From Pecten maximus (Eukaryota): a stretch of 64,000 nucleotides of DNA. The position numbers and the translations under genes were made by a program. Every line of letters begins with the position of its first letter. Positions within the stretch are counted from its first letter, which is position 1. The notes beneath the pieces were generated by a model. That model saw only the letters and a program-made list of their open reading frames with translations. It had not been told where the DNA came from and did not search any database. The stretch covers positions 11,284,001-11,348,000 of the forward strand of contig NC_047026.1 in assembly GCF_902652985.1 (NCBI RefSeq), read 5' to 3'. This document shows positions 1 to 64,000 of the stretch, in pieces.

Positions 1-805
1 CGTTCATCAAACGATATATTTAAAAAAAAAATTGACCGCTAAATAATCATTGTATCTTTTACCATTAGCGATGTGTTATATAGTATGTGTCAATTATCGG
101 AAGCAACTCTATGAAAACAAAACTATATTAGCCAACAGAAAATCGTCATACATTGGTTTGCGGGTGTCGTCAATGAACAAAAAAAACGCTTACTCCTCCG
201 GAACGCACGGTCCTATTTCTTTATTTCTATATTGATGTTTTTAGCCGTTAGCCAGCATCCCACATATAAACTTCTATGAATATTGGCATCGGTTAAGTAT
301 ATACATGTATTTCATCATATTTTTGGAATAATTCATTATTCAAAACTTGAGAAATATATTATTTTTCTTTTAGTTAATGCATATTTCCGTCTATATTTAA
401 ACATATGTTAAGACTTTAAAATTGTCCCTGACTTTCCTTCTCGATGTTCACAATTTTACCCCTTATCTACATGTATGACTAGATTCATATTTAAAAGGTA
501 CTACTGAATTTCACTTAAATTTCGCGAACTTACCTTTCCAGACATATATTCGCAAATCCATGATTTCGCAAACGCAATCTAGTTGTGTGACATTAAATTC
601 ACGAATGATGAGCTATTAGAGTCATGGACTCGACAAGACTCCTATTTCGGTAACCGAAAGCTTGTTCGCACAAATTATCCCGAAGAATTTGAATCGACTC
701 TCCTCGAGGATTAACGCGAAAATAAATCTCACGCGAAAAATAAGTGATATACAGTATTCACATGTGTTATTTTAACAGTAGGAAAGATAGTGTGAAACAT
801 CTTAC

Positions 806-3800
806 CGTAGAGAAGTCAGCACTCATACTGAGCCCGGATGTAGAGAAGCTATCACACGCCGTGGTAGGTACACAGTCACTGGAACACATGGACTTCGTCG
901 TGGTAATGTCTGAGGAGAGAGTACTGAGGGACGAGTCCAAAGTATTGGCCGCACTCTTTAGAGCCGTGACGTCACTTATCACTTGCGCCATATTTGTGCT
1001 TATGGAATTTAGCGCTAGAGACAATCAAAATGAAACAATTGTAAAAAGAATAAATGTCCCTGCATTAGTTGAAATAGTTAATAGTTAATTATCAATAATT
1101 ATCAAAGGGGGTTTGGTCGTGTGAAAATGTCATGGTCCCTTTCACCAATGACAAGTCCATGATTGACAGTGAAATTGTATGATGTCCCTTACATCACTGG
1201 CAAGTCCTTGATTGACAGTTAAATTGTATGGTGTCCCTTACATCACTGACAAATCCTAGATTGACAATTAAATTGTATGATGCCCCTTACATCACTGACA
1301 AGTCATAGATTGACAGTTAAATTGTATGATGTCCCTTACATCGCTGACAAGTCCTTGATTGACAGTTAAATTGTATGGTGTCTCTTACATCACTGACAAA
1401 TCCTAGATTGACAATTAAATTGTATGATGCCCCTTACATCACTGACAAGTCATAGATTGACAGATAAATTGTATGGTGTCCCTTACATCACTGAAAAATC
1501 CTAGATTGACAAATAAATTGTATGATGTCCCTTACATCACTGACAAGTCCATGATTGACAATTAAATCGTATGATGCATTTTTATAGTTATTATTCTGCA
1601 TATAAATACAATGTAAATACTAAACACAACAACTAAATGTGCTGTTCGCTTACGTAGTCCATCAAAACATCTCTCCGATTGTCATGGAAATCTAGGGTTT
1701 TTCAGTGATATCAATGCTATTGATAAAAAAACCAGGATTCAGGATATCTTGAAGTGTCCATGTTGAATATTGCCATTTTCCATACAATTTTTCGAAGCCT
1801 ATATTGGTTGTCCATTACATAATCAGCCTTAATTTAAACCACATTTTTATCTTAAAAAGAAAAGAAAAAAAAAGAACGAAAGAAAAAACAAGAGATGAGA
1901 TTTGTTGTACTTACTAGTGTCCAGCGCGATCACAGAGTTGATAACCGTAGTGATATCGAGGGTCGAACTTATAGCATTGTACACCAGCGGACCAAGATCT
2001 GAGGAGTAACATAAAATATAAACAAGATCTGGGGAGTAACATATAACATAAACAAGATCTGGGGAGTAACATAAAACATAAACAAGATCTGGGTAGTAAC
2101 ATAAAACATAAACAAAATCTTGGGAGTAACATCAAATATAAACAAGATCTGGGGAGTAACATAAAATATAAACAAGATCTGGGGAGTAACATATAACATA
2201 AACAAGATCTGGGGAGTAACATATAACATAAACAAAATCTTGGGAGTAACATATAACATAAACAAAATCTTGGGAGTAACATAAACAAGATCTGTGGAGT
2301 AACATACAACATAAACAAGATCTGGGGAGTAACATACAACATAAACAAGATCTGGGGAGTAACATAAAACATAAACAAGATCTGGGGAGTAACATACAAC
2401 ATAAACAAGATCTGGGGAGTAACATAAAATATACACAAGATCTGGGGAGTAACATATAACATAAACAAGATCTGTGGAGTAACATATAACATAAACAAGA
2501 TCTGGGGAGTAACATACAACATAAACAAGATCTGGGGAGTAACATAAACAAGATCTGTGGAGTAACATACAACATAAACAAGATCTGGGGAGTAACATAC
2601 AACATAAACAAGATCTGGGGAGTAACATAAAACATAAACAAGATCTGGGGAGTAACGTAAAACATAAACAAGATCTGAGGAGTAACATAAAATATAAACA
2701 AGATCTGGGGAGTAACATACAACATAAACAAGATCTGTGGAGTAACATAAACAAGATCTGGGGAGTAACATAAAATATAAACAAGATCTGAGGAGTAACA
2801 CAAAATATAAACAAGATCTGGGGAGTAACATAAAACATAAACAAGATCTGGGGAGTAACATATAACATAAACAAGATCTGGGGAGTAACATACAACATAA
2901 ACAAGATCTGGGGAGTAACATACAACATAAACAAGATCTGGGGAGTAACATACAACATAAACAAGATCTGGGGAGTAACATACAACATAAACAAGATCTG
3001 GGGAGTAACATAAAACATAAACAAGATCTGGGGAGTAACATAAAACATAAACAAGATCTGGGGAGTAACATAAACAAGATCTGTGGAGTAACATACAACA
3101 TAAACAAGATCTGGGGAGTAACATACAACATAAACAAGATCTGGGGAGTAACATAAAACATAAACAAGATCTGGGGAGTAACGTAAAACATAAACAAGAT
3201 CTGAGGAGTAACATAAAATATAAACAAGATCTGGGGAGTAACATACAACATAAACAAGATCTGTGGAGTAACATAAACAAGATCTGGGGAGTAACATAAA
3301 ATATAAACAAGATCTGAGGAGTAACACAAAATATAAACAAGATCTGGGGAGTAACATAAAACATAAACAAGATCTGGGGAGTAACATATAACATAAACAA
3401 GATCTGGGGAGTAACATACAACATAAACAAGATCTGGGGAGTAACATACAACATAAACAAGATCTGGGGAGTAACATACAACATAAACAAGATCTGGGGA
3501 GTAACATACAACATAAACAAGATCTGGGGAGTAACATAAAACATAAACAAGATCTGGGGAGTAACATAAACAAGATCTGGGAAGTAACATAAAACATAAA
3601 CAAGATCTGGGGAGTAACATATAACATAAACAAGATCTTGGGAGTAACATAAACAAGATCTAGGGAGTAACATAAACAAGATCTGGGAAGTAACATAAAA
3701 CATAAACAAGATCTGGGTAGTAACATACAACATAAACAAGATCTGGGGAGTAACATACAACATAAACAAGATCTGGGGAGTAACATACAACATAAACAAG

Positions 3801-6800
3801 ATCTGGGGAGTAACATACAACATAAACAAGATCTGGGGAGTAACATACAACATAAACAAGATCTGGGGAGTAACATAAAATATAAACAAGATCTGGGTAG
3901 TAACATACAACATAAACAAGATCTGGGGAGTAACATAAAATATAAACAAGATCTGGGTAGTAACATACAACATAAACAAGATCTGGGGAGTAACATACAA
4001 CATAAACAAGATCTGGGGAGTAACATATAACATAAACAAGATCTGGGGAGTAACATACAACATAAACAAGATCTGAGGAGTAACATAAAACATAAACAAG
4101 ATCTGGGGAGTAACATAAAACATAAACAAGATCTGGGTAGTAACATACAACATAAACAAGATCTGGGGAGTAACATAAAACATAAACAAGATCTGGGGAG
4201 TAACATAAACAAGATCTGGGGAGTAACATACAACATAAACAAGATCTGGGGAGTAACATAAAACATAAACAAGATCTGGGGAGTAACAAAAAACATGAAC
4301 AAGATCTGGGGAGTAACATAAAATATAAACATGAAGCTCTATCAAAGATACAAACGACTCGTTCAATGCTGTCTATATATGTTCATAATATATTCATAAT
4401 ATATTTCATAACTAACATTTTTTTTCTACCGGAGGCGTGTATGATGTAAGAAGATAATGCATACATAGCATTGGGTGGGAAACTTTAAAAGATACATAAT
4501 GTTATATTAACTCCAGGAATAAAATATTATACTGTATATGTAAAAAAGCATTCAATATCAGCATCCCAAATCATAGGCTGAAAACTTTGCTACAGTGTGT
4601 AATAACAAATTATCAAAACATTCTAAAATTAGCATATGATATGTACATTCAGTACATATGTTATACGTATATGTAACCCCTACTCACTAACCTCCTATAT
4701 CCGAGATGACAGCACGGCTAACGATGTCATACATGTCCAATGCGATATAAGAAAATTCCTGAAACATTAACAAAATATTGTTTTCGGTATGGTATTATTA
4801 GGATGTGTCAGGAATTTACTCTTTAAAAAGGTCACATTAAGTATTTGTAGAATTGTTTTATTAATTTTTTGAATATGTTTATATATACACAAAAATGCGT
4901 AATTATATGACATTGTAACATAATTCAAAGGGAGAGCATTGCTTCCATTTATGATGATATAATGGCAGATTTGTCATTTGGTTAAATAATAATTAAGTGT
5001 GGTTCAAACAAAATCTTCACATCGAATGGGGGATAACTCCCACTCACGCTGGCCGAGTTGTTGACGTAAGATGATAAATCGTCTAAGTTATCAGCGATGG
5101 TGACATCAGCGTAGTCCAGTGCCTTGGTAAATCGGTCGTTAGTGGAATACACACAAGCTGCAGAAGCCCTGCAAAAGATAATCAAGTTATACAGTACACA
5201 ATTCACTAGGAAACCGTCACAAAATCACCGGGAAAAAACACCGGGAAACAATCACAAAATCACCGGAAAAACACTACAAAAACACCGGGAAGCCGTCTCA
5301 AAATCACCGCCCGGGAAACCGTAAAAAAAGCCACCGGGAAAACCATCACAAAAACACAGGCCAACCATCACAAAATCACCAGCAAGCTGTCAAAAAAAGG
5401 CAATGCAACATTATGTCGTCAACAAGGCATAGTGTCGTTAATAGGATATGAAGCACTCATAAAATGCTACCTCACAAGAAAAAGATTTCCAACCGAACGA
5501 CAGACCTACGTTTGAATACTTACAATAAACAAATCGAGAGAAGAAACAGCGCCTGCGCAAAACCCATTCTCTTACAGCCCTCATTTTCGTCGTAAATCTG
5601 GAATAATTGAGAAACATAAATTGATAGATAGTTTAGACGTTACCTATCAATATGTTTTACTTTTCTGGATTAATATTTTCTCAGTAACCCTCATCATACG
5701 AGGATCTATAAAGAGACTGTGTCCCAATCTTACCATATATCATAAGGTTATAATTCTCATAATAATTATCATAACGTATTCATTTTACCAAAAAATATTG
5801 TCGAGAATGAATGCCGAGTAAGAGTTGCCTATAAGGCATAATGTGTTTAAACTCAGTTTCTACACTTTGTGTATATATTGAATATAGATCAAATGTTATA
5901 TAGATACGAGTTTATACATCTGAAATTTCACAATACCTGTTTCAGATCGCCACCGCAATTACCACAACACCGACAGCAGCAGAAACAGCATCCACAGAGC
6001 GGCATGAAGATAACGTAGAGGAGTCCGAGTACAAAACAGATACCAAACCCCATAGCGTAGTTTACCAGCTGAGGAGAGAGGAAACACGGGTTCTGTCTAT
6101 GATTTGCTTTCTTAATAATTTATAAGAACAGGAATCAAGGGATATACAAATATAGCTAGGAAATAGAGAGGATCGCACAGTGCAAAACATGCAGAACAGC
6201 TACTTTGATCGGTCATGTTCAAACCACGGACACGTCAATCCAAAATTTTGCAGGGGGTTCACATAAGTCGCCTCTTACGCACACGCTGTTGTTACATCAG
6301 GTATATTCCACTGAGTGATTATACACTTCTGATGGATACTTGTTTATTTGGGACCGCAATTTGCTTATACATGTATGTTGTTGTTTTTATTTATTTATTT
6401 TTTGTTTTTGTTTTTGTTTTTTTGTTAATCTAGTTAATTTTAGTTCTTTGTTTTCCTACATAATATACTAACGTTAAGCAAGCTTTACTTCCGGTTTTAA
6501 CAATTTTATCAAAATGGTTTATAATTTGCATTTCATTTTACTCACCTCCATATAGCGTTCTCCAATATCAAAGTTGTTATTTAAAACATCTTTGATCAGA
6601 CCTGCGAAAAATGAAGTTTTGATAGAAATTGTTCCAATAGAATCATTATACCATGCCATCACGCGTACCAAAAATGAAGCAAATGAATCGATATCATGCT
6701 TCGTACTTTTAACCTATTACATTAGATATGATAACATGTAAATATAAGTTGTTTTATTAAAATGTGGACATATATTTTGCTACATCAGAAATAAAATCGC

Positions 6801-7711
6801 AAAAAAAGCGTACTATCGAAGTTGTGTTTCATTTTAGGATTAACTTGAATTCATTTTTATATTACGGAAATATGACACATACAAAAACGGAGATTACTCT
6901 AAATAAACAACATATTCAAGTGTATCCTTATAATTTAATTTACTATACACATTCCCTATACAATCCACTTTAATCATTGAACTCTTTTCTCTTAGATATT
7001 ATTACGCCCGTTGTATCAATCAATCAAAAGCGACGTTACAAACGCCGACGTCACTTTTACGTTATGGGCTGATGGCATAAATGTTTTAAGCCAATGAAAA
7101 TGCTTGTTACAAACAAACTTGACTTATCAACTATAAACTACTGTGTAATGTTACGCCAGACACATGATCCCAATACAGATAATGGATACTTTATCTCAGA
7201 GAAAGCATACCTATTTTAATCATTCTTTACCATAATAATGTCAGAAATGTTATTAAAAGAATATAAATTTCAACAACGCCTAATAATGGAATCATTTATA
7301 TATAGCTGTTTAAATGAGAACGAAGAAAACCAAACAAAATCTCAAAATCAATTTCGAAAAAAAACAAACATTTTTTTTCAATTTAAAGCATTTTCATTTC
7401 TTAAACAATATCAATTCCTATCCCTGTGTAACATTTCGATAACACTTACTAAACGGGAAATCATTTGGTTGAACTGTGTTGATAAAACTTCTGGTGAAGG
7501 CAAATAGCAAGCCGAGTCCGTCATCTGAGTAGGAGTTGACGGTCTTGTAGGCGATGCCCGTGGGTGGTGATCCCCACGTGACTGTCCCGTTCCCCCAGGC
7601 CGTGTTCCCGTAGGTATCTGAGATAGTTGCTGCCGACACCACACCAACCCCTGTAGCGGATACCAGCACCAGGAGGCACCCCAGCCACATACAGTCCAAT
7701 CTCGCCACCAT
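806..7711 (-). CDS. PROM1: Prominin (CD133)-family membrane glycoprotein, N-terminal part; gene continues beyond the left window edge
   Basis: Phase-consistent GT-AG exons 7711-7450, 6601-6546, 6068-5937, 5597-5524, 5168-5048, 4758-4692, 1998-1915, 1014-806. The protein has a signal peptide (MVARLDCMWLGCLLVLVSA...), TM1 followed by the prominin Cys-rich motif (FMPLCGCCFCCCRCCGNCGG), TM2 (GCKRMGFAQALFLLSICLLASAACVYSTN) and a heptad-like extracellular loop with CSSDCVPTTAC. Confidence 0.92.
1133..1575. repeat. 49-bp minisatellite, ~9 copies, in a prominin intron
   Basis: Unit GATTGACAGTTAAATTGTATGATGTCCCTTACATCACTGACAAGTCCTT recurs at 1161, 1210, 1259 and onward. Confidence 0.95.
1993..4331. 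repeat. 30-bp satellite (with 23-bp deletion variants), ~80 copies, abutting the acceptor of prominin exon 7
   Basis: Unit AACAAGATCTGGGGAGTAACATAAAACATA; accounts for the 580-787 aa repetitive minus-strand ORFs. Confidence 0.98.
5205..5395. repeat. Degenerate short tandem repeat (CACCGGGAAA...CACAAAAT)
   Basis: About 8 imperfect recurrences of caccgggaaa/cacaaaa in a prominin intron. Confidence 0.7.
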
Positions 7712-9384
7712 GTTTTAAAATGTGTCAAGTAAGAAACATTTTTACATGGTTTTGAAACAATAAAACACGTTCCCTTCCTAAAAGAATGTCAGTATATCAG
7801 AATCCTCAGTGAGTTCACACTGTAAACACAAATGCAGTCGAAATCTTTATCCCGCCGTATACGTTTGGAGGAATATTTCAAACGGTATTCAAACACATAT
7901 TTGTTTTACATACGTAATTTAGTCCGCTCTTGTCCTTGTTAAATGTCACAATATAATTATATCTATATACCAATCTATTATAACAATAAATGATAAATAA
8001 TTTCTCTCTAAGTATCCAATACTGGTATTTAGTTTAGGTCACTGGAATAACGGGTAAGTATAAGGAGGTACAAGAGAGGATAGATTATGTGTTTATGAAA
8101 TAAAAAGACAAATCATAATTGTAAAATATTTAATAAGATTATCATGACGCGACTTTCGTTCCCCATACAGTGCCTCTTGCTTAATCTCCTTTTACACAGG
8201 ACAAGTAAAATTGGGTTAGACCTTGTACAAACAAAAAATAGTCGCTGTGAAATAATCCGGATTAGAGTTGCTTTTATTGTTATATTTAAATACATGTCAT
8301 GCCCTTTGATCAATTCGTATGTTGAAAAACTAGTTTAATCTAGATTATATCTGTTATTGTAGGCGAATAGCTCTTCCATATAAAATACTTTCTTATTATA
8401 TTTTACACAACAATGGGGTATACAATATTAGTGTAATGGCAATGTTGATAATTATCAAGGATACTACCAGGTCAGAAATCCTATTAATTATTACTATTTA
8501 ATTATTTCTTTTTCAGTTCTGTACCAGCTGCTGATTGGTCAGCATCGGGTCACATGTTATTCTATTCAATATCGAGTTGCAATCTGTGACAGTGATAAAA
8601 CATCGTATTGCACGCTCATACTTATGTTCTGTGACGTCACACAATTTCAGCCAATAATTTTGTTGCATACATTCCCGCCAATTTGCGCGACATGCCATTC
8701 AATCTGCCTCAAAACACCGGTTTACTCCTTCCTCTCATCCCCCTACCTCACTGCTGGACCAACTAATAACTATTGTATTATTACTAATGGCCGCCAATGC
8801 AAGTCGACTGTTGCCAAATTATGTTATGCAGTAGGTGAAACACTTTGCTGACATCTTCACAAGCATGGCTACACAGGCCAATGCAAGCTAAGAAAGAATT
8901 GACGATATTTTTATAATGGGAATACAACCAGCATTCTAAATTTGAAAATGGAATAAGGATCATGATAATAATTATGTATTCGTCATTAATATCACATTGT
9001 ATGAGACCAATTCCTCATTTTTCTGAAAGTAACGGGAAATGCTGAAAATATGTCTGGGACAACAAATACATAAAATGTACAATTACATGTATATATATAT
9101 TAAAAGTATGTTTTATCTACTCTTTATTTCCAGACATTCCTTTCCACTTTGTAATATAACACTGCCAATTCGGAGGGATGACGTGCTTGGAAACATAGCC
9201 GTGATTTAGAAGTCCCGCGCTGAACGTCTCACCCAAGTAATTATTTTACTGCATGTTTTAACTAGTGACAGCACATTTAAAGACAAATTATATGAAATGA
9301 TATCAAATCAAAGTTTAAAGTTTCGCTACTCAAAAAAAATGGTGGCATTGGAAGGATTTATCTAAGAAATAATTAACGATGATT

Positions 9385-9530
9385 CGTGTATTGTTGCAGG
9401 ATATACAACAAGTACGAGGATATTTTGCAATTCAATTAATAACGAAGGCCGCAGGCCTGAGTTATTAATTAAAATTGCAAAATATCCGAGTCCGAGTATA
9501 AAATTGCGAAATATCCTGCAACAATACACA
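9385..9530. repeat. Long imperfect palindrome (hairpin), probably part of a non-autonomous transposon
   Basis: TGTATTGTTGCAGGATAT pairs with ATATCCTGCAACAATACA; inner arms GGATATTTTGCAATT..AATTAATAAC and GTTATTAATT..AATTGCAAAATATCC surround an AGGCCGCAGGCCT core. Confidence 0.75.
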
Positions 9531-12146
9531 AGTCAAAGTTGATTATTTCTATTCTACCATGTACTGTTTAGTTCTGATATCTACCTCTTCCTAATAGAAA
9601 AATGGCAACGAAACCCATGCGGCATGTTTTTTCTCCCTTTTTCTTTAATCATAATGCCTTACTATTCATTCCCATAAAGATGTATAGGAAGTACCCATTT
9701 CATTTCTTACTCAAGACAATAACTATATGTATACAAATGTCAGAAACACATTTTCTTTAAGGCTTGGTTCAGACGAAACACTAGCTGATAGTTTTGTGAG
9801 ACTTAAACCTTTGTTACATTAAGTATTTCTCGAGTATTCCTCAATATTTCGGATTACTCCATAATACTTTTAATAATTTGTACCAAACACATTACCGAAC
9901 TCATTAAAATTATAAAAAGACAAAGTTGTATTATCAATATAAAGACACAAATATTAACAACCATTTTTTTTAACCGGGCATATTTTTTTTATTTTCAAAT
10001 TAAATTGATTGTATATGCACGTCAACTGATAGTGTATACCCCCACCCCACCCCCACTCCGTTAATGATACTTTTTTTTCTTTCTTTAACTTTAAAACTAA
10101 ACTGTTATCTAATAGTTACATTACGTTGTATATTCAGGACGGGAATACAGAGTTCCCTATACCGATAACATTATCTGTCCTTTCTTTTGTACCCACAGTA
10201 ACCATAAATAGGACCCTCATTCAAATCAGATGTCATTCTGTGATTTATGAGGTATCGAGATAACAGCAGGTGTTACCTGTACCGTGTGAAAAACACATAA
10301 CTATTTCAAAACTAGAACTAAGCCAGATGATATGACACGTTTCCGGAATACCGTAGTCCTTATCAAAGACTATCTGTTTCTTTTCTTCGTAAGAATGTTA
10401 CAATATCAATACAATTTCGAATTTACGTAAAATTCTAAAGAGGATATATTTCCACGAAGAGTTTTACGACAGCTTTTTGTTGGATTATACATTTTATTAT
10501 TCAGTGGAGTCATAGACGTTTTCAAAAAGTCGTAATACCTCACAGAGTGGGTTTTCTAACCGGTTTAACATTGTTAATTAGACCCTTTTTGTCATTACTG
10601 GAATCGGAAGATCACTATTTCTCATTACAACGCTTACAATTTTATTTTACAGGATTTATTGAATTTTTTTGCTTCTGAACTCTGAAGTCTGAACTCTCAA
10701 AATGTATAGCATTTTTATCATACGACTCATTGTTCCCTTCTATATTTTGCATTAAAATGACTGCCCAACGGATCTCGGAAAAGTGACAACTCCGCCAGTT
10801 TCTAGTTAGGAATAGTTGGCTTGAAATTCCCCAACCTTTCATAATAGGACCTATCAATTGGTCATTTTACCTAGACCTTCATTTATTGTTATTTATGCAG
10901 TCTCTATGACCTTGAGGTTAGGTCCAGGTCTCTCCATCAGACACACTACGGACACAATAATGATGTCCCGGAGTCCGGCGGTCATTCCAAGGAAGATTGC
11001 TTAGTTTATGTTCATTATTGATTAAAAATCAATGTATCAAAATTAATGTCGAAAATTATTTCTTTTGATCAATTGATATTTGATACTGATTTGAACATAA
11101 GCCAATATCATTCATTTGAATAAAACTACCATTTGTCCATTCTGCTTTTGACGCACAGTACTGACTACTAGTTGAATTTGCCAAATGCTACAGACCACGA
11201 AATATCATACACACATTGATTCAAAATAAAACTATGATAAAAGTGATCTGCCTCTTATCTGATTGTCTGGTTCGCCTGTTTGCATGTGTTATTTTACTTG
11301 CTGACTATCTGTATTGACAACTGGTCAAAATAAAAACAAAATAAACAAAAAACAAAAAATGAGTCAAGATTAACCTCATACAATAAAAAAGATTTAGCGG
11401 AGACAAGATGTACAAATGTACTTATTGCTCCTTGTTACATGTTTAATATATATGAGTGTAGAGGATTTCATTGCAAACCTACAGCAATTAACATCAATAT
11501 ATATCATTAATTGAAAATATAATTCATTTGCATCAACAGGTATAATAAAATCTTATCTAATTCTCTTTAGATAGTAATAACCCATAACAATGTACAAACC
11601 AAGCAGAGAAATCCTCATTGTCAAGCATGTTGCTCCCAGTCGTTTTCCATTGTTCTGTTTTTGTCAATCCTTGGGGTGACTAGGTACACCATCAAACGCT
11701 CGACTCTTCTATGAAATTTGAGTTGTGTCTTTGTTTTAAAATCATTGTCTTTCTATCGGCATCTACAATTTCCGTTTACTCACCTGACTAACCTGTGTTC
11801 TTGTTTCGTCCACAATACATGCCGTTCTCTATGATCCTATGTCTCTAACATTACCAATTGTCCCAGTGCCTGTAACATACTGGTATATTTAAAGAACAAC
11901 AGTTTCAGACAGGACATGTAGATATCCCCCAAAGAATTATAAAATTATATAATTATATAAAGCTTATTGTCTGATATCAAAACATATTTTTATACCATAC
12001 TTACAAATGTTGATTTTCAGTACTCTGGTGAAAATTTCTTTCTTTGGAAAAGCCAAAGAATATTCTAATAAATACATTATTTTGCTTCAATTCATTTAAC
12101 AGTTAACTTTGAATTGACATCAATCGGAGCTAAAACATCTATCAAT

Positions 12147-14881
12147 ATGAACATTTTACGTAAGTATTGCTACTTTTGCTTTTCCTTAAACCGTCTTGTA
12201 CCATTGATCCTTCGTACAAAGATGATCAACTTCCCTGTTCAACCGCTCATAAAAATAATAGTTAATACATCCAGTTTTAATTGTTGTATCAAATCATTGC
12301 ATAATGCATTAAAGGATAACGCAAAAAAAAAAAAAAAAAAAAACATTCGGACATTATTTTGTTTTTATTTTGTTTTTATTTTGTTTTTTTTGTTTTGTTT
12401 CTTGTTTTTCTTCTCTTTTTTTTTTACATTTACCTTTGCAATTCTTCAAAGTTCTTTAATGTTTGGATATTTTATTCATCTATTCATCTATTTCTCGGAT
12501 AACTTGAATTTTAGATCTGTTTACTGCCGTCGCCACCGTAGCTGTTTGTGCGGCATGCACAATACAGACAAATTCAGCACACAACACAAGGACCTACACC
12601 ATCGATACATCCGGGTCCTGTAATGACGAAGATTATAGTTCCCTTCCTATTTGTTCCATCGAAACATTGAATCGGAAAATGAGAGTTGCCCAGCGAGTAA
12701 TGCGACACGCAATCAATGACATTGTAAGTTTCAAAAAGCAATATGTTTCCAAATCAAACTTATAGAGCTTAATGTCTGCTGTTTGATAAACATGAACTAT
12801 CAGGAATATAATCACCTCTTAACATACTTGTATATATTGAGATGTTTATATCTTTTTGTATATATTATATAATGTTATGTTTATTTATGTATATGATTTT
12901 ATGAGGATCACTTGGATAACAATAGTTGTTTGTTTTAGTTTAACGGCCCATCGACGGCTGTGGTAATTTCGGGCCATGGAGATTAATTAACTTTCTTGTC
13001 ATAAACAAATGGGTAACGAAGACAAAATCAGATAGTAAGGTTTATTTTTAAAAGCATTTGTAGTGTATATTTAGATTATATAACGTCAAGGATGGGGGGA
13101 GGGGGTCGACTTGGTTAACAAACTAATGAACAGCGACGAATATTTAGAAAGAAATTGATTCAAAACCTTTGATTTATTAGGTAACAACAATACGCTCCGG
13201 TTCACTTAACTGCCATGACTACCAGAACCTGCCCCTGGTATCCAATACTGGATCTGACATGGTAAGAGCTAATTATTTACAATGCAATGTAACATTATAG
13301 GAATAGCTTATATCCACTGATACCTCTGAAATGTGCACCTCTACATCAGCAATATATCAATGTAATATAAGCTATAGAATACCTACCACAACAACAGATC
13401 TACATAGGAATTGTACTAAAAGACTGTATGGACAAAATAGCACTTATTTATCTATCACTATTATAATTATATATATATATATTATGATATAAATTATATA
13501 TAATCATGTATCAGATATATTTACAATATGACCACTTCTTAACATATTGACTATTGACTTGTCAACATGAAGTCTACAGTACCAATATATCATTGACGTG
13601 TCTACAGTACCAATGTATCATTGACGTGTCTACAGTACCAATACATCACTGACGTGTCTACAGTACCAATATATCACTGACGTGTCTACAGTACCAATAT
13701 ATCATTGACGTGTCTACAGTACCAATATATCATTGACGTGTCTACAGTACCAATATATCATTGACGTGTCTACAGTACCAATGTATCATTGACGTGTCTA
13801 CAGTACCAATATATCATTGACGTGTCTACAGTACCAATATATCATTGACGTGTCTACAGTACCAATGTATCATTGACGTGTCTACAGTACCAATATATCA
13901 CTGACGTGTCTACAGTACCAATGTATCATTGACGTGTCTACAGTACCAATATATCACTGACGTGTCTACAGTACCAATATATCATTGACGTGTCTACAGT
14001 ACCAATATATCATTGACGTGTCTACAGTACCAATGTATCATTGACGTGTCTACAGTACCAATATATCATTGACGTGTCTACATAACGTCTACAGTACCAA
14101 TGTATCGGTGACGTGTCTACATTACGTCTACAATACCAATATATCATTGACATGTCTACATGATATCTACCTGATCGAACTGACAAAACAATGTTATCGT
14201 TATGTGTATAATGAACTTTATACTCCTTTTTATCTTAGAGACATATATATATAAAACATCAATACCGTGTCTATACAAGTTTGTAGTCTATATAAGACAT
14301 AAGGCATTGATCAAAATACGCTGTAACATGTATATGAATGTGAGTATTCCTGATTGGTAAAAACCTGCCCCACAGGTATTGACGAAATCTAGAAGTGATG
14401 TAAAAGTAGAAAAAGGGGGAATCTATCTGATATTTGTGAAACTGCTATGGCACACAATGTGGTATAACTGTTAACCAAACTGTGTCCGTCTGTGTGTTTT
14501 TTGTGTCCCCTTAAGACATAAGATATTATTTTGTAGCCGTTGATTAGAGTTTATTGTTGCCCGTCTCTTCAGGTCTCTACCCTCCAGACAGGGATACAAA
14601 TGATGACACAAGTTGCTTTAAACATTTCGGTCACAAACTGCCACACACGTGGACGATGCTCTCACAATGTCCTTCAGCCGATTATTGATGTTATATGCGA
14701 GATGAAACGCACGCTCATGTACGTCGAGGTTGACCCCAATATTTTCAGTGCGACGATGACTTGTAACACAATGGACAGAACAGAACTCACGGTATTCACG
14801 TGTGCTAGTCTCGGAAATGCTGTCGAAGTTCTTCGTTTCTTGGAAAATGATATCAGCAGAATTTTCAGACATACGTCGTAA
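12147..14881 (+). CDS. Secreted four-helix cytokine-like protein, paralog A (203 aa; LIF/OSM/IL-6-like candidate)
   Basis: Exons 12147-12159, 12515-12723, 13181-13261, 14573-14881 (intron phases 1,0,0; all GT-AG; no internal stops). Protein MNILHLFTAVATVAVCAACTIQTNSAHNTRTYTIDTSGSCNDEDYSSLPICSIETLNRKMRVAQRVMRHAINDIVTTIRSGSLNCHDYQNLPLVSNTGSDMVSTLQTGIQMMTQVALNISVTNCHTRGRCSHNVLQPIIDVICEMKRTLMYVEVDPNIFSATMTCNTMDRTELTVFTCASLGNAVEVLRFLENDISRIFRHTS. Exon-by-exon homology to paralogs B and C supports the gene model; the cytokine identity is inferred. Confidence 0.85.
13572..14160. repeat. 28-bp minisatellite, ~18 copies plus degenerate tail, in intron 3 of paralog A
   Basis: Unit CTACAGTACCAATATATCATTGACGTGT at 28-bp period (13574, 13602 and onward). 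Confidence 0.97.
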
Positions 14882-15789
14882 TTTGGTTTAAGACAGTTTA
14901 ATTGTTAATTTATATAGTATATTTCTGATCAAAATGTGACATTGTAATCTTCAATTGAGATTAAAGTATAAAGAAGTATGATTATTTTTTTGTATTATTA
15001 TGACTCCGTTCAAATACCTTAAAACATAACCTTAATGATACAATGCTTAGAAATGAATTAATTTCTCCGTAACAAACAGTCAGAAAAAACCGGCACGCAG
15101 ACGAAATCTTAATTTCAACCCAAAAACGATAACACGAGCGCAAAGTATGAACAAGCTATATATTTGAATGGATATAGTTGATAGAATAGGGGAGAATAAA
15201 ACCAGTTGCTCCGAAAGTGAAAGCGTCCTGCTGGCTCATACAAATATGGGTGAATCCAGATTAAGCCACATCATCAATATCGTAACCAGTGGGAGACATC
15301 GCAGACACTATTCATGCGAACGATCATCGGACTTCATATCGAACAAAGAGATGAAATATTTCCAAATGCGATCAAATGATTGAATACAAATCTTTCCTGT
15401 GGTTTTTATCAGCCTTTATCTATTGAAACCCTGTGTTGTTCGATTTTAAGTCAGCAGGTTACATTAGTCTAGGTAATAGTGATATAGGGAACACGTCATT
15501 GAGTGTCGAGTCTACTGGAACATTGAAACAGTGTAGTTAGGAGGGGGGGGAGTGTTCAATGGAATATGATACCCTTTTAAAATGATACCCCCTTAAAGTA
15601 AACACGTCATCAATATATCTATAGGTGAAATAGAAAGACTTCGCATGGTCTTTGCTACATGTTATGATAAACATTTCAATATCATTAGCCTCAAAATCAA
15701 GAATCAAGAATCAAGTCAGCCAAGAGCGGGTATTTGTGTATACAAAAGACATGTCTTGGAGTATTAACTGTAAAATGTATGTGTATCGA

Positions 15790-16000
15790 TTTTACATGGA
15801 TTGTACAAACGACATCCTTTTGTGTGGATTGTACAAAAGACAATCTTTGTGTTGATTGTACAAACTTACCATTTTTTGCAGATTCTAGAAAACCGTCCCT
15901 TTGTGTGGATTGTACAAAAATGACCTTGGTATTGTATAAGAAAAAAGCTTTGTTTGTATTGTACAAAAGGCACCCTTTGTGTGGATTGTGCGTACAAGAT
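15790..16000. repeat. Degenerate short tandem repeat (TTTGTGTGGATTGTACAAAA)
   Basis: About 6 imperfect copies between the convergent 3' ends of paralogs A and B. Confidence 0.7.
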
Positions 16001-17147
16001 ATTTACATTTTAGTATTAATTTATTTATGATTAAAACTTATGAAAGTGTTAACAATAACAACAAATAAGTAAGTATTGAACATTAAAAAAAACTTTAATG
16101 CCTTCACTTTACATATGAATAAACATATTTACAGTAAATGACTAAAATCCATAATATCTAATACTTATCAATAAAGTAGATGACAATAAATTAAAAAGAA
16201 ATACAGTGTATAAAGGAAATATTCAGCTCGCATGACTAAATACCGTCATACTTGTAAAATATATGACATTTAAAGGCAAACGTAAATTTTCAATGAAAAA
16301 CTAAACAAAAAAACGATTGCATGGAAAACAGTGATTTGACCACATATTCTGCAATTTACACCCAGCAACACAGCGCCATTTTCAATGGGTTGTTCATCTG
16401 CTTTCAAAAGTGTTTTAAAAACCACAAAACATTCAATAAAAGTACATAAAAATGACGTATTCTTAAGTTGATTCATTACATATATACAGGCGAGCATCAT
16501 TTTGACGAATATATAACATCCTCCCGAATGGCCAATCATCAGCACAACATTCTCTCCTTTAAATATATACGACAACGTGACAACAAATGGTCTATAAATA
16601 CACATAAAGGGTTACTCTATATTTCTTAAATCACAAACTCATGCCAGGCCATGGATTTTTGATTTATACACACCTTCGCTATTTTTTGCTTCATACTGAT
16701 TGCAAAATCATAATCGATTTCTACTTTAAATGATTTCGCTTGTAGATCAATGGCTCGCTCTTCTTTAATATAATATTTTATCAAGTTGTTGTTCACTATC
16801 ACGGCAGTACAAGGATACCCAGAAAGCACAACACGTTTTTTCAGTGATATAGATATAATGATCGTTGGTCTTGACGTTGATAAACCTTGAATCGACGTCC
16901 ACTAACTTTGAAAATATGACGTTGAACCAATGTTAATTTACATTATCTTCATCATCCCACTGTCTTTGTTGAATTTCAGTGTTGAACATAGTTTGCACAT
17001 CGTCGACATTCTATATTAAGCTTACCCATGATAAAACGGTTATTGGTGGCGTGCAAATTGTTCATAAATATAAGTGATGAGTAGGTAAAAGGTTTTTGTT
17101 GATATGACATATTTCTTAAAATTGTACAGTTCAGTTTATGATATCAG

Positions 17148-20100
17148 TTATTGCCGTCTGTGAGAACATGTATCAGTCGTCATGGGCATAGCTAGGTACA
17201 TTCTCACTGTCAAAGTTAAGGGCGGATTTGAAGTTGTGGATAAGGATGTTAGCTTTCGGAGATTTCGGCATGTAAACACCGTCAGGTCAGTCCTATCCAT
17301 AGTATCCATATCCAGTTGAACTTGAACTTCAGACTGTACAAGATCACTGCAAAGTCTTTTCATTTCGCAAATAATTGCCCGCATTGCTGGGAACAAGTTT
17401 GTGTTTAAGTTACTGTGTTGGTGGCAACTTGATATCGTGAGTTTTAATGCTATGTCTAACAACAGAGGCATACCATGCCGGAGGGTACTAGCCTGTGTGT
17501 AAACAAAGAAAAGAAAATTATTTAATGTTACTTTAATAACAAAAAAAAGTGGGATATGTTGGTTTAAGTAATGAGGCATAAAGATATAGCTAACCTTAAA
17601 CCCCAGTGTTGTTGACTTAATGCGTTCAGCATAATGGAAAATGCGAAAGTATTTTTGAAACTCAAGGAAATTCTCATATTTTAACTTACTCAGGTAATGA
17701 GTTTGTTTTTTATTGTAAGTGGTTTAAAAAAGAACTATGATAATTATCGATGTGTTACAAAACTATACAGATTGTTCTTTCTTGTTAAGCAACATTATTA
17801 TCTACATACAAAATAACTATCTAGAGTTTCAAGGTTGGATAAAACGTGTAAAGAATTATCAAAACCATCAAAACCAATTGAATTTGCAAAATAGTTTGGT
17901 AAACCCAATTATACCTTTACATTTTGAAATAATTTTTAAGAAGAAAAAATAATCACAAGCTACCTATATTATCCTTATAAGTATCAGTGCATCAAGATCT
18001 CCACAAACAAAATGGTGACTACAATTGATTACAACCAGGGAACTTATGCTATTCTTTCTATGGTAACGAGAAATACAAAATCGCAATTGTTGCAATTTAG
18101 AATTAATCAATTATATTTTAACAACTTATTCCTATTGATATGAAATTAGACTTGTAAATAACACATATCTTTGTATCAAAGAAAGGGAGATAACTACTCA
18201 CATTTTACGGGAATTTAAGGAATAACAGAACTAAACAATTCTGAAAACCTGCTAGATGATCTCACTACAGATTTCTCAGTACGTAAAGATGCAATGACCT
18301 TTGAGTTTTTTTTTCAACCAAACTTTGTACATTAAACAGTATATTACAAAGCCATGTGTTTACATATGTTACTTAATATGATGGTATTTAGTTAATTCCA
18401 TTCAAGATTTCCAGAGAAATTTATACCCTTATTAACATAAAACTTACTTTGTACGCCGCAATCGACCCTGGTTTTTTTTTAGGTTTTTTGCAAAGTGTTC
18501 TTAAAATATTATTTATTCATACGATTTCTTCGATTCCTTCAGTTAAGCCATACGTACTATTCTAAAATTCTAAAACGAAGACGTTTTTGCTGTACTTACC
18601 ATACTATGTCCACTAGATACAGTAATGTCCATTGGGTGTACATTGCAAAGACTTCTCCTCATCATCACCGTGCTGTCCTGAAAATAAATATTTATTTAAC
18701 AGTTCAAGTAAATACATAGAGAAGTCACCTGTCTAATCAATATATGTTATAATTTAAAATAACCCATACAGAATTTCTTAACCTTTTATTCACCAACTTG
18801 ACAATTTAAGAAAAAAAAAGATTTCCCATGTGGTCTATCCATATTTCGTAATTTTGTTAGAATGTGGAACTCTGAAAAAACTTGATGCATTTTATATCTA
18901 CACATGTCAACGCCCATATTTCTAAGTTTTCCTTTTGGTCAGATGGACCAAATCTTAATTAACTGTACTTACTTGTTCGTCGATCGCCTCTCTAATATGA
19001 TACCTGGCTAAGTCCAAAAGTTCTTTCAGATGGTCTAAATCACAAATACTAATTTCCTCGTGTGTGTTGTATAACCCATCGTTCTCACACAAACCCATTG
19101 TGGTTAAGTTAAATGTTTGGCGATCATTTCCCGTCCTTTGGAGGTATACTGGTGCAGAGGGACAATGTGCTCCAGACATTGTAATACACAGGACAAATAC
19201 TATCAAGCCTGCAATGATATCAACCAAAAAATAAAACATTAAATAATCTATCGATTAGATAAAACATTTATGTTTTTATATCAGTTTTTACTAATATTTG
19301 AAATCAGTAGGCTGACAACTTAGGAGATATAATAGATGGAATGAAGTGAAGAGCAATATCATCAAGCACTGCTAAAGCATATGTTCAACATGATACTGGT
19401 GAAATTATTGGAGTGGTTTAACGACCTCTGTAACATTGAATAAGAGTTAGGGCATTGCAGTTTGCAAAAGTGTTCTGACGTTATGCTGCCGTTAAGGCAA
19501 AGAAAACAACTACAAAAGCTACAATGAGTTTACAATGATATATCTCGACATTTGGTAAAAAAGCTGTTGTGTTCTCAACAAACACTGGCGGTCAAACAGT
19601 AGATATGATTAATTGTAAAATAGTTTAATTGTATTTACAGACCTTGGTTCACAAGTGAGTTGGAGTTTCCGATAGTCAGCTTTAAAACCCCTCACTGTTT
19701 TCGTTATATATAAATTATGACAATTTATTACAAAAATATGTTGAATAATAGAATATTTTTGCTAATGATTAAATAACTCTCTAATGCCGTGCTCAACTCT
19801 TTATATGTAAATGAGCCGCGGAATATATATCATACACGCATTCCCCAACTGGTTAAAACAGCCCAAAGTCGATCAGACGTACTGGTTGCTGTCACAAGGG
19901 TAAAGAAAAGGAGTGTTAGGCAAAATTACGACATCGTCTTTGACTTGAAGAGTCAACTAAATTTTGTTTGATAACAATAAAAAAAAAACAGAGAGGCGTT
20001 AATCCTACAGAAACTATGAGTAATTCTAAAGACATGAATGAAAAGGACCAAAATCTAGACGGGGAGGGATTTTAAGGGTAATTATCAGTTATGACTATGT

Positions 20101-21889
20101 AAGATATCAGTGTTTTATGCAAGAATGGATGTTTATACATATTACACTATCAGTTTTGCTCAAACTAGTGGTTAAAATGCCAATTTTGGACTGTTTGGCC
20201 AACATATCTCCATAACTAGATTATTCATGGATAAACCAAGTATGTCAAGACCTTGTTTATGTGAAGTTTTAAAGGTGTAGAATTTTTAGGCATAATTCCG
20301 TTACGGGCAACGATAACAGAGTTATCGCCCCTACACTTCCTTCCATATTATTCATAATGTTCTGGCATAAAAATAGTCTTTTTAGATATCTGTTCAGGGT
20401 AAACATACCAATAAATAGAAGTCCTTTACTATGAATATACACAACAAAGTACAACTTATAATTACATGTATACGAAGTTGACGCAATAACAAAAATATCA
20501 AGATATGAATAATAGTTATCCATGTTTATATTTCTCAAGCGTCACATTTAGGTTATCTTTCGTCCTTACTTTCGTGCCTATTTGATTTTGAGTCTGATCG
20601 GGAAAACAAAATGGCCTACAGACAGGGATCTTGAATTTTGATAAGTGAAATTTGTTAATACTATTTCGTGAAAAGTACCATAAGGATATTTTTTAAATTG
20701 TCCATGCGTATGTTTTCCTTTGTCCCTAAATCAGTTATGAGTCTGATGAAAACGAAATGGCAGTCGTGTTTGATTTTGACAGTTGAAATTTGTTATTGAT
20801 ATATTTCAGGAAGATCTTAGATCTTGCTCGTCCTTCATATGCAGGTTTTCCCTTATCAAATGATTAAGAGGAAGAGGGGAAAGAAGGGGAAAATAGAGAA
20901 AATAAGATAAGTTTTTCATAGGACCGATAAAGATCGACTAGTGGGTGCTGGAATATCTTGTATTAAAAACCAGATTGAAGCCTGTTTCATACACTGGAAA
21001 TCAGGAAATACCAATCCTGAATATCTTGTTTTGGTTTTACCATTCTACAATAAAAAGGTGACGCATTTATCCTTGTATCGATCCCAGTCGAGGAGTATAA
21101 TCATTTAAACTTATAGTTAGTTTTAGCGTTTTTAAAGATTACAATTAGCTTCATGTTTATTAATGTTAACAAATATACTTGTCAATCATGTCAAAATAAC
21201 AGAACATAGCATACAATCAAACAATGAATCAGTCAATTATCAAAAATCAAATAAATATGGTTTCAATTGTATTGTAAATAAGGTAGTTATGCTTTGGAAT
21301 TCAGTATCAATAAACAGACGATGATAATTGAATCTGATTTACCGCTTAAACTTAACCAATACTTTCTAAACGGTATATCAAAATCTATACTAGAAGCATA
21401 TATCTTTATATCAACAATTACCAGTGATAATAGAAATACGACTTTACTTAAGTTAAGGAGGATATAAAGTTGACAAGACTCTAAGTAACTGGTGTTCACG
21501 AAAAAACAAAAGAATGACATTAAAGAGACAAACTTACACAATAGTTTCGGGGTCACTGAATTCAGAACCTCTAACATCGAGCTATATATTATTTCCTTAT
21601 TATATATATAGGCTGTACACTATTTAATATAATATACTCAATGGTATCACAATTACGCTAGTATTTTTTTACAGAAAATATTCTATGGTTTTAACTTATC
21701 CTCTTTGATAAGGTATGGTTTTTTTTTTAATTAAGTGACAGTTGTTAATGACATCAATATACCGTGTACATCCTAATCAATATGTATATCAGTATAAAAA
21801 TAACAAAACATTCATGAACACTTACTCGTTAAAAACTTAAAACAACTTGTTTGCCTTTTCGCTAACGATTGAGTCACCATCATTTTCAT
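17148..21889 (-). CDS. Secreted four-helix cytokine-like protein, paralog B (240 aa as assembled; 232 aa if a 1-bp frameshift at 17254-17256 is corrected)
   Basis: Exons 21889-21826, 19208-18973, 18677-18600, 17492-17148 (phases 1,0,0). Protein MKMMVTQSLAKRQTSCFKFLTSLIVFVLCITMSGAHCPSAPVYLQRTGNDRQTFNLTTMGLCENDGLYNTHEEISICDLDHLKELLDLARYHIREAIDEQDSTVMMRRSLCNVHPMDITVSSGHSMASTLRHGMPLLLDIALKLTISSCHQHSNLNTNLFPAMRAIICEMKRLCSDLVQSEVQVQLDMDTMDRTDLTVFTCRNLRK...; shares ICEMK and MDRT..TVFTC with A and C. Exon 1 is the least certain part. Confidence 0.8.
17700..18300 (+). mobile_element. Decayed L1/Tx1-type LINE 3' ORF2 fragment (zf-RVT region) in intron 3 of paralog B
   Basis: Broken translation WFKK...IDVLQN...NNYLEFQGWIKRVKNY and TRNTKSQLLQFRINQ..ILTT..YEIRLVNNTYLCIKEREITTHILREF resembles the Tx1 C-terminal KL..FQ.KI.HRIL.TN..L.KI......C..C....ET..H.FW.C pattern (family pattern recalled). 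Confidence 0.6.
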
Positions 21890-24800
21890 TATCACAGTAA
21901 CAGATCTTGTCCCCGTGTACTTCTAACTGTGACGTGTTTCAATCCAGGCAGATATAAGTTGATGTAACTTGTTTCGCAATTATTGTAAAATGAATAAGAA
22001 TTCCAATTCCAGCCATATTTATAGGAAATATAACCCGTGATTTTAAGTGTAAATTAACCTTAGTTTCCCGGATATCCTAGGTAGTTCAGAAATCCCTAAA
22101 AGTCATTGGTCATTTAGCTGGCAAAAAATACATGACGTAAATCATAATCTGACATATTTGAAATTATCAGAATCGACCGTTATGGTTCAGTTGACAACAC
22201 GTGGAAGAATTACAATAATAATTTCCGGTTATGCGCAAATTAAGCATTTTGTTATGGTAAACCCCGATACTCACATGTGCATATACATATTCACAACTAC
22301 AATAACATTTCTTGTTCCTGGAATTGATGTGATGCGCTCCAGTCTTACCACAATGCAATGCGATCGCAAAAAGTATTAAAGCAAGGTTTATCAGCATATA
22401 AAATTAATTCACAATTGAATCACTTATATTAGTATTAATATTTATCGGATGACTTTTCACCTTAAATTTAATAGTTTATGATACTAATAGAGAAGAAAGT
22501 TAGCATATTAGTGAATTGATATATCTATATGTTAATTGGTCTATATATAGGTAACATATATTTTCTGAGATTCACAATGGTAAAATCGTTACATCATTGT
22601 TGTTACGGAAAAACAAACCCATTTATGTTTCCTTAATGTTTCAGTGACGTGTTCTTCCCGTAGATACACGTGTAATCCTCCAAGATATTAGTAAACATAT
22701 GAATGCCTTATCTTATGATCATACGTGTTCCGTTTGGTTCCTTCTTGTTCCGCTAAACGGAAACAGAATTTTTCTTGAATTTGTTAATATATTCCTTCCT
22801 ATCAGGAAAACTGGCCTTACAATCAGTCTCCTCTTTCTCTTGACATTCCTATTGTTTATTTGTCCTACAGTATTCGTTGTCGTCAGCACATTTAAAAAAG
22901 AACGATGATGGTCGGACATAAACAGACTAATGGCACTTTGAGCGATCTACTACCTTAAAGGGTTTTGGACACATAGGGTATTTTTCCATTTTCTGTTAGC
23001 CTGACCCCATAAATGTTGGCTGACACAGGTTTTACCTCGCCTTACAAAGCTGTTTATCTATTTTAGGCCAGTAGGGGGATATTGCTGATGGCTGAAAAAT
23101 TTTAATGAGCTAGGTGGTCACGTGGTCCGACGCGTCATCTGGTTCACCTCACCAGCATCACTAGGCTAGAATCTGCCTTGTTATATGCATTTATAGAGGG
23201 AAACTTCAAAGAGCCCCATATTATTTTGTAAACATTGAAAGCAATGACAGTGAATGTCCTGATTTTATAATCTTACATGTTTAGATATTCTTTCCACACC
23301 TCATGTCTGTAATTGTATAATCAAAATAGTAGACAAGCGAACAATATCATAACCTTGGTAATTAACTAATATCACATCTTTTTTTTTATTTCTTTTTTAT
23401 TTTAAAAACTCAAACAATGGCATATACACTATAGGTCTACTCAGAGATATAAATATCACATATGTGATATATACATCTCTTGTCTACTATACAGTGAGGT
23501 GACAAAATGATATCACTGCAGTCTTTTTACGGTGATTAATTTTCCTAGCCTTGTTAACCATTTTATTTTTTGGCATAATTTGATAAGATTTTGTACACTT
23601 TTAAGAACATGTTTTACTCTTTCCTGACGTAATATTAACATAAAAATATCCATTTCTTAATGTTGCAAGATAAAGATTTGATAAAAATGCAGTAGTTTGA
23701 AATACAGTTGTCTCATCCTGATGCAATTTAATTAGATATTACGTAATCACAGAACTGATTTTTTTTTTATCTGAGACGATACATGGGTTTTTTGTACATT
23801 GAACTTTGAGGATTTCCTTTGTATATATTAAATCAAGAATTTTTAAATATTGGTTGGAATTAAAGCGTCCAGATATTTTTTTACTCAAATCATGTTATGA
23901 TGAAATGTTGGAAACTAAAGATACTCGGATTCTTTATTTAAATCAGTAACTTTGAACTGTCAGTCTTGGGTAAATGTTTGAAGAAATCAGTTACTGTTCT
24001 AATCAATTTTACAGTAATGTATTCAAACAACGTCCTTTTTTGACAATTTCCTTAAAGAATGTTTTATGAAGGTTATGAAGGAAATGTATTTGATGTGGTG
24101 AAAATGTTACGCAGACATTCGTATTGATTTGACTAAAACAGATCATTTTAAATACTATAGTATGTTTAAACGTTTTCAGTTACTCAAAGCAGAAAAGATA
24201 AAAGAACTTAACGATTTAGGAAAATATTTATCACTAGCAAATAAAAGATTTTAATTAGAATATATTCACTTTTAATGATTATTTTTCTGTTTCCCTGTAA
24301 CAAATCTGACAAATTAGCTTATTGAATTAAAAATCATGTAAGAGTGGATGCCTTTGTCCATTAATGTTATATAATATTTTATCCAATAAGTTGTAAAACT
24401 TATGGAATAAAGTTGAATTTAATACAGTTGTTTAATGAATAACGGCATCATCACTGGAGTACATGTAACCAATTCACTGTTGTAACCCAATATATTAATG
24501 TAAAGTATTCCCACATCACAAAACCTTTGGTAGATAGTGTGTAAATAGTGATTTTAACGTTAGTTGACCGACCTCGTTATCAGAATGAAATTTTGCATAT
24601 AGGTCAGTTGTCCAGATGGGCCCATGCTGTGCCCTGTATCTCAGCGTGTATATACAAAACCCCAGGAGTGCGAGGGTAAATTGACTGGCTTTTCAGAAAA
24701 CCAACCTATAGACAACTTTAACCTTTTTGTGTCTAAAACCCTTTAAAGCTGTTTTGCATTATCCCACATTTATATGAAGAGTGACTGTCGGGTTTATAAT

Positions 24801-26405
24801 GAGGCAATACATTGATGTTTTTTTCGTTAAACGTCTCCGTCGAGATTTAGTTAACCATGAAGGCATATTTTTTATATCCTTGCTGTATCGACTGACTCTC
24901 ACAGCTGAACAATCACATTCATGAAGGCATTGAATTGTGATTGCATTTATGGTAGTATTAACTTAATTGTATGCAGGTTTATTCCATGTATTGCTTAAGC
25001 GTAATTCGAAAGTAGAATCAATCAGAATTGTGAAGGTAATGAGTGTTCTATTAATCAAATAGACGTAAGTGAATAGTAATATTTATGTATTTCATTAATG
25101 AGCATTATAGATAATTTCTATATGCATTGTTTGAAGCGAATAAAAAGACAAATGGTGATTACATCTGTTAGTTTAATGATAACACTCAAAACAATACTTC
25201 TAAAAATAGCACACGTAACATAACTACGAAAAACAAACATAGAACGTAGATGAATATATAATATCTCATTTATTACAAAATAATACACATATGAACATTT
25301 TAACATTTTATGAAAACTTATGATTCTAATTATATTTTGAAACAACTGTAAAATAAATGATACAATGTAAAGTTTCACGTTAATTAAGGACGAACATAAC
25401 GACGAATAAAAACCCGTATTATAAATAGACAACAATAACAAACACTGGCTTACATCTGTACACGTATATTGAATCATTAAATGCCAAAGAAATTCTAAAC
25501 ACAAAAACAATCATCACATACAAGAATTAAAAAGAACGCTAATGAACAGAATGAATAGGTACTTGTGAAAGCTGAAACCATCTAAGGAATGAAGGGAAAA
25601 CAATTGACACAAAATAAATCTTTGATTACTATCAGTATTATATCGAATCTGGTGATCTACATCACCAAGTGTTTTGTGTGAAGTCAAATCAGTTGTTTTG
25701 AATCCAGAAGGTACAAGTCTGCTGAAAATGTTTCTTTATAAATAATACTTTAAAATGTAAAACAAGAAAATATCTAAAATATCTTTTTATATTAACAAAC
25801 TATTCTGACAAAGAGGCCATTCACACGATCCCACTAAACCAGCCATATATACACACAATATGATGTTGATACTGTTACATACTCGTCTGTAGCAATATAT
25901 GTTTATTTCATAAACACTGCCATCAAAAAGACCTGTAAAACAGCCACACAATATATCGTTTTCATCGCTTCAGTGAACCTCAATCGCTTAAGCGATAACA
26001 GTAGGTAGGTGCTTTGTTATAAATGTCTGTTTGAAGTTCATGAGATGTCTTATTGTTTCCTAAACAAGAACAATATTTGATGAACAATGTTGTATTGTAT
26101 GAAAAGGTATCCATTTATAAAAATGTGCAGATTCTACTTAAATCTAGGATGTTCTTTCTGTAAAATAATACAACCAATGTCAAACTAGGTTAGGACTTAT
26201 ATTCCCATACAGTTAATTCAATATGAATTACATGAAGATGTGGGTCATCTCCGACGTACTGAAAAAGACCGATCAACGAAGGTTTAAATAATGCACCTCC
26301 TTAACTTGAACGTGTTTATTATATATACAGATGCGGAGTGATCAATACCCTGCTTTCAAGAGTGTTCTATAATAATAGACGTGCGGCTATGTTCAGTTTG
26401 AAAAA

Positions 26406-29400
26406 CTAGCCTTCAAAGTTTTCGAAATCCGTAACAATGTCATGTTTAAGATGATTTATTGCAGAAATTGCTCTCCTTAGATTTCGACAGGTGAACAGAA
26501 TGGTGTCTGATCTGTCCATCTCCTCCAAGGAAATGCTGGCTCGGAACTTGCTAGGCTCAATCGGTCTGGCAAATCGCATCAGTTTTTTCATCTCACATAT
26601 GACAGCACGTATTGGCTGGTGGACGTTGAACTGCGTCTCCCCTGAGAATATAGTGTGGCGACGGTGACAATTTATGATGGTCATGTTCAATGCTACCTCG
26701 GACATCAGTTCAATTCCGTTAATAAGTGTGTCCGTCTGTAACAAAAATACATAATATTAACTTCAAGAATATAAGATATATATAGACTATATTATATTAT
26801 AAACAAGCATGCTGGGTATTGCGATAGTAATATATGTCCCCTACCGGCCCCGCTAAAAAAGTAACAGTGACATTGGCCTTGATCCAAAAGTCCTGAAACT
26901 TGATCTGTATCTACTCGTACTGAATTTACATACCGGGTTTCACCAACATATCTTGAAGCATGGCTGAGAAGAGTGCAGAAAACTGAGTGGACGGACTGAC
27001 AGACAGACAGACGAAGAGGAAACCTATAGTCCCCGCGGTTTCACCGGTAGGGGACTGATAAAGATCCTTTAAGACCATTTCCTTTTGTGCACTATTAATC
27101 TATTAAGATGAAAGGCTTTTCTATTTTTTAACTCGGATTAATTAACTAAATCAAAATTATACCGACATAATGACCAAGCCATAATTCAAACTCAAAAAAT
27201 ATTAAACGAGTGCAAAATATAAACAAAGATATAGATTTGCATGAAGACACCTGAAAATGAACAAAGGAAATAAGACCAGGGGATCCGGGAGAGTGAGCGT
27301 CTTCTCATTCAAGGCTTCACTAACACATATCTAGGTTAAATGGGTTAGGTAATATCGATTTGTAATGATTTTGTTTTTATTCCAGATAGTTTCATTTAAA
27401 TAAGATTATTCAACTGTTCAAATATTAACATATTAAACTAGCGTGATAGCTTGGTGACCCTATAGCATATTAATACACCAAACATTTAAAATAATGTAGT
27501 AGCAAACAAAAAATATCGGCAATTAGCGCCATGAAACTTACCATGCTAGTTCCACTTTGGAAGTCTGTATGATCGTAAGGTCTTCTTTCACAAAGCTCTC
27601 CTTGGTACGATGTTACGCTATCCTAAAAAGGTTAATGATTTACATTAAGATTCGGTTCCCTCTCATTAATCGTAAATAGTACGACTGTCCTGCTCACAAA
27701 ACTATTTACCTATTGTTCAATATCACAACCATCGCTGATCAAATACTGCGAACGAAGGCAGAATACTAAGAATAAATGCAGTGTAGCGAAATAATTTACT
27801 TTCAAAGAAGATAATGAGTGTATCTATCAATGGTTGGATTATCTACAGCGAAAGAAAATGGCTAGATTATCGTTCTACTAAATGACAAGTTAAAAATTGC
27901 TCAAGTACTTCACAGGGTGGTTCGTGGTTGCTGTTTATTTTGTTGCTTCAAAAGATTTGACTTTTTTTTCGTGTAAAACATCAAATATGAACTCACCAGT
28001 TCACTTGCTGTTGCACGGAGGACATTCTCGGCTTCAGACATCAATTCGTTAATGGACTCGACATAACACACGGGTACTGAGGATATCCCGGGAGATTGGG
28101 AACACGACAGTGACGTGTCGGCGGTGAACACGTCAAACCCCTGCTGGTGTAGGTGTTGATGGGTAAATTCAAGTCCGTGGGGACAACTGCAGGTCACTAT
28201 TCCAATCGAAAGCACGAGTAGGATTGAAACTACTGTGGTGTTAACTGGAAAAAAAAAGTACAGGTTCAGGAAAAACCCAAAGCATCTGATTTGGGAGAGC
28301 CGACCAAGTGTCTAATACATCGAAATTAAAAAGGTAAAAGCAATCTTCATGATAATCTATATATTCTATAAAATGTTTATAATGATAATTTGATAAGTTC
28401 TGCTTCTCACGCAATATACATGTTTATACATCTCAATAAATTAAGAGTTGATATCTATAAAAAAGTGGTTATAATAGTATTTGCTGGATTTGTTCTTGAG
28501 TTTCTTTGATCCTATTGGGTGATCTATAGGAACTTTAAATTTACAGTAATGCAAAGGTGTTTACCATTTATCTCTAGACGGAGGGTTGGAATATGATAGA
28601 GGACAGATACATGACCTAGAATTTGTCTAGTAGAAATAACGTTTTGATAAAAAAATCAGATTTCAAAACTGAACATAAAAAGCAATCGAATATGTTTTTG
28701 AAGGAGACGTATATCCGTCTTATTGTGATATAAAAACGAGGATCGCTTGAAGATACTAGAATGAAGGTTTACCAAACCAGCAATGATGTGAATGTATTTC
28801 TCTGTTTCTCGGTACTGATAGCTATATATATCTCAATATGAAAAACCCTAACGCTCTTCTGCGGAAATAGTCATCGAGAAGTTGTACGAAGCTTAATCAA
28901 CTTAACTTACTTACCTTAACAGACTTTGCTAACGTTTCAAACTAAATCTTCAGTTCTACCTGATGGTTTTTATTTCTAAGACATCTAAGCCTTCGTTTAG
29001 TCTCGATAATAAAATATTTTGTTGGTTCTGTTTGTAAATTGATTTCCTATTGAGCTATGGAGGTATCATTTACCCTAAGCAAGATTTTTCGGAGCCTTAT
29101 TTCTAATATAATTTTCAAATCATATAGTTACTTTAGTGCAATTTCAAGCCAAAATTGCTTTTTATGACACCTGGACACTATCATCGCTATTTTTTTTTAA
29201 TCTAATGTAATTTCTATCCCATTTTTGTTTGTTTCTTTTTAGGATTGGTTAAAGGTAACCATGCTTTTAAACACTAAAACCTGATTTGGCATGGTACTCC
29301 GTGTGTCACCAACAATACAATTGAGCAGTTCAGCGTGAAAAGAAACAATGGCATTGAAATAGATATAAAATACTTTATCAACAATAGCTTTAGATATACA

Positions 29401-29741
29401 ATAGAACCCTATGCTCTTAAGTGCATATAGACAATGTTTACAATGGTAATACGTATTTCCTTTACAAAATATGTATAAAGGAAAGGATTTATGTAATAAT
29501 GAATTTATGTCTAAAATAATTATTGCGTCAAAATACATATATGTATTATGGAATATAACAGGCCTATTGTTATTTAGTCAACAAACTGAACTAATTAATC
29601 ATAACATTAATATTGATATACTAGAAATTAATGTTCAGTGTGCTTTCTCATTCACAATCTATAATAAGTCCAAATATGATTTTGAAATCAGTATGCATTT
29701 CTGCTAACTTTTTTTCTACCTTACTTACAATTTAGCGCCAT
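26406..29741 (-). CDS. Secreted four-helix cytokine-like protein, paralog C (223 aa; LIF/OSM/IL-6-like candidate)
   Basis: Exons 29741-29729, 28244-27997, 27622-27542, 26735-26406 (phases 1,0,0; exon 1 is 13 bp and exon 3 is 81 bp, as in paralog A). Protein MALNFNTTVVSILLVLSIGIVTCSCPHGLEFTHQHLHQQGFDVFTADTSLSCSQSPGISSVPVCYVESINELMSEAENVLRATASELDSVTSYQGELCERRPYDHTDFQSGTSMTDTLINGIELMSEVALNMTIINCHRRHTIFSGETQFNVHQPIRAVICEMKKLMRFARPIEPSKFRASISLEEMDRSDTILFTCRNLRRAISAINHLKHDIVTDFENFEG. Confidence 0.85.
26801..27062 (-). mobile_element. Short pearl/HINE-type (non-autonomous Helentron-like) element in intron 3 of paralog C
   Basis: Subterminal inverted repeat GTCCCCTACCGG / CCGGTAGGGGAC, a GACA/GACG microsatellite, a terminal hairpin and an AAACAAG end. 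Confidence 0.7.
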
Positions 29742-29789
29742 TCTGCTTTGAAACAAGCTTAATATGTGTTTTAATTTCATCGACTGGTC

Positions 29790-29819
29790 TATTTATATGG
29801 TTGAGGAAAAGAAATTCCA
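29790..29819 (-). promoter_or_regulatory. TATA box and adjacent kappaB-like site of paralog C
   Basis: TATAAATA at 29797-29790, ~50 bp upstream of the ATG; TGGAATTTCT at 29819-29810. Confidence 0.55.
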
Positions 29820-32800
29820 AAATTTCTGATTTTTTCATTTGCTGTACAATATTTGGACGCAGCGTGGTACTCATCAGCCCACTCCCCCTATATCCAGCCG
29901 GAACTAACATCCCTAAGACATTTACGTTTTGCGGGATTGTCTACCATGAGCGTAATTCTTTAAATATAGAATTGGTGTTTTTCGTGTGAATAGGTTAAAG
30001 TTTCTCAAGTTCAATTAAGGAAAAAAATGATTTGATAAGCATTGTCAACAAATTGGTATTTTAAAAATGAGGCATTTGAAACTTTTCATTAAAACAAAGA
30101 AAAAATTCCCAAAGGATTTTCTTTGTGTACGCTGTTGTAAACGGTGCTATCATGATTTACGAGCTGCGTGGAACAAAGGCGCGTACCGGAAAATGGACCA
30201 GTTAAAACGTATAGTCTGGCAATTAAAGTACAGCGTTCTGATGTTTTGTTTTAATCGTCAGACAATATAAAACAATTGATTGCTGGTATTGGCATTGTCG
30301 TTGGTTAATATATAAGCTATTGATTGATTTACATATAAAATGATTTAAATAAAAATATCGGTTTTGATTTGGCCATTTTCAACTCCAATATCCTTCAATA
30401 TGTTCTATATACCGGGTTCGTTCTATTTTGTCGCTTCAATACGGAAGTAAAATAGATATGGTTGCGATACGTATTAACTGTATTTAGCAAAGCTTTGACT
30501 GTGATAAAAAAAACACTGCGTCTTCGGAAGAAGTAATATTTAAAAGTGCACATGTACTAACACGGTTATTATATTCCAAACGTACACATACACCCAGAAT
30601 GAACCAAAGGACATTTTATCAATATAATTCTCTTTTCTTTTAACCAATTCAATATTTAACATAACGATGATTATTTCAAAGAATATTGAACTATAGGCAA
30701 AGCTTACAACTGACAAACCAGTGGTTGTCTTCCTGAATTAGTATTTATTTAAAATGAGTGGTTATAATCGAAAACCTGATAGATGTATGTCCCCGACACA
30801 TATGTATCTGGTATCTAAAGAACATTACCTAATACATATTATGAATAACCTTTAAGTTGGTATTATGAATCTAGTTCCAGGTATGGGATAATTTATAAAT
30901 ATATATGTAGTTCAGGACGGAGAATACCAGAAAAGATGTAGTCCAGGACATCATCTATTCTAGTCTATTTACAACAAGATATCGACAAAAATAATATAAT
31001 GTCAAGCTTGACTGTAAGATAAGAAATTCTTCAGTACACCATAAAATGTGATATAGATTTTATGATGAATTGTGGGATTTCATAAGTCCATTATAAATAT
31101 ATCGTAAACTCAACTCGGTTTATGAGGAACAATTCTTTGACAGTATGTTATATAACTATTAAAATGTTCATAGTTCATAGTGCTTGGTATAGTCCAACCA
31201 CAAGTACATTTAGTGACGTCACGAGATAAGTCAATAGTGTAATATGCAGTGTATTCGGGTCGTGTGGATTTGTTGTGACCGGACAGCTGAATGGATTTGG
31301 ATTCCTCGCATGTGATAATGTCATAAGCAATCCTAAACAAGGAACAGAGAGACTAGGAAGAGAAACGGAATCGTCCTGTATGAATAATTACCGTAAATGA
31401 CAACGAGACATGTCATTGGGGTTTGAATTATCGGAGGTAAATGTAATGTAATTCTTTCTTGACATTTCATCACTCAACAACCAAACACTACAGCATCGCT
31501 TAATCATTATATTCGAACAGCATATGACCTTCACATACTGAGCCTATAAACATACTTAACAATCCTTTTTTAAAACATAAAAAAGCCCAATACCCTTTTT
31601 CTTAAAACTTATACTGGAGCCAAATATGGCGTTATTTCACTCATCAACAACCAAACGCTACATCAGCGATTGTCTTTAAAGATTGAAAAGCATAGGCCCC
31701 TCAAATAATGAGCTTATACGCATACTAAACAGTCCTTTTAAAAATGGTCCAATAACTTATTCGTAAAACTATATAACGGTAAATAAAATGATACTTACAT
31801 TTGATATTCATTTGTGAAGTAAGTGGTGGAATGACTCTAACAGTAAAAATTATAAAGGCTTTATCAGACCGAGTTCACAATACTTATGTATCGATGAAGG
31901 ATATACTTTGACATAAAATTAACTGTTTATATACGTTTTTATTTGGATCCCCCATTAATATATTTTGAAATTATAGATATCAATATAGATTTCATGGGAA
32001 AATAATAAGTCCTTATTAATAATGTAAAACACGTTTCCGTTGCAAATATCATTTCCCTGCATTGGTTTCATATAAATAATAGTTCAAGTTAAGTTAGACA
32101 GGTTCATGTGATCAAAATCTGAAATGTTTCTCATCTATTTCAGGGATTGAGCCAGACAGCACAAGCCCCTTTCTCGGAAAACTTCCGTTCACCAAATTAA
32201 TACCGGACAAGAAACAATGTGCAACATTTGAACCAAAGCCAGCCAAATGTTTCACACTCTACCGGAAGTTTTGTACCGTCTGGCATCACAGGGTGATTAA
32301 ATTACACGAGTTCGTACCCGTCGTCGTGTTCACACAGAACGTACAGGCACACTGAACATATTTCTTGACAAACGTCCAATAGATGTTTATTTTACAACCA
32401 CAAGGTCAGTGTATTTGGTAGGTATGTGATCTACACTGGTACGTTTTATTCAGGAAGTAGAGATTGTGTTATTGTCAACTGGAATGTTAAAAACGGCAGC
32501 AGATGAGTACTTTATGAGAATCTGAAACGCGAAACCAAACTTTCAAAACCACTTATCATGCACCTGTTTTAATATCATTATGGAGATAATTAATCTTTCT
32601 TTAAATGAAATATAAAACAGGCGAGAAATATTGTTTTCATAAATAATTTTTTGAATCGGAAATATGACGAATATGTTGCTATTGCGAATTCTTATCAAAT
32701 CACTAAAAAAGATAAAGTCGAGATTTGCTTGTTCGGATTTTTATATCCGACAACTGTAACAAATCCTAATGAATAGAAAATTTACCACAAGAATATAAAA

Positions 32801-33814
32801 CTGGTTATTTCTACTACAAATAGTACAAACGACATCAGTAATTGAATGTAAATTAATACTATTTTAGCACAAAGGGAATGGAGCAACAGGCGAAGCCTAA
32901 ACTAGACCTCCCCGTCTCTAGAATATTAAAAATGATTAATAAAACTGAGCTTTATGATTTTGGTCTTTAGGATCAACATGATTCTAATTTTCAAACTAGA
33001 GGGAGAAAATTAAGTATTGAAATTTAGCAGAACAATTCTTAACAAAATACGTAAGGTCCTGTCTATACCAACCCTCTCTTAATACTATAGTTCAATATAT
33101 ATCCAAAGCAGTCTTAAAGAACAATAAGAACGAGTCTGTTAAGTGCATGCTTTATTGAAAAAAACTCAACATACGAAAATGTTTTAGTTAATCCTAATAA
33201 GCAAAATGTTGAAATAATAAAGTGTACCTGAGAAAATAAAATGTGATGGTGTATTATGGCATCAATACATTAATCAAGACAAAAAATAACACCAGAGAAG
33301 GAAAACAACAAATTTTCTCTAGAAAAAATTATTGAACGGAGATATCGTACATCAAAGAAAAAATATTTTTTTGGTGGCGGTATGATATGAAGGTAACAAA
33401 TCCCTGCTTTGTCCATGCAACGATGTAGAGGATTCAATAAATGTATTCTACACAGCGCAACATATATCTAATACGTTTTATAATGTAAAAATAAAACGAT
33501 TTGAACACTCCATAACAAAAATGTTCAAATGGGACAATAAAAATATGGAGACGACGACATTGAGTATTTATCATTTCAATTAACAATTAAAATGAACATA
33601 CATTCAGTAATACTTCATCTTTTACACGTCCACATTGTGTAGGAAATACAAAGAAAGAGAGGTAAAGATTATGATAACTTATCACACATAACTATGACAA
33701 AAATATTGATTTTGTTCTGTCAGAAAGAGGAAACGAGGTCCCCTCATTTAAAATTCATTGGAGACTCCTACTTAAAAAAGGGCAAAAAGAGCATGGGACT
33801 AATAATTCCATGAA

Positions 33815-36800
33815 ATGTTAACTTACATAATGTATCTAAGACAGACCCCAGATTATCTCCTATACGAGGTAATGTTAACATACCTAAGACGTACCCCAGA
33901 TTATCTCCTATACGAGGTAATGTTAACATACCTAGGACATACCCCAGATTATCTCCTATACGAGGTAATGTAAGACAGACCCCAGATTATCTCCTATACG
34001 AGGTAATGTTAACATACCTAAGACGTACCCCAGATTATCTCCTATACAAGGTAATGTTAACATACCTAAGACAGACCCCAGATTACCTCCTATACGAGGT
34101 AATGTTAACACACCTAAGACAGACCCCAGATTATCTCCTATACGAGGTAATGTTAACATACCTAAGACGGACCCAGATTATCTCCTATACGAGGTAATGT
34201 TAACATACCTAAGACGTACCCCAGATTATCTCCTATACGAGGTAATGTTAACATACCTAGGACAGACCTCAGATTATCTCCTATACGAGATAATGTTAAC
34301 ATACCCAAGACGTACCCCAGATTATCTCCTATACAAGGTAATGTTAACATACCTAAGACAGACCCCAGATTATCTCCTATACAAGGTAATGTTAACATAC
34401 CTAAGACAGACCCCAGGTTATCTCCTATACAAGGTAATGTTAACATACCTAAGACAGACCCCAGATTATCTCCTATACAAGGTAATGGTAACATACCTAA
34501 GACAGACCCCAGATTATCTCCTATACGAGGTAATGTTAACATACCTAAGACGTACCCCAGATTATCTCCTATACAAGGTAATGTTAACATACCTAAGACG
34601 TACCCCAGATTATCTCCTATACGAGGTAATGTTAACATACATAAGACGTACCTAAGATTATCTCCTATACAAAGTAATCTTAACATATCTAAGACAGACC
34701 CCAGATTATCTCCTATACGAGGTAATGTTAACATACCTAAGACAGACCCCAGATTATCTCCTATACAAGGTAATGTTAACATACTTAAGACAGACCCAGA
34801 TTATCTCCTATACGAGGTAATGTTAACATACCTAAGACAGACCCAGATTATCTCCTATACGAGGTAATGTTAACATACCTAAGACAGACCCAGATTATCT
34901 CCTATACGAGGTAATGTTAACATACCTAAGAAGGACCCAGATTATCTCCTATACGAGGTAATGTTAACATACCTAAGAAGGACCCAGATTATCTCCTATA
35001 CGAGGTAATGTTAACATACCTAAGACGTACCCCAGATTATCTCCTATACGAGGTAATGTTAACATACATAAGACGTACCTCAGATTATCTCCTATACAAA
35101 GTAATGTTAACATACCTAAGACGTACCCCAGATTATCTCCTATACGAGGTAATGTTAACATACCTAAGACAGACCCAGATTATCTCCTATACGAGGTAAT
35201 GTTAACATACCTAAGACAGACCACAGATTATCTCCTATACGAGGTAATGTTAACATACCTAAGACGTACCCCAGATTATCTCCTATACAAGGTAATGTTA
35301 ACATACCTAAGACAGACCACAGATTATCTCCTATACAAAGTAATGTTAACATACCTAAGACGTACCCCAGATTATCTCCTATACGAGGTAATGTTAACAT
35401 ACCGAAGACAGACCCCAGATTATCTCCTATACGAGGTAATGTTAACATACCTAAGACGTACCCCAGATTATCTCCTATACGAGGTAATGTTAACATACCT
35501 AAGACAGACCACAGATTATCTCCTATACGAGGTAATGTTAACATACCTAAGACAGACCCCAGATTATCTCCTATACGAGGTAATGTTAACATACCTAAGA
35601 CGTACCCCAGATTATCTCCTATACAAGGTAATGTTAACATACCTAGGACAGACCCCAGATTATCTCCTATACGAGGTAATGTTAACATACCTAAGACAGA
35701 CCACAGATTATCTCCTATACGAGGTAATGTTAACATACCTAAGACGTACCCCAGATTATCTCCTATACGAGGTAATGTTAACATACCTAAGACGTACCCC
35801 AGATTATCTCCTATACGAGGTAATGTTAACATACCTAAGACGTACCCCAGATTATCTCCTATACAAGGTAATGTTAACATACCTAGGACAGACCCCAGAT
35901 TATCTCCTATACAAGGTAATGTTAACATACCTAAGATAGACCCCAGATTATCTCCTATACAAGGTAATGTTAACATACCGAAGACAGACCACAGATTATC
36001 TCCTATACGAGGTAATGTTAACATACCTAGGACAGACCCCAGATTATCTCCTATACAAGGTAATGTTAACATACCTAAGACAGACCCCAGGTTATCTCCT
36101 ATACGAGGTAATGTTAACATACCTAGGACAGACCACAGATTATCTCCTATACGAGGTAATGTTAACATACCTAAGACAGACCACAGATTATCTCCTATAC
36201 GAGGTAATGTTAACATACCTAAGACAGACCCCAGATTATCTCCTATACGAGGTAATGTTAACATACCTAAGACAGACCCAGATTATCTCCTATACGAGGT
36301 AATGTTAACATACCTAAGACGTACCCCAGATTATCTCCTATACGAGGTAATGTTAACATACCTAAGACAGACCCCAGGTTATCTCCTATACAAGGTAATG
36401 TTAACATACCTAGGACAGACCCCAGATTATCTCCTATACGAGGTAATGTTAACATACCTAAGACAGACCCCAGATTATCTCCTATACAAGGTAATGTTAA
36501 CATACCTAAGACAGACCCCAGATTATCTCCTATACGAGGTAATGTTAACATACCTAAGACAGACCCCAGATTATCTCCTATACAAGGTAATGTTAACATA
36601 CCTAAGACGGACCCCAGATTATTTCCTATACGAGGTAATGTTAACATACCTAAGACAGACCACAGATTATCTCCTATACAAGGTAATGTTAACATACCTA
36701 AGACAGACCCCAGATTATCTCCTATACGAGGTAATGTTAACATACCTAAGACGTACCCCACATTATCTCCTATACAAGGTAATGTTAACATACCTAAGAC

Positions 36801-38243
36801 GGACCCAGATTATCTCCTATACGAGGTAATGTTAACATACCTAAGACAGACCCAGATTATCTCCTATACAAGGTAATGTTAACATACCTAGGACAGACCC
36901 CAGATTATCTCCTATACGAGGTAATGTTAACATACCTAAGACGGACCCAGATTATCTCCTATACGAGGTAATGTTAACATACCTAAGACGGACCCAGATT
37001 ATCTCCTATACGAGGTAATGTTAACATACCTAAGACAGACCCCAGATTATCTCCTATACGAGGTAATGTTAACATACCTAAGACAGACCCCAGATTATCT
37101 CCTATACAAGGTAATGTTAACATACCTAAGACAGACCCCAGATTATCTCCTATACGAGGTAATGTTAACATACCTAAGACAGACCACAGATTATCTCCTA
37201 TACAAGGTAATGTTAACACACCTAAGACGTACCCCAGATTATCTCCTATACAAGGTAATGTTAACATACCTAAGACAGACCACAGATTATCTCCTATACG
37301 AGGTAATGTTAACATACCTAGGACGTACCACAGATTATCTCCTATACGAGGTAATGTTAACATACCTAAGACAGACCCCAGATTATCTCCTATACAAGGT
37401 AATGTTAACATACCTAAGACGTACCCCAGATTATCTCCTATACGAGGTAATGTTAACATACCTAAGACGTACCCCAGATTATCTCCTATACGAGGTAATG
37501 TTAACATACCTAGGACAGACCCCAGATTATCTCCTATACGAGGTAATGTTAACATACCTAAGACGTACCCCAGATTATCTCCTATACGAGGTAATGTTAA
37601 CATACCTAAGACAGACCACAGATTATCTCCTATACAAGGTAATGTTAACATACCTAAGACGTACCCCAGGTTATCTCCTATACGAGGTAATGTTAACATA
37701 CCTAAGACAGACCCAGATTATCTCCTATACAAGGTAATGTTAACATACCTAAGACAGACCACAGATTATCTCCTATACAAGGTAATGTTAACATACCTAA
37801 GACGTACCCCAGGTTATCTCCTATACGAGGTAATGTTAACATACCTAAGACGTACCCAGATTATCTCCTATACGAGGTAATGTTAACATACTTAAGACAG
37901 ACCCCAGATTATCTCCTATACAAGGTAATGTTAACATACCTAGGACAGACCCCAGATTATCTCCTATACGAGGTAATGTTAACATACCTAAGACAGACCC
38001 CAGATTATCTCCTATACGAGGTAATGTTAACATACCTAAGACAGACCCCAGATTATCTCCTATACAAGGTAATGTTAACATACCTAGGACAGACCCCAGA
38101 TTATCTCCTATACAAGGTAATGTTAACATACCTAAGACAGACCCCAGATTATCTCCTATACGAGGTAATGTTAACATACCTAAGAAGGACCCAGATTATC
38201 TACTATACGAGGTTATGTTAACATACCTAAGACGTACCCCAGA
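33815..38243. repeat. 48-bp satellite array, ~92 copies (4.4 kb)
   Basis: Unit AATGTTAACATACCTAAGACAGACCCCAGATTATCTCCTATACGAGGT; source of the 16-aa-periodic ORFs on both strands. Confidence 0.98.
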
Positions 38244-39164
38244 ATAAGTTAATACATTACTTACATACTTGCGTTGTGGCTTTTGTTATGTACTGAAGAC
38301 AAATCTTGACTTGATAATGGATACAGTACTATTCTATATACTTTGAATTAGTCACCTCAAAAAAATCTTCATACTGATTTTCTGTTAAAATTTCAAAGAC
38401 AAAGTCTGTGTTCGTGTCCCTTTCTGTGGTAATGCGGACTCTGTGCCATAAAGTGACAGAGTATCTATTAATTGACCTAAAGTAGACATATTTTTTATTC
38501 TTAATTGAGGCAGTAAACGTTCTAATCTGTACTATAATTCTTACAAACATCAGTAAGATGAATCCCAGTTTTGACAGAAGAACAAATTCCATTTTCTTTT
38601 ACTTTGGTCTAAAGATGATTTCTCGTTCCTCTGCTTTCACTGTGGCCTGTGTAAACTACTCTTACTAGTGACATTCCCATCAAGAAATTTTAAATTGCAT
38701 TTTTACCAAATTTTACTTAATTTCTTTGTATGTACCGAGATGAAACCTGTCAATAACCTCATTTGAGTGAATCATGAGGTATGTTCCATTGACAAGACTT
38801 TACTATATAACTCAAGGGAGATAATCATGAAGCTATCAGATAGCTAACATCAAGGTTCAGGTGCAGAGTCACACAAATAATGCATTAGAATAAAAAATAA
38901 ATTAGAACATTGAAAAAAAAAAGGAAAAAAAAAAAAAGAAAGTCACACAATAAAGATAGCAGTAAAATTGGTTTACATATAAATTATGACTAGATTTACC
39001 TAAAAGTGATTATGTAATTAATCTCACTAACATAAGTAAAAGTAATAATTCACCGAACAGAACTGCATCAATAACATAACATGTAAACTAAAACATACTG
39101 AGTATTTTACTGTCATTGGTCTATGTCCTGATAAATAGTATCTGAGTCCTATCCACAGCCTTCG

Positions 39165-42100
39165 TTAATTAACATTGACTTTCTCAAAGTATTCCTTGGA
39201 TTCAGTGGGGTTTGGCTTAATGGTCGCACCATCTGGTTTCCAGTTAGCTGGACAAACTGAAAAAGAAATACACATCTCTTTCAATGGTAAAACACATGAA
39301 AAGAAAATTTCAGAACATCTACAGGGCTTAAAATGGACATTTTTACCAGGTGGCCTATTTGGCTACCAAGTCATAAAATCTAGGCGCCAAAAATTGGAAA
39401 AGTTAGTTGCCTAGCCTAGTTGTCTTAAATTAAAAAAAAAACATCTTCATTCTTTAGATCAGTATCACATCTCTATGTAACTTTTTTAACTGTGAATGTC
39501 ATTTTAGCATTGACTGCAACCTTCGCAAGATACACAGTTTTGTTTCAGTGGCCATGCAGGCACCTTATAGGTCAATAATTGGTCGCCAATGGTTAATTTA
39601 AGGCGCCATGTCCACTGAAATAGGCGCCACTTTGAGCACTTGTCTATGTCAGCACAAAAATAATTTAAGCAATTGTCTCAAAATGATTTATATCTTCATT
39701 CAAGCTTTAAAAGTTTTCTCTATTTAGACACCACCTTTCAGCACCCTTGAGGATAATATTTTCCTTTACACCTGATTCCTTGGTAAACGGGGTGCGTCCT
39801 AGCAAATTTAATGGAAATATGATCAACTGTTCAGGAGGAAAGTTTTTTTTCATAAACAGGGAAGTTTGGTGATCTGAATCAATTCCTTGATATCATCTTC
39901 GGAGAAAGAGATTGGTTATGATCCCAAGGAATTTTTTTAACACACAGCTTCGATTCATTATGGTTGCTGCTCTTTCAAATTTTCTTTCTACCAGGTACTA
40001 AATATTCTGTACTAAATAAGTATAAGAAGAACATTAATATCGCTTGAAACCTCGTAATTTGAAAGAAAATTTATGTCGTGTTAAAGAAGATTCTGAAAAA
40101 GGATGTGTAACCTTACCCTCTCCATGCTTCTCTACAAACTGAAAAGCCTGAATAAGACGTATCGTCTCATCTACTGATCGTCCTACAGGTAAATCATTTA
40201 TAGTCATCTGTCGCACAATGCCCTCCGGATCAATCAGAAATAATCCTCTACAAAACAAAGAACGTCAAATTCATGTACGATATAGCTTTACCGCTGTTGC
40301 AGATATTTCAGGATAGAAATAACCCAAATAAGGTTGGTGTGTGTTTCTTTTGTTTAAGAACACAAAAAAAATAATGATTTCCATATTCTGGTTTGTTTTC
40401 CTATTAAAGGTTGAAAATCTGTTTTCAGAACTGAATAGAAAATGTTCAGCCCTACCTACCTACCGATATGTAAGACCCCCTGGTTGGGTTACAGCAAACC
40501 AAGATAATTTTAAGGGTGGCCTGACATACTGTATTCAACTCCAATATAATTCTAGCTTACAGGTAAATTCAAACAAGGTGTAGTTAAGAAATCTGATATT
40601 TATATTTTGCCTACCCCGGCCCAGTTGTTAAAAAGGTAATAAGACTAATCACAGTACAACAACAATTTTAAAATCTTGATAAAATAATTTTTGGTTAAAT
40701 TAAAAAAAGCTAAATTTTATGAAACCATGACACTCGTCAGTCTCTTCAGAAGTAAAGGAGAAATAAGATTTTTACTGATAAAGTGATTAAGCTAATCACA
40801 TTTTAACAACAATTTTAAAATCCTGATAAAATCATTTCTGGTAAAACTAACTTGACAGAATTTTATTAAACTAACAACACTTCTCACTGTCTGCATACAT
40901 GTCTATTTACAGTAAAGGAAAAATGAGATTTTTCACTAATAAAGTGATTAAGCTAATCACCTTCTGAACAACTTGGCCCTGGAACTTACCGTAGTGCCAC
41001 ACCATCATCTTCCAGGAGGACACCATATTCACGGGAGATCTCCTTTTTGAAATCTGCCAACAAGGGATAGTTCAGACCACCTAGACCTCCTTCCTGTAAT
41101 ATCAATGTATTCAACTTGTGGCTGGGCTAAGTTTGTTATTATTTTAGTCATTAATGTCGTTCTTTATTGACATATACTGAAAGATAAATTATGTGTCTCA
41201 GTTAGAGATTAGAGTTAACTCTTTTGTTCTGATCAATACGTGGCAGGGGGGTGGGTGGAGACAAAATGTCCCAGAAGGTCGTGAATCGTAGAAATCCAGA
41301 GGAACCAGCTGTGGATACAAGTGTATAACATGAGTTCTCTCCAAAAATCCAGGTAATGTGTGCATAAACAACCTTCGTGTAATTTTATGCACACATCTTT
41401 TGTACTGAGGTTAATTTTTGTTTTCAAATTTACGTAGCTGTAACAGATGTCAATAGTACTAGCAATGGTAAAATGATAATTAAACTGCCAGGCAATTAGC
41501 ATGAAAAAGAGAGAAAACTAACTCAATGCCATCTATTTTCATTTTCCTTTCTACAACAGACAGATTGCATGCCAAGAAATTTGGCCCCATTAATTAGTTC
41601 CAATTTAAACAATATATAATTCAAATATACTTACATATTACATCACAATACAATCACATCTATTGGTAGGACTGGAAAACCAGCTATAAGTTTATAGTAA
41701 TTTCTCTCCTAGTTCCAATTTCTTACTACTCGCATTTTACATTGAGACTTGAAAAACCTAGTAATCAAAAAACACACTATGCTGTGTTGATTTTTCTTCA
41801 GAAATTTATATATTCCAGGCACAAAGTTCCCTAAAAATCTATGTTAACAAATTAAGGTAGCTTACCTTCCTCGGGGTGTTGATCCAGGCGAGGTGACTGA
41901 AGTGCGAGTCTGTGGACACGCCTATCACCTCTGTGTCAAGGTCACGGAATCTCTGTATGTTGTCACTAAATGCTATGATTTCTGTCGGACATACAAATGT
42001 ACTGAAAACCAGGAAAAATAGTTCTTGACTTAGGGTTTGTAAATAACGATTTTAAGTGGTGGGCTGATGATAAAAAATAATTGAAAAAATTGTCAAAACA

Positions 42101-45100
42101 AAAAACTGATCATCAATGAAAATTTTGAAAAGGCAATTAATTGGAAATTTCTGAAAGTGTTTGTAAATCTGGTTTTACATATTTTTGTAATGTTACTGAA
42201 CCAATAAGTAGTTTATCTTAAATTTTATCAATGTATTTATTAGTTGTTCACAAGCAATTAAGGAGATTCAAAAATATTAACAACTGTTAAATGCTTTGTT
42301 TGTGTTCATTATCAAAAATATTGATAACAAAGGCTTAAGACATGTAATAAATGTACTGTTACATTGATTTTCTACAAAAGCCTTAAAGGGCAATTCTGTG
42401 CTACATTTAGAAAACTTATTATAATCGATAATCGATCGATTTTTAGTTTCCAATTATCCATTCTGAATGTGAGATTGATTCCCAATGATATTAAAGTGAT
42501 AAAACAATCAGTAAAAACATGCAGTAAGAAACTGTTACATGCAGGTACTTACAAGTCCAATGGATAGAAAAACAGCACAAGGTATTTCCCCTTGAAATCT
42601 GCTAAGGAAATATTTTTGAACTGGCCATCAACAACAGCTACACCCTGAAAGTCTGGTGCTGGGTTCTGGACAGAAGCAGAAAGGAGCTTAGGACCTGAAA
42701 GTATTTGTTTTACAAAAGTACACCTTTAATGAAGTATGGCAAGGGTAATAATTCGTGTCCTAACATCAATTATGGTAAATAAAAAATAATATGGAATATA
42801 TGGTGGTAATTTACCATGTAATAATTATGGATTTATTAATAAATGGACAAAAGTACATTGTAGCAAGAGTCCGATAATTAAAATAATACAGGTCAACAGA
42901 AAAATCAATTTTTCAAGGAAACATGATTTAATTGATTTAAACATATTTAATGCCTCAAAGTTGAGCAGAGGCTTAGGCACAAGTTTTTTCAACTTATTAA
43001 TGCCTTTTCCTTTAATACAGTTCATATATTGATATTTACACAATAGCATTTTACAAGTCATACAAATCATAATATATAACAAGAGCTGTTGGAGAACAGC
43101 ATAGCTCATCTCACAAATGTTTGTCAATAAATAATTGAAATATATTAATTGGAATGGTTTCGCAAATTGCATTAATAATATTTATATTGTTTACTTGATC
43201 AGATTATGTTTTGTGAATTCATGCAATTCTCAAAACCATACCAATTTATATATATATAAATTATTTATTGACAAAAATTTGGGAGACAAGCTATGCTGTT
43301 GTAGATTAAATGAAGATATTAAACACAAATGTAATTGCTTTTGGACATATTTCTTCAATTTTTTGACAACATATCCTAATGAGAGTTGTCTCCCTTGAAA
43401 AATGTGGACCAGTATAAATTGTCTATTGTGATGTTTTCATATTGTTTTATATTCAGTTTCACCCCAAGAAAGGATAGTGTAACTCCATAGGGACTCTTTT
43501 ACCAAATATCAGCACTCTAGTACAATCATAAAGTGATGTATTAAAAAGATTTCAACATTTGCATGAAAATTTTTAAAAAATGTGTTTTTTCCTCAAAAAA
43601 ATATTTCAGTTTAACTCAGGAAAGGGAAAGTTTAACCCCCACAGGGAACCTAATACCATGTATTACTATGCCTTTCAACACTCACAATATAAACTTAACA
43701 CAAAGTCCAAAGATTTAAAAAAAAAAAAAAAAAACAACAACACAGATTTAAAAAGAAAAAATCTAATTTTTTTTAAAAGTTTTACTCCAGGAAGGGATTG
43801 TCTTACTCCATAGGGACTCTATTGCCAATTCAACACCTTCTATACTTCACACTTAAAACCGCGAAATATTCTAAGCCCAAAATTTGAAAATCTGGTTTTC
43901 AAAAATCTTTAGTTTACTTTTCTCACCCCAACCCCAATATCACACCCTTTTAAGTTGATTAATCCTCACCCCACCGCTCCACACGGGCGATAGTACTCCG
44001 CGGGGATGTTTGACCCCACAGGGACCATATTACCATAAATTACTATGCCTTTCAATGCTTGCAACAAAAATTTAACATTTGGAAAACCAACGTCGACGCC
44101 GGAGTGACAACATAAACTCTCACTCTTCTTCGAAGAGACGAGCTAATTAATACATTTTACTTAAAACCTGTTGCTGGATTTGATGAAAATTTGCATGGGT
44201 GTCTGAAAACTTCTGTATCAATGTTTACGGACAGATTTTCTTTTCCAAATATAAAAGTCTAGCCTATGAAAAAAATGATCAGATGAATTTCACTGTTCAT
44301 TTGCCTATTTTACCTGTACTAAACTGTCTTGTAGTTAGGTTCATCAAGCTAGGTCTGTACTGTTTTAAGCATGATTTTGCAATATGAACACTTCTACCTC
44401 TGCCAAACTGCAAAATGTTGGCAAACTTCTTTACCTGAAACCAAGAGAGAAAAAACCTCAAATACATCAATCATAATATTCACAGAAAGAGCGTTTAATA
44501 CCTGTATATATATTGTACCTGATTTATCCAGATATACAGATTTCCATCATCTGATTTTAAAGTGTACCCTGAACAATAAACGATAATCAAATATGTTATT
44601 CTTTGTAACCACCAAAGAAGAATGTCGCAAACTGCATCAAAATCGGTTGGCCGAGTGCCGAGATATCGCACATCGAAGTACGCGATTTGCACCTGTCGGA
44701 CGACTGCTAATCAGCGTATCGGTCAGTCACACTGATTTGGAACTCTTCAGTCCATGACGTTACAGGTTGAACGGAGTGACTGTTATGGTGGCCAGTAGCA
44801 TAGAGGACAGTGTGAACATTATCAGCACAAACATGTCTGAATACGATCTGGACATGAGATTTGAGTTTGTTGAATTTGGCGAATATTGCCGACACGAAGT
44901 CGAAATCCAACAATATAAGTTTGAGTTTGAAAAAAAAAAAATTAGTGAAATTGACTCTGAAAATGGCCGCTTGGTTAACAGTACACAAACTGGTGTAATA
45001 ATCGGTCAATAAATGTATATTAGTTATGTGTTTACCATTTCTTACTCATTACCAAAGAAATGAACACAGCATCAACATTTTTAACTAAAATAATGTGTCA

Positions 45101-48100
45101 TTTCATTCGCAAATTAATATTCAAATAAACATACCAACAATACAACAGTTCTGGATACTCTAATTTGTGAGAAAAGACGAACACACGTACAGTAAATTCA
45201 TGCGTTATATTCTATACAAAACCTGCTTCTAGTCATGAACTTAATTTAGAAAGTAATACATTATAATCATCATGATCTACAATAGACTAATTCTCTTTCC
45301 CGTATGAATATCAGTGTTGAAGTCTACAACAAACTTCTACATATACAGATTTTATCCCTTATTTTACATGCCATGGTTTCAGGGATTAACGACGATTAAA
45401 TGCTTGAGAAAGATATAATTTACATACGATCGTTGTCAGTGAAATTATATAAAAGTGATTCGCAACAATTATAAAATAATTGATACTTTCTGTATAGGTA
45501 TAGGCTAAAGCATAGGTACTTATTAAAACCATCATTTTAACTTCGTTTTTTATGATAAAACACATACAATTTATTTCATCATGACTAATCATAATTAATA
45601 CTAAAACTTATAAACTCGAAATGATTTTCGTGCATGATTTTTTTCTTCGAATTTTATGTATTTTTTGCTATTATTTTTGTAATTGTGTCATTATTATGAA
45701 GTGATCGAGATCCTTGTGGTTTTGCTTTCCATTCGTGTCGCAAAGTCATATCTTCACTTAAAAAGGGACTTTTAAAAGATGTATAAACATGTTCGGAGAA
45801 TTGTGAATTCTCAAGTTTGAATGGGTTAGTATAACGCTAAACAATTACCAGGTGTGAAATTACTGTCCATAAGCTCGTGACACCTGTCACTGCACCACAG
45901 GTGTCTGTGATTTCTGGTGTTCTAATCAGCACACGCCGATAATTGCTTGTGAGTTCACGCGTTTGGTTTCTGTGCACTTCAAAAAAGTTCCGAAGACATG
46001 CTTTTACAGGTTGTACATCAATTGAGCTTGAATTTGATTAAGAATTGCGTTTATACTATAGGGAAAACATTTTCAAGTTGATGAAATCAAACACATTATT
46101 TTTGGAATTCAGTGAGTTTCGTTTTCCTTACAAACGAAAAAAATCGTATCTCAAAGGTTTGTCTATAGAATAATTAACCTAAGTTACCTCATTCATATAT
46201 ATACCCATGATGTTGAAAATTTACTCTATGAATCTTGTCTGGGAGTTACTGATCTTTCATGGACACGTTTTATCAATTGCAGACAATTACCCAAAAATCA
46301 CAAATAACGGTATCATTGCTATTTTGGCTAATAAAAAATTCAAAATGATTAGCATTTATTCACATCTTCTATGAATTGTATTTTAAACTTGTATTACTAG
46401 AAGTATTATAACCGAAATCAATACTGGTAATTTGTATGTAACAAACCGGTCATGCCCTCATAATAAGGGCTATATGATGTAAGTCGTTATAAATGGCCCG
46501 TTATTCAAATGTCATACATGTTACAACGACCCGTTAAAATAAAAAAAAAATTAATATAAAATAAATAAGATGATACACGTACGTTGTATTTGGCCCGTTA
46601 TAATAGAAAATTAGTAAGATGTTACAAGTTCAAGTTCATTTATTACTTTGAGTCTTACATGTTGTATATGGCTCGTTATGAGAGAAAATTAGTGAGATGC
46701 TACATGTTATATATGGCACCGTTTAAAAAGAAAATTATATGTCCCTGGTTTCGGTAGCACTTGTTATTAACTAATTCACAAATATAACTAAGAGAGTTTA
46801 TTCAGCACTCTCCTTTTTGTTGTCTTATTCGCATCAATTGCAGGCACGTGTTCACGTTTGTTTCTATATATTTCCTATATGCCGGCTCCGATCGTGTTCA
46901 ACCTGTGACGTCACAGGTCAGAGGTCACCAAAAACGAGGTATTCGGCTTTGGTCTTCAGGTGTGTTTTCGAGAAAAATCGCAATTACTCGGTAATGGGTC
47001 GGCCGATTTTGATGCGGTTTTCTGCATTCTTGTTTATTAATCAATACGAATAACATATATTCAAATATAATTTTTCGTTCAGGGTACACTTTAATGAACA
47101 GTTCCCAATCTAAGGATGCATATCACTATCATCATTTGATTCTATACAACAACAACTTGCAGTTAGTGTCCAGGGCATCCAGTAGAACCTTGAGAGTATG
47201 TTTTTGACTCCCCAAAATCAGATTTGACTCTTGAGTTTGAAGGAGCATGTCTATTTGACATAATGTTTTGACCCTTCATATTTCTGAGAAAAGGTGATTT
47301 GACTTCTGAAATTGCTAAAAGTCAAGGGTCAACTGGATGCCCTGGTGTCAATTTTTAAGAATTGTTTATTTCGTAACATCATGAATAATATCATCTTCAA
47401 TATTCTGCGATTTAGAACACAAAGTTTTATATTTGTAATCACATAATTACTGGGGTGTAACATTTTAACAAAAAAATACTCCTACATGCATGAGAGGATG
47501 CAATGGAATTATATAACTCGCTCTCAATTCCTCCCAATCACAGGGGCATGTTACAATAAAAATGTATACATGAAATGATTAAAAATGTATGTGGGTCAGT
47601 TTAAACAATAATGTATATATGAAATGATTAAAAACGTATGTGGGTCAGTGTATGTAAGATAACAATAAGCTAGTTTTTAATTATCATGTTCATGTGAGTG
47701 TCCTGATCATGATTAGTGATAAATTTATATCAATTACTGATAATCATGTATTCATATTGATATATAAAATAATAATAGCAATAGATCTAGATTAATTAAC
47801 CGATATAGTGTCCAATTGTTGTTATTTTCTTTTTTACATATAATAAATTAAACTTGCCAAAGTTGCACAGAATACCACGTTGTTAGTGAGATAAATGGTT
47901 AATGTTGCATAACTAATTATATGGATGTTTATCGTTGAGGTTCATTTATCACAGATAATCAGTACAATGGGTATAGATATCATATTATCAAATTATCTAC
48001 AATAGGGGTGTAACCTATTTCGGTTACATAATTTCGTCTATGAGAGGAAACCCAGTTTGTCGGCAGTTCATGAACTAATTATTTACAGCATTTAAGGAAG

Positions 48101-48225
48101 CCTATAATGAATATCATTAAATTTCTCGATAAAACAAGAGCTAACTTCTTATTTTTACAGAAATTAAAATCAAATTACATTATTCTTACCCCAAACCTAA
48201 GAAACGTGCTACCGGTGGAAGCCAT
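39165..48225 (-). CDS. PRDX3: Mitochondrial typical 2-Cys peroxiredoxin (peroxiredoxin 3), 253 aa
   Basis: Exons 48225-48190, 44434-44314, 42694-42553, 42001-41866, 41093-40990, 40247-40117, 39256-39165. Arg/Ser-rich transit peptide ending RQFSTG, FYPLDFTFVCPTE peroxidatic motif, GGLG, HGEVCPANW resolving motif and C-terminal YF motif. Confidence 0.96.
40617..40981. mobile_element. MITE with terminal inverted repeats in a PRDX3 intron
   Basis: GGCCCAGTTGTTAAAAAGGTAATAAGACTAATCAC at the left end and GTGATTAAGCTAATCACCTTCTGAACAACTTGGCC at the right end, with internal direct repeats. Confidence 0.65.
43460..44146 (-). mobile_element. Pearl/HINE-like element fragment in PRDX3 intron 2
   Basis: Terminus CTCTTCTTCGAAGAGACGAGCTAA with palindrome and CGTCGACGCC tract; internal repeats ACTCCATAGGGACTCT / ACCCCACAGGGAC. 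Confidence 0.55.
44561..47090. mobile_element. Degenerate TTAA-specific DNA transposon (Kolobok-like), ~2.5 kb, in PRDX3 intron 1
   Basis: TTAA|AGTGTACCCTGAAC at the left end and GTTCAGGGTACACT|TTAA at the right end; imperfect TIR extends ~110 bp (CATCAAAATCGG / CCGATTTTGATG). Confidence 0.75.
47171..47344. mobile_element. 174-bp MITE with CAGGG termini and 5-bp TSD
   Basis: GTGTC|CAGGGCATCCAGT ... ACTGGATGCCCTG|GTGTC. Confidence 0.85.
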
Positions 48226-48457
48226 GATGCAATAATCATCGTTGTGAGAACGCTTGTTTAACTAGGTCCCTTCGAATCAAACGCATTCGTGACTCGCAAT
48301 ATCTTTTATTCAGCTGGTTCTCAAGAACGTTTTACATCTACAGGCTAGGGCATAGTGCTGAGAGATACATTTCTACTCTGAACAACACGATTTTTACGGA
48401 GAAGAGGAACGCACCACCGTAGACCACGACAGTAAATGTTATCAAACGATATCGAAA
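48226..48457. promoter_or_regulatory. Bidirectional promoter region shared by PRDX3 and LSM1
   Basis: Divergent start codons at 48225 (-) and 48458 (+), with 232 bp between them. Confidence 0.75.
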
Positions 48458-51400
48458 ATGAGTTATCTTCCAGGAACGGCGAGCTTAGTTGAAGAAATAG
48501 ATAGTATGGAAGATTTTCTTAGTCTTGAAATACTCAATAACCGTTATAACCTTGTTGCCGATATCCCTACTCCAACAATGTTAGAGGTTTTACACGGCGA
48601 GATACTTTTGACAGGCGCCGTGTAATATCCGATAGAAAAAGAGCCGACCAGCGGCCTCTTATGTTATAGGAGTACCGATATCCCATGTGCAATTTATACA
48701 AAACAGTTAATTTTTCTAACTTTCATGCTATATTCCAATATCATAATTGATTCCAAACGTGTATAATTATTTAGATTTACACATGCATAAACATTTGGTA
48801 AATTATTTATGTAATCCAGGTGTGATCTGTATTTTATACAATGCTTTACCAGAAAAAATAATTAATAAAGAAAATCATTCAGACCAGAGACATATATAGA
48901 GAGATAAGTAACATCGCTATTTTCCTGTACAAGTGGTGGCTCCCTTTATTCGTGACCACTCAAGCATATCCCTTATCGAGAGCGCCCTGTCCCCTATCAA
49001 ACACAGGTAAATATGGCTTTGCGCATGTGTGTATCGATGTACTGGAACTTATTTGACATGTTCTGGTTAATCCGCCATTACGTCGGACCAAAACATCGTC
49101 ATTTTAAATACACACAAAAAGCACATCGTTTTATTTTGGCCACTACAAAAGTTACCACATTAACCAAAAACTATCATACTTATGGGATATAGTCTTATTG
49201 ATCATGCACATTGTTGTCATTTATCCGTATTTTCGAAGATCCATTGGGTCCTATTCGACATGTCCAAGTTTTGTAATTAAGCAGCCATTATGTCAGACCA
49301 AAACATCGTCAATTTTAAATGCACACAAAAAGCACATTGTTTTATTCAGGCCACTACAAAAGTTACCACATTAACCAAAAACTATCATACTTAATAAGCC
49401 GATCTTTCCTGCGGTGTGCTTGACTTTCATACTCAAAATACAAACACTTGGACAGCAAATTGTGATATATTTCATATTGATGACACTTCTGCACTTTGAT
49501 ATTAATAAAATTAAAGCACATAATTGGATCTTGGTGATGATTTCAAATAGAAATTATCGATAATTATGTGTCTGGTTTTCAAGTTTTCTCCAATATGGCG
49601 TCTAATGAAGACTGAACCGAGCGACCGCAAAGGATTGTGGGAAGGTCAGGGGCCACTATGTAAACACAAGGGCAAATAGAGAGCTGCCAATCTCTCTGTA
49701 TATATGTCTCTGGTATGGAAGATTTTCTTAGTTTTGAAATACTCAATATAGCTTTGTTGCCGGTAATGAATCCAGAAAAAATGGATATCCCATGTGCAAA
49801 ACATTTATTTTTTTAAATTTCATGCAATATTGCGATTTCATAATTGATCCCAAACGTGTATAATTATTTAAATTTACCTTAACATTTTGGTAAATTATGT
49901 AATCCATGTGTGATCTGTATTTTTTTACAATGCTTTACCAGAATAAATAATTAATAAAAAAAATCATTCAGACTAGCTAAAACAATGATATAATTAAATT
50001 AGTCCGAATTTTCTGACGATCGGATCATGTTATGTAGATACAAGTCACAAGGCAGCTTTAAAGGCGATATTAACATTAGAACCCTTCGGATTAGGATAGA
50101 ATATGGTAAAATTTGCCCTTACTATAACCTGTCTAAACCGGATGTCACTGGGAACAGACAGTTTGGCTGGTTTACACAGGTATCTGGTTTATAGAGACTG
50201 GTAATGAGAAATGGGTTTTTACTTAAAATGTTGTTTTAGACTAAAGTGTTATAATGAAACACAGGTATATATTTATATGTACTTTTATATGTTATTATTT
50301 TATAAAACGAGTCGGGCACCTGTGAATGAATTTTTGCACATTTTAATGGAATCATTTTATATTTTGCCAGAAAAACTTTTGGTTGTTTTACGTGACGGAA
50401 GGACACTGATTGGATTTCTAAGAAGTATTGACCAGTTTGGTAAGTTGTTTCTTTTTTGTAATTTTTTGTTTTTTGAAAATTATTGATACATTGAAAATAC
50501 CTGCATATTTTTTTCTCTATGCATCATGTCTGTATGTGAAAATAAAATAAAAAATCAATTTGAATTCGAAGATTAGACACACTTTCACTCCCACACATTT
50601 CAGTTCATAAAGATTTTTAGGTCACCTGAGACGAAGTCTCAAGTAACCTATTCTAATCGCCTTTTGTCCGTCGTCGTCCGTCGTGCATCCGTAAACTATT
50701 TACATTTTCGACTTCTTCTCCAAAACCACTTAACCAAATTCAATGAAATTTGGCAGAAAGTTACTATGGCTGAAGGTCAACCAAAATTGTGAATTATCAG
50801 AGGTTAATCTAGACCATTTTTACTACCGAAATTGGGTAGTTTTCCCCATTGATGGTGTTTTCCCCTTTGAATAAAAACAAATTCCCCACCTAGAAAAAGT
50901 GCCATAAAACGGGAAAATTCTCCAAAACAGGGGATATCCCCAAATTTTGATGAAATATGTAAGAATTATAGCAAATAATAGCTGTCAAATGTTAAAATTT
51001 AAAGAATAATCCAAGACACTGTCGCCCCTTTATTTCCCCTAAATTTCATAATGGGTAGTATTCCCCAATTCCTAGATTAGCCCCTGATTATATGGTCCCC
51101 ACCCCTCAGGGGCCTGAGGGGTGGGGCCAAAATGGGTCAAATTGACTAAAACTTCAAAAATCTTCTTCTCTACTCTCAGATATGGTGGAGTCAAACACTC
51201 TTCATAGATGGAAGGGTCTTGTGGTGCTTTACCAAAATTGTGAATTTCATGACCCTGGGGTCTCACATTTGCCCCGGGGGAGGGGGTAAACTTTAGTATA
51301 GTTTATATAGGGAAATCACATTTTTGACTATTATTTGTTGGATTTGTATTGGAATTAATTCTAACCTGGATAATATTATCAGCATGGGATAACAGTTTGA

Positions 51401-54400
51401 TGGTATGAATATGTTGGACCTGACTGATCCCCAGGGGCTGATGGGCGGGGCTAAAAAGGGTCAAATTGACTGAAATTTCAAAAATCTTCTTCTTTACTCT
51501 CATATTTGGTAGAATCAAAATCTCTCGATTGATGGAAGGGTCTTATGGTGCTTTACCAAAATTGTGAATTTCATGACCCTGGGGTCTCATGTTTGCCCCT
51601 GGGGAGGGGGTACACTTTAGTATAGTTTATATAGGGAAATCACATTTTTGACTATTATTTGTTGAATTTGTATTGGAAATCATTCTTATCTGGTCAACAT
51701 TATCAGCATGGGAGAACAGTTTGATGGTTTGCATATATTGGCCCTGACTGACCCCCAGGGGCTGATGGGCGGGGCTAAAAAGGGTCAAATTGACTGAAAT
51801 TTCAAAAATCTTCTTCTCAATAACTATATATGATAGAATCAAATACTTTTCATAGAAGGAAGGGTTTCATGGTGTTTTACTTAAATTGTGAATTTCATGA
51901 CCCTTTCATAGACTACAGCAATGTTTTGGTTAAAAGAAATTTTTGCATGTATACATACGTAAATGTTTGGAAAGTTCTATATCATACAAACTTTAACCTT
52001 AAATCATTGTAAACATTTATAATTTGTCTAATGTTTAATATCATTATATATATTTTATCAGCCAATTTAGTCCTCCAAAGAACTATAGAGAGAATCCATG
52101 TTGGCAAGAAGTATGGCGATATTCCGAGGGGAATTTTTGTTGTACGTGGAGAAAATGTGGTGCTTCTAGGAGAAATAGTAAGCATTAAGATTTTATTGGC
52201 ATATTTTAGCCCACCATCATCAGATGGTGATCTGTTTAAATTGTAATCATTTATAGTCTGTAGTCTGCAATATATATATATATATAGCATCCATGATTTT
52301 AATTGTTTAATAAGTTCATTTACTTGAAGAATCAGACCCAATCTTTAATTTATTTTAAAACTATGTTCCCCTTGGTTACAAGTTGTGTGTACTCAAATTT
52401 CAGCCTGATGCAAAAAAGCAAAATGGCTGACAGATGGCCTTCTTGGGTTTTTACAGTCGATGATTTTTAGCTCACCTGGACCGAAGGTCCGGTGAGCTTA
52501 TGTCATGGCGCGGCGTCCGTCGTCTGTCGTCCGTTGTCCGTCTTCCGTCAACACTTGCTTCAAATCGCTACTAGTCAAAAAGTTCTTATTGGATTTTGAC
52601 CAAATTTAGTCAGAAACATCCTTGGCAAAAGGGGATCAGATTTTGCATAAATGGTGACTCTGACCCCCAAGGGGCCTGAGGGACGGGGCCCAATAGGGGA
52701 AATTGAGGCAATTTCTTTAAATCGCTACTAGTCATTAAGTTATGAATGGATTTGAACCCAATTTGGTCAGAAACATCCTTCAGGGAAGGGGAACAGATTT
52801 TGCATAAATGGTTACTCTGACCCCCAAGGGGCCTGAGGGGCAGGGCCCAATAGGGGAAATTGAGGCAATTTCTTTAAATCGCTACTAGTCATAAAGTTAT
52901 GAATGGATTTGAACCCAATTTGGTCAGAAACATCCTTTGGGGAAGGGGAACAGATTTTGCATAAATGGTGACTCTGACCCCGAAGGGGCCAAAGGAGCGG
53001 GGCCTAATGGGGAAATAGAGGTTATTTCTTCAAATCGCTACTAGTCATAAAGTTATGAATGGATTTGAACCCAATTTGGTCAGAAACATTCTTGGGGGAA
53101 GGGGAACAGATTTTGCATAAATGGTGACTCTGACCCCCAAGGGGCCTGAGGGGCGGGGCCCAATAGGGGAAATTGAGGTAATTCCTTAAAATCGCTACTT
53201 GTCATAAAGTTATGAATGGATTTGAACCCAATTTGGTCAGAAACATCCTTCAGGGAAGGGGAACAGATTTTGCATAAATGGTTACTCTGACCCCCAAGGG
53301 GCCAAAGGGGCGGGGCCTAATGGGGAAATAGAGGTAATATCTTCAAATCGCTACTAGTCATAAAGTTATGAATGGATTTCAACCCAATTTGGTCAGAAAC
53401 ATTCTTGGGGGAAGGGGAACAGATTTTGCATAAATGGTGACTCTGACCCCCAATGGGGCCTGAGGGGCTGGGCCAAATAGGGGAAATTGAGGCAATTCCT
53501 TTAAATCGCTACTAGTCATAAAGTTATGAATGGATTTCAACCCAATTTGGTCAGAAACATTCTTATGTGAAGGGGAACAGATTTTGCTTAAATGGTGACT
53601 CTGACCCCCAAGGGGCCAAAGGGGCGGGGCCTAATGGGGAAATAGAGGTAATATCTTCAAATCGCTACTAGTCATAAAGTTATGAATGGATTTCAACCCA
53701 ATTTGGTCAGAAACATTCTTGTGGGAAGGGGAACAGATTTTGCATAAATTGTGACTCTGACCCCCAAGGGGCCTGAGGGGCTGGGCCAAATAGGAGAAAT
53801 TGAGGCAATTCCTTTAAATCGCTACTAGTCATAAAGTTATGAATGGATTTCAACCCAATTTGGTCAGAAACATTCTTATGTGAAGGGGAACAGATTTTGC
53901 TGAAATGGTGACTCTGACCCCCGAGGAGCCAATAGGGCGGGGCCCCATATGGGAAATAGAGGCAATTCCTTCAAATCGCTACTTGTCATAAAGTTATGAA
54001 TGGATTTAAACACAATTTAGTAAGAAACATCCTTTGGGGAAGGGGAACAGATTTTGCATAAATGGTGACTCTGACCCCGAAGGGGCCAAAGGGGCGGGGC
54101 CCAATAGGGGAAATTGAGGCAATTCCTTAAAATTGCTACTTGTCATAAAGTTATGAATGGATTTGAACCCAATTTGGTCAGAAACATCCTTTAGGGAAGG
54201 GGAACAGATTTTGCATAAATGGTGACTCTGACCTCCAAGGGGCCAAAGGGGTGGGGCCTAATGGGGAAATAAGAGGTAATTCCTTCAAATCGCTACTAGT
54301 CATAAAGTTATGAATGGATTTGAACCCAATTTGGTCAGAAACATTCTTGGGGGAAGGGAAACAGATTTTGCATAAATAGTGACTCTGACCCCCAAGGGGC

Positions 54401-55825
54401 CTGAGGGGCGGGGCTGAATGGGGAAACAGAGGTAATATCTTTAAATCGCTACTAGTCATTAAGTTATGAAAGGATTTGAACCCAATTTGGTCAAAAACAT
54501 CATTGGGGGAAGGGGAACAGATTTTGCATAAATGGTTACTCTGACCCCCAAGAGGCCAAAGGGGCAGGGCCTAATGGGGAAACAGAGGTAATATCTTTAA
54601 ATCACTACTAGTCATAAAGTTATGAAAGGATTTGAACCCAATTTGGTCAAAAACATCATTGGGGGAAGGGGAACAGATTTTGCATAAATGGTTACTCTGA
54701 CCCCCAAGGGGCCAAAGGGGCGGGGCCTAATGGGGAAATAGAGGTAATTCCTTCAAATCGCTACTAGTCATAAAGTTATCAATGGATTTGAACCCAATTT
54801 GGTCAGAAACATTCTTATGTGAAGGGGAACAGATTTTTGCGTAAATGATGACTCTGACTCCCAAAGGACCAAAGGGGCGGGGCCTAATGGGGAAACAGAG
54901 GTCATATCTTTAAATCACTACTAGTCATAAAGTTATGAATGGATTTAAACCCAAATTGGTCAGAAACATTCTTATGTGAAGGGGAACAGATTTTGCATAA
55001 ATAGTGACTCAGAAACATTCTTATGTGAAGGGGAACAGATTTTGCATAAATAGTGACTCTGACCCCCGAGGGGCCAAAGAGGCGGGGCCCCATATGGAAA
55101 ATAGAGGTAATTCCTTTAAATCGCTACTAGTCATAAAGTTATGAATGGATTTCAACCCAATTTAATAAGAAACATCCTTTGGGGAAGGGGAACAGATTTT
55201 GCATAAATGGTGACTCTGCCCCCCGAGGGGCAAAAGGGGTGGGGCCCCATATGGGAAATAGAGGTAATTCCTTTAAATCACTACTAGTCATAAAGTTATA
55301 AATGCATGTTGTAAACTCAGAGAGTCTGGACTTCATTATTTCTTTAAAGCAGTTGGGATCCCCACGCTATGACCATATATAGCATTGTTTGAGGTTAACA
55401 TACAAAAGGAATTGAACATGAACATTATTTTGACATTTGGTCAAATCCAACCAGGTGAGCGATACAGGCCCCATGGGCCTCTTGTTTATTATTGCTATTT
55501 TCTCTGAATATTTCGAGCATGATGTGATCAGAACAAACAAAACACTTGTCTAAGTTTACTGTGCTATTTGTATTCTAACTGATCAACTGGGATGTAGTCA
55601 CTATAGATATTGGTTCCTACTGTAGTAAGTAAAGCTGTTTTGATGTTGCTTCAGGATCTTGAAAATGAAAACAATGACCAACTAGAGGAAGTTCCCATTG
55701 ATGATATCCTGGAAATGCAGAGAGAGGAACAGCTACAGAAACAACAGGCAGAGGAGAGAAAGAAAAAGTCCATGTTGGAACAAGGCCTTCAGCCACATTC
55801 AGAAATGCATGAAGAATACCTCTGA
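48458..55825 (+). CDS. LSM1: U6 snRNA-associated Sm-like protein LSm1, 133 aa
   Basis: Exons 48458-48503, 50371-50439, 52062-52177, 55655-55825; [80 protein letters not shown]... matches LSm1 Sm1/Sm2 motifs. Confidence 0.97.
48568..48674. mobile_element. 107-bp MITE with 10-bp flanking direct repeat (Mutator-like TSD length)
   Basis: CCGATATCCC|TACTCCAACAATGTTAGAGG ... CCTCTTATGTTATAGGAGTA|CCGATATCCC; absent from the duplicate intron copy at 49713-49973. Confidence 0.7.
48885..49712. mobile_element. ~830-bp non-autonomous TIR element in LSM1 intron 1
   Basis: CAGAGACATATATAGAGAGAT at the left end and ATCTCTCTGTATATATGTCTCTG at the right end; internal ~130-bp duplication (49055-49182 / 49255-49392). 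Confidence 0.7.
50614..51905 (+). mobile_element. 3'-truncated pearl/HINE-type element with internal repeats in LSM1 intron 2
   Basis: TTTTTAGGTCACCTGAGACGAAGTCTCAAG start, (GTCC/GTC)n tract, and repeated AAAATCTTCTTCTC...TTTACCAAAATTGTGAATTTCATGACCC units. Confidence 0.8.
50798..51086. mobile_element. 289-bp MITE nested in the HINE, CAG termini, 5-bp TSD
   Basis: ATTAT|CAGAGGTTAATCTAG ... CTAGATTAGCCCCTG|ATTAT. Confidence 0.8.
52464..55487 (+). mobile_element. Complete pearl/HINE-type element carrying a ~157-bp x ~17 satellite array, in LSM1 intron 3
   Basis: 5' TTTTTAGCTCACCTGG with GGACCGAAGGTCC palindrome and GTCC-type microsatellite; 157-bp units (AAATCGCTACTAGTC at 52562, 52719, 52876 and onward); 3' CCAGGTGAGCG, AGGCCCCATGGGCCT hairpin and CTTGTTT. 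Confidence 0.9.
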
Positions 55826-56906
55826 TAAGGAGAAACAGAACTTATGAGTGGTTTACTATGGAACTGTGCCTCAGAGTGGTAGAAGCTAGTGACATAATGT
55901 GATTAGCTGATAGTGGTTTGTAATACCAACTAGAATAGTTCACTCCAACCGCTAGTGGTTTACATCAAATACTGAAATTTTCAGTACATTGAATCGAGGG
56001 GTTGGAGGTGAGGGCGTGACATATACTTCAGCTCAAAATAGGGGAAAGGATTATTGCATGACAATAAAATTGCAATTGATTAGAATTTTTATAGTGCTGT
56101 AATTGCCATGGATGGCCTTTTTAGTGGACATGAGCTTTCGGATAAATATTGTAATGGCTTGTGGCTTATATTGGAGCTGCTAAAGACTTGCAATAGAAAA
56201 GTGTAGGGGCTTGTCTTGAATTACATACTTTTGGTGGTTTTACATTTTGCATAAATCACCAATTCTTGTTTACATTAGAAACAATAATGATTTGCAATAG
56301 AAATTCAAATCAGACTTAGTTTGATATATAATTTGGTTACATTTTCACAGAAAATGTTATTATCAGTCCAAGGGACATAACTTAGACACATAAGGTGTAA
56401 AAATTAGTTGTATATAGCCAGAATTTATATGAGATATACTTGTCTTTGAGTATACCAGTGTGATTTTTTTTTTGTTATAACATTGTAAATTTTGCTTTGG
56501 TATACATTACACAGTAATGACCAGAATGTATTCATGTCTAAGAGAATTAGTTTATAGATACATTACAGATTATTACTTAGAATTAAGAATTGTGATATTC
56601 TAGTGTTGGTTTTTCATATTAAAACTGACAGTAGATATTTTATTTTAGAAATTACTTAACAGCAATTTCAAAATACCATCATAATTTCATCATTTGAATC
56701 TGTCAGAAACAGCAAACAGCAATTTCAAAATACCATTATGATTTCATCATTTGCATCTGTCGGAAACCTCTCATTTTTTATGACTGAGAATTAATATTTT
56801 TCTTGTTATGTTTTCTTTCATCTTTAAAAGGATGTACTTTACTTTTGTATTTGTTGTGTATATAATATTTGGCTCTGTGTTAACTCTGAGTCCATGGGAA
56901 AGTCTC

Positions 56907-58999
56907 CTACCCGTTAGATAGGGTGATGTAGTGATCCTGGGAGAGTTATCTACCTGTTAGATAGGGTGATGGGAGTGATCCTAGGAGAGTTATCTACCCC
57001 GTTAGATAGGGTGATGTAGTGATCCTGGGAGAGTTATCTCCCCCTTAGATAGGATGATGTAGTGATCCTGGGAGAGTTATCTATCCGTTAGATAGGGTGA
57101 TGTAGTGATCCTGGGAGAGTTATCTCCCTGTTAGATAGGGTGATGTAGTGATCCTTGGAGAGTTATCTACCCGTTAGATAGGGTGATGTAGTGATCCTGG
57201 AGAGTTAGCTACCCGTATAGATAGATGATGTAGTGATCCTGGGAGAGTTATCTCCCCGTTAGATAGGATGATGTAGTGATCCTGGGAGAGTTATCTACCC
57301 GTTAGATAGGGTGATGTAGTGATCCTGGGAGAGTTATCTACCCCTTAGATAGGGTGATGTAGTGATCCTGGGAGAGTTATCTACTCGTTAGATAGGGTGA
57401 TGTAGTGATCCTGGGAGACTTATCTCCCCTTAGATAGGGTGATGTAGTGATCCTGGGAGAGTTATCTACCCATTAGATAGGGTGATGTAGTGATCCTGGG
57501 AGAGTTATCTCCCCCTTTAGATAGGGTGATGTAGTGATCCTGGGAGAGTTATCTACCCGTTAGATAGGGTGATGTAGTGATCCTGGGAGAGTTATCTCCC
57601 CGTTAGATAGGGTGATGTAGTGATCCTGGGAGAGTTATCTACCCGTTAGATAGGGTGATGTAGTGATCCTGGGAGAGTTATCTCCCCCTTAGATAGGATG
57701 ATGTAGTGATCCTGGGAGAGTTATCTACCCCTTAGATAGGGTGATGTAGTGATCCTGGGAGAGTTATCTACCCGTTAAATAGGGTGATGTAGTGATCCTG
57801 GGAGAGTTATCTACCCCTTAGATAGGGTGATATAGTGATCATGGGAGAGTTATCAACCCGTTAGATAGGGTGATGTAGTGATCCTGGGAGAGTTATCTAC
57901 CCGTTAGATAGGGTGATATAGTGATCCTGGGAGAGTTATCTCCCCCTTTAGATAGGATGATGTAGTGATCATGGGAGAGTTATCTACCCCTTAGATAGGG
58001 TGATGTAGTGATCCTGGGAGAGTTATCTACCCGTTAGATAGGGTGATGTAGTGATCCTGGGAGAGTTATCTCCCCCTTAGATAGGGTGATGTAGTGATCC
58101 TGGGAGAGTTATCTACCCATTAGATAGGGTGATGAAGTGATCCTGGGAGAGTTATCTACCCGTTAGATATGATGATGTAGTGATCCTGGGAGAGTTATCT
58201 ACCCCTTAGATAGGGTGATGTAGTGATCCTGGGAGAGTTATCTACCCGTTAGATAGGGTGATGTAGTGATCCTGGGAGAGTTATCTACCCGTTAGATAGG
58301 GTGATGTAGTGATCATGGGAGAGTTATCTCCCCCTTAGATAGGGTGATGTAGTGATCCTGGGAGAGTTATCTACCCGTTAGATAGGGTGATGAAGTGATC
58401 CTGGGAGAGTTATCTACCCGTTAGATAGGGTGATGTAGTGATCCTGGGAGAGTTATCTCCCCCCTTAGATAGGGTGATGTAGTGATCCTGGGAGAGTTAT
58501 CTACCCGTTAGATAGGGTGATATAGTGATCCTGGGAGAGTTATCTCCCCCTTTAGATAGGATGATGTAGTGATCCTGGGAGAGTTATCTACCCCTTAGAT
58601 AGGGTGATGTAGTGATCCTGGGAGAGTTATCTACCCGTTAGATAGGGTGATGTAGTGATCCTGGGAGAGTTATCTACCCGTTAGATAGGGTGACGTAGTG
58701 ATCCTGGGAGAGTTATCTACCCCTTAGATAGGGTGATGTTGTGATCATGGGAGAGTTATCTACCCGTTAGATATGGTGATGTAGTGATCCTGGGAGAGTT
58801 ATCTACCCCTTAGATAGGGTGATATAGTGATCCTGGGAGAGTTATCTCCCCCTTTAGATAGGATGATGTAGTGATCCTGGGAGAGTTATCTACCCCTTAG
58901 ATAGGGTGATGTAGTGATCCTGGGAGAGTTATCTCCCCCTTTAGATAGGGTGATGTAGTGATCCTGGGAGAGTTATCTCCCCGTTAGAGAGGGTGGTGA
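56907..58999. repeat. 43-bp satellite, ~48 copies, between LSM1 and HMX
   Basis: Unit GTTAGATAGGGTGATGTAGTGATCCTGGGAGAGTTATCTACCC. Confidence 0.97.
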
Positions 59000-60049
59000 A
59001 GTTCCCAATCTTAGGAGGGTTGTCTAATTATTATAATTAAGAATGAGTGATCTTAGGTGTTAAAATCATCAGTTTTGTCCATCAGATTGGCTGAAAACAA
59101 TAAAATAGACTTGTACGTGAAATTGGTGTTAAGTTCTTACAAGTGAATAAAACATTCATAGTAATGAGAAACTTTATAATGTGTTGAATGTTGTGTTTTG
59201 TTCTGGCACCATTTCAGTCCACAGACAATTTGTCTTCAAAGATTATCTAGAGATGAATGAATAGTATCGGCCTCATCTACTGTGTTGTTTAACATTCTTT
59301 TTCGAAGTCGGGAAAAGGTCGGTAATAATGGAGAAGACAGAAAATTGTGTCAAATTATCGAATTTAATGTTTTAGTTAACTTACGGGCAATAATGTTAAC
59401 ATTTTACTTAGGTTATTTTACCAAGATCTTGCATGTTGTATCTATGTCTGCATGAAGTCACAACTCTTGCTACAAAGTTAATTAATGTCGACGGCTAATG
59501 TGCGCTATGGGTGTTAATTTTAGTACAGTGAAATTTTTATTTGACCTCAAACAAACTAACCGAATGTTTTGTTCTGGGAATATCAACGATCAACATTCAT
59601 ACAAAACCGAGTTAAATGTTAAAATTAAGAACTTCCGTGTTGTTTTATTCCAGTAAATTGGCCAATCAGACAGCTGTGTGTTCCATGAGCATTATGCGAG
59701 TCTTTTGGTGTCATGTCCCGATTTCGTTCTAGGTTTTATCTTTTCTCAAAACGATAAAACATAGTAAGTATACTCTCCGTGTATACAAAACTCATTTTAC
59801 ATTATGTCAATATCTTTCACCAGTGTTACATAAGACAAAGCCCAAGGTTTTGTTTCATATACGTTTATTTTAGGTAACACATTGTTTAATTAAAAACATC
59901 AGAGATATAAAAACAAACATCAACAACAACAACCCTTTACTGGTTGAGTGTAACAAGAGAGCCACCGTCATGACAGTGTTTTATACAGCATTGTAAATAG
60001 TTTGTAATTGAAAATCAATTTTGCACTGCATTTCCAACCATTAAGCTTT

Positions 60050-63000
60050 TTAAAAGTACAACATAGGATGGCTCAGCAGATGTGGCGACGGAGGAATTGG
60101 TCCCAAACCCATGTGACACCTTGGAGCCAATGGATGACCAGGAAACAAATGGTTTGGTTCCTGGTGATTAGGGAATTTGTTATCTTCCGCCATTTGTGAT
60201 TTCCATTTGTTACGCCTGTTTTGGAACCAAACTTTCACTTGTGTTTCTGATAGGTGGAGAGTAAGTGCTAATTCTGCCCTCTCAGCACTAGACAGATAGC
60301 GTTTAGCATCAAATGCGGCCTCCAGATAAAATATCTGAGCCCTTGAGAAAACTGTTCTTGTCTTTTTCTTCAATTTGGTACTACTGTTTGTATGTGGAGA
60401 ACTATTTGGAGAACCAAGTTCATTCTGAAGTTTGGCGCTGCACGTTTCCGCGTGCTTGGAGTCCGTTATAGTCACACGTGACGTCGTTTCCCCGGTTACG
60501 TAACTGGGCGGTGGCACGTGCTCCCTTAACTCCTGACAGGACCGACAGACACAGGTTGAAGAGTTTTCTGTAAAGAATGAAGGATATTTTTAAAAAGTAA
60601 TTCAATTTTGTTTCGTAAATTCGCCGACTTATTGGCACACAGTAACATATATACATATGCACAATACACAAACATATACTGTATACCATGTAATAGCACT
60701 CATTCGCATAAGATGTTGCGTGAACATCTCCGACAAAAAGTAAAAAGTCATGTGTTGGTGTCCGTTATAATATATATTGTTTATATCGTGGGTGCCATTT
60801 TAACGCTGTCAGCGATGTAGCTCATCGTTTACACTGTTACAATTTTCTCAAATCATTTTACCTTTAAAGACGGATGGCTTATTCAAATATTGTTTTGATT
60901 TGTATCATATTCTTAAGAAATACATGTACCTGATCATATCTGTCTAGAACGCATGAACAAAAGAGAGTTTCGAGCTTAACCATGCACAATGAACTCGAAG
61001 GCCTGCGTGGCCTATTGCTTGTTAAATAATTATCTTTTGTAAATTATTTTATGAATATATTTTGAAATATTTGATGAAAGTTACAATGAACGATGTGTAG
61101 AGAAATACTGAATGATTTTAACTACCAAATATAAAACGAACTTTAGCATAAATTATGAAACTTTTACAGATTAGGATATAGTATGTATTAACTAATGCAC
61201 TTCGTGGGGGGGGGGGGGGGGGGGGGGGGGTTAAGGAAATGTTATTATAATAGCGGTTTGACACTTTAAATTGGTAGGTACATTCCTTTAGGTTAGAATG
61301 AAAATTCGTTCGAAAATTACCGTCCTCATATATTTCAGGTATGCAGGTATTGTTTTCATAGTGATTTCAGCGCAAATGTCTCATTGTGCCGCCCCAAAGG
61401 CAAACTTTGATAATTTAATCCATTACGCCCTCGACTATGTTATTTTCAATTATTTGGGTTCAGTTTTCAAAAATCTTTGCGTTTAAAATATGCCAAACTT
61501 ACGAGATTGTAGTTTCTTTGTCAGCATTTAGATAAAAGTTACCTATAGAAAATTAAAAACGATGATAGTGTAATTTGTAGCTTAACTACGGCATTTATTT
61601 TCAATTCACAGTGGCACGAACACCGAAATTGAAACTAATTTATTTTACAACAACTTAATATGAACTAGTCTTATCAACTTATTCCAATCATGATACTTTT
61701 CAAGAGAAAATAACAATCCAAAAAAAAATATTTTTTATCCATTACAAAAATAAAAAATAAACTTCACTTTGTTTGTTAGATAATGAAAAATTGAGCGATG
61801 GTCTAAACAATGAGTTATTCATTTTAAAGGAAGATAATTAAGAGAAAGAAATAAATCAAAACAACTGTTTCTTGGAATATGGGTCCCGTAAATTCAGCAC
61901 AATCCCTTGCCGCTTGAGGTACCGTGCCAGCTCCCAGAATTATGACATGTTCAGGTCTAATTTAATAAATCTGCTGAATGTAGATGTGGTAGTATATGTG
62001 AAGCCTCCTATCATTTTCTCTGTGTCTGTCCCTTTTACAGCCATATGTGTTTCCTGTCTCTATGAAAGCTACATCATTTCCGCGAGGATCCAACCTCAGA
62101 CTAAGTCCTATTTGAAAATCCGAAATCCAGCAATGAGGACAATATAGTAATTGCAAAATCAGTTCAAAATTATATTAGTAAAAACAACATGTTTTACGTT
62201 TTACTGAACTGTTCCTTCTAATAAATGCCATTTGAGATAAAAATATAGATAAAGTCATTTGTGACATTATGAGAAAACGACAGCTGAATATCAGGCTATG
62301 CTGTTTCACGTGAATTCTTCAGTCATGTATAGGAGTTTAACAGTTTCATTGTGTGGATTTTGCTTATTTAGTTTAAACTGTGTTTTATTTGTCAATTTCC
62401 ATTTAACAATAATTAAGTATACAACATATAAGTTATACAAAAAGGAATCAGAAACAAGTATCAAGACACTTCTCATTCTGTCCTCCTCAAAGCCAACTTT
62501 CTAATTTCAGAACTCTCTATTCCATCCTCCACACATCACTGTCACCATCCGGGACCTTACACGCCATCCTCCACACATCACTGTCACCACCCGGGACCTT
62601 ACACGCCATCCTACTCACATCACTGTCACCATCCGGGACCTTACACGCCATCCTCCACACATCACTGTCACCATCCGGGACCTTACACGCCATCCTCCAC
62701 ACATCACTGTCACCATCCGGGACCTTACACGCCATCCTACTCACATCACTGTCACCATCCGGGACCTTACACGCCATCCTCCACACATCACTGTTACCAT
62801 CCGGGACCTTACACGCCATCCTCCACACATCACTGTCACCATCCGGGACCTTACACGCCTTCCTACTCACATCACTGTCACCATCCGGGACCTTACACGC
62901 CATCCTACTCACATCACTGTCACCATCCGGGACCTTACACGCCTTCCTACTCACATCACTGTCACCATCCGGGACCTTACACGCCATCCTACTCACATGC

Positions 63001-63341
63001 AATTACCATATAATCTACAAACTTTATGAGAAACTGGTTTTACAAGCACAAGTATTTGTAATTTGCAAAACCTTTATACAAATCAATACAAATGACATGA
63101 CAATTCAACTTAAAGGTTTTATATGAACTAGTAAACCATATTTACCATAACAGCTGTCACATGGAGATCGCTGGCCATAGGACCCAAAGTTCTTGTACGG
63201 ACTGTAGCTGGATTCCGTACTCTTACGTCTGGCGTCTGATTCCGTGTCTTTGGTTAGAATGTCGTCTATAAAGAATGATTTGCTTGCTTTCCGTTCCGTT
63301 TCCATTGGTTCCCTATTAGGAGAATCCTCGTCACCACTCAT
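60050..63341 (-). CDS. HMX: HMX/NK5-family homeobox transcription factor (divergent), 237 aa
   Basis: Exons 63341-63146 and 60567-60050 (phase 1). N-terminal eh1 motif SFFIDDIL; homeodomain [60 protein letters not shown] is NK5-type ([24 protein letters not shown]). Confidence 0.92.
61206..61230 (+). repeat. Poly-G tract (25 G) in the HMX intron
   Basis: Uninterrupted G run. Confidence 0.9.
62521..62997. repeat. 42-bp minisatellite, ~11 copies, in the HMX intron
   Basis: Unit CCATCCTCCACACATCACTGTCACCATCCGGGACCTTACACG; gives the [14 protein letters not shown] repeat ORF. Confidence 0.97.
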
Positions 63342-64000
63342 AATTTATTCATATGTTGAATGTTACAATTAGCACTATGTAAGAATCAAGAATAATAATT
63401 TTCAAAAGTTTTCGAAAAGTTGCGTAATTGTCTGGTATTGTCTTGGATTGTAATACACTGTATTCTAAACTGATAGAAAACTCTTCGACAAATCAACTGC
63501 TTCCAATGTAAACGCGATATAGGTCATTGCTATAATGATTCAAGTGGTCAGTCCAGTCTCAGATTGGAAAATGATTTGTATGACTAACGAATGGTCAGTT
63601 TATTTATCCAAAGATGTGGGTCACTTATGGCAATAAAAACGGACTTGTTAGTGTAGGCTCATGTGATACAGAAGCGTGACCATTGGTCATTCCAATTGGT
63701 CATCTCAAATTTAAATAGTTACGACCATTCTTTCGTGAGAAGGAGTCAAGTGAAGTTAAGTGAGTGCTTTCGGCCTTTGACGTGTCTGTAGTAATTACCT
63801 GAGCATTTTTGGTTTGATTTTAAAACCTGATAAGTCTCGATACTCACCTTGTAATACTACCTTATTTATACAAGTACCGATTTCTTTTTCAAACTTATCT
63901 GCCATCGTTACCTGAGGCAAAAGCCGGTAAAATGGTTTGATAATAAACGCCTTTAAATGATGTATTCGGAAAAATTATCTATTTCGCCTTTCATCACGCT

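Follow-up and report, generated by a model that had tools for sequence, protein, structure and literature searches.

The window, a 64,000-nucleotide stretch of Pecten maximus contig NC_047026.1, carries three paralogous spliced genes at positions 12515-28244, with gene A on the forward strand and genes B and C on the reverse strand. Every modelled intron is GT-AG, and the phases are 1, 0, and 0 in all three genes; the phase-1 intron lies inside the signal peptide, the phase-0 introns lie after helix A and before helix B, and the scallop genes have four exons with two introns in the mature region. Exon 2 of gene A (12515-12723), defined by the gene model and a profile match, encodes the signal peptide, a beta-hairpin, Cys1 to Cys3, and helix A. 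Exon 3 (13181-13261) encodes the AB loop with Cys4; it is placed by AG/GT boundaries in phase 0 and by alignment to the orthologue P0004, and is absent from the profile matches obtained by scanning the window and 30 kb of flank. The modelled exon 4 (14573-14881) encodes helices B, C, and D, with the helix-B Cys codon at 14639-14641 and two extra cysteines, in the BC loop and the CD strand. In gene B, exon 2 (18973-19208) and exon 3 (18600-18677; AB loop with Cys4) rest on the gene model together with profile matches, at E 0.12 for the latter, and exon 4 (17173-17492; helices B, C, and D) has its helix-B Cys codon at 17426-17424 and a true-frame stop that ends at 17173. Gene C comprises exon 2 (27997-28244; signal peptide, beta-hairpin, Cys1 to Cys3, and helix A) from the gene model, exon 3 (27542-27622; AB loop with Cys4) from the gene model, alignment, and a profile match, and exon 4 (26406-26735; helices B, C, and D, helix-B Cys codon 26669-26667), which is identical to the named Pecten maximus protein record P0005. 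The last 151 residues of gene C match P0005 at every position, in agreement with both internal junctions modelled for this gene.

Candidate first coding exons of 13 nt, each with a phase-1 donor, are present for gene A (12147-12159, forward strand; joint-best upstream donor score) and gene C (31799-31811, reverse strand; the top donor score over 5.7 kb scanned upstream, with a TATA-like box upstream). These two exons are equal in length and encode the same first three residues, and that of gene A gives an N-terminal length matching that of P0004. The first exon of gene B was not located. One low-depth contig from run X9, the RNA status of which is a guess, ends exactly at 28244 with 12 further letters. 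Inspection by eye finds hydrophobic N-termini in A, B, and C, given these candidate first exons, and in the full-length orthologues (201-225 aa), whose lengths lie within the 150-280 aa range of long-chain class I helical cytokines. A profile scan of 3,320 frames, drawn from the window and 30 kb of flank, found no fourth paralogue, and neither did a protein search of the P. maximus genome, in which distant copies may exist.

One base is absent from the assembly at 17253-17256, so that gene B falsely appears to shift frame within helix D; all three covering DNA runs show a one-base insertion there at full contig depth, and the idea that gene B is a pseudogene was therefore rejected. The ninth cysteine of gene B as assembled sits in the false frameshifted tail, and its mature count becomes eight once the frameshift is set aside, as in the orthologue P0003 (57% identical overall). 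The original prediction drew an inter-chain bond from odd cysteine counts of seven in C and nine in A. Those counts are right if the signal peptide is cleaved just before the x-C-P/T motif, the site that we set by eye and on which our mature counts are based, but the argument left out gene B with its even number.

AlphaFold2 models were obtained for orthologues of C (P0001, 74% identical; pLDDT 83.0, pTM 0.82) and of B (P0003, 57% identical; pLDDT 83.6, pTM 0.80), representing the C and B types only and sharing one 25-row alignment, which makes them non-independent. When compared with 48,161 chains using VIA-align, both models have long-chain class I cytokines in all of the top 11 rows. IL-11 is the best match for P0001 (Z 15.0, rmsd 3.0, 156 aligned) and for P0003 (Z 13.4, rmsd 3.1, 150 aligned), the latter only just above the value of about 13 below which Z may be generic for helical bundles. 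LIF ranks sixth (Z 13.0) and fourth (Z 11.7) for P0001 and P0003, respectively, with OSM at Z 13.7 and 11.5, and the first non-cytokine rows appear at Z 9.9 and 9.4. Identity to the vertebrate cytokines in the top rows is 6-14%. The top 29 Foldseek rows are all GH/PRL/IL-6-family chains, none at E <= 0.001. In addition, language-model features, which are independent of the AlphaFold2 models, place the proteins near IL6, Hormone_1, LIF_OSM, IL12, and IL11 clusters at 0.89-0.94. Sequence searches of Pfam and PDB returned only chance hits and no cytokine match, and the LIF/OSM profile PF01291 matched none of the 25 alignment members at E <= 5 and 0/4 and 0/6 at E <= 10. The proteins are thus predicted to resemble long-chain class I helical cytokines and are likely to be secreted. 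Of the LIF/OSM-like identity proposed originally, the long-chain fold is retained; A, B, and C are IL-6-family-like rather than specifically LIF/OSM, given that there is no Pfam match, no FXXK motif, and a four-exon gene, and that IL-11 comes first in both models.

The seven cysteine columns described originally do align in all three paralogues, with every quoted motif found. All-cysteine columns make up 7 of the 198 ungapped positions, against about 0.02 expected under independence; only 13% of the non-cysteine residues of gene C are invariant among the three. Across one alignment of 14 full-length homologues (seven scallop and seven oyster), six cysteines are kept in 14/14: five columns are cysteine throughout, and an N-terminal cysteine is always present, lying six columns later in the two A-type proteins because their hairpin is shorter. 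The seventh, at the end of helix B, is conserved in scallops (7/7) and missing in oysters (0/7), whose residue at this column is R, H, Y, or N; it is also kept in mussel-type sequences (9/21 rows). Other details of the original description were borne out in part. An aspartate does lie nine residues before the helix-D cysteine, and FXXK is missing from the start of helix D in 14/14 homologues. The R(T/S)(E/D)x motif said to replace it occurs in scallops but is specific to them and begins one residue before the FXXK register, and gene B lacks the helix-B sequon found in A and C.

Cysteine positions in 14/14 homologues are compatible with the two core bonds originally proposed, between pre-helix A and helix C and between the AB loop and helix D, the pairing itself being inferred. 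In the models, the helix-C cysteine is on the outward face and the helix-D cysteine on the flank, within about one residue of the helix-D cysteines of LIF and OSM if the aligned ranges are ungapped there. The predicted N-terminal beta-hairpin of about 30 residues lies outside all aligned ranges, and no solved cytokine aligns to it. Its register places Cys1 opposite Cys2: paired residues in P0001 strands 17-22/27-33 sum to 49, equal to 11+38, and those in P0003 strands 27-31/35-41 sum to 66, versus 20+45 = 65. This likely third bond and the hairpin module were overlooked previously.

The six kept cysteines likely form three intramolecular bonds, one of which would close the hairpin. A, B, and C may be read as a tandem cluster belonging to a bivalve family, likely secreted, with a predicted long-chain class I fold of the IL-6/gp130 type, in which the hairpin is predicted to make a small sheet with the CD-loop strand. 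Cys1 would pair with Cys2; as in LIF/OSM, Cys3 would anchor the beginning of helix A on helix C, and Cys4 would link the AB loop with helix D. In A types the helix-B cysteine may pair with the extra BC-loop cysteine, and in B and C types it may remain unpaired and partly covered, resembling the free thiol of OSM. The receptor would be bound through helices A, C, and D, with no LIFR-type site III, and signaling would likely proceed through a gp130/Domeless-type receptor to JAK-STAT. We regard this proposal as a whole, with the seventh cysteine as a lineage-restricted spare and not an obligatory link between chains, as having slightly better than an even chance of being correct.

The seventh cysteine is absent in oysters and is likely a spare, not a link between chains. 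A general rule that an odd count implies an inter-chain bond is not supported: counts are odd in 8/14 homologues and even in 6/14, the spare cysteine occupies different positions in different lineages and differs even in the two A-type orthologues, and human OSM combines two intra-chain bonds with a single free cysteine (PMC6757106). Conservation of the helix-B cysteine in paralogues sharing 24-32% identity and in mussel-type sequences is nevertheless more than a dispensable thiol needs, and the site is likely exposed, given the polar residues in that column in oysters. The helix-B cysteine might instead bond two chains, so that homodimers, or heterodimers of paralogues, would be covalently joined at the site-III pole and would cross-link two receptor chains with no need for FXXK. 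For this reading speak its presence in all seven full-length scallop proteins, spanning three old paralogues, and in mussel-type sequences, the lack of an obvious partner in C and B types, and its location close to both the BC loop and the helix-D start, the site of the missing FXXK. One oyster paralogue class is also odd (seven) through a different cysteine, and free cysteines can hold back a cytokine chain in the ER until pairing, as described for IL-23p19 (PMC7600943). Against it stand the loss of this residue in 7/7 oyster proteins, the mobile spare position, the six even counts, the native free cysteine of OSM, and the extra cysteine kept in A types (window A and P0004) six residues past the helix-B cysteine, which offers an intramolecular partner. 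A homodimer prediction for P0001, made with the alignment unused and no controls folded, scored 0.02 and 0.00, which counts neither for nor against a dimer. We judge covalent dimerization unlikely, and find it more doubtful still that there is a bivalve gp130-type branch with a disulfide-stapled beta-sheet module whose scallop members, through this cysteine at the site-III pole, dimerize covalently with themselves or with a paralogue and thereby activate an orphan molluscan IL6R/Domeless-like receptor without FXXK. If true, such dimers would be a way of building a long-chain cytokine signal undescribed in vertebrates.

A different intramolecular wiring would join Cys1 to the helix-B cysteine in scallops or to the extra N-terminal cysteine in oysters. 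The true spare would then be the invariant Cys2; alternatively, in B types, Cys2 would pair with the extra helix-C cysteine in a nested, LIF-like pattern. All eight B-type cysteines could then be paired, and the helix-B and extra N-terminal cysteines are indeed almost mutually exclusive, occurring together only in P0004 among the 14. The hairpin register opposes Cys1 to Cys2 in both models, however, and the topology implies that helix B ends at the pole of the bundle opposite the one where helix A begins. Moreover, the eighth B-type cysteine takes the place of a buried Leu/Met where helix C ends, on the buried face of that helix, so the even count does not show that the helix-B cysteine is paired. 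We consider this wiring quite improbable.

That the bundle is convergent or mis-predicted, and that the proteins are not receptor ligands, would fit the lack of a sequence-level cytokine match, Foldseek E-values that all exceed 0.001, and the lower-confidence Atlas model of P0002 (pTM 0.60), for which a structure search gave no cytokine and no named family; but fold search, language-model features, signal peptide, length, cysteine placement, and intron layout all concur, which makes this very improbable. Least credible is the reading, originally suggested, of IL-12/IL-23-type alpha chains that a disulfide joins to a soluble p40/EBI3/CRLF1-like chain: the structural matches include IL-27 p28, IL-23 p19, IL-12 p35, and CLCF1 (Z 9.5-14.1), IL12 clusters are among the feature matches, and an oyster IL-12 p35 homologue has been published, yet p35 and p19 rank under IL-11, CNTF, OSM, IL-6, and LIF, there is no IL12 or IL23 Pfam match, and the single AB-loop cysteine is needed for helix D while the spare lies at the end of helix B, away from the AB loop or site 1 positions of the IL-12/IL-23 inter-chain cysteines (PMC7600943).

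With IL-11, CNTF, CLCF1, IL-6, and IL-27 p28, the scallop proteins share a predicted long-chain four-helix bundle (Z 11-15, rmsd 2.6-4.9, 136-157 aligned), and with vertebrate gp130 cytokines a length of about 200-220 aa and an intron in the signal-peptide region. They differ from the latter in sequence (6-14% identity, no Pfam match), in their cysteine set, and in the additional N-terminal hairpin. Long-chain cytokine genes canonically have a phase-1 signal-peptide intron followed by phase-0 introns, the arrangement seen in A, B, and C. LIF/OSM proteins (PF01291) likewise have cysteines upstream of helix A, within the AB loop, on helix C, and close to the beginning of helix D; the helix-D cysteine has roughly the same register, alignment covers the pre-helix-A segment from model residue 41-42, and OSM too has a free cysteine. 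The scallop proteins, however, lack FXXK, have only one conserved helix-C cysteine, find their best structural match elsewhere, and have their third predicted bond in a hairpin that LIF lacks. Unlike the scallop genes, LIF/OSM genes are not known to have an intron before helix B. Growth hormone, prolactin, and placental lactogen have an AB-loop to helix-D disulfide, as proposed for the scallop proteins, and first introns of phase 1, 0, and 0, as here. They are the top Foldseek rows, but with lower Z (9.5-12.2), and the scallop proteins have no C-terminal disulfide loop. IL-12 p35 and IL-23 p19 are similar in fold class and unpaired cysteine and dissimilar in that the scallop spare is not on the AB loop; Xin et al. 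reportedly described the oyster p35 homologue in 2021. The scallop genes, with four exons, two mature-region introns, and a different cysteine layout, are unlike IL-6 genes, which PMC13081863 describes as having five exons, a signal-peptide intron, three introns in the IL6 domain, and a four-cysteine pattern. In PMC9601804, the LIF/OSM site-III FXXK motif at the start of helix D is conserved at 98% for F and 96% for K, and the survey reports no invertebrate matches to LIF/OSM.

Homologues were found in scallops, oysters, and mussels. According to a 2026 survey (PMC13203501), molluscs have IL6R-like receptors, JAK, and STAT, an IL-6-family ligand occurs in no invertebrate, and other ligands are proposed to drive the molluscan pathway; the same source describes the Drosophila Unpaired proteins as invertebrate secreted ligands of the gp130-like Domeless in JAK-STAT signaling. 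Unpaired is not among the sequence or structure matches returned for the scallop family. Literature searches, mostly outside subscription papers, found no paper naming six of the locus or protein identifiers and none that brings together helical cytokines, molluscs, IL-6, and AlphaFold. The trio may be regarded as candidate ligands for the orphan molluscan gp130/Domeless-type receptor, the JAK-STAT trigger reported missing. The family matters more than the weakly supported inter-chain claim: it provides, in bivalves that are farmed (scallops, oysters, and mussels), unannotated candidates open to expression and testing, its intron layout and LIF/OSM/GH-type cysteine placement would date the long-chain cytokine fold before the protostome-deuterostome split, and a different receptor chemistry is suggested by the lack of FXXK together with the predicted hairpin module.

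Receptor, partner, and kinase searches applied Pfam profiles exon by exon to the P. maximus genome without a positive control. STAT genes were found in this genome. Lep_receptor_Ig, Jak1_Phl, IL12p40_C, and LIFR_D2 gave zero matches, which, with no control genome match, does not show absence. One IL6Ra-bind match over the cut-off was rejected on account of two internal stops and a region containing a carboxylesterase-like exon by eye, as was one weak EpoR_lig-bind match with no WSxWS-type frame nearby; there was no such frame among those of at least 45 aa in the 30 kb around either match. A scan for regulatory marks found no kB site, and ATTTA in the three 3' regions was not above shuffles (p 0.94, 0.14, and 0.28). 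Three GAS-like palindromes are present versus about two expected. The five runs guessed to be RNA (X6, X7, X8, X9, and X18) among 20 listed rows have no splice joints of A, B, or C listed, no RNA run is listed as matching exon 4 of gene B, and the mapped stretch leaves exons 1-3 of gene A outside. Cover by these runs falls mostly on intronic repeats, with a few X9 contigs of depth 2 to 3 on exon 2 and the 3' region of gene C.

The interval 12515-28244 contains three spliced paralogous genes, A on the + strand and B and C on the - strand, with pairwise identities of 24-32%. Each has an exon encoding the signal peptide and helix A, a middle exon of 26-27 codons and a big last exon, and every intron in the gene models has GT-AG ends, the phases being 1, 0, and 0. 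Candidate first exons of 13 bases were found for A and C; the first exon of gene B was not located. The final 151 residues of gene C are identical to a named Pecten maximus protein record whose start falls inside helix A, so that the database model begins too late to include the signal peptide or Cys1 to Cys3. As assembled, gene B shifts frame within helix D. All three DNA runs, which come from three studies and one of which may be the source sample, nevertheless have, at full contig depth, one base more than the assembly at 17253-17256, and with a placeholder base the alignment of gene B to its orthologue P0003 runs to the end. Gene B is intact, and the ninth cysteine of the assembled version is therefore an artefact, leaving eight. 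No fourth copy was found in a protein search of the Pecten maximus genome or in a profile search of the window plus flank. The last intron of gene A holds a 28-bp minisatellite (13572-14161, 18 copies).

The AF2 model of P0001, the C orthologue, based on a 25-row alignment (pLDDT 83.0, pTM 0.82), comprises a hairpin (residues 17-22/27-33), a short helix (34-38), helices A (51-76), B (100-124), C (138-152), and D (174-206), and a strand at 164-170; the AF2 model of P0003 has the same layout. In a comparison of the P0001 model with 48,161 solved chains, long-chain class I cytokines took the first 11 places, with Z-scores of 15.0 for IL-11, 14.2 for CNTF, 14.1 for CLCF1, 13.7 for OSM, 13.6 for IL-6, 13.0 for LIF, and 12.6 for IL-27 p28; Z-scores of around 13 may reflect helical bundles in general. 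The P0003 model gave 13.4 for IL-11, 12.2 for IL-6, 12.1 for CLCF1, and 11.7 for LIF. Because the cytokine alignments start at model residue 41 or later, the N-terminal hairpin is an addition relative to solved cytokines. Foldseek ranked GH, placental lactogen, IL-6, and CNTF first with no significant E-value, and language-model features of one scallop and one oyster protein pointed to the IL6, Hormone_1, LIF_OSM, IL12, and IL11 clusters. A structure search with the weaker Atlas model of another protein, P0002, found no cytokine, and none of the 25 alignment members matches a cytokine Pfam family. Unnamed ESM Atlas clusters scoring 0.91-0.94, drawn largely from cnidarians (56 members), arthropods (56), and molluscs (114, with IL6 in 11%), might represent further invertebrate long-chain cytokine families.

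Searches returned scallop orthologues for each of A, B, and C together with more distant proteins in oysters and mussels, every named record being uncharacterised or hypothetical, and 16 matches at E ≤ 0.001 came from a profile search across 1.84 billion representatives. A tree of 14 full-length sequences, whose root joins long branches according to a software warning, separates scallops from oysters with support of 100/99. In this tree A, B, and C each group with their own orthologues, and hence the paralogues are older than the split of these scallop genera. Consecutive locus numbers of the oyster records P0007/P0034, P0033/P0013, and P0008/P0020, each pair on contigs of equal length, suggest that oyster family genes likewise lie in tandem clusters. 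Novelty rests on the existence of this bivalve cytokine-like family and not on an odd cysteine. An oyster IL-12 p35 homologue was reported by Xin et al. in 2021 and may or may not belong to the same family. None of six locus ids is mentioned in the literature searched. A 2026 survey gives no invertebrate IL-6-family ligand but traces IL6R, JAK, and STAT to molluscs (PMC13203501), and a bivalve review lists an interferon-like class II protein and never mentions IL-6 or IL-12 (PMC9756803). IL-12 receptors have been traced to before molluscs (PMC12162339), and only in 2026 did a structure-guided screen uncover lamprey IL-6 (PMC13081863).

Seven cysteines were originally seen to align across the paralogues, and this is confirmed: seven columns are cysteine in A, B, and C against approximately 0.02 expected under independence, other residues being 13% invariant. 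The motifs quoted for these cysteines are present; the helix-B sequon claimed alongside them is missing from gene B of the window. Five cysteine columns are invariant in the 14 full-length proteins, and the N-terminal cysteine occurs in all 14, lying six columns later in A types. In both models the hairpin register places Cys1 opposite Cys2, while the helix-C cysteine lies on the outward face toward the pre-helix-A segment and the helix-D cysteine on the flank beneath the AB loop. From this register and these faces we infer three bonds, Cys1-Cys2, Cys3 (pre-helix-A) to helix C, and Cys4 (AB loop) to helix D, which would leave the helix-B cysteine over. Provided that helix D is ungapped, its cysteine maps within about one residue of the helix-D cysteines of LIF and OSM. 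In the mussel and mussel-like sequences P0015, P0016, and P0011, the CD-loop strand begins with a cysteine. Two of the three lack the helix-C cysteine, and the pre-helix-A bond may consequently be arranged differently in them.

The odd cysteine count had been taken to suggest an inter-chain bond, a claim that is weakly supported. Mature counts, with the signal cleavage site set by eye, are 9 in A types, 8 in B, 7 in C, and 7 or 8 in oysters, and are odd in 8 of the 14 proteins; partial sequences were excluded from this count, as from the tree. The eighth cysteine of B types substitutes a buried hydrophobic residue at the opposite pole, so that an even count does not pair the helix-B cysteine. 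A types have a conserved cysteine six residues after the helix-B cysteine, a neighbour absent from B and C types. We rank first a spare cysteine that is a free thiol or is paired intramolecularly. A covalent dimer joined through the helix-B cysteine is unlikely: the residue is retained across old paralogues at a probably exposed position, but it is present in 7/7 scallop and 0/7 oyster proteins (9/21 over all rows of the wider alignment), and the spare shifts between lineages, oyster proteins having one or two extra cysteines immediately before Cys2 instead. Human OSM, moreover, has two intra-chain bonds and one free cysteine (PMC6757106). An IL-12-type link to a partner chain is less probable still, as the IL-12/IL-23 link runs through site 1 and the AB loop (PMC7600943), a different surface from the helix-B end.

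FXXK, the LIF site-III motif, is near-invariant in LIF, OSM, m17, and CT-1 (PMC9601804), whereas it is absent from the helix-D start in all 14 full-length bivalve proteins. The proposed replacement motif R(T/S)(E/D)x is specific to scallops. An aspartate nine residues before the helix-D cysteine (13/14), placed by the model directly in front of helix D, likely serves as a helix cap rather than a LIF signature. These proteins are likely secreted with three intramolecular disulfides; judged by the fold alone, they would probably bind a gp130/Domeless-type receptor through helices A, C, and D, and this binding would elicit JAK-STAT signalling. The Pecten maximus genome has STAT genes at two loci (C2:45973656-45975499 and C2:27098225-27098335). 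GAS-like (STAT) palindromes occur at 32171-32179 and 22315-22323, at a frequency not above chance, one of them being 360 bases upstream of C's candidate first exon.

Elsewhere in the window, a frame at 7418-7714 (-) matches Prominin weakly (E 0.0025, below cut-off) and probably represents exon 1 of a prominin gene adjoining the cluster. An LSM-domain exon (50328-50438, +) is probably LSM1-like, and a homeodomain exon (60053-60589, -; E 2e-22) is presumably HMX/NK5-like. Interspersed repeats occupy 19750-24750, between B and C, and 26800-27040, in the last intron of C; both areas attract many short contigs from runs guessed to be RNA, with 90-99% identity and loose ends. Long open frames within a 48-bp minisatellite (33836-38243, 92 copies, 93% match) and within the repeats spanning roughly 1900-4400 and 62400-63100 seem to be artefacts of the repetition.

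What the first reader, a model, noticed from the sequence alone, without database searches (positions are those of the whole stretch)
12147..29741. Cluster of three unannotated secreted paralogs that look like invertebrate long-chain four-helix cytokines (LIF/OSM/IL-6/Unpaired class)
Seen: three 4-exon genes (A +12147-14881, B -17148-21889, C -26406-29741), largely invisible in the ORF track. Each encodes a signal peptide and a ~185-200 aa mature chain with the same layout: helix A (ETLNRKMRVAQRVMRHAINDI / DHLKELLDLARYHIREAIDEQ / ESINELMSEAENVLRATASEL), a long AB loop (exon 3), helix B (TLQTGIQMMTQVALNISV / TLRHGMPLLLDIALKLTI / TLINGIELMSEVALNMTI), a short BC loop, helix C (P....ICEMK), a long CD loop and helix D (MDR(T/S)..(T/I).FTC..L...). 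Established: long-short-long loop spacing between four amphipathic helices is the up-up-down-down class-I cytokine topology. These cytokines diverge too fast for BLAST and often lie in tandem clusters (LIF-OSM, Drosophila upd1-3). Molluscs have JAK, STAT and Domeless/gp130-like receptors, but to my knowledge no established helical ligand. Inference: this may be a missing bivalve JAK/STAT ligand family.
Basis: partly seen in the sequence, partly recalled or inferred. Interest (0 to 1): 0.93.

Follow-up and report, generated by a model that had tools for sequence, protein, structure and literature searches.

The report
Scallop genes predicted as IL-6-type cytokines
Three neighbouring king-scallop genes encode small secreted proteins with no detectable sequence relatives outside bivalves, yet their predicted structure best matches vertebrate IL-6/LIF-type cytokines, making them candidates for the unknown ligand of the mollusc JAK/STAT receptor.

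Summary
The window is Pecten maximus. Genes A (+12147-14881), B (-, about 19239-17148) and C (-29741-26406) are true paralogs with canonical splice sites and shared intron phases 1-0-0.

- Gene C is already annotated as LOC117338761, as an N-terminally truncated 151-aa model.
- Gene B carries a one-base frameshift in helix D in this assembly, and its first exon is unproven.

A profile search of 1.84 billion proteins found only 14 relatives. All named ones are uncharacterised proteins of scallops, oysters and mussels. Pfam and PDB sequence searches found nothing.

AlphaFold2 models of two orthologs (pLDDT 80 and 81) give four long helices with long AB, short BC and long CD loops. Exhaustive structural alignment ranks IL-11, CNTF, OSM, CLCF1, LIF and IL-6 first (Z 12.3-15.6, rmsd 2.5-3.8 Å, most of each chain aligned). 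The first non-cytokine scores Z 10.2 and 8.8. Language-model features of two members point to the same cytokine families.

A spliced mRNA contig exists for the Argopecten B ortholog. Receptor binding and STAT activation are untested, and I could not retrieve the scallop receptor for a complex prediction. The family appears distinct from the published oyster CgIFNLP. I found no paper on it.

The parts
12147..12159 (+). Gene A coding exon 1: ATG plus 10 bases (M-N-I-L and the first base of the next codon), donor GTAAGT, phase 1
   Evidence: Not confirmed by transcripts.
12515..12723 (+). Gene A exon 2: rest of the signal peptide, Cys-containing N-terminal segment, helix A
13181..13261 (+). Gene A exon 3 (27 aa): AB loop with one Cys
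   Evidence: Homologous to exon 3 of B and C.
14573..14881 (+). Gene A exon 4: helices B, C and D, plus stop codon
   Evidence: 64% identical to the Argopecten A-type protein P0004.
18973..19239 (-). Gene B exon 2: signal peptide region and helix A. It starts either at acceptor 19208 (phase 1, upstream exon unknown) or at the in-frame ATG at 19239.
18600..18677 (-). Gene B exon 3 (26 aa): AB loop
17148..17492 (-). Gene B exon 4: helices B, C and the start of D. A frameshift lies at 17259-17248. The homologous continuation of helix D runs in another frame to a stop at 17175-17173.
29729..29741 (-). Gene C coding exon 1: ATG plus 10 bases (M-A-L-N and one base), donor GTAAGT, phase 1
   Evidence: The N-terminus resembles those of Mizuhopecten P0015 and Ylistrum P0027.
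27997..28244 (-). Gene C exon 2: signal peptide, N-terminal strand region, helix A
   Evidence: One run contig ends exactly at 28244.
27542..27622 (-). Gene C exon 3 (27 aa): AB loop
   Evidence: 100% identical to P0028 residues 16-42
26406..26735 (-). Gene C exon 4: helices B, C and D, plus stop codon
   Evidence: 100% identical to P0028 residues 43-151. A 151-base contig lies on 26411-26561.

Best explanation
Genes A, B and C are a tandem cluster of a bivalve-restricted family of secreted proteins of about 200 aa. They are predicted to adopt the long-chain, up-up-down-down four-helix-bundle fold of class-I cytokines and are closest to the gp130/IL-6 family (IL-11, CNTF, OSM, CLCF1, LIF, IL-6).

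Most likely mechanism (inferred, not shown): the signal peptide is removed, and the disulfide-stabilised bundle is secreted. It then bridges the cytokine-binding modules of a class-I cytokine receptor of the gp130/Domeless type through helix faces A/D and A/C and the start of helix D. That activates JAK and STAT.

Shown here: the genes, their paralogy, purifying selection, a spliced transcript of an ortholog, the taxonomic range, and the predicted fold. Inferred: secretion, receptor binding and signalling.
For: - Gene structure and paralogy.
- Identity of C with an NCBI Pecten maximus model.
- Ortholog transcript: a 958-base RNA-assembly contig of Argopecten holds the whole 215-aa B-type ORF. 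It aligns to the genome in four blocks with the same intron positions.
- Constraint between Pecten and Argopecten: dN 0.15-0.23 against saturated dS above 1.
- Fold models: P0027 has pLDDT 79.7 and pTM 0.75. P0004 has pLDDT 81.3 and pTM 0.74. Both have helices of 15-33 residues, loops long-short-long, and all five models at pLDDT 74 or more.
- Foldseek against PDB: almost every top hit is GH, placental lactogen, IL-6, CNTF, prolactin, LIF or G-CSF, with probability up to 1.00 and target TM up to 0.69.
- VIA-align against 48,161 chains, C-type model: IL-11 Z 15.1 (3.0 Å, 154 of 165), CNTF 14.6 (2.5 Å, 141 of 150), OSM 14.1, CLCF1 14.0, LIF 13.8, IL-6 13.5. The first non-cytokine scores Z 10.2.
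- VIA-align, A-type model: the same order, IL-11 15.6, and ranks 1-19 are all helical cytokines.
- ESM Atlas features for a scallop member and an oyster member (about 21% identical): nearest named clusters are IL6, Hormone_1, LIF_OSM, IL12, CNTF, GCSF and IL11. Scores are 0.89-0.94 with 188-216 of 256 shared features.
- Motif: an F/Y-T-C motif in the first turns of helix D is nearly invariant, with R or K at +3 in 11 of 19 sequences. This is where LIFR-binding cytokines carry their FXXK site III motif (PMC9601804).
- Context: molluscs have an IL6R/gp130-like receptor, JAK and STAT, but no known IL-6-like ligand (PMC13203501).
Against: - No sequence or profile similarity to any cytokine family. 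Pfam gave nothing relevant even at E<=10 for 21 members, and the PDB profile search gave nothing.
- The fold is a prediction from a shallow alignment of 21 rows.
- Foldseek E-values are weak (0.07-1).
- The tool's own note says helical models typically reach a best Z near 14 by arrangement alone.
- The ESM Atlas's own low-confidence model of P0027 (pLDDT 0.57) matched no cytokine (best TM 0.37-0.42).
- The models add an N-terminal strand or hairpin paired with a CD-loop strand, which is not typical of the IL-6 family.
- The basic residue of the FXXK-like motif is absent in the A-type (A) and in oysters (Q).
- I identified no receptor in the scallop genome and ran no binding prediction.
- Expression in P. 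maximus is barely documented.
Confidence: 0.55

Rival explanations
1. The proteins have the helical-cytokine fold but act through another receptor class or role. They could be an interferon-like antiviral factor using a class-II-type receptor (as claimed for oyster CgIFNLP), or a GH/prolactin/leptin-like endocrine factor, rather than a gp130/Domeless ligand.
For: Fish and mouse interferons score Z 8.9-11.3. Placental lactogen and GH score 10.5-12.6. Leptin scores 9.6-10.0. Hormone_1 clusters rank high in the feature search. An IFN-like system with a receptor and JAK/STAT read-outs is reported in oysters (PMC8218723, PMC9756803).
Against: gp130-family cytokines outrank these by 2-5 Z units in both models, with lower rmsd and fuller coverage. 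CgIFNLP itself appears to be a different, smaller protein of about 15 kDa whose qPCR primers do not match the Crassostrea locus of this family.
Confidence: 0.15
2. This is a lineage-specific secreted helical protein with a non-cytokine role, such as reproductive or pheromone protein, carrier, antimicrobial or matrix protein. The resemblance to cytokines would then be convergent, or an artefact of predicting an amphipathic four-helix protein from few sequences.
For: There is no sequence homology to cytokines. The family is restricted to bivalves. Helical bundles give high Z by arrangement alone (notes). The low-confidence ESMFold model did not match cytokines. No receptor is linked.
Against: Two models and two independent kinds of method converge specifically on long-chain cytokines, not on generic bundles. 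Dps/ferritin and designed bundles reach only Z about 6-7.6. The loop pattern, long-short-long, forces the unusual up-up-down-down connectivity. Alignments cover 141-160 residues, close to the full length of the target chains.
Confidence: 0.25
3. Part of the cluster is decaying: gene B is a pseudogene, and the cluster is not fully functional in Pecten maximus.
For: Frameshift at 17259-17248 that removes most of helix D. No contig lies on B because the reads were laid only on C.
Against: B before the frameshift shows the same constraint as C (dN 0.23 against saturated dS). The shift may be a one-base assembly error, since the ortholog-matching frame resumes directly after it. A and C are intact, and the orthologs are intact and transcribed.
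Confidence: 0.05

Closest known systems
gp130/IL-6-family long-chain cytokines (IL-11, CNTF, OSM, CLCF1, LIF, IL-6; Pfam IL6, LIF_OSM, CNTF, IL11)
   Same: Secreted proteins of about 180-200 aa. The predicted four-helix up-up-down-down bundle has long AB and CD loops and a short BC loop. These are the best structural matches (Z 12.3-15.6). There is a conserved aromatic residue at the start of helix D, where LIFR binders have FXXK (PMC9601804). The genes lie in a tandem cluster. The tiny first coding exon with a phase-1 intron followed by phase-0 introns resembles my recollection of IL-6/G-CSF (1-0-0-0) and LIF (1-0). That comparison is from memory and was not tested here.
   Different: No detectable sequence or profile similarity. 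Different cysteine pattern (seven Cys in the C-type precursor, one of them close to the predicted signal-peptide cleavage site). Extra N-terminal strand(s) pairing with a CD-loop strand. Found only in bivalves. Receptor unknown.
Drosophila Unpaired (Upd1-3), ligands of Domeless
   Same: Invertebrate secreted ligands presumed helical, encoded by a small paralog cluster, acting on a gp130-like receptor (PMC7378365, PMC13203501).
   Different: No similarity was found or could be tested. No Upd structure is in the PDB hit lists. Upd proteins are larger. I did not compare them directly.
CgIFNLP, the oyster 'interferon-like protein'
   Same: A bivalve protein described as a helical cytokine with JAK/STAT-linked read-outs (PMC9756803, PMC8218723).
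   Different: About 15 kDa. The RNAi forward primer, after its T7 tail, begins with ATG and would read M-E-R-K-K-D-K, unlike the N-terminus of any member of this family. Its qPCR primers have no match within 3 mismatches in the 21-kb Crassostrea angulata locus that holds two members of this family.

Membership tests
Long-chain class-I helical cytokines (gp130/IL-6 type) | Secreted: N-terminal signal peptide | tested here: inconclusive
   Hydrophobic N-termini are read from the sequence for A and C, and the orthologs have an N-terminal helix in the models. No signal-peptide predictor was available. Exon 1 is not transcript-verified in this species.
Long-chain class-I helical cytokines (gp130/IL-6 type) | Four-helix bundle with up-up-down-down connectivity, long AB and CD loops and a short BC loop | tested here: met
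   Tested on predicted structures only. Two AF2 models (pLDDT 80 and 81) were used. Sequential alignments to IL-11, CNTF, OSM, CLCF1, LIF and IL-6 give Z 12.3-15.6 and rmsd 2.5-3.8 Å over 134-160 residues.
Long-chain class-I helical cytokines (gp130/IL-6 type) | Sequence or profile match to a cytokine family (Pfam IL6, LIF_OSM, CNTF, IL11, GCSF, Hormone_1) | tested here: not met
   No such hit even at E<=10 for 21 members. The PDB profile search found no cytokine. Only language-model feature similarity exists.
Long-chain class-I helical cytokines (gp130/IL-6 type) | Binds the cytokine-binding module of a class-I receptor and activates JAK/STAT | not testable with these tools
   I could not obtain the scallop receptor as a usable sequence. 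There was one isolated PF09240 exon hit and nothing for PF06328 or PF09067. No complex prediction was run.
LIFR-binding subgroup (LIF, OSM, CNTF, CT-1, CLCF1) | FXXK motif at the N-terminus of helix D (site III) | tested here: inconclusive
   F/Y-T-C-x lies in the first two to three turns of helix D. The aromatic residue is invariant. Position +3 is R or K in 11 of 19 sequences, Q in oysters and one Argopecten protein, and A in the A-type (motif definition from PMC9601804). No residue-level structural superposition was available.
IL-6/G-CSF/LIF gene organisation | Tiny first coding exon, phase-1 first intron, later introns phase 0 | not tested
   The window genes are 1-0-0 with 13 coding bases in exon 1. 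In Argopecten B-type the first intron splits the start codon, A|TG. The vertebrate pattern is recalled from memory and was not checked with a tool.
CgIFNLP (oyster IFN-like protein) | Same gene or family as the published oyster protein | tested here: not met
   The published primers are absent from the Crassostrea locus of this family. The N-terminus and size differ. The test used C. angulata, not C. gigas, and only one locus.

The most novel reading that the evidence does not exclude
This is the first IL-6/LIF-type (gp130-family-like) helical cytokine family of a lophotrochozoan. It would be the long-missing ligand set for the mollusc IL6R/gp130/Domeless-like receptor. That would imply that long-chain helical cytokines and their receptors were already paired in the bilaterian ancestor, and that such ligands can be found in other phyla by structure.
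Probability: 0.45. Interest if true: 0.9.

Novelty: new member of a known kind. Interest (0 to 1): 0.8.

Why it matters
Molluscs have a gp130/IL6R-like receptor, JAK and STAT. A 2026 survey still lists no IL-6-like ligand for them and suggests the module may use other ligands (PMC13203501).

A concrete, small, expressible candidate family changes that. It is present in the scallops, oysters and mussels found here and is conserved under constraint. It turns the question into a bench experiment: recombinant protein, receptor-ectodomain binding, and STAT phosphorylation in hemocytes.

It would also bear on the origin of helical cytokines. It would add candidate genes for studying immunity, wound repair and hematopoiesis in farmed bivalves.

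Tried and rejected
- Sequence routes to a known family all failed: Pfam on six proteins and on all 21 alignment members, and a profile against PDB sequences.
- The word-indexed protein search with P0004 found only the query itself.
- Receptor hunt for a complex prediction. PF09240 gave one isolated exon-sized hit on another chromosome. The flanking DNA I looked at showed repeats and esterase-like exons, and I recognised no receptor exons there. PF06328 found nothing, and PF09067 gave only a sub-threshold hit. A words search of earlier notes found nothing. That says nothing about binding.
- I neither searched nor folded the joined (spliced) proteins of the window genes. Searches were done exon by exon by reference. 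Folds used database orthologs P0027 and P0004.
- Run search and read laying gave only a handful of low-depth contigs of uncertain RNA status. They do not prove splicing of exon 1.
- Literature searches for the LOC identifiers and for invertebrate four-helix cytokines found no prior description.
- I considered identity with CgIFNLP and rejected it.
- dN/dS values are only rough because dS is saturated.
Full report
**What is there.** Reading the open frames and splice sites gives three genes with the same plan.

- Gene A (+) has coding exons 12147-12159, 12515-12723, 13181-13261 and 14573-14881.
- Gene C (-) has coding exons 29741-29729, 28244-27997, 27622-27542 and 26735-26406.
- Gene B (-) has exons 19208-18973, 18677-18600 and 17492-17148, plus an unresolved start.

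Every boundary is a canonical AG/GT site, and the intron phases are 1-0-0. In A and C the first coding exon holds only 13 coding bases.

The copies are true paralogs. For the last exon, A-C gives E=3e-25, B-C 2e-17 and A-B 1.6e-15. For exon 2 the values run from 6e-9 to 2e-4. A profile of the last exon finds exactly these three places in the 918-Mb genome and no others.

**Species and annotation.** NCBI protein P0028, 'uncharacterized protein LOC117338761 [Pecten maximus]' (151 aa), is 100% identical to the window over exons 3 and 4 of gene C. Its first residues align to the end of exon 2. So the window is king scallop, the exon 2-3-4 joins of C are those of an existing gene model, and 'unannotated' is not correct for C. 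That model starts at an internal Met and lacks the signal peptide and N-terminal third. No P. maximus protein for A or B surfaced in my searches, but they were not exhaustive.

**State of gene B.** After ...FTCRNLRK the reading frame of B stops matching its relatives. The continuation (ANILIHNFKSALNFDSENVP...) lies in another frame and aligns to the Argopecten ortholog with score 72, against 19 for the nominal frame. The shift is at 17259-17248. Before the shift B is as constrained as C. It is therefore either a very young pseudogene or a one-base assembly error.

It encodes a charged, un-signal-like start. An in-frame ATG at 19239 gives a better signal peptide.

**Expression.** In P. maximus the evidence is thin. 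Contigs of two runs with the same species label lie only on C exon 4 (26411-26561, no mismatches), on C exon 2 (28106-28244, ending exactly at the acceptor) and on the 3' flank. None lie in the introns apart from a high-copy repeat, and the runs' RNA status is only a guess.

Orthologs are better documented. A 958-base Logan contig (SRR18313975) carries the full 215-aa B-type ORF of Argopecten. It aligns to the Argopecten genome in four blocks bounded by GT/AG, with introns at the same places as here. There the first intron splits the start codon (A|TG), which is again phase 1.

Between Pecten and Argopecten, dN is 0.15-0.23 while dS is saturated above 1. That is consistent with purifying selection.

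**Relatives.** HMMER with the last-exon profile against 1.84 billion representative proteins found 14 hits at E<=0.001. The named ones come from these species:

- Mizuhopecten yessoensis
- Argopecten irradians
- Ylistrum balloti
- Pecten maximus
- Saccostrea echinata and S. cucullata
- Crassostrea angulata
- Mytilus galloprovincialis

All are labelled 'uncharacterized' or 'hypothetical'. The rest are unnamed assembly proteins.

Argopecten has the C-type and B-type genes in tandem, in the same order and orientation as here. Crassostrea angulata has two tandem copies. At the sequence level the family is therefore known so far only from scallops, oysters and mussels. Tandem copies occur in both scallop genomes and the oyster genome that I examined.

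**What it is not, by sequence.** Pfam gives no meaningful hit for any of 21 members even at E<=10. A family profile finds no cytokine, or anything credible, among PDB sequences.

**Predicted fold.** Instead I folded two database orthologs, each with the family alignment of 21 rows.

- P0027 (Ylistrum, C-type, 78% identical to window C in the last exon): pLDDT 79.7, pTM 0.75. Helices are A 68-94, B 118-143, C 156-170 and D 192-224. An N-terminal hairpin (35-40, 45-51) and a CD-loop strand (182-188) are also present.
- P0004 (Argopecten, A-type, 64% identical to window A in the last exon): pLDDT 81.3, pTM 0.74, same layout.

The loops are long (23-24 residues), short (8-12) and long (21-22).

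Foldseek against the PDB gives weak E-values (0.07-1). Nearly every top row is nevertheless growth hormone, placental lactogen, IL-6, CNTF, prolactin, LIF, G-CSF or IL-27, with probabilities up to 1.00 and target-normalised TM up to 0.69.

The exhaustive VIA-align search over 48,161 chains gives the following for the C-type model.

| Chain | Z | rmsd, aligned |
|---|---|---|
| IL-11 | 15.1 | 3.0 Å, 154 of 165 |
| CNTF | 14.6 | 2.5 Å, 141 of 150 |
| OSM | 14.1 | |
| CLCF1 | 14.0 | |
| LIF | 13.8 | |
| IL-6 | 13.5 | |
| placental lactogen | 12.6 | |
| IL-27p28 | 12.3 | |
| viral IL-6 | 11.9 | |
| GH | 11.6 | |

The first non-cytokine (a ZIP transporter) scores 10.2, and Dps/ferritin bundles score at most 7.6.

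The A-type model gives the same picture. IL-11 scores 15.6, OSM 14.1, IL-6 13.9, CNTF 13.8, CLCF1 13.8 and LIF 12.3. Ranks 1-19 are all helical cytokines, and the first other protein scores 8.8.

The tool warns that helical models often reach Z near 14 by arrangement alone. What carries weight here is three things: the top of both lists is made up exclusively of one cytokine family, the coverage is close to full length, and a gap separates those hits from generic bundles.

**Independent line.** The ESM Atlas feature search places P0027 nearest to clusters carrying IL6, Hormone_1, LIF_OSM, IL12, CNTF, GCSF and IL11. The oyster member P0007, about 21% identical to P0027, is placed among most of the same families. 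Scores are 0.89-0.94 with 188-216 of 256 shared features. Its top or near-top hit is a 114-member, mostly molluscan cluster in which 11% of members carry a Pfam IL6 hit. That may be the family's own cluster.

Against this, the Atlas's own low-confidence model of P0027 (pLDDT 0.57) matched no cytokine by structure.

**Mechanism proposed.** I propose a secreted long-chain helical cytokine that engages a class-I cytokine receptor and JAK/STAT. This is inference from the predicted fold and from the documented presence of an IL6R/gp130-like receptor, JAK and STAT in molluscs without a known ligand (PMC13203501).

One suggestive detail concerns helix D. The most conserved motif of the family, F/Y-T-C-x, sits in its first turns. 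That is where LIF, OSM and CT-1 carry the FXXK motif that binds the LIFR Ig domain (PMC9601804). Position +3 is R or K in 11 of 19 sequences, but Q in oysters and one Argopecten protein, and A in the A-type. The match is only partial.

The 1-0-0 phase pattern with a tiny first exon recalls IL-6/G-CSF and LIF. That is my recollection and was not tested here.

**Prior art.** The only helical cytokine claimed in bivalves that I found is oyster CgIFNLP, with a reported receptor and JAK/STAT read-outs (PMC9756803, PMC8218723). Several observations separate it from this family:

- It is about 15 kDa.
- Its RNAi primer, after the T7 tail, begins with ATG and would read M-E-R-K-K-D-K.
- Its qPCR primers have no match within three mismatches in the Crassostrea locus holding two members of this family.

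I therefore treat it as a different gene. No paper in the library mentions the LOC identifiers of this family.

**Limits.** Function is untested. I could not obtain the scallop receptor as a single referenced sequence. I therefore ran no complex prediction, and this says nothing about binding. I could not check disulfide pairing because model coordinates are not exposed.

**Verdict.** The signalling part remains a well-motivated hypothesis. My estimates are:

- about 0.85 that the family has the long-chain cytokine fold;
- about 0.55 that it signals through a class-I receptor;
- about 0.45 that it is the missing gp130/Domeless-type ligand.

Noticed in passing
window 17248-17259 (gene B, - strand): One-base frame change inside helix D of gene B. 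The ortholog-like continuation runs in another frame to a stop at 17175-17173. This is either a young pseudogene or an assembly error.
   Followed up: partly
window 13551-14160 (intron 3 of gene A): Minisatellite of about 28-base units. It shows up as roughly twenty overlapping open frames of near-identical peptides, offset by 28 bases.
   Followed up: no
window 26782-27372 (intron 3 of gene C): High-copy repeat. Contig depths run to hundreds in three runs, with many loose ends and 90-95% identity. This points to a dispersed element rather than part of the gene.
   Followed up: no
window 1917-4382, 33814-38244, 62413-63123: Long satellite arrays that read open in several frames on both strands.
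   Followed up: no
L010 9975-10990 / L009 140-200 (Argopecten irradians B-type gene): The first intron splits the start codon. Exon 1 ends ...CCAAAA|gtaagt and exon 2 begins TGAATGCC, so ATG is assembled only by splicing.
   Followed up: yes
P0015 versus P0001 (Mizuhopecten yessoensis, same cluster): The RefSeq model P0015 has R where P0001 and the other aligned full-length sequences have Cys before helix A (VPVRY versus VPVCY). This is an allele or a sequence error.
   Followed up: no
L012 9899-11030 and 17022-18589 (Crassostrea angulata): Two tandem paralogs of the family. The annotated 177-aa product P0013 is N-terminally truncated, because the signal-peptide part aligns upstream of its annotated start.
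   Followed up: partly
G000:C4:11990387-11990557 (-): Single exon-sized hit to Pfam IL6Ra-bind (29.2 bits, above the cut-off, two stops inside). I recognised no receptor exons next to it, and esterase-like exons lie nearby.
   Followed up: partly
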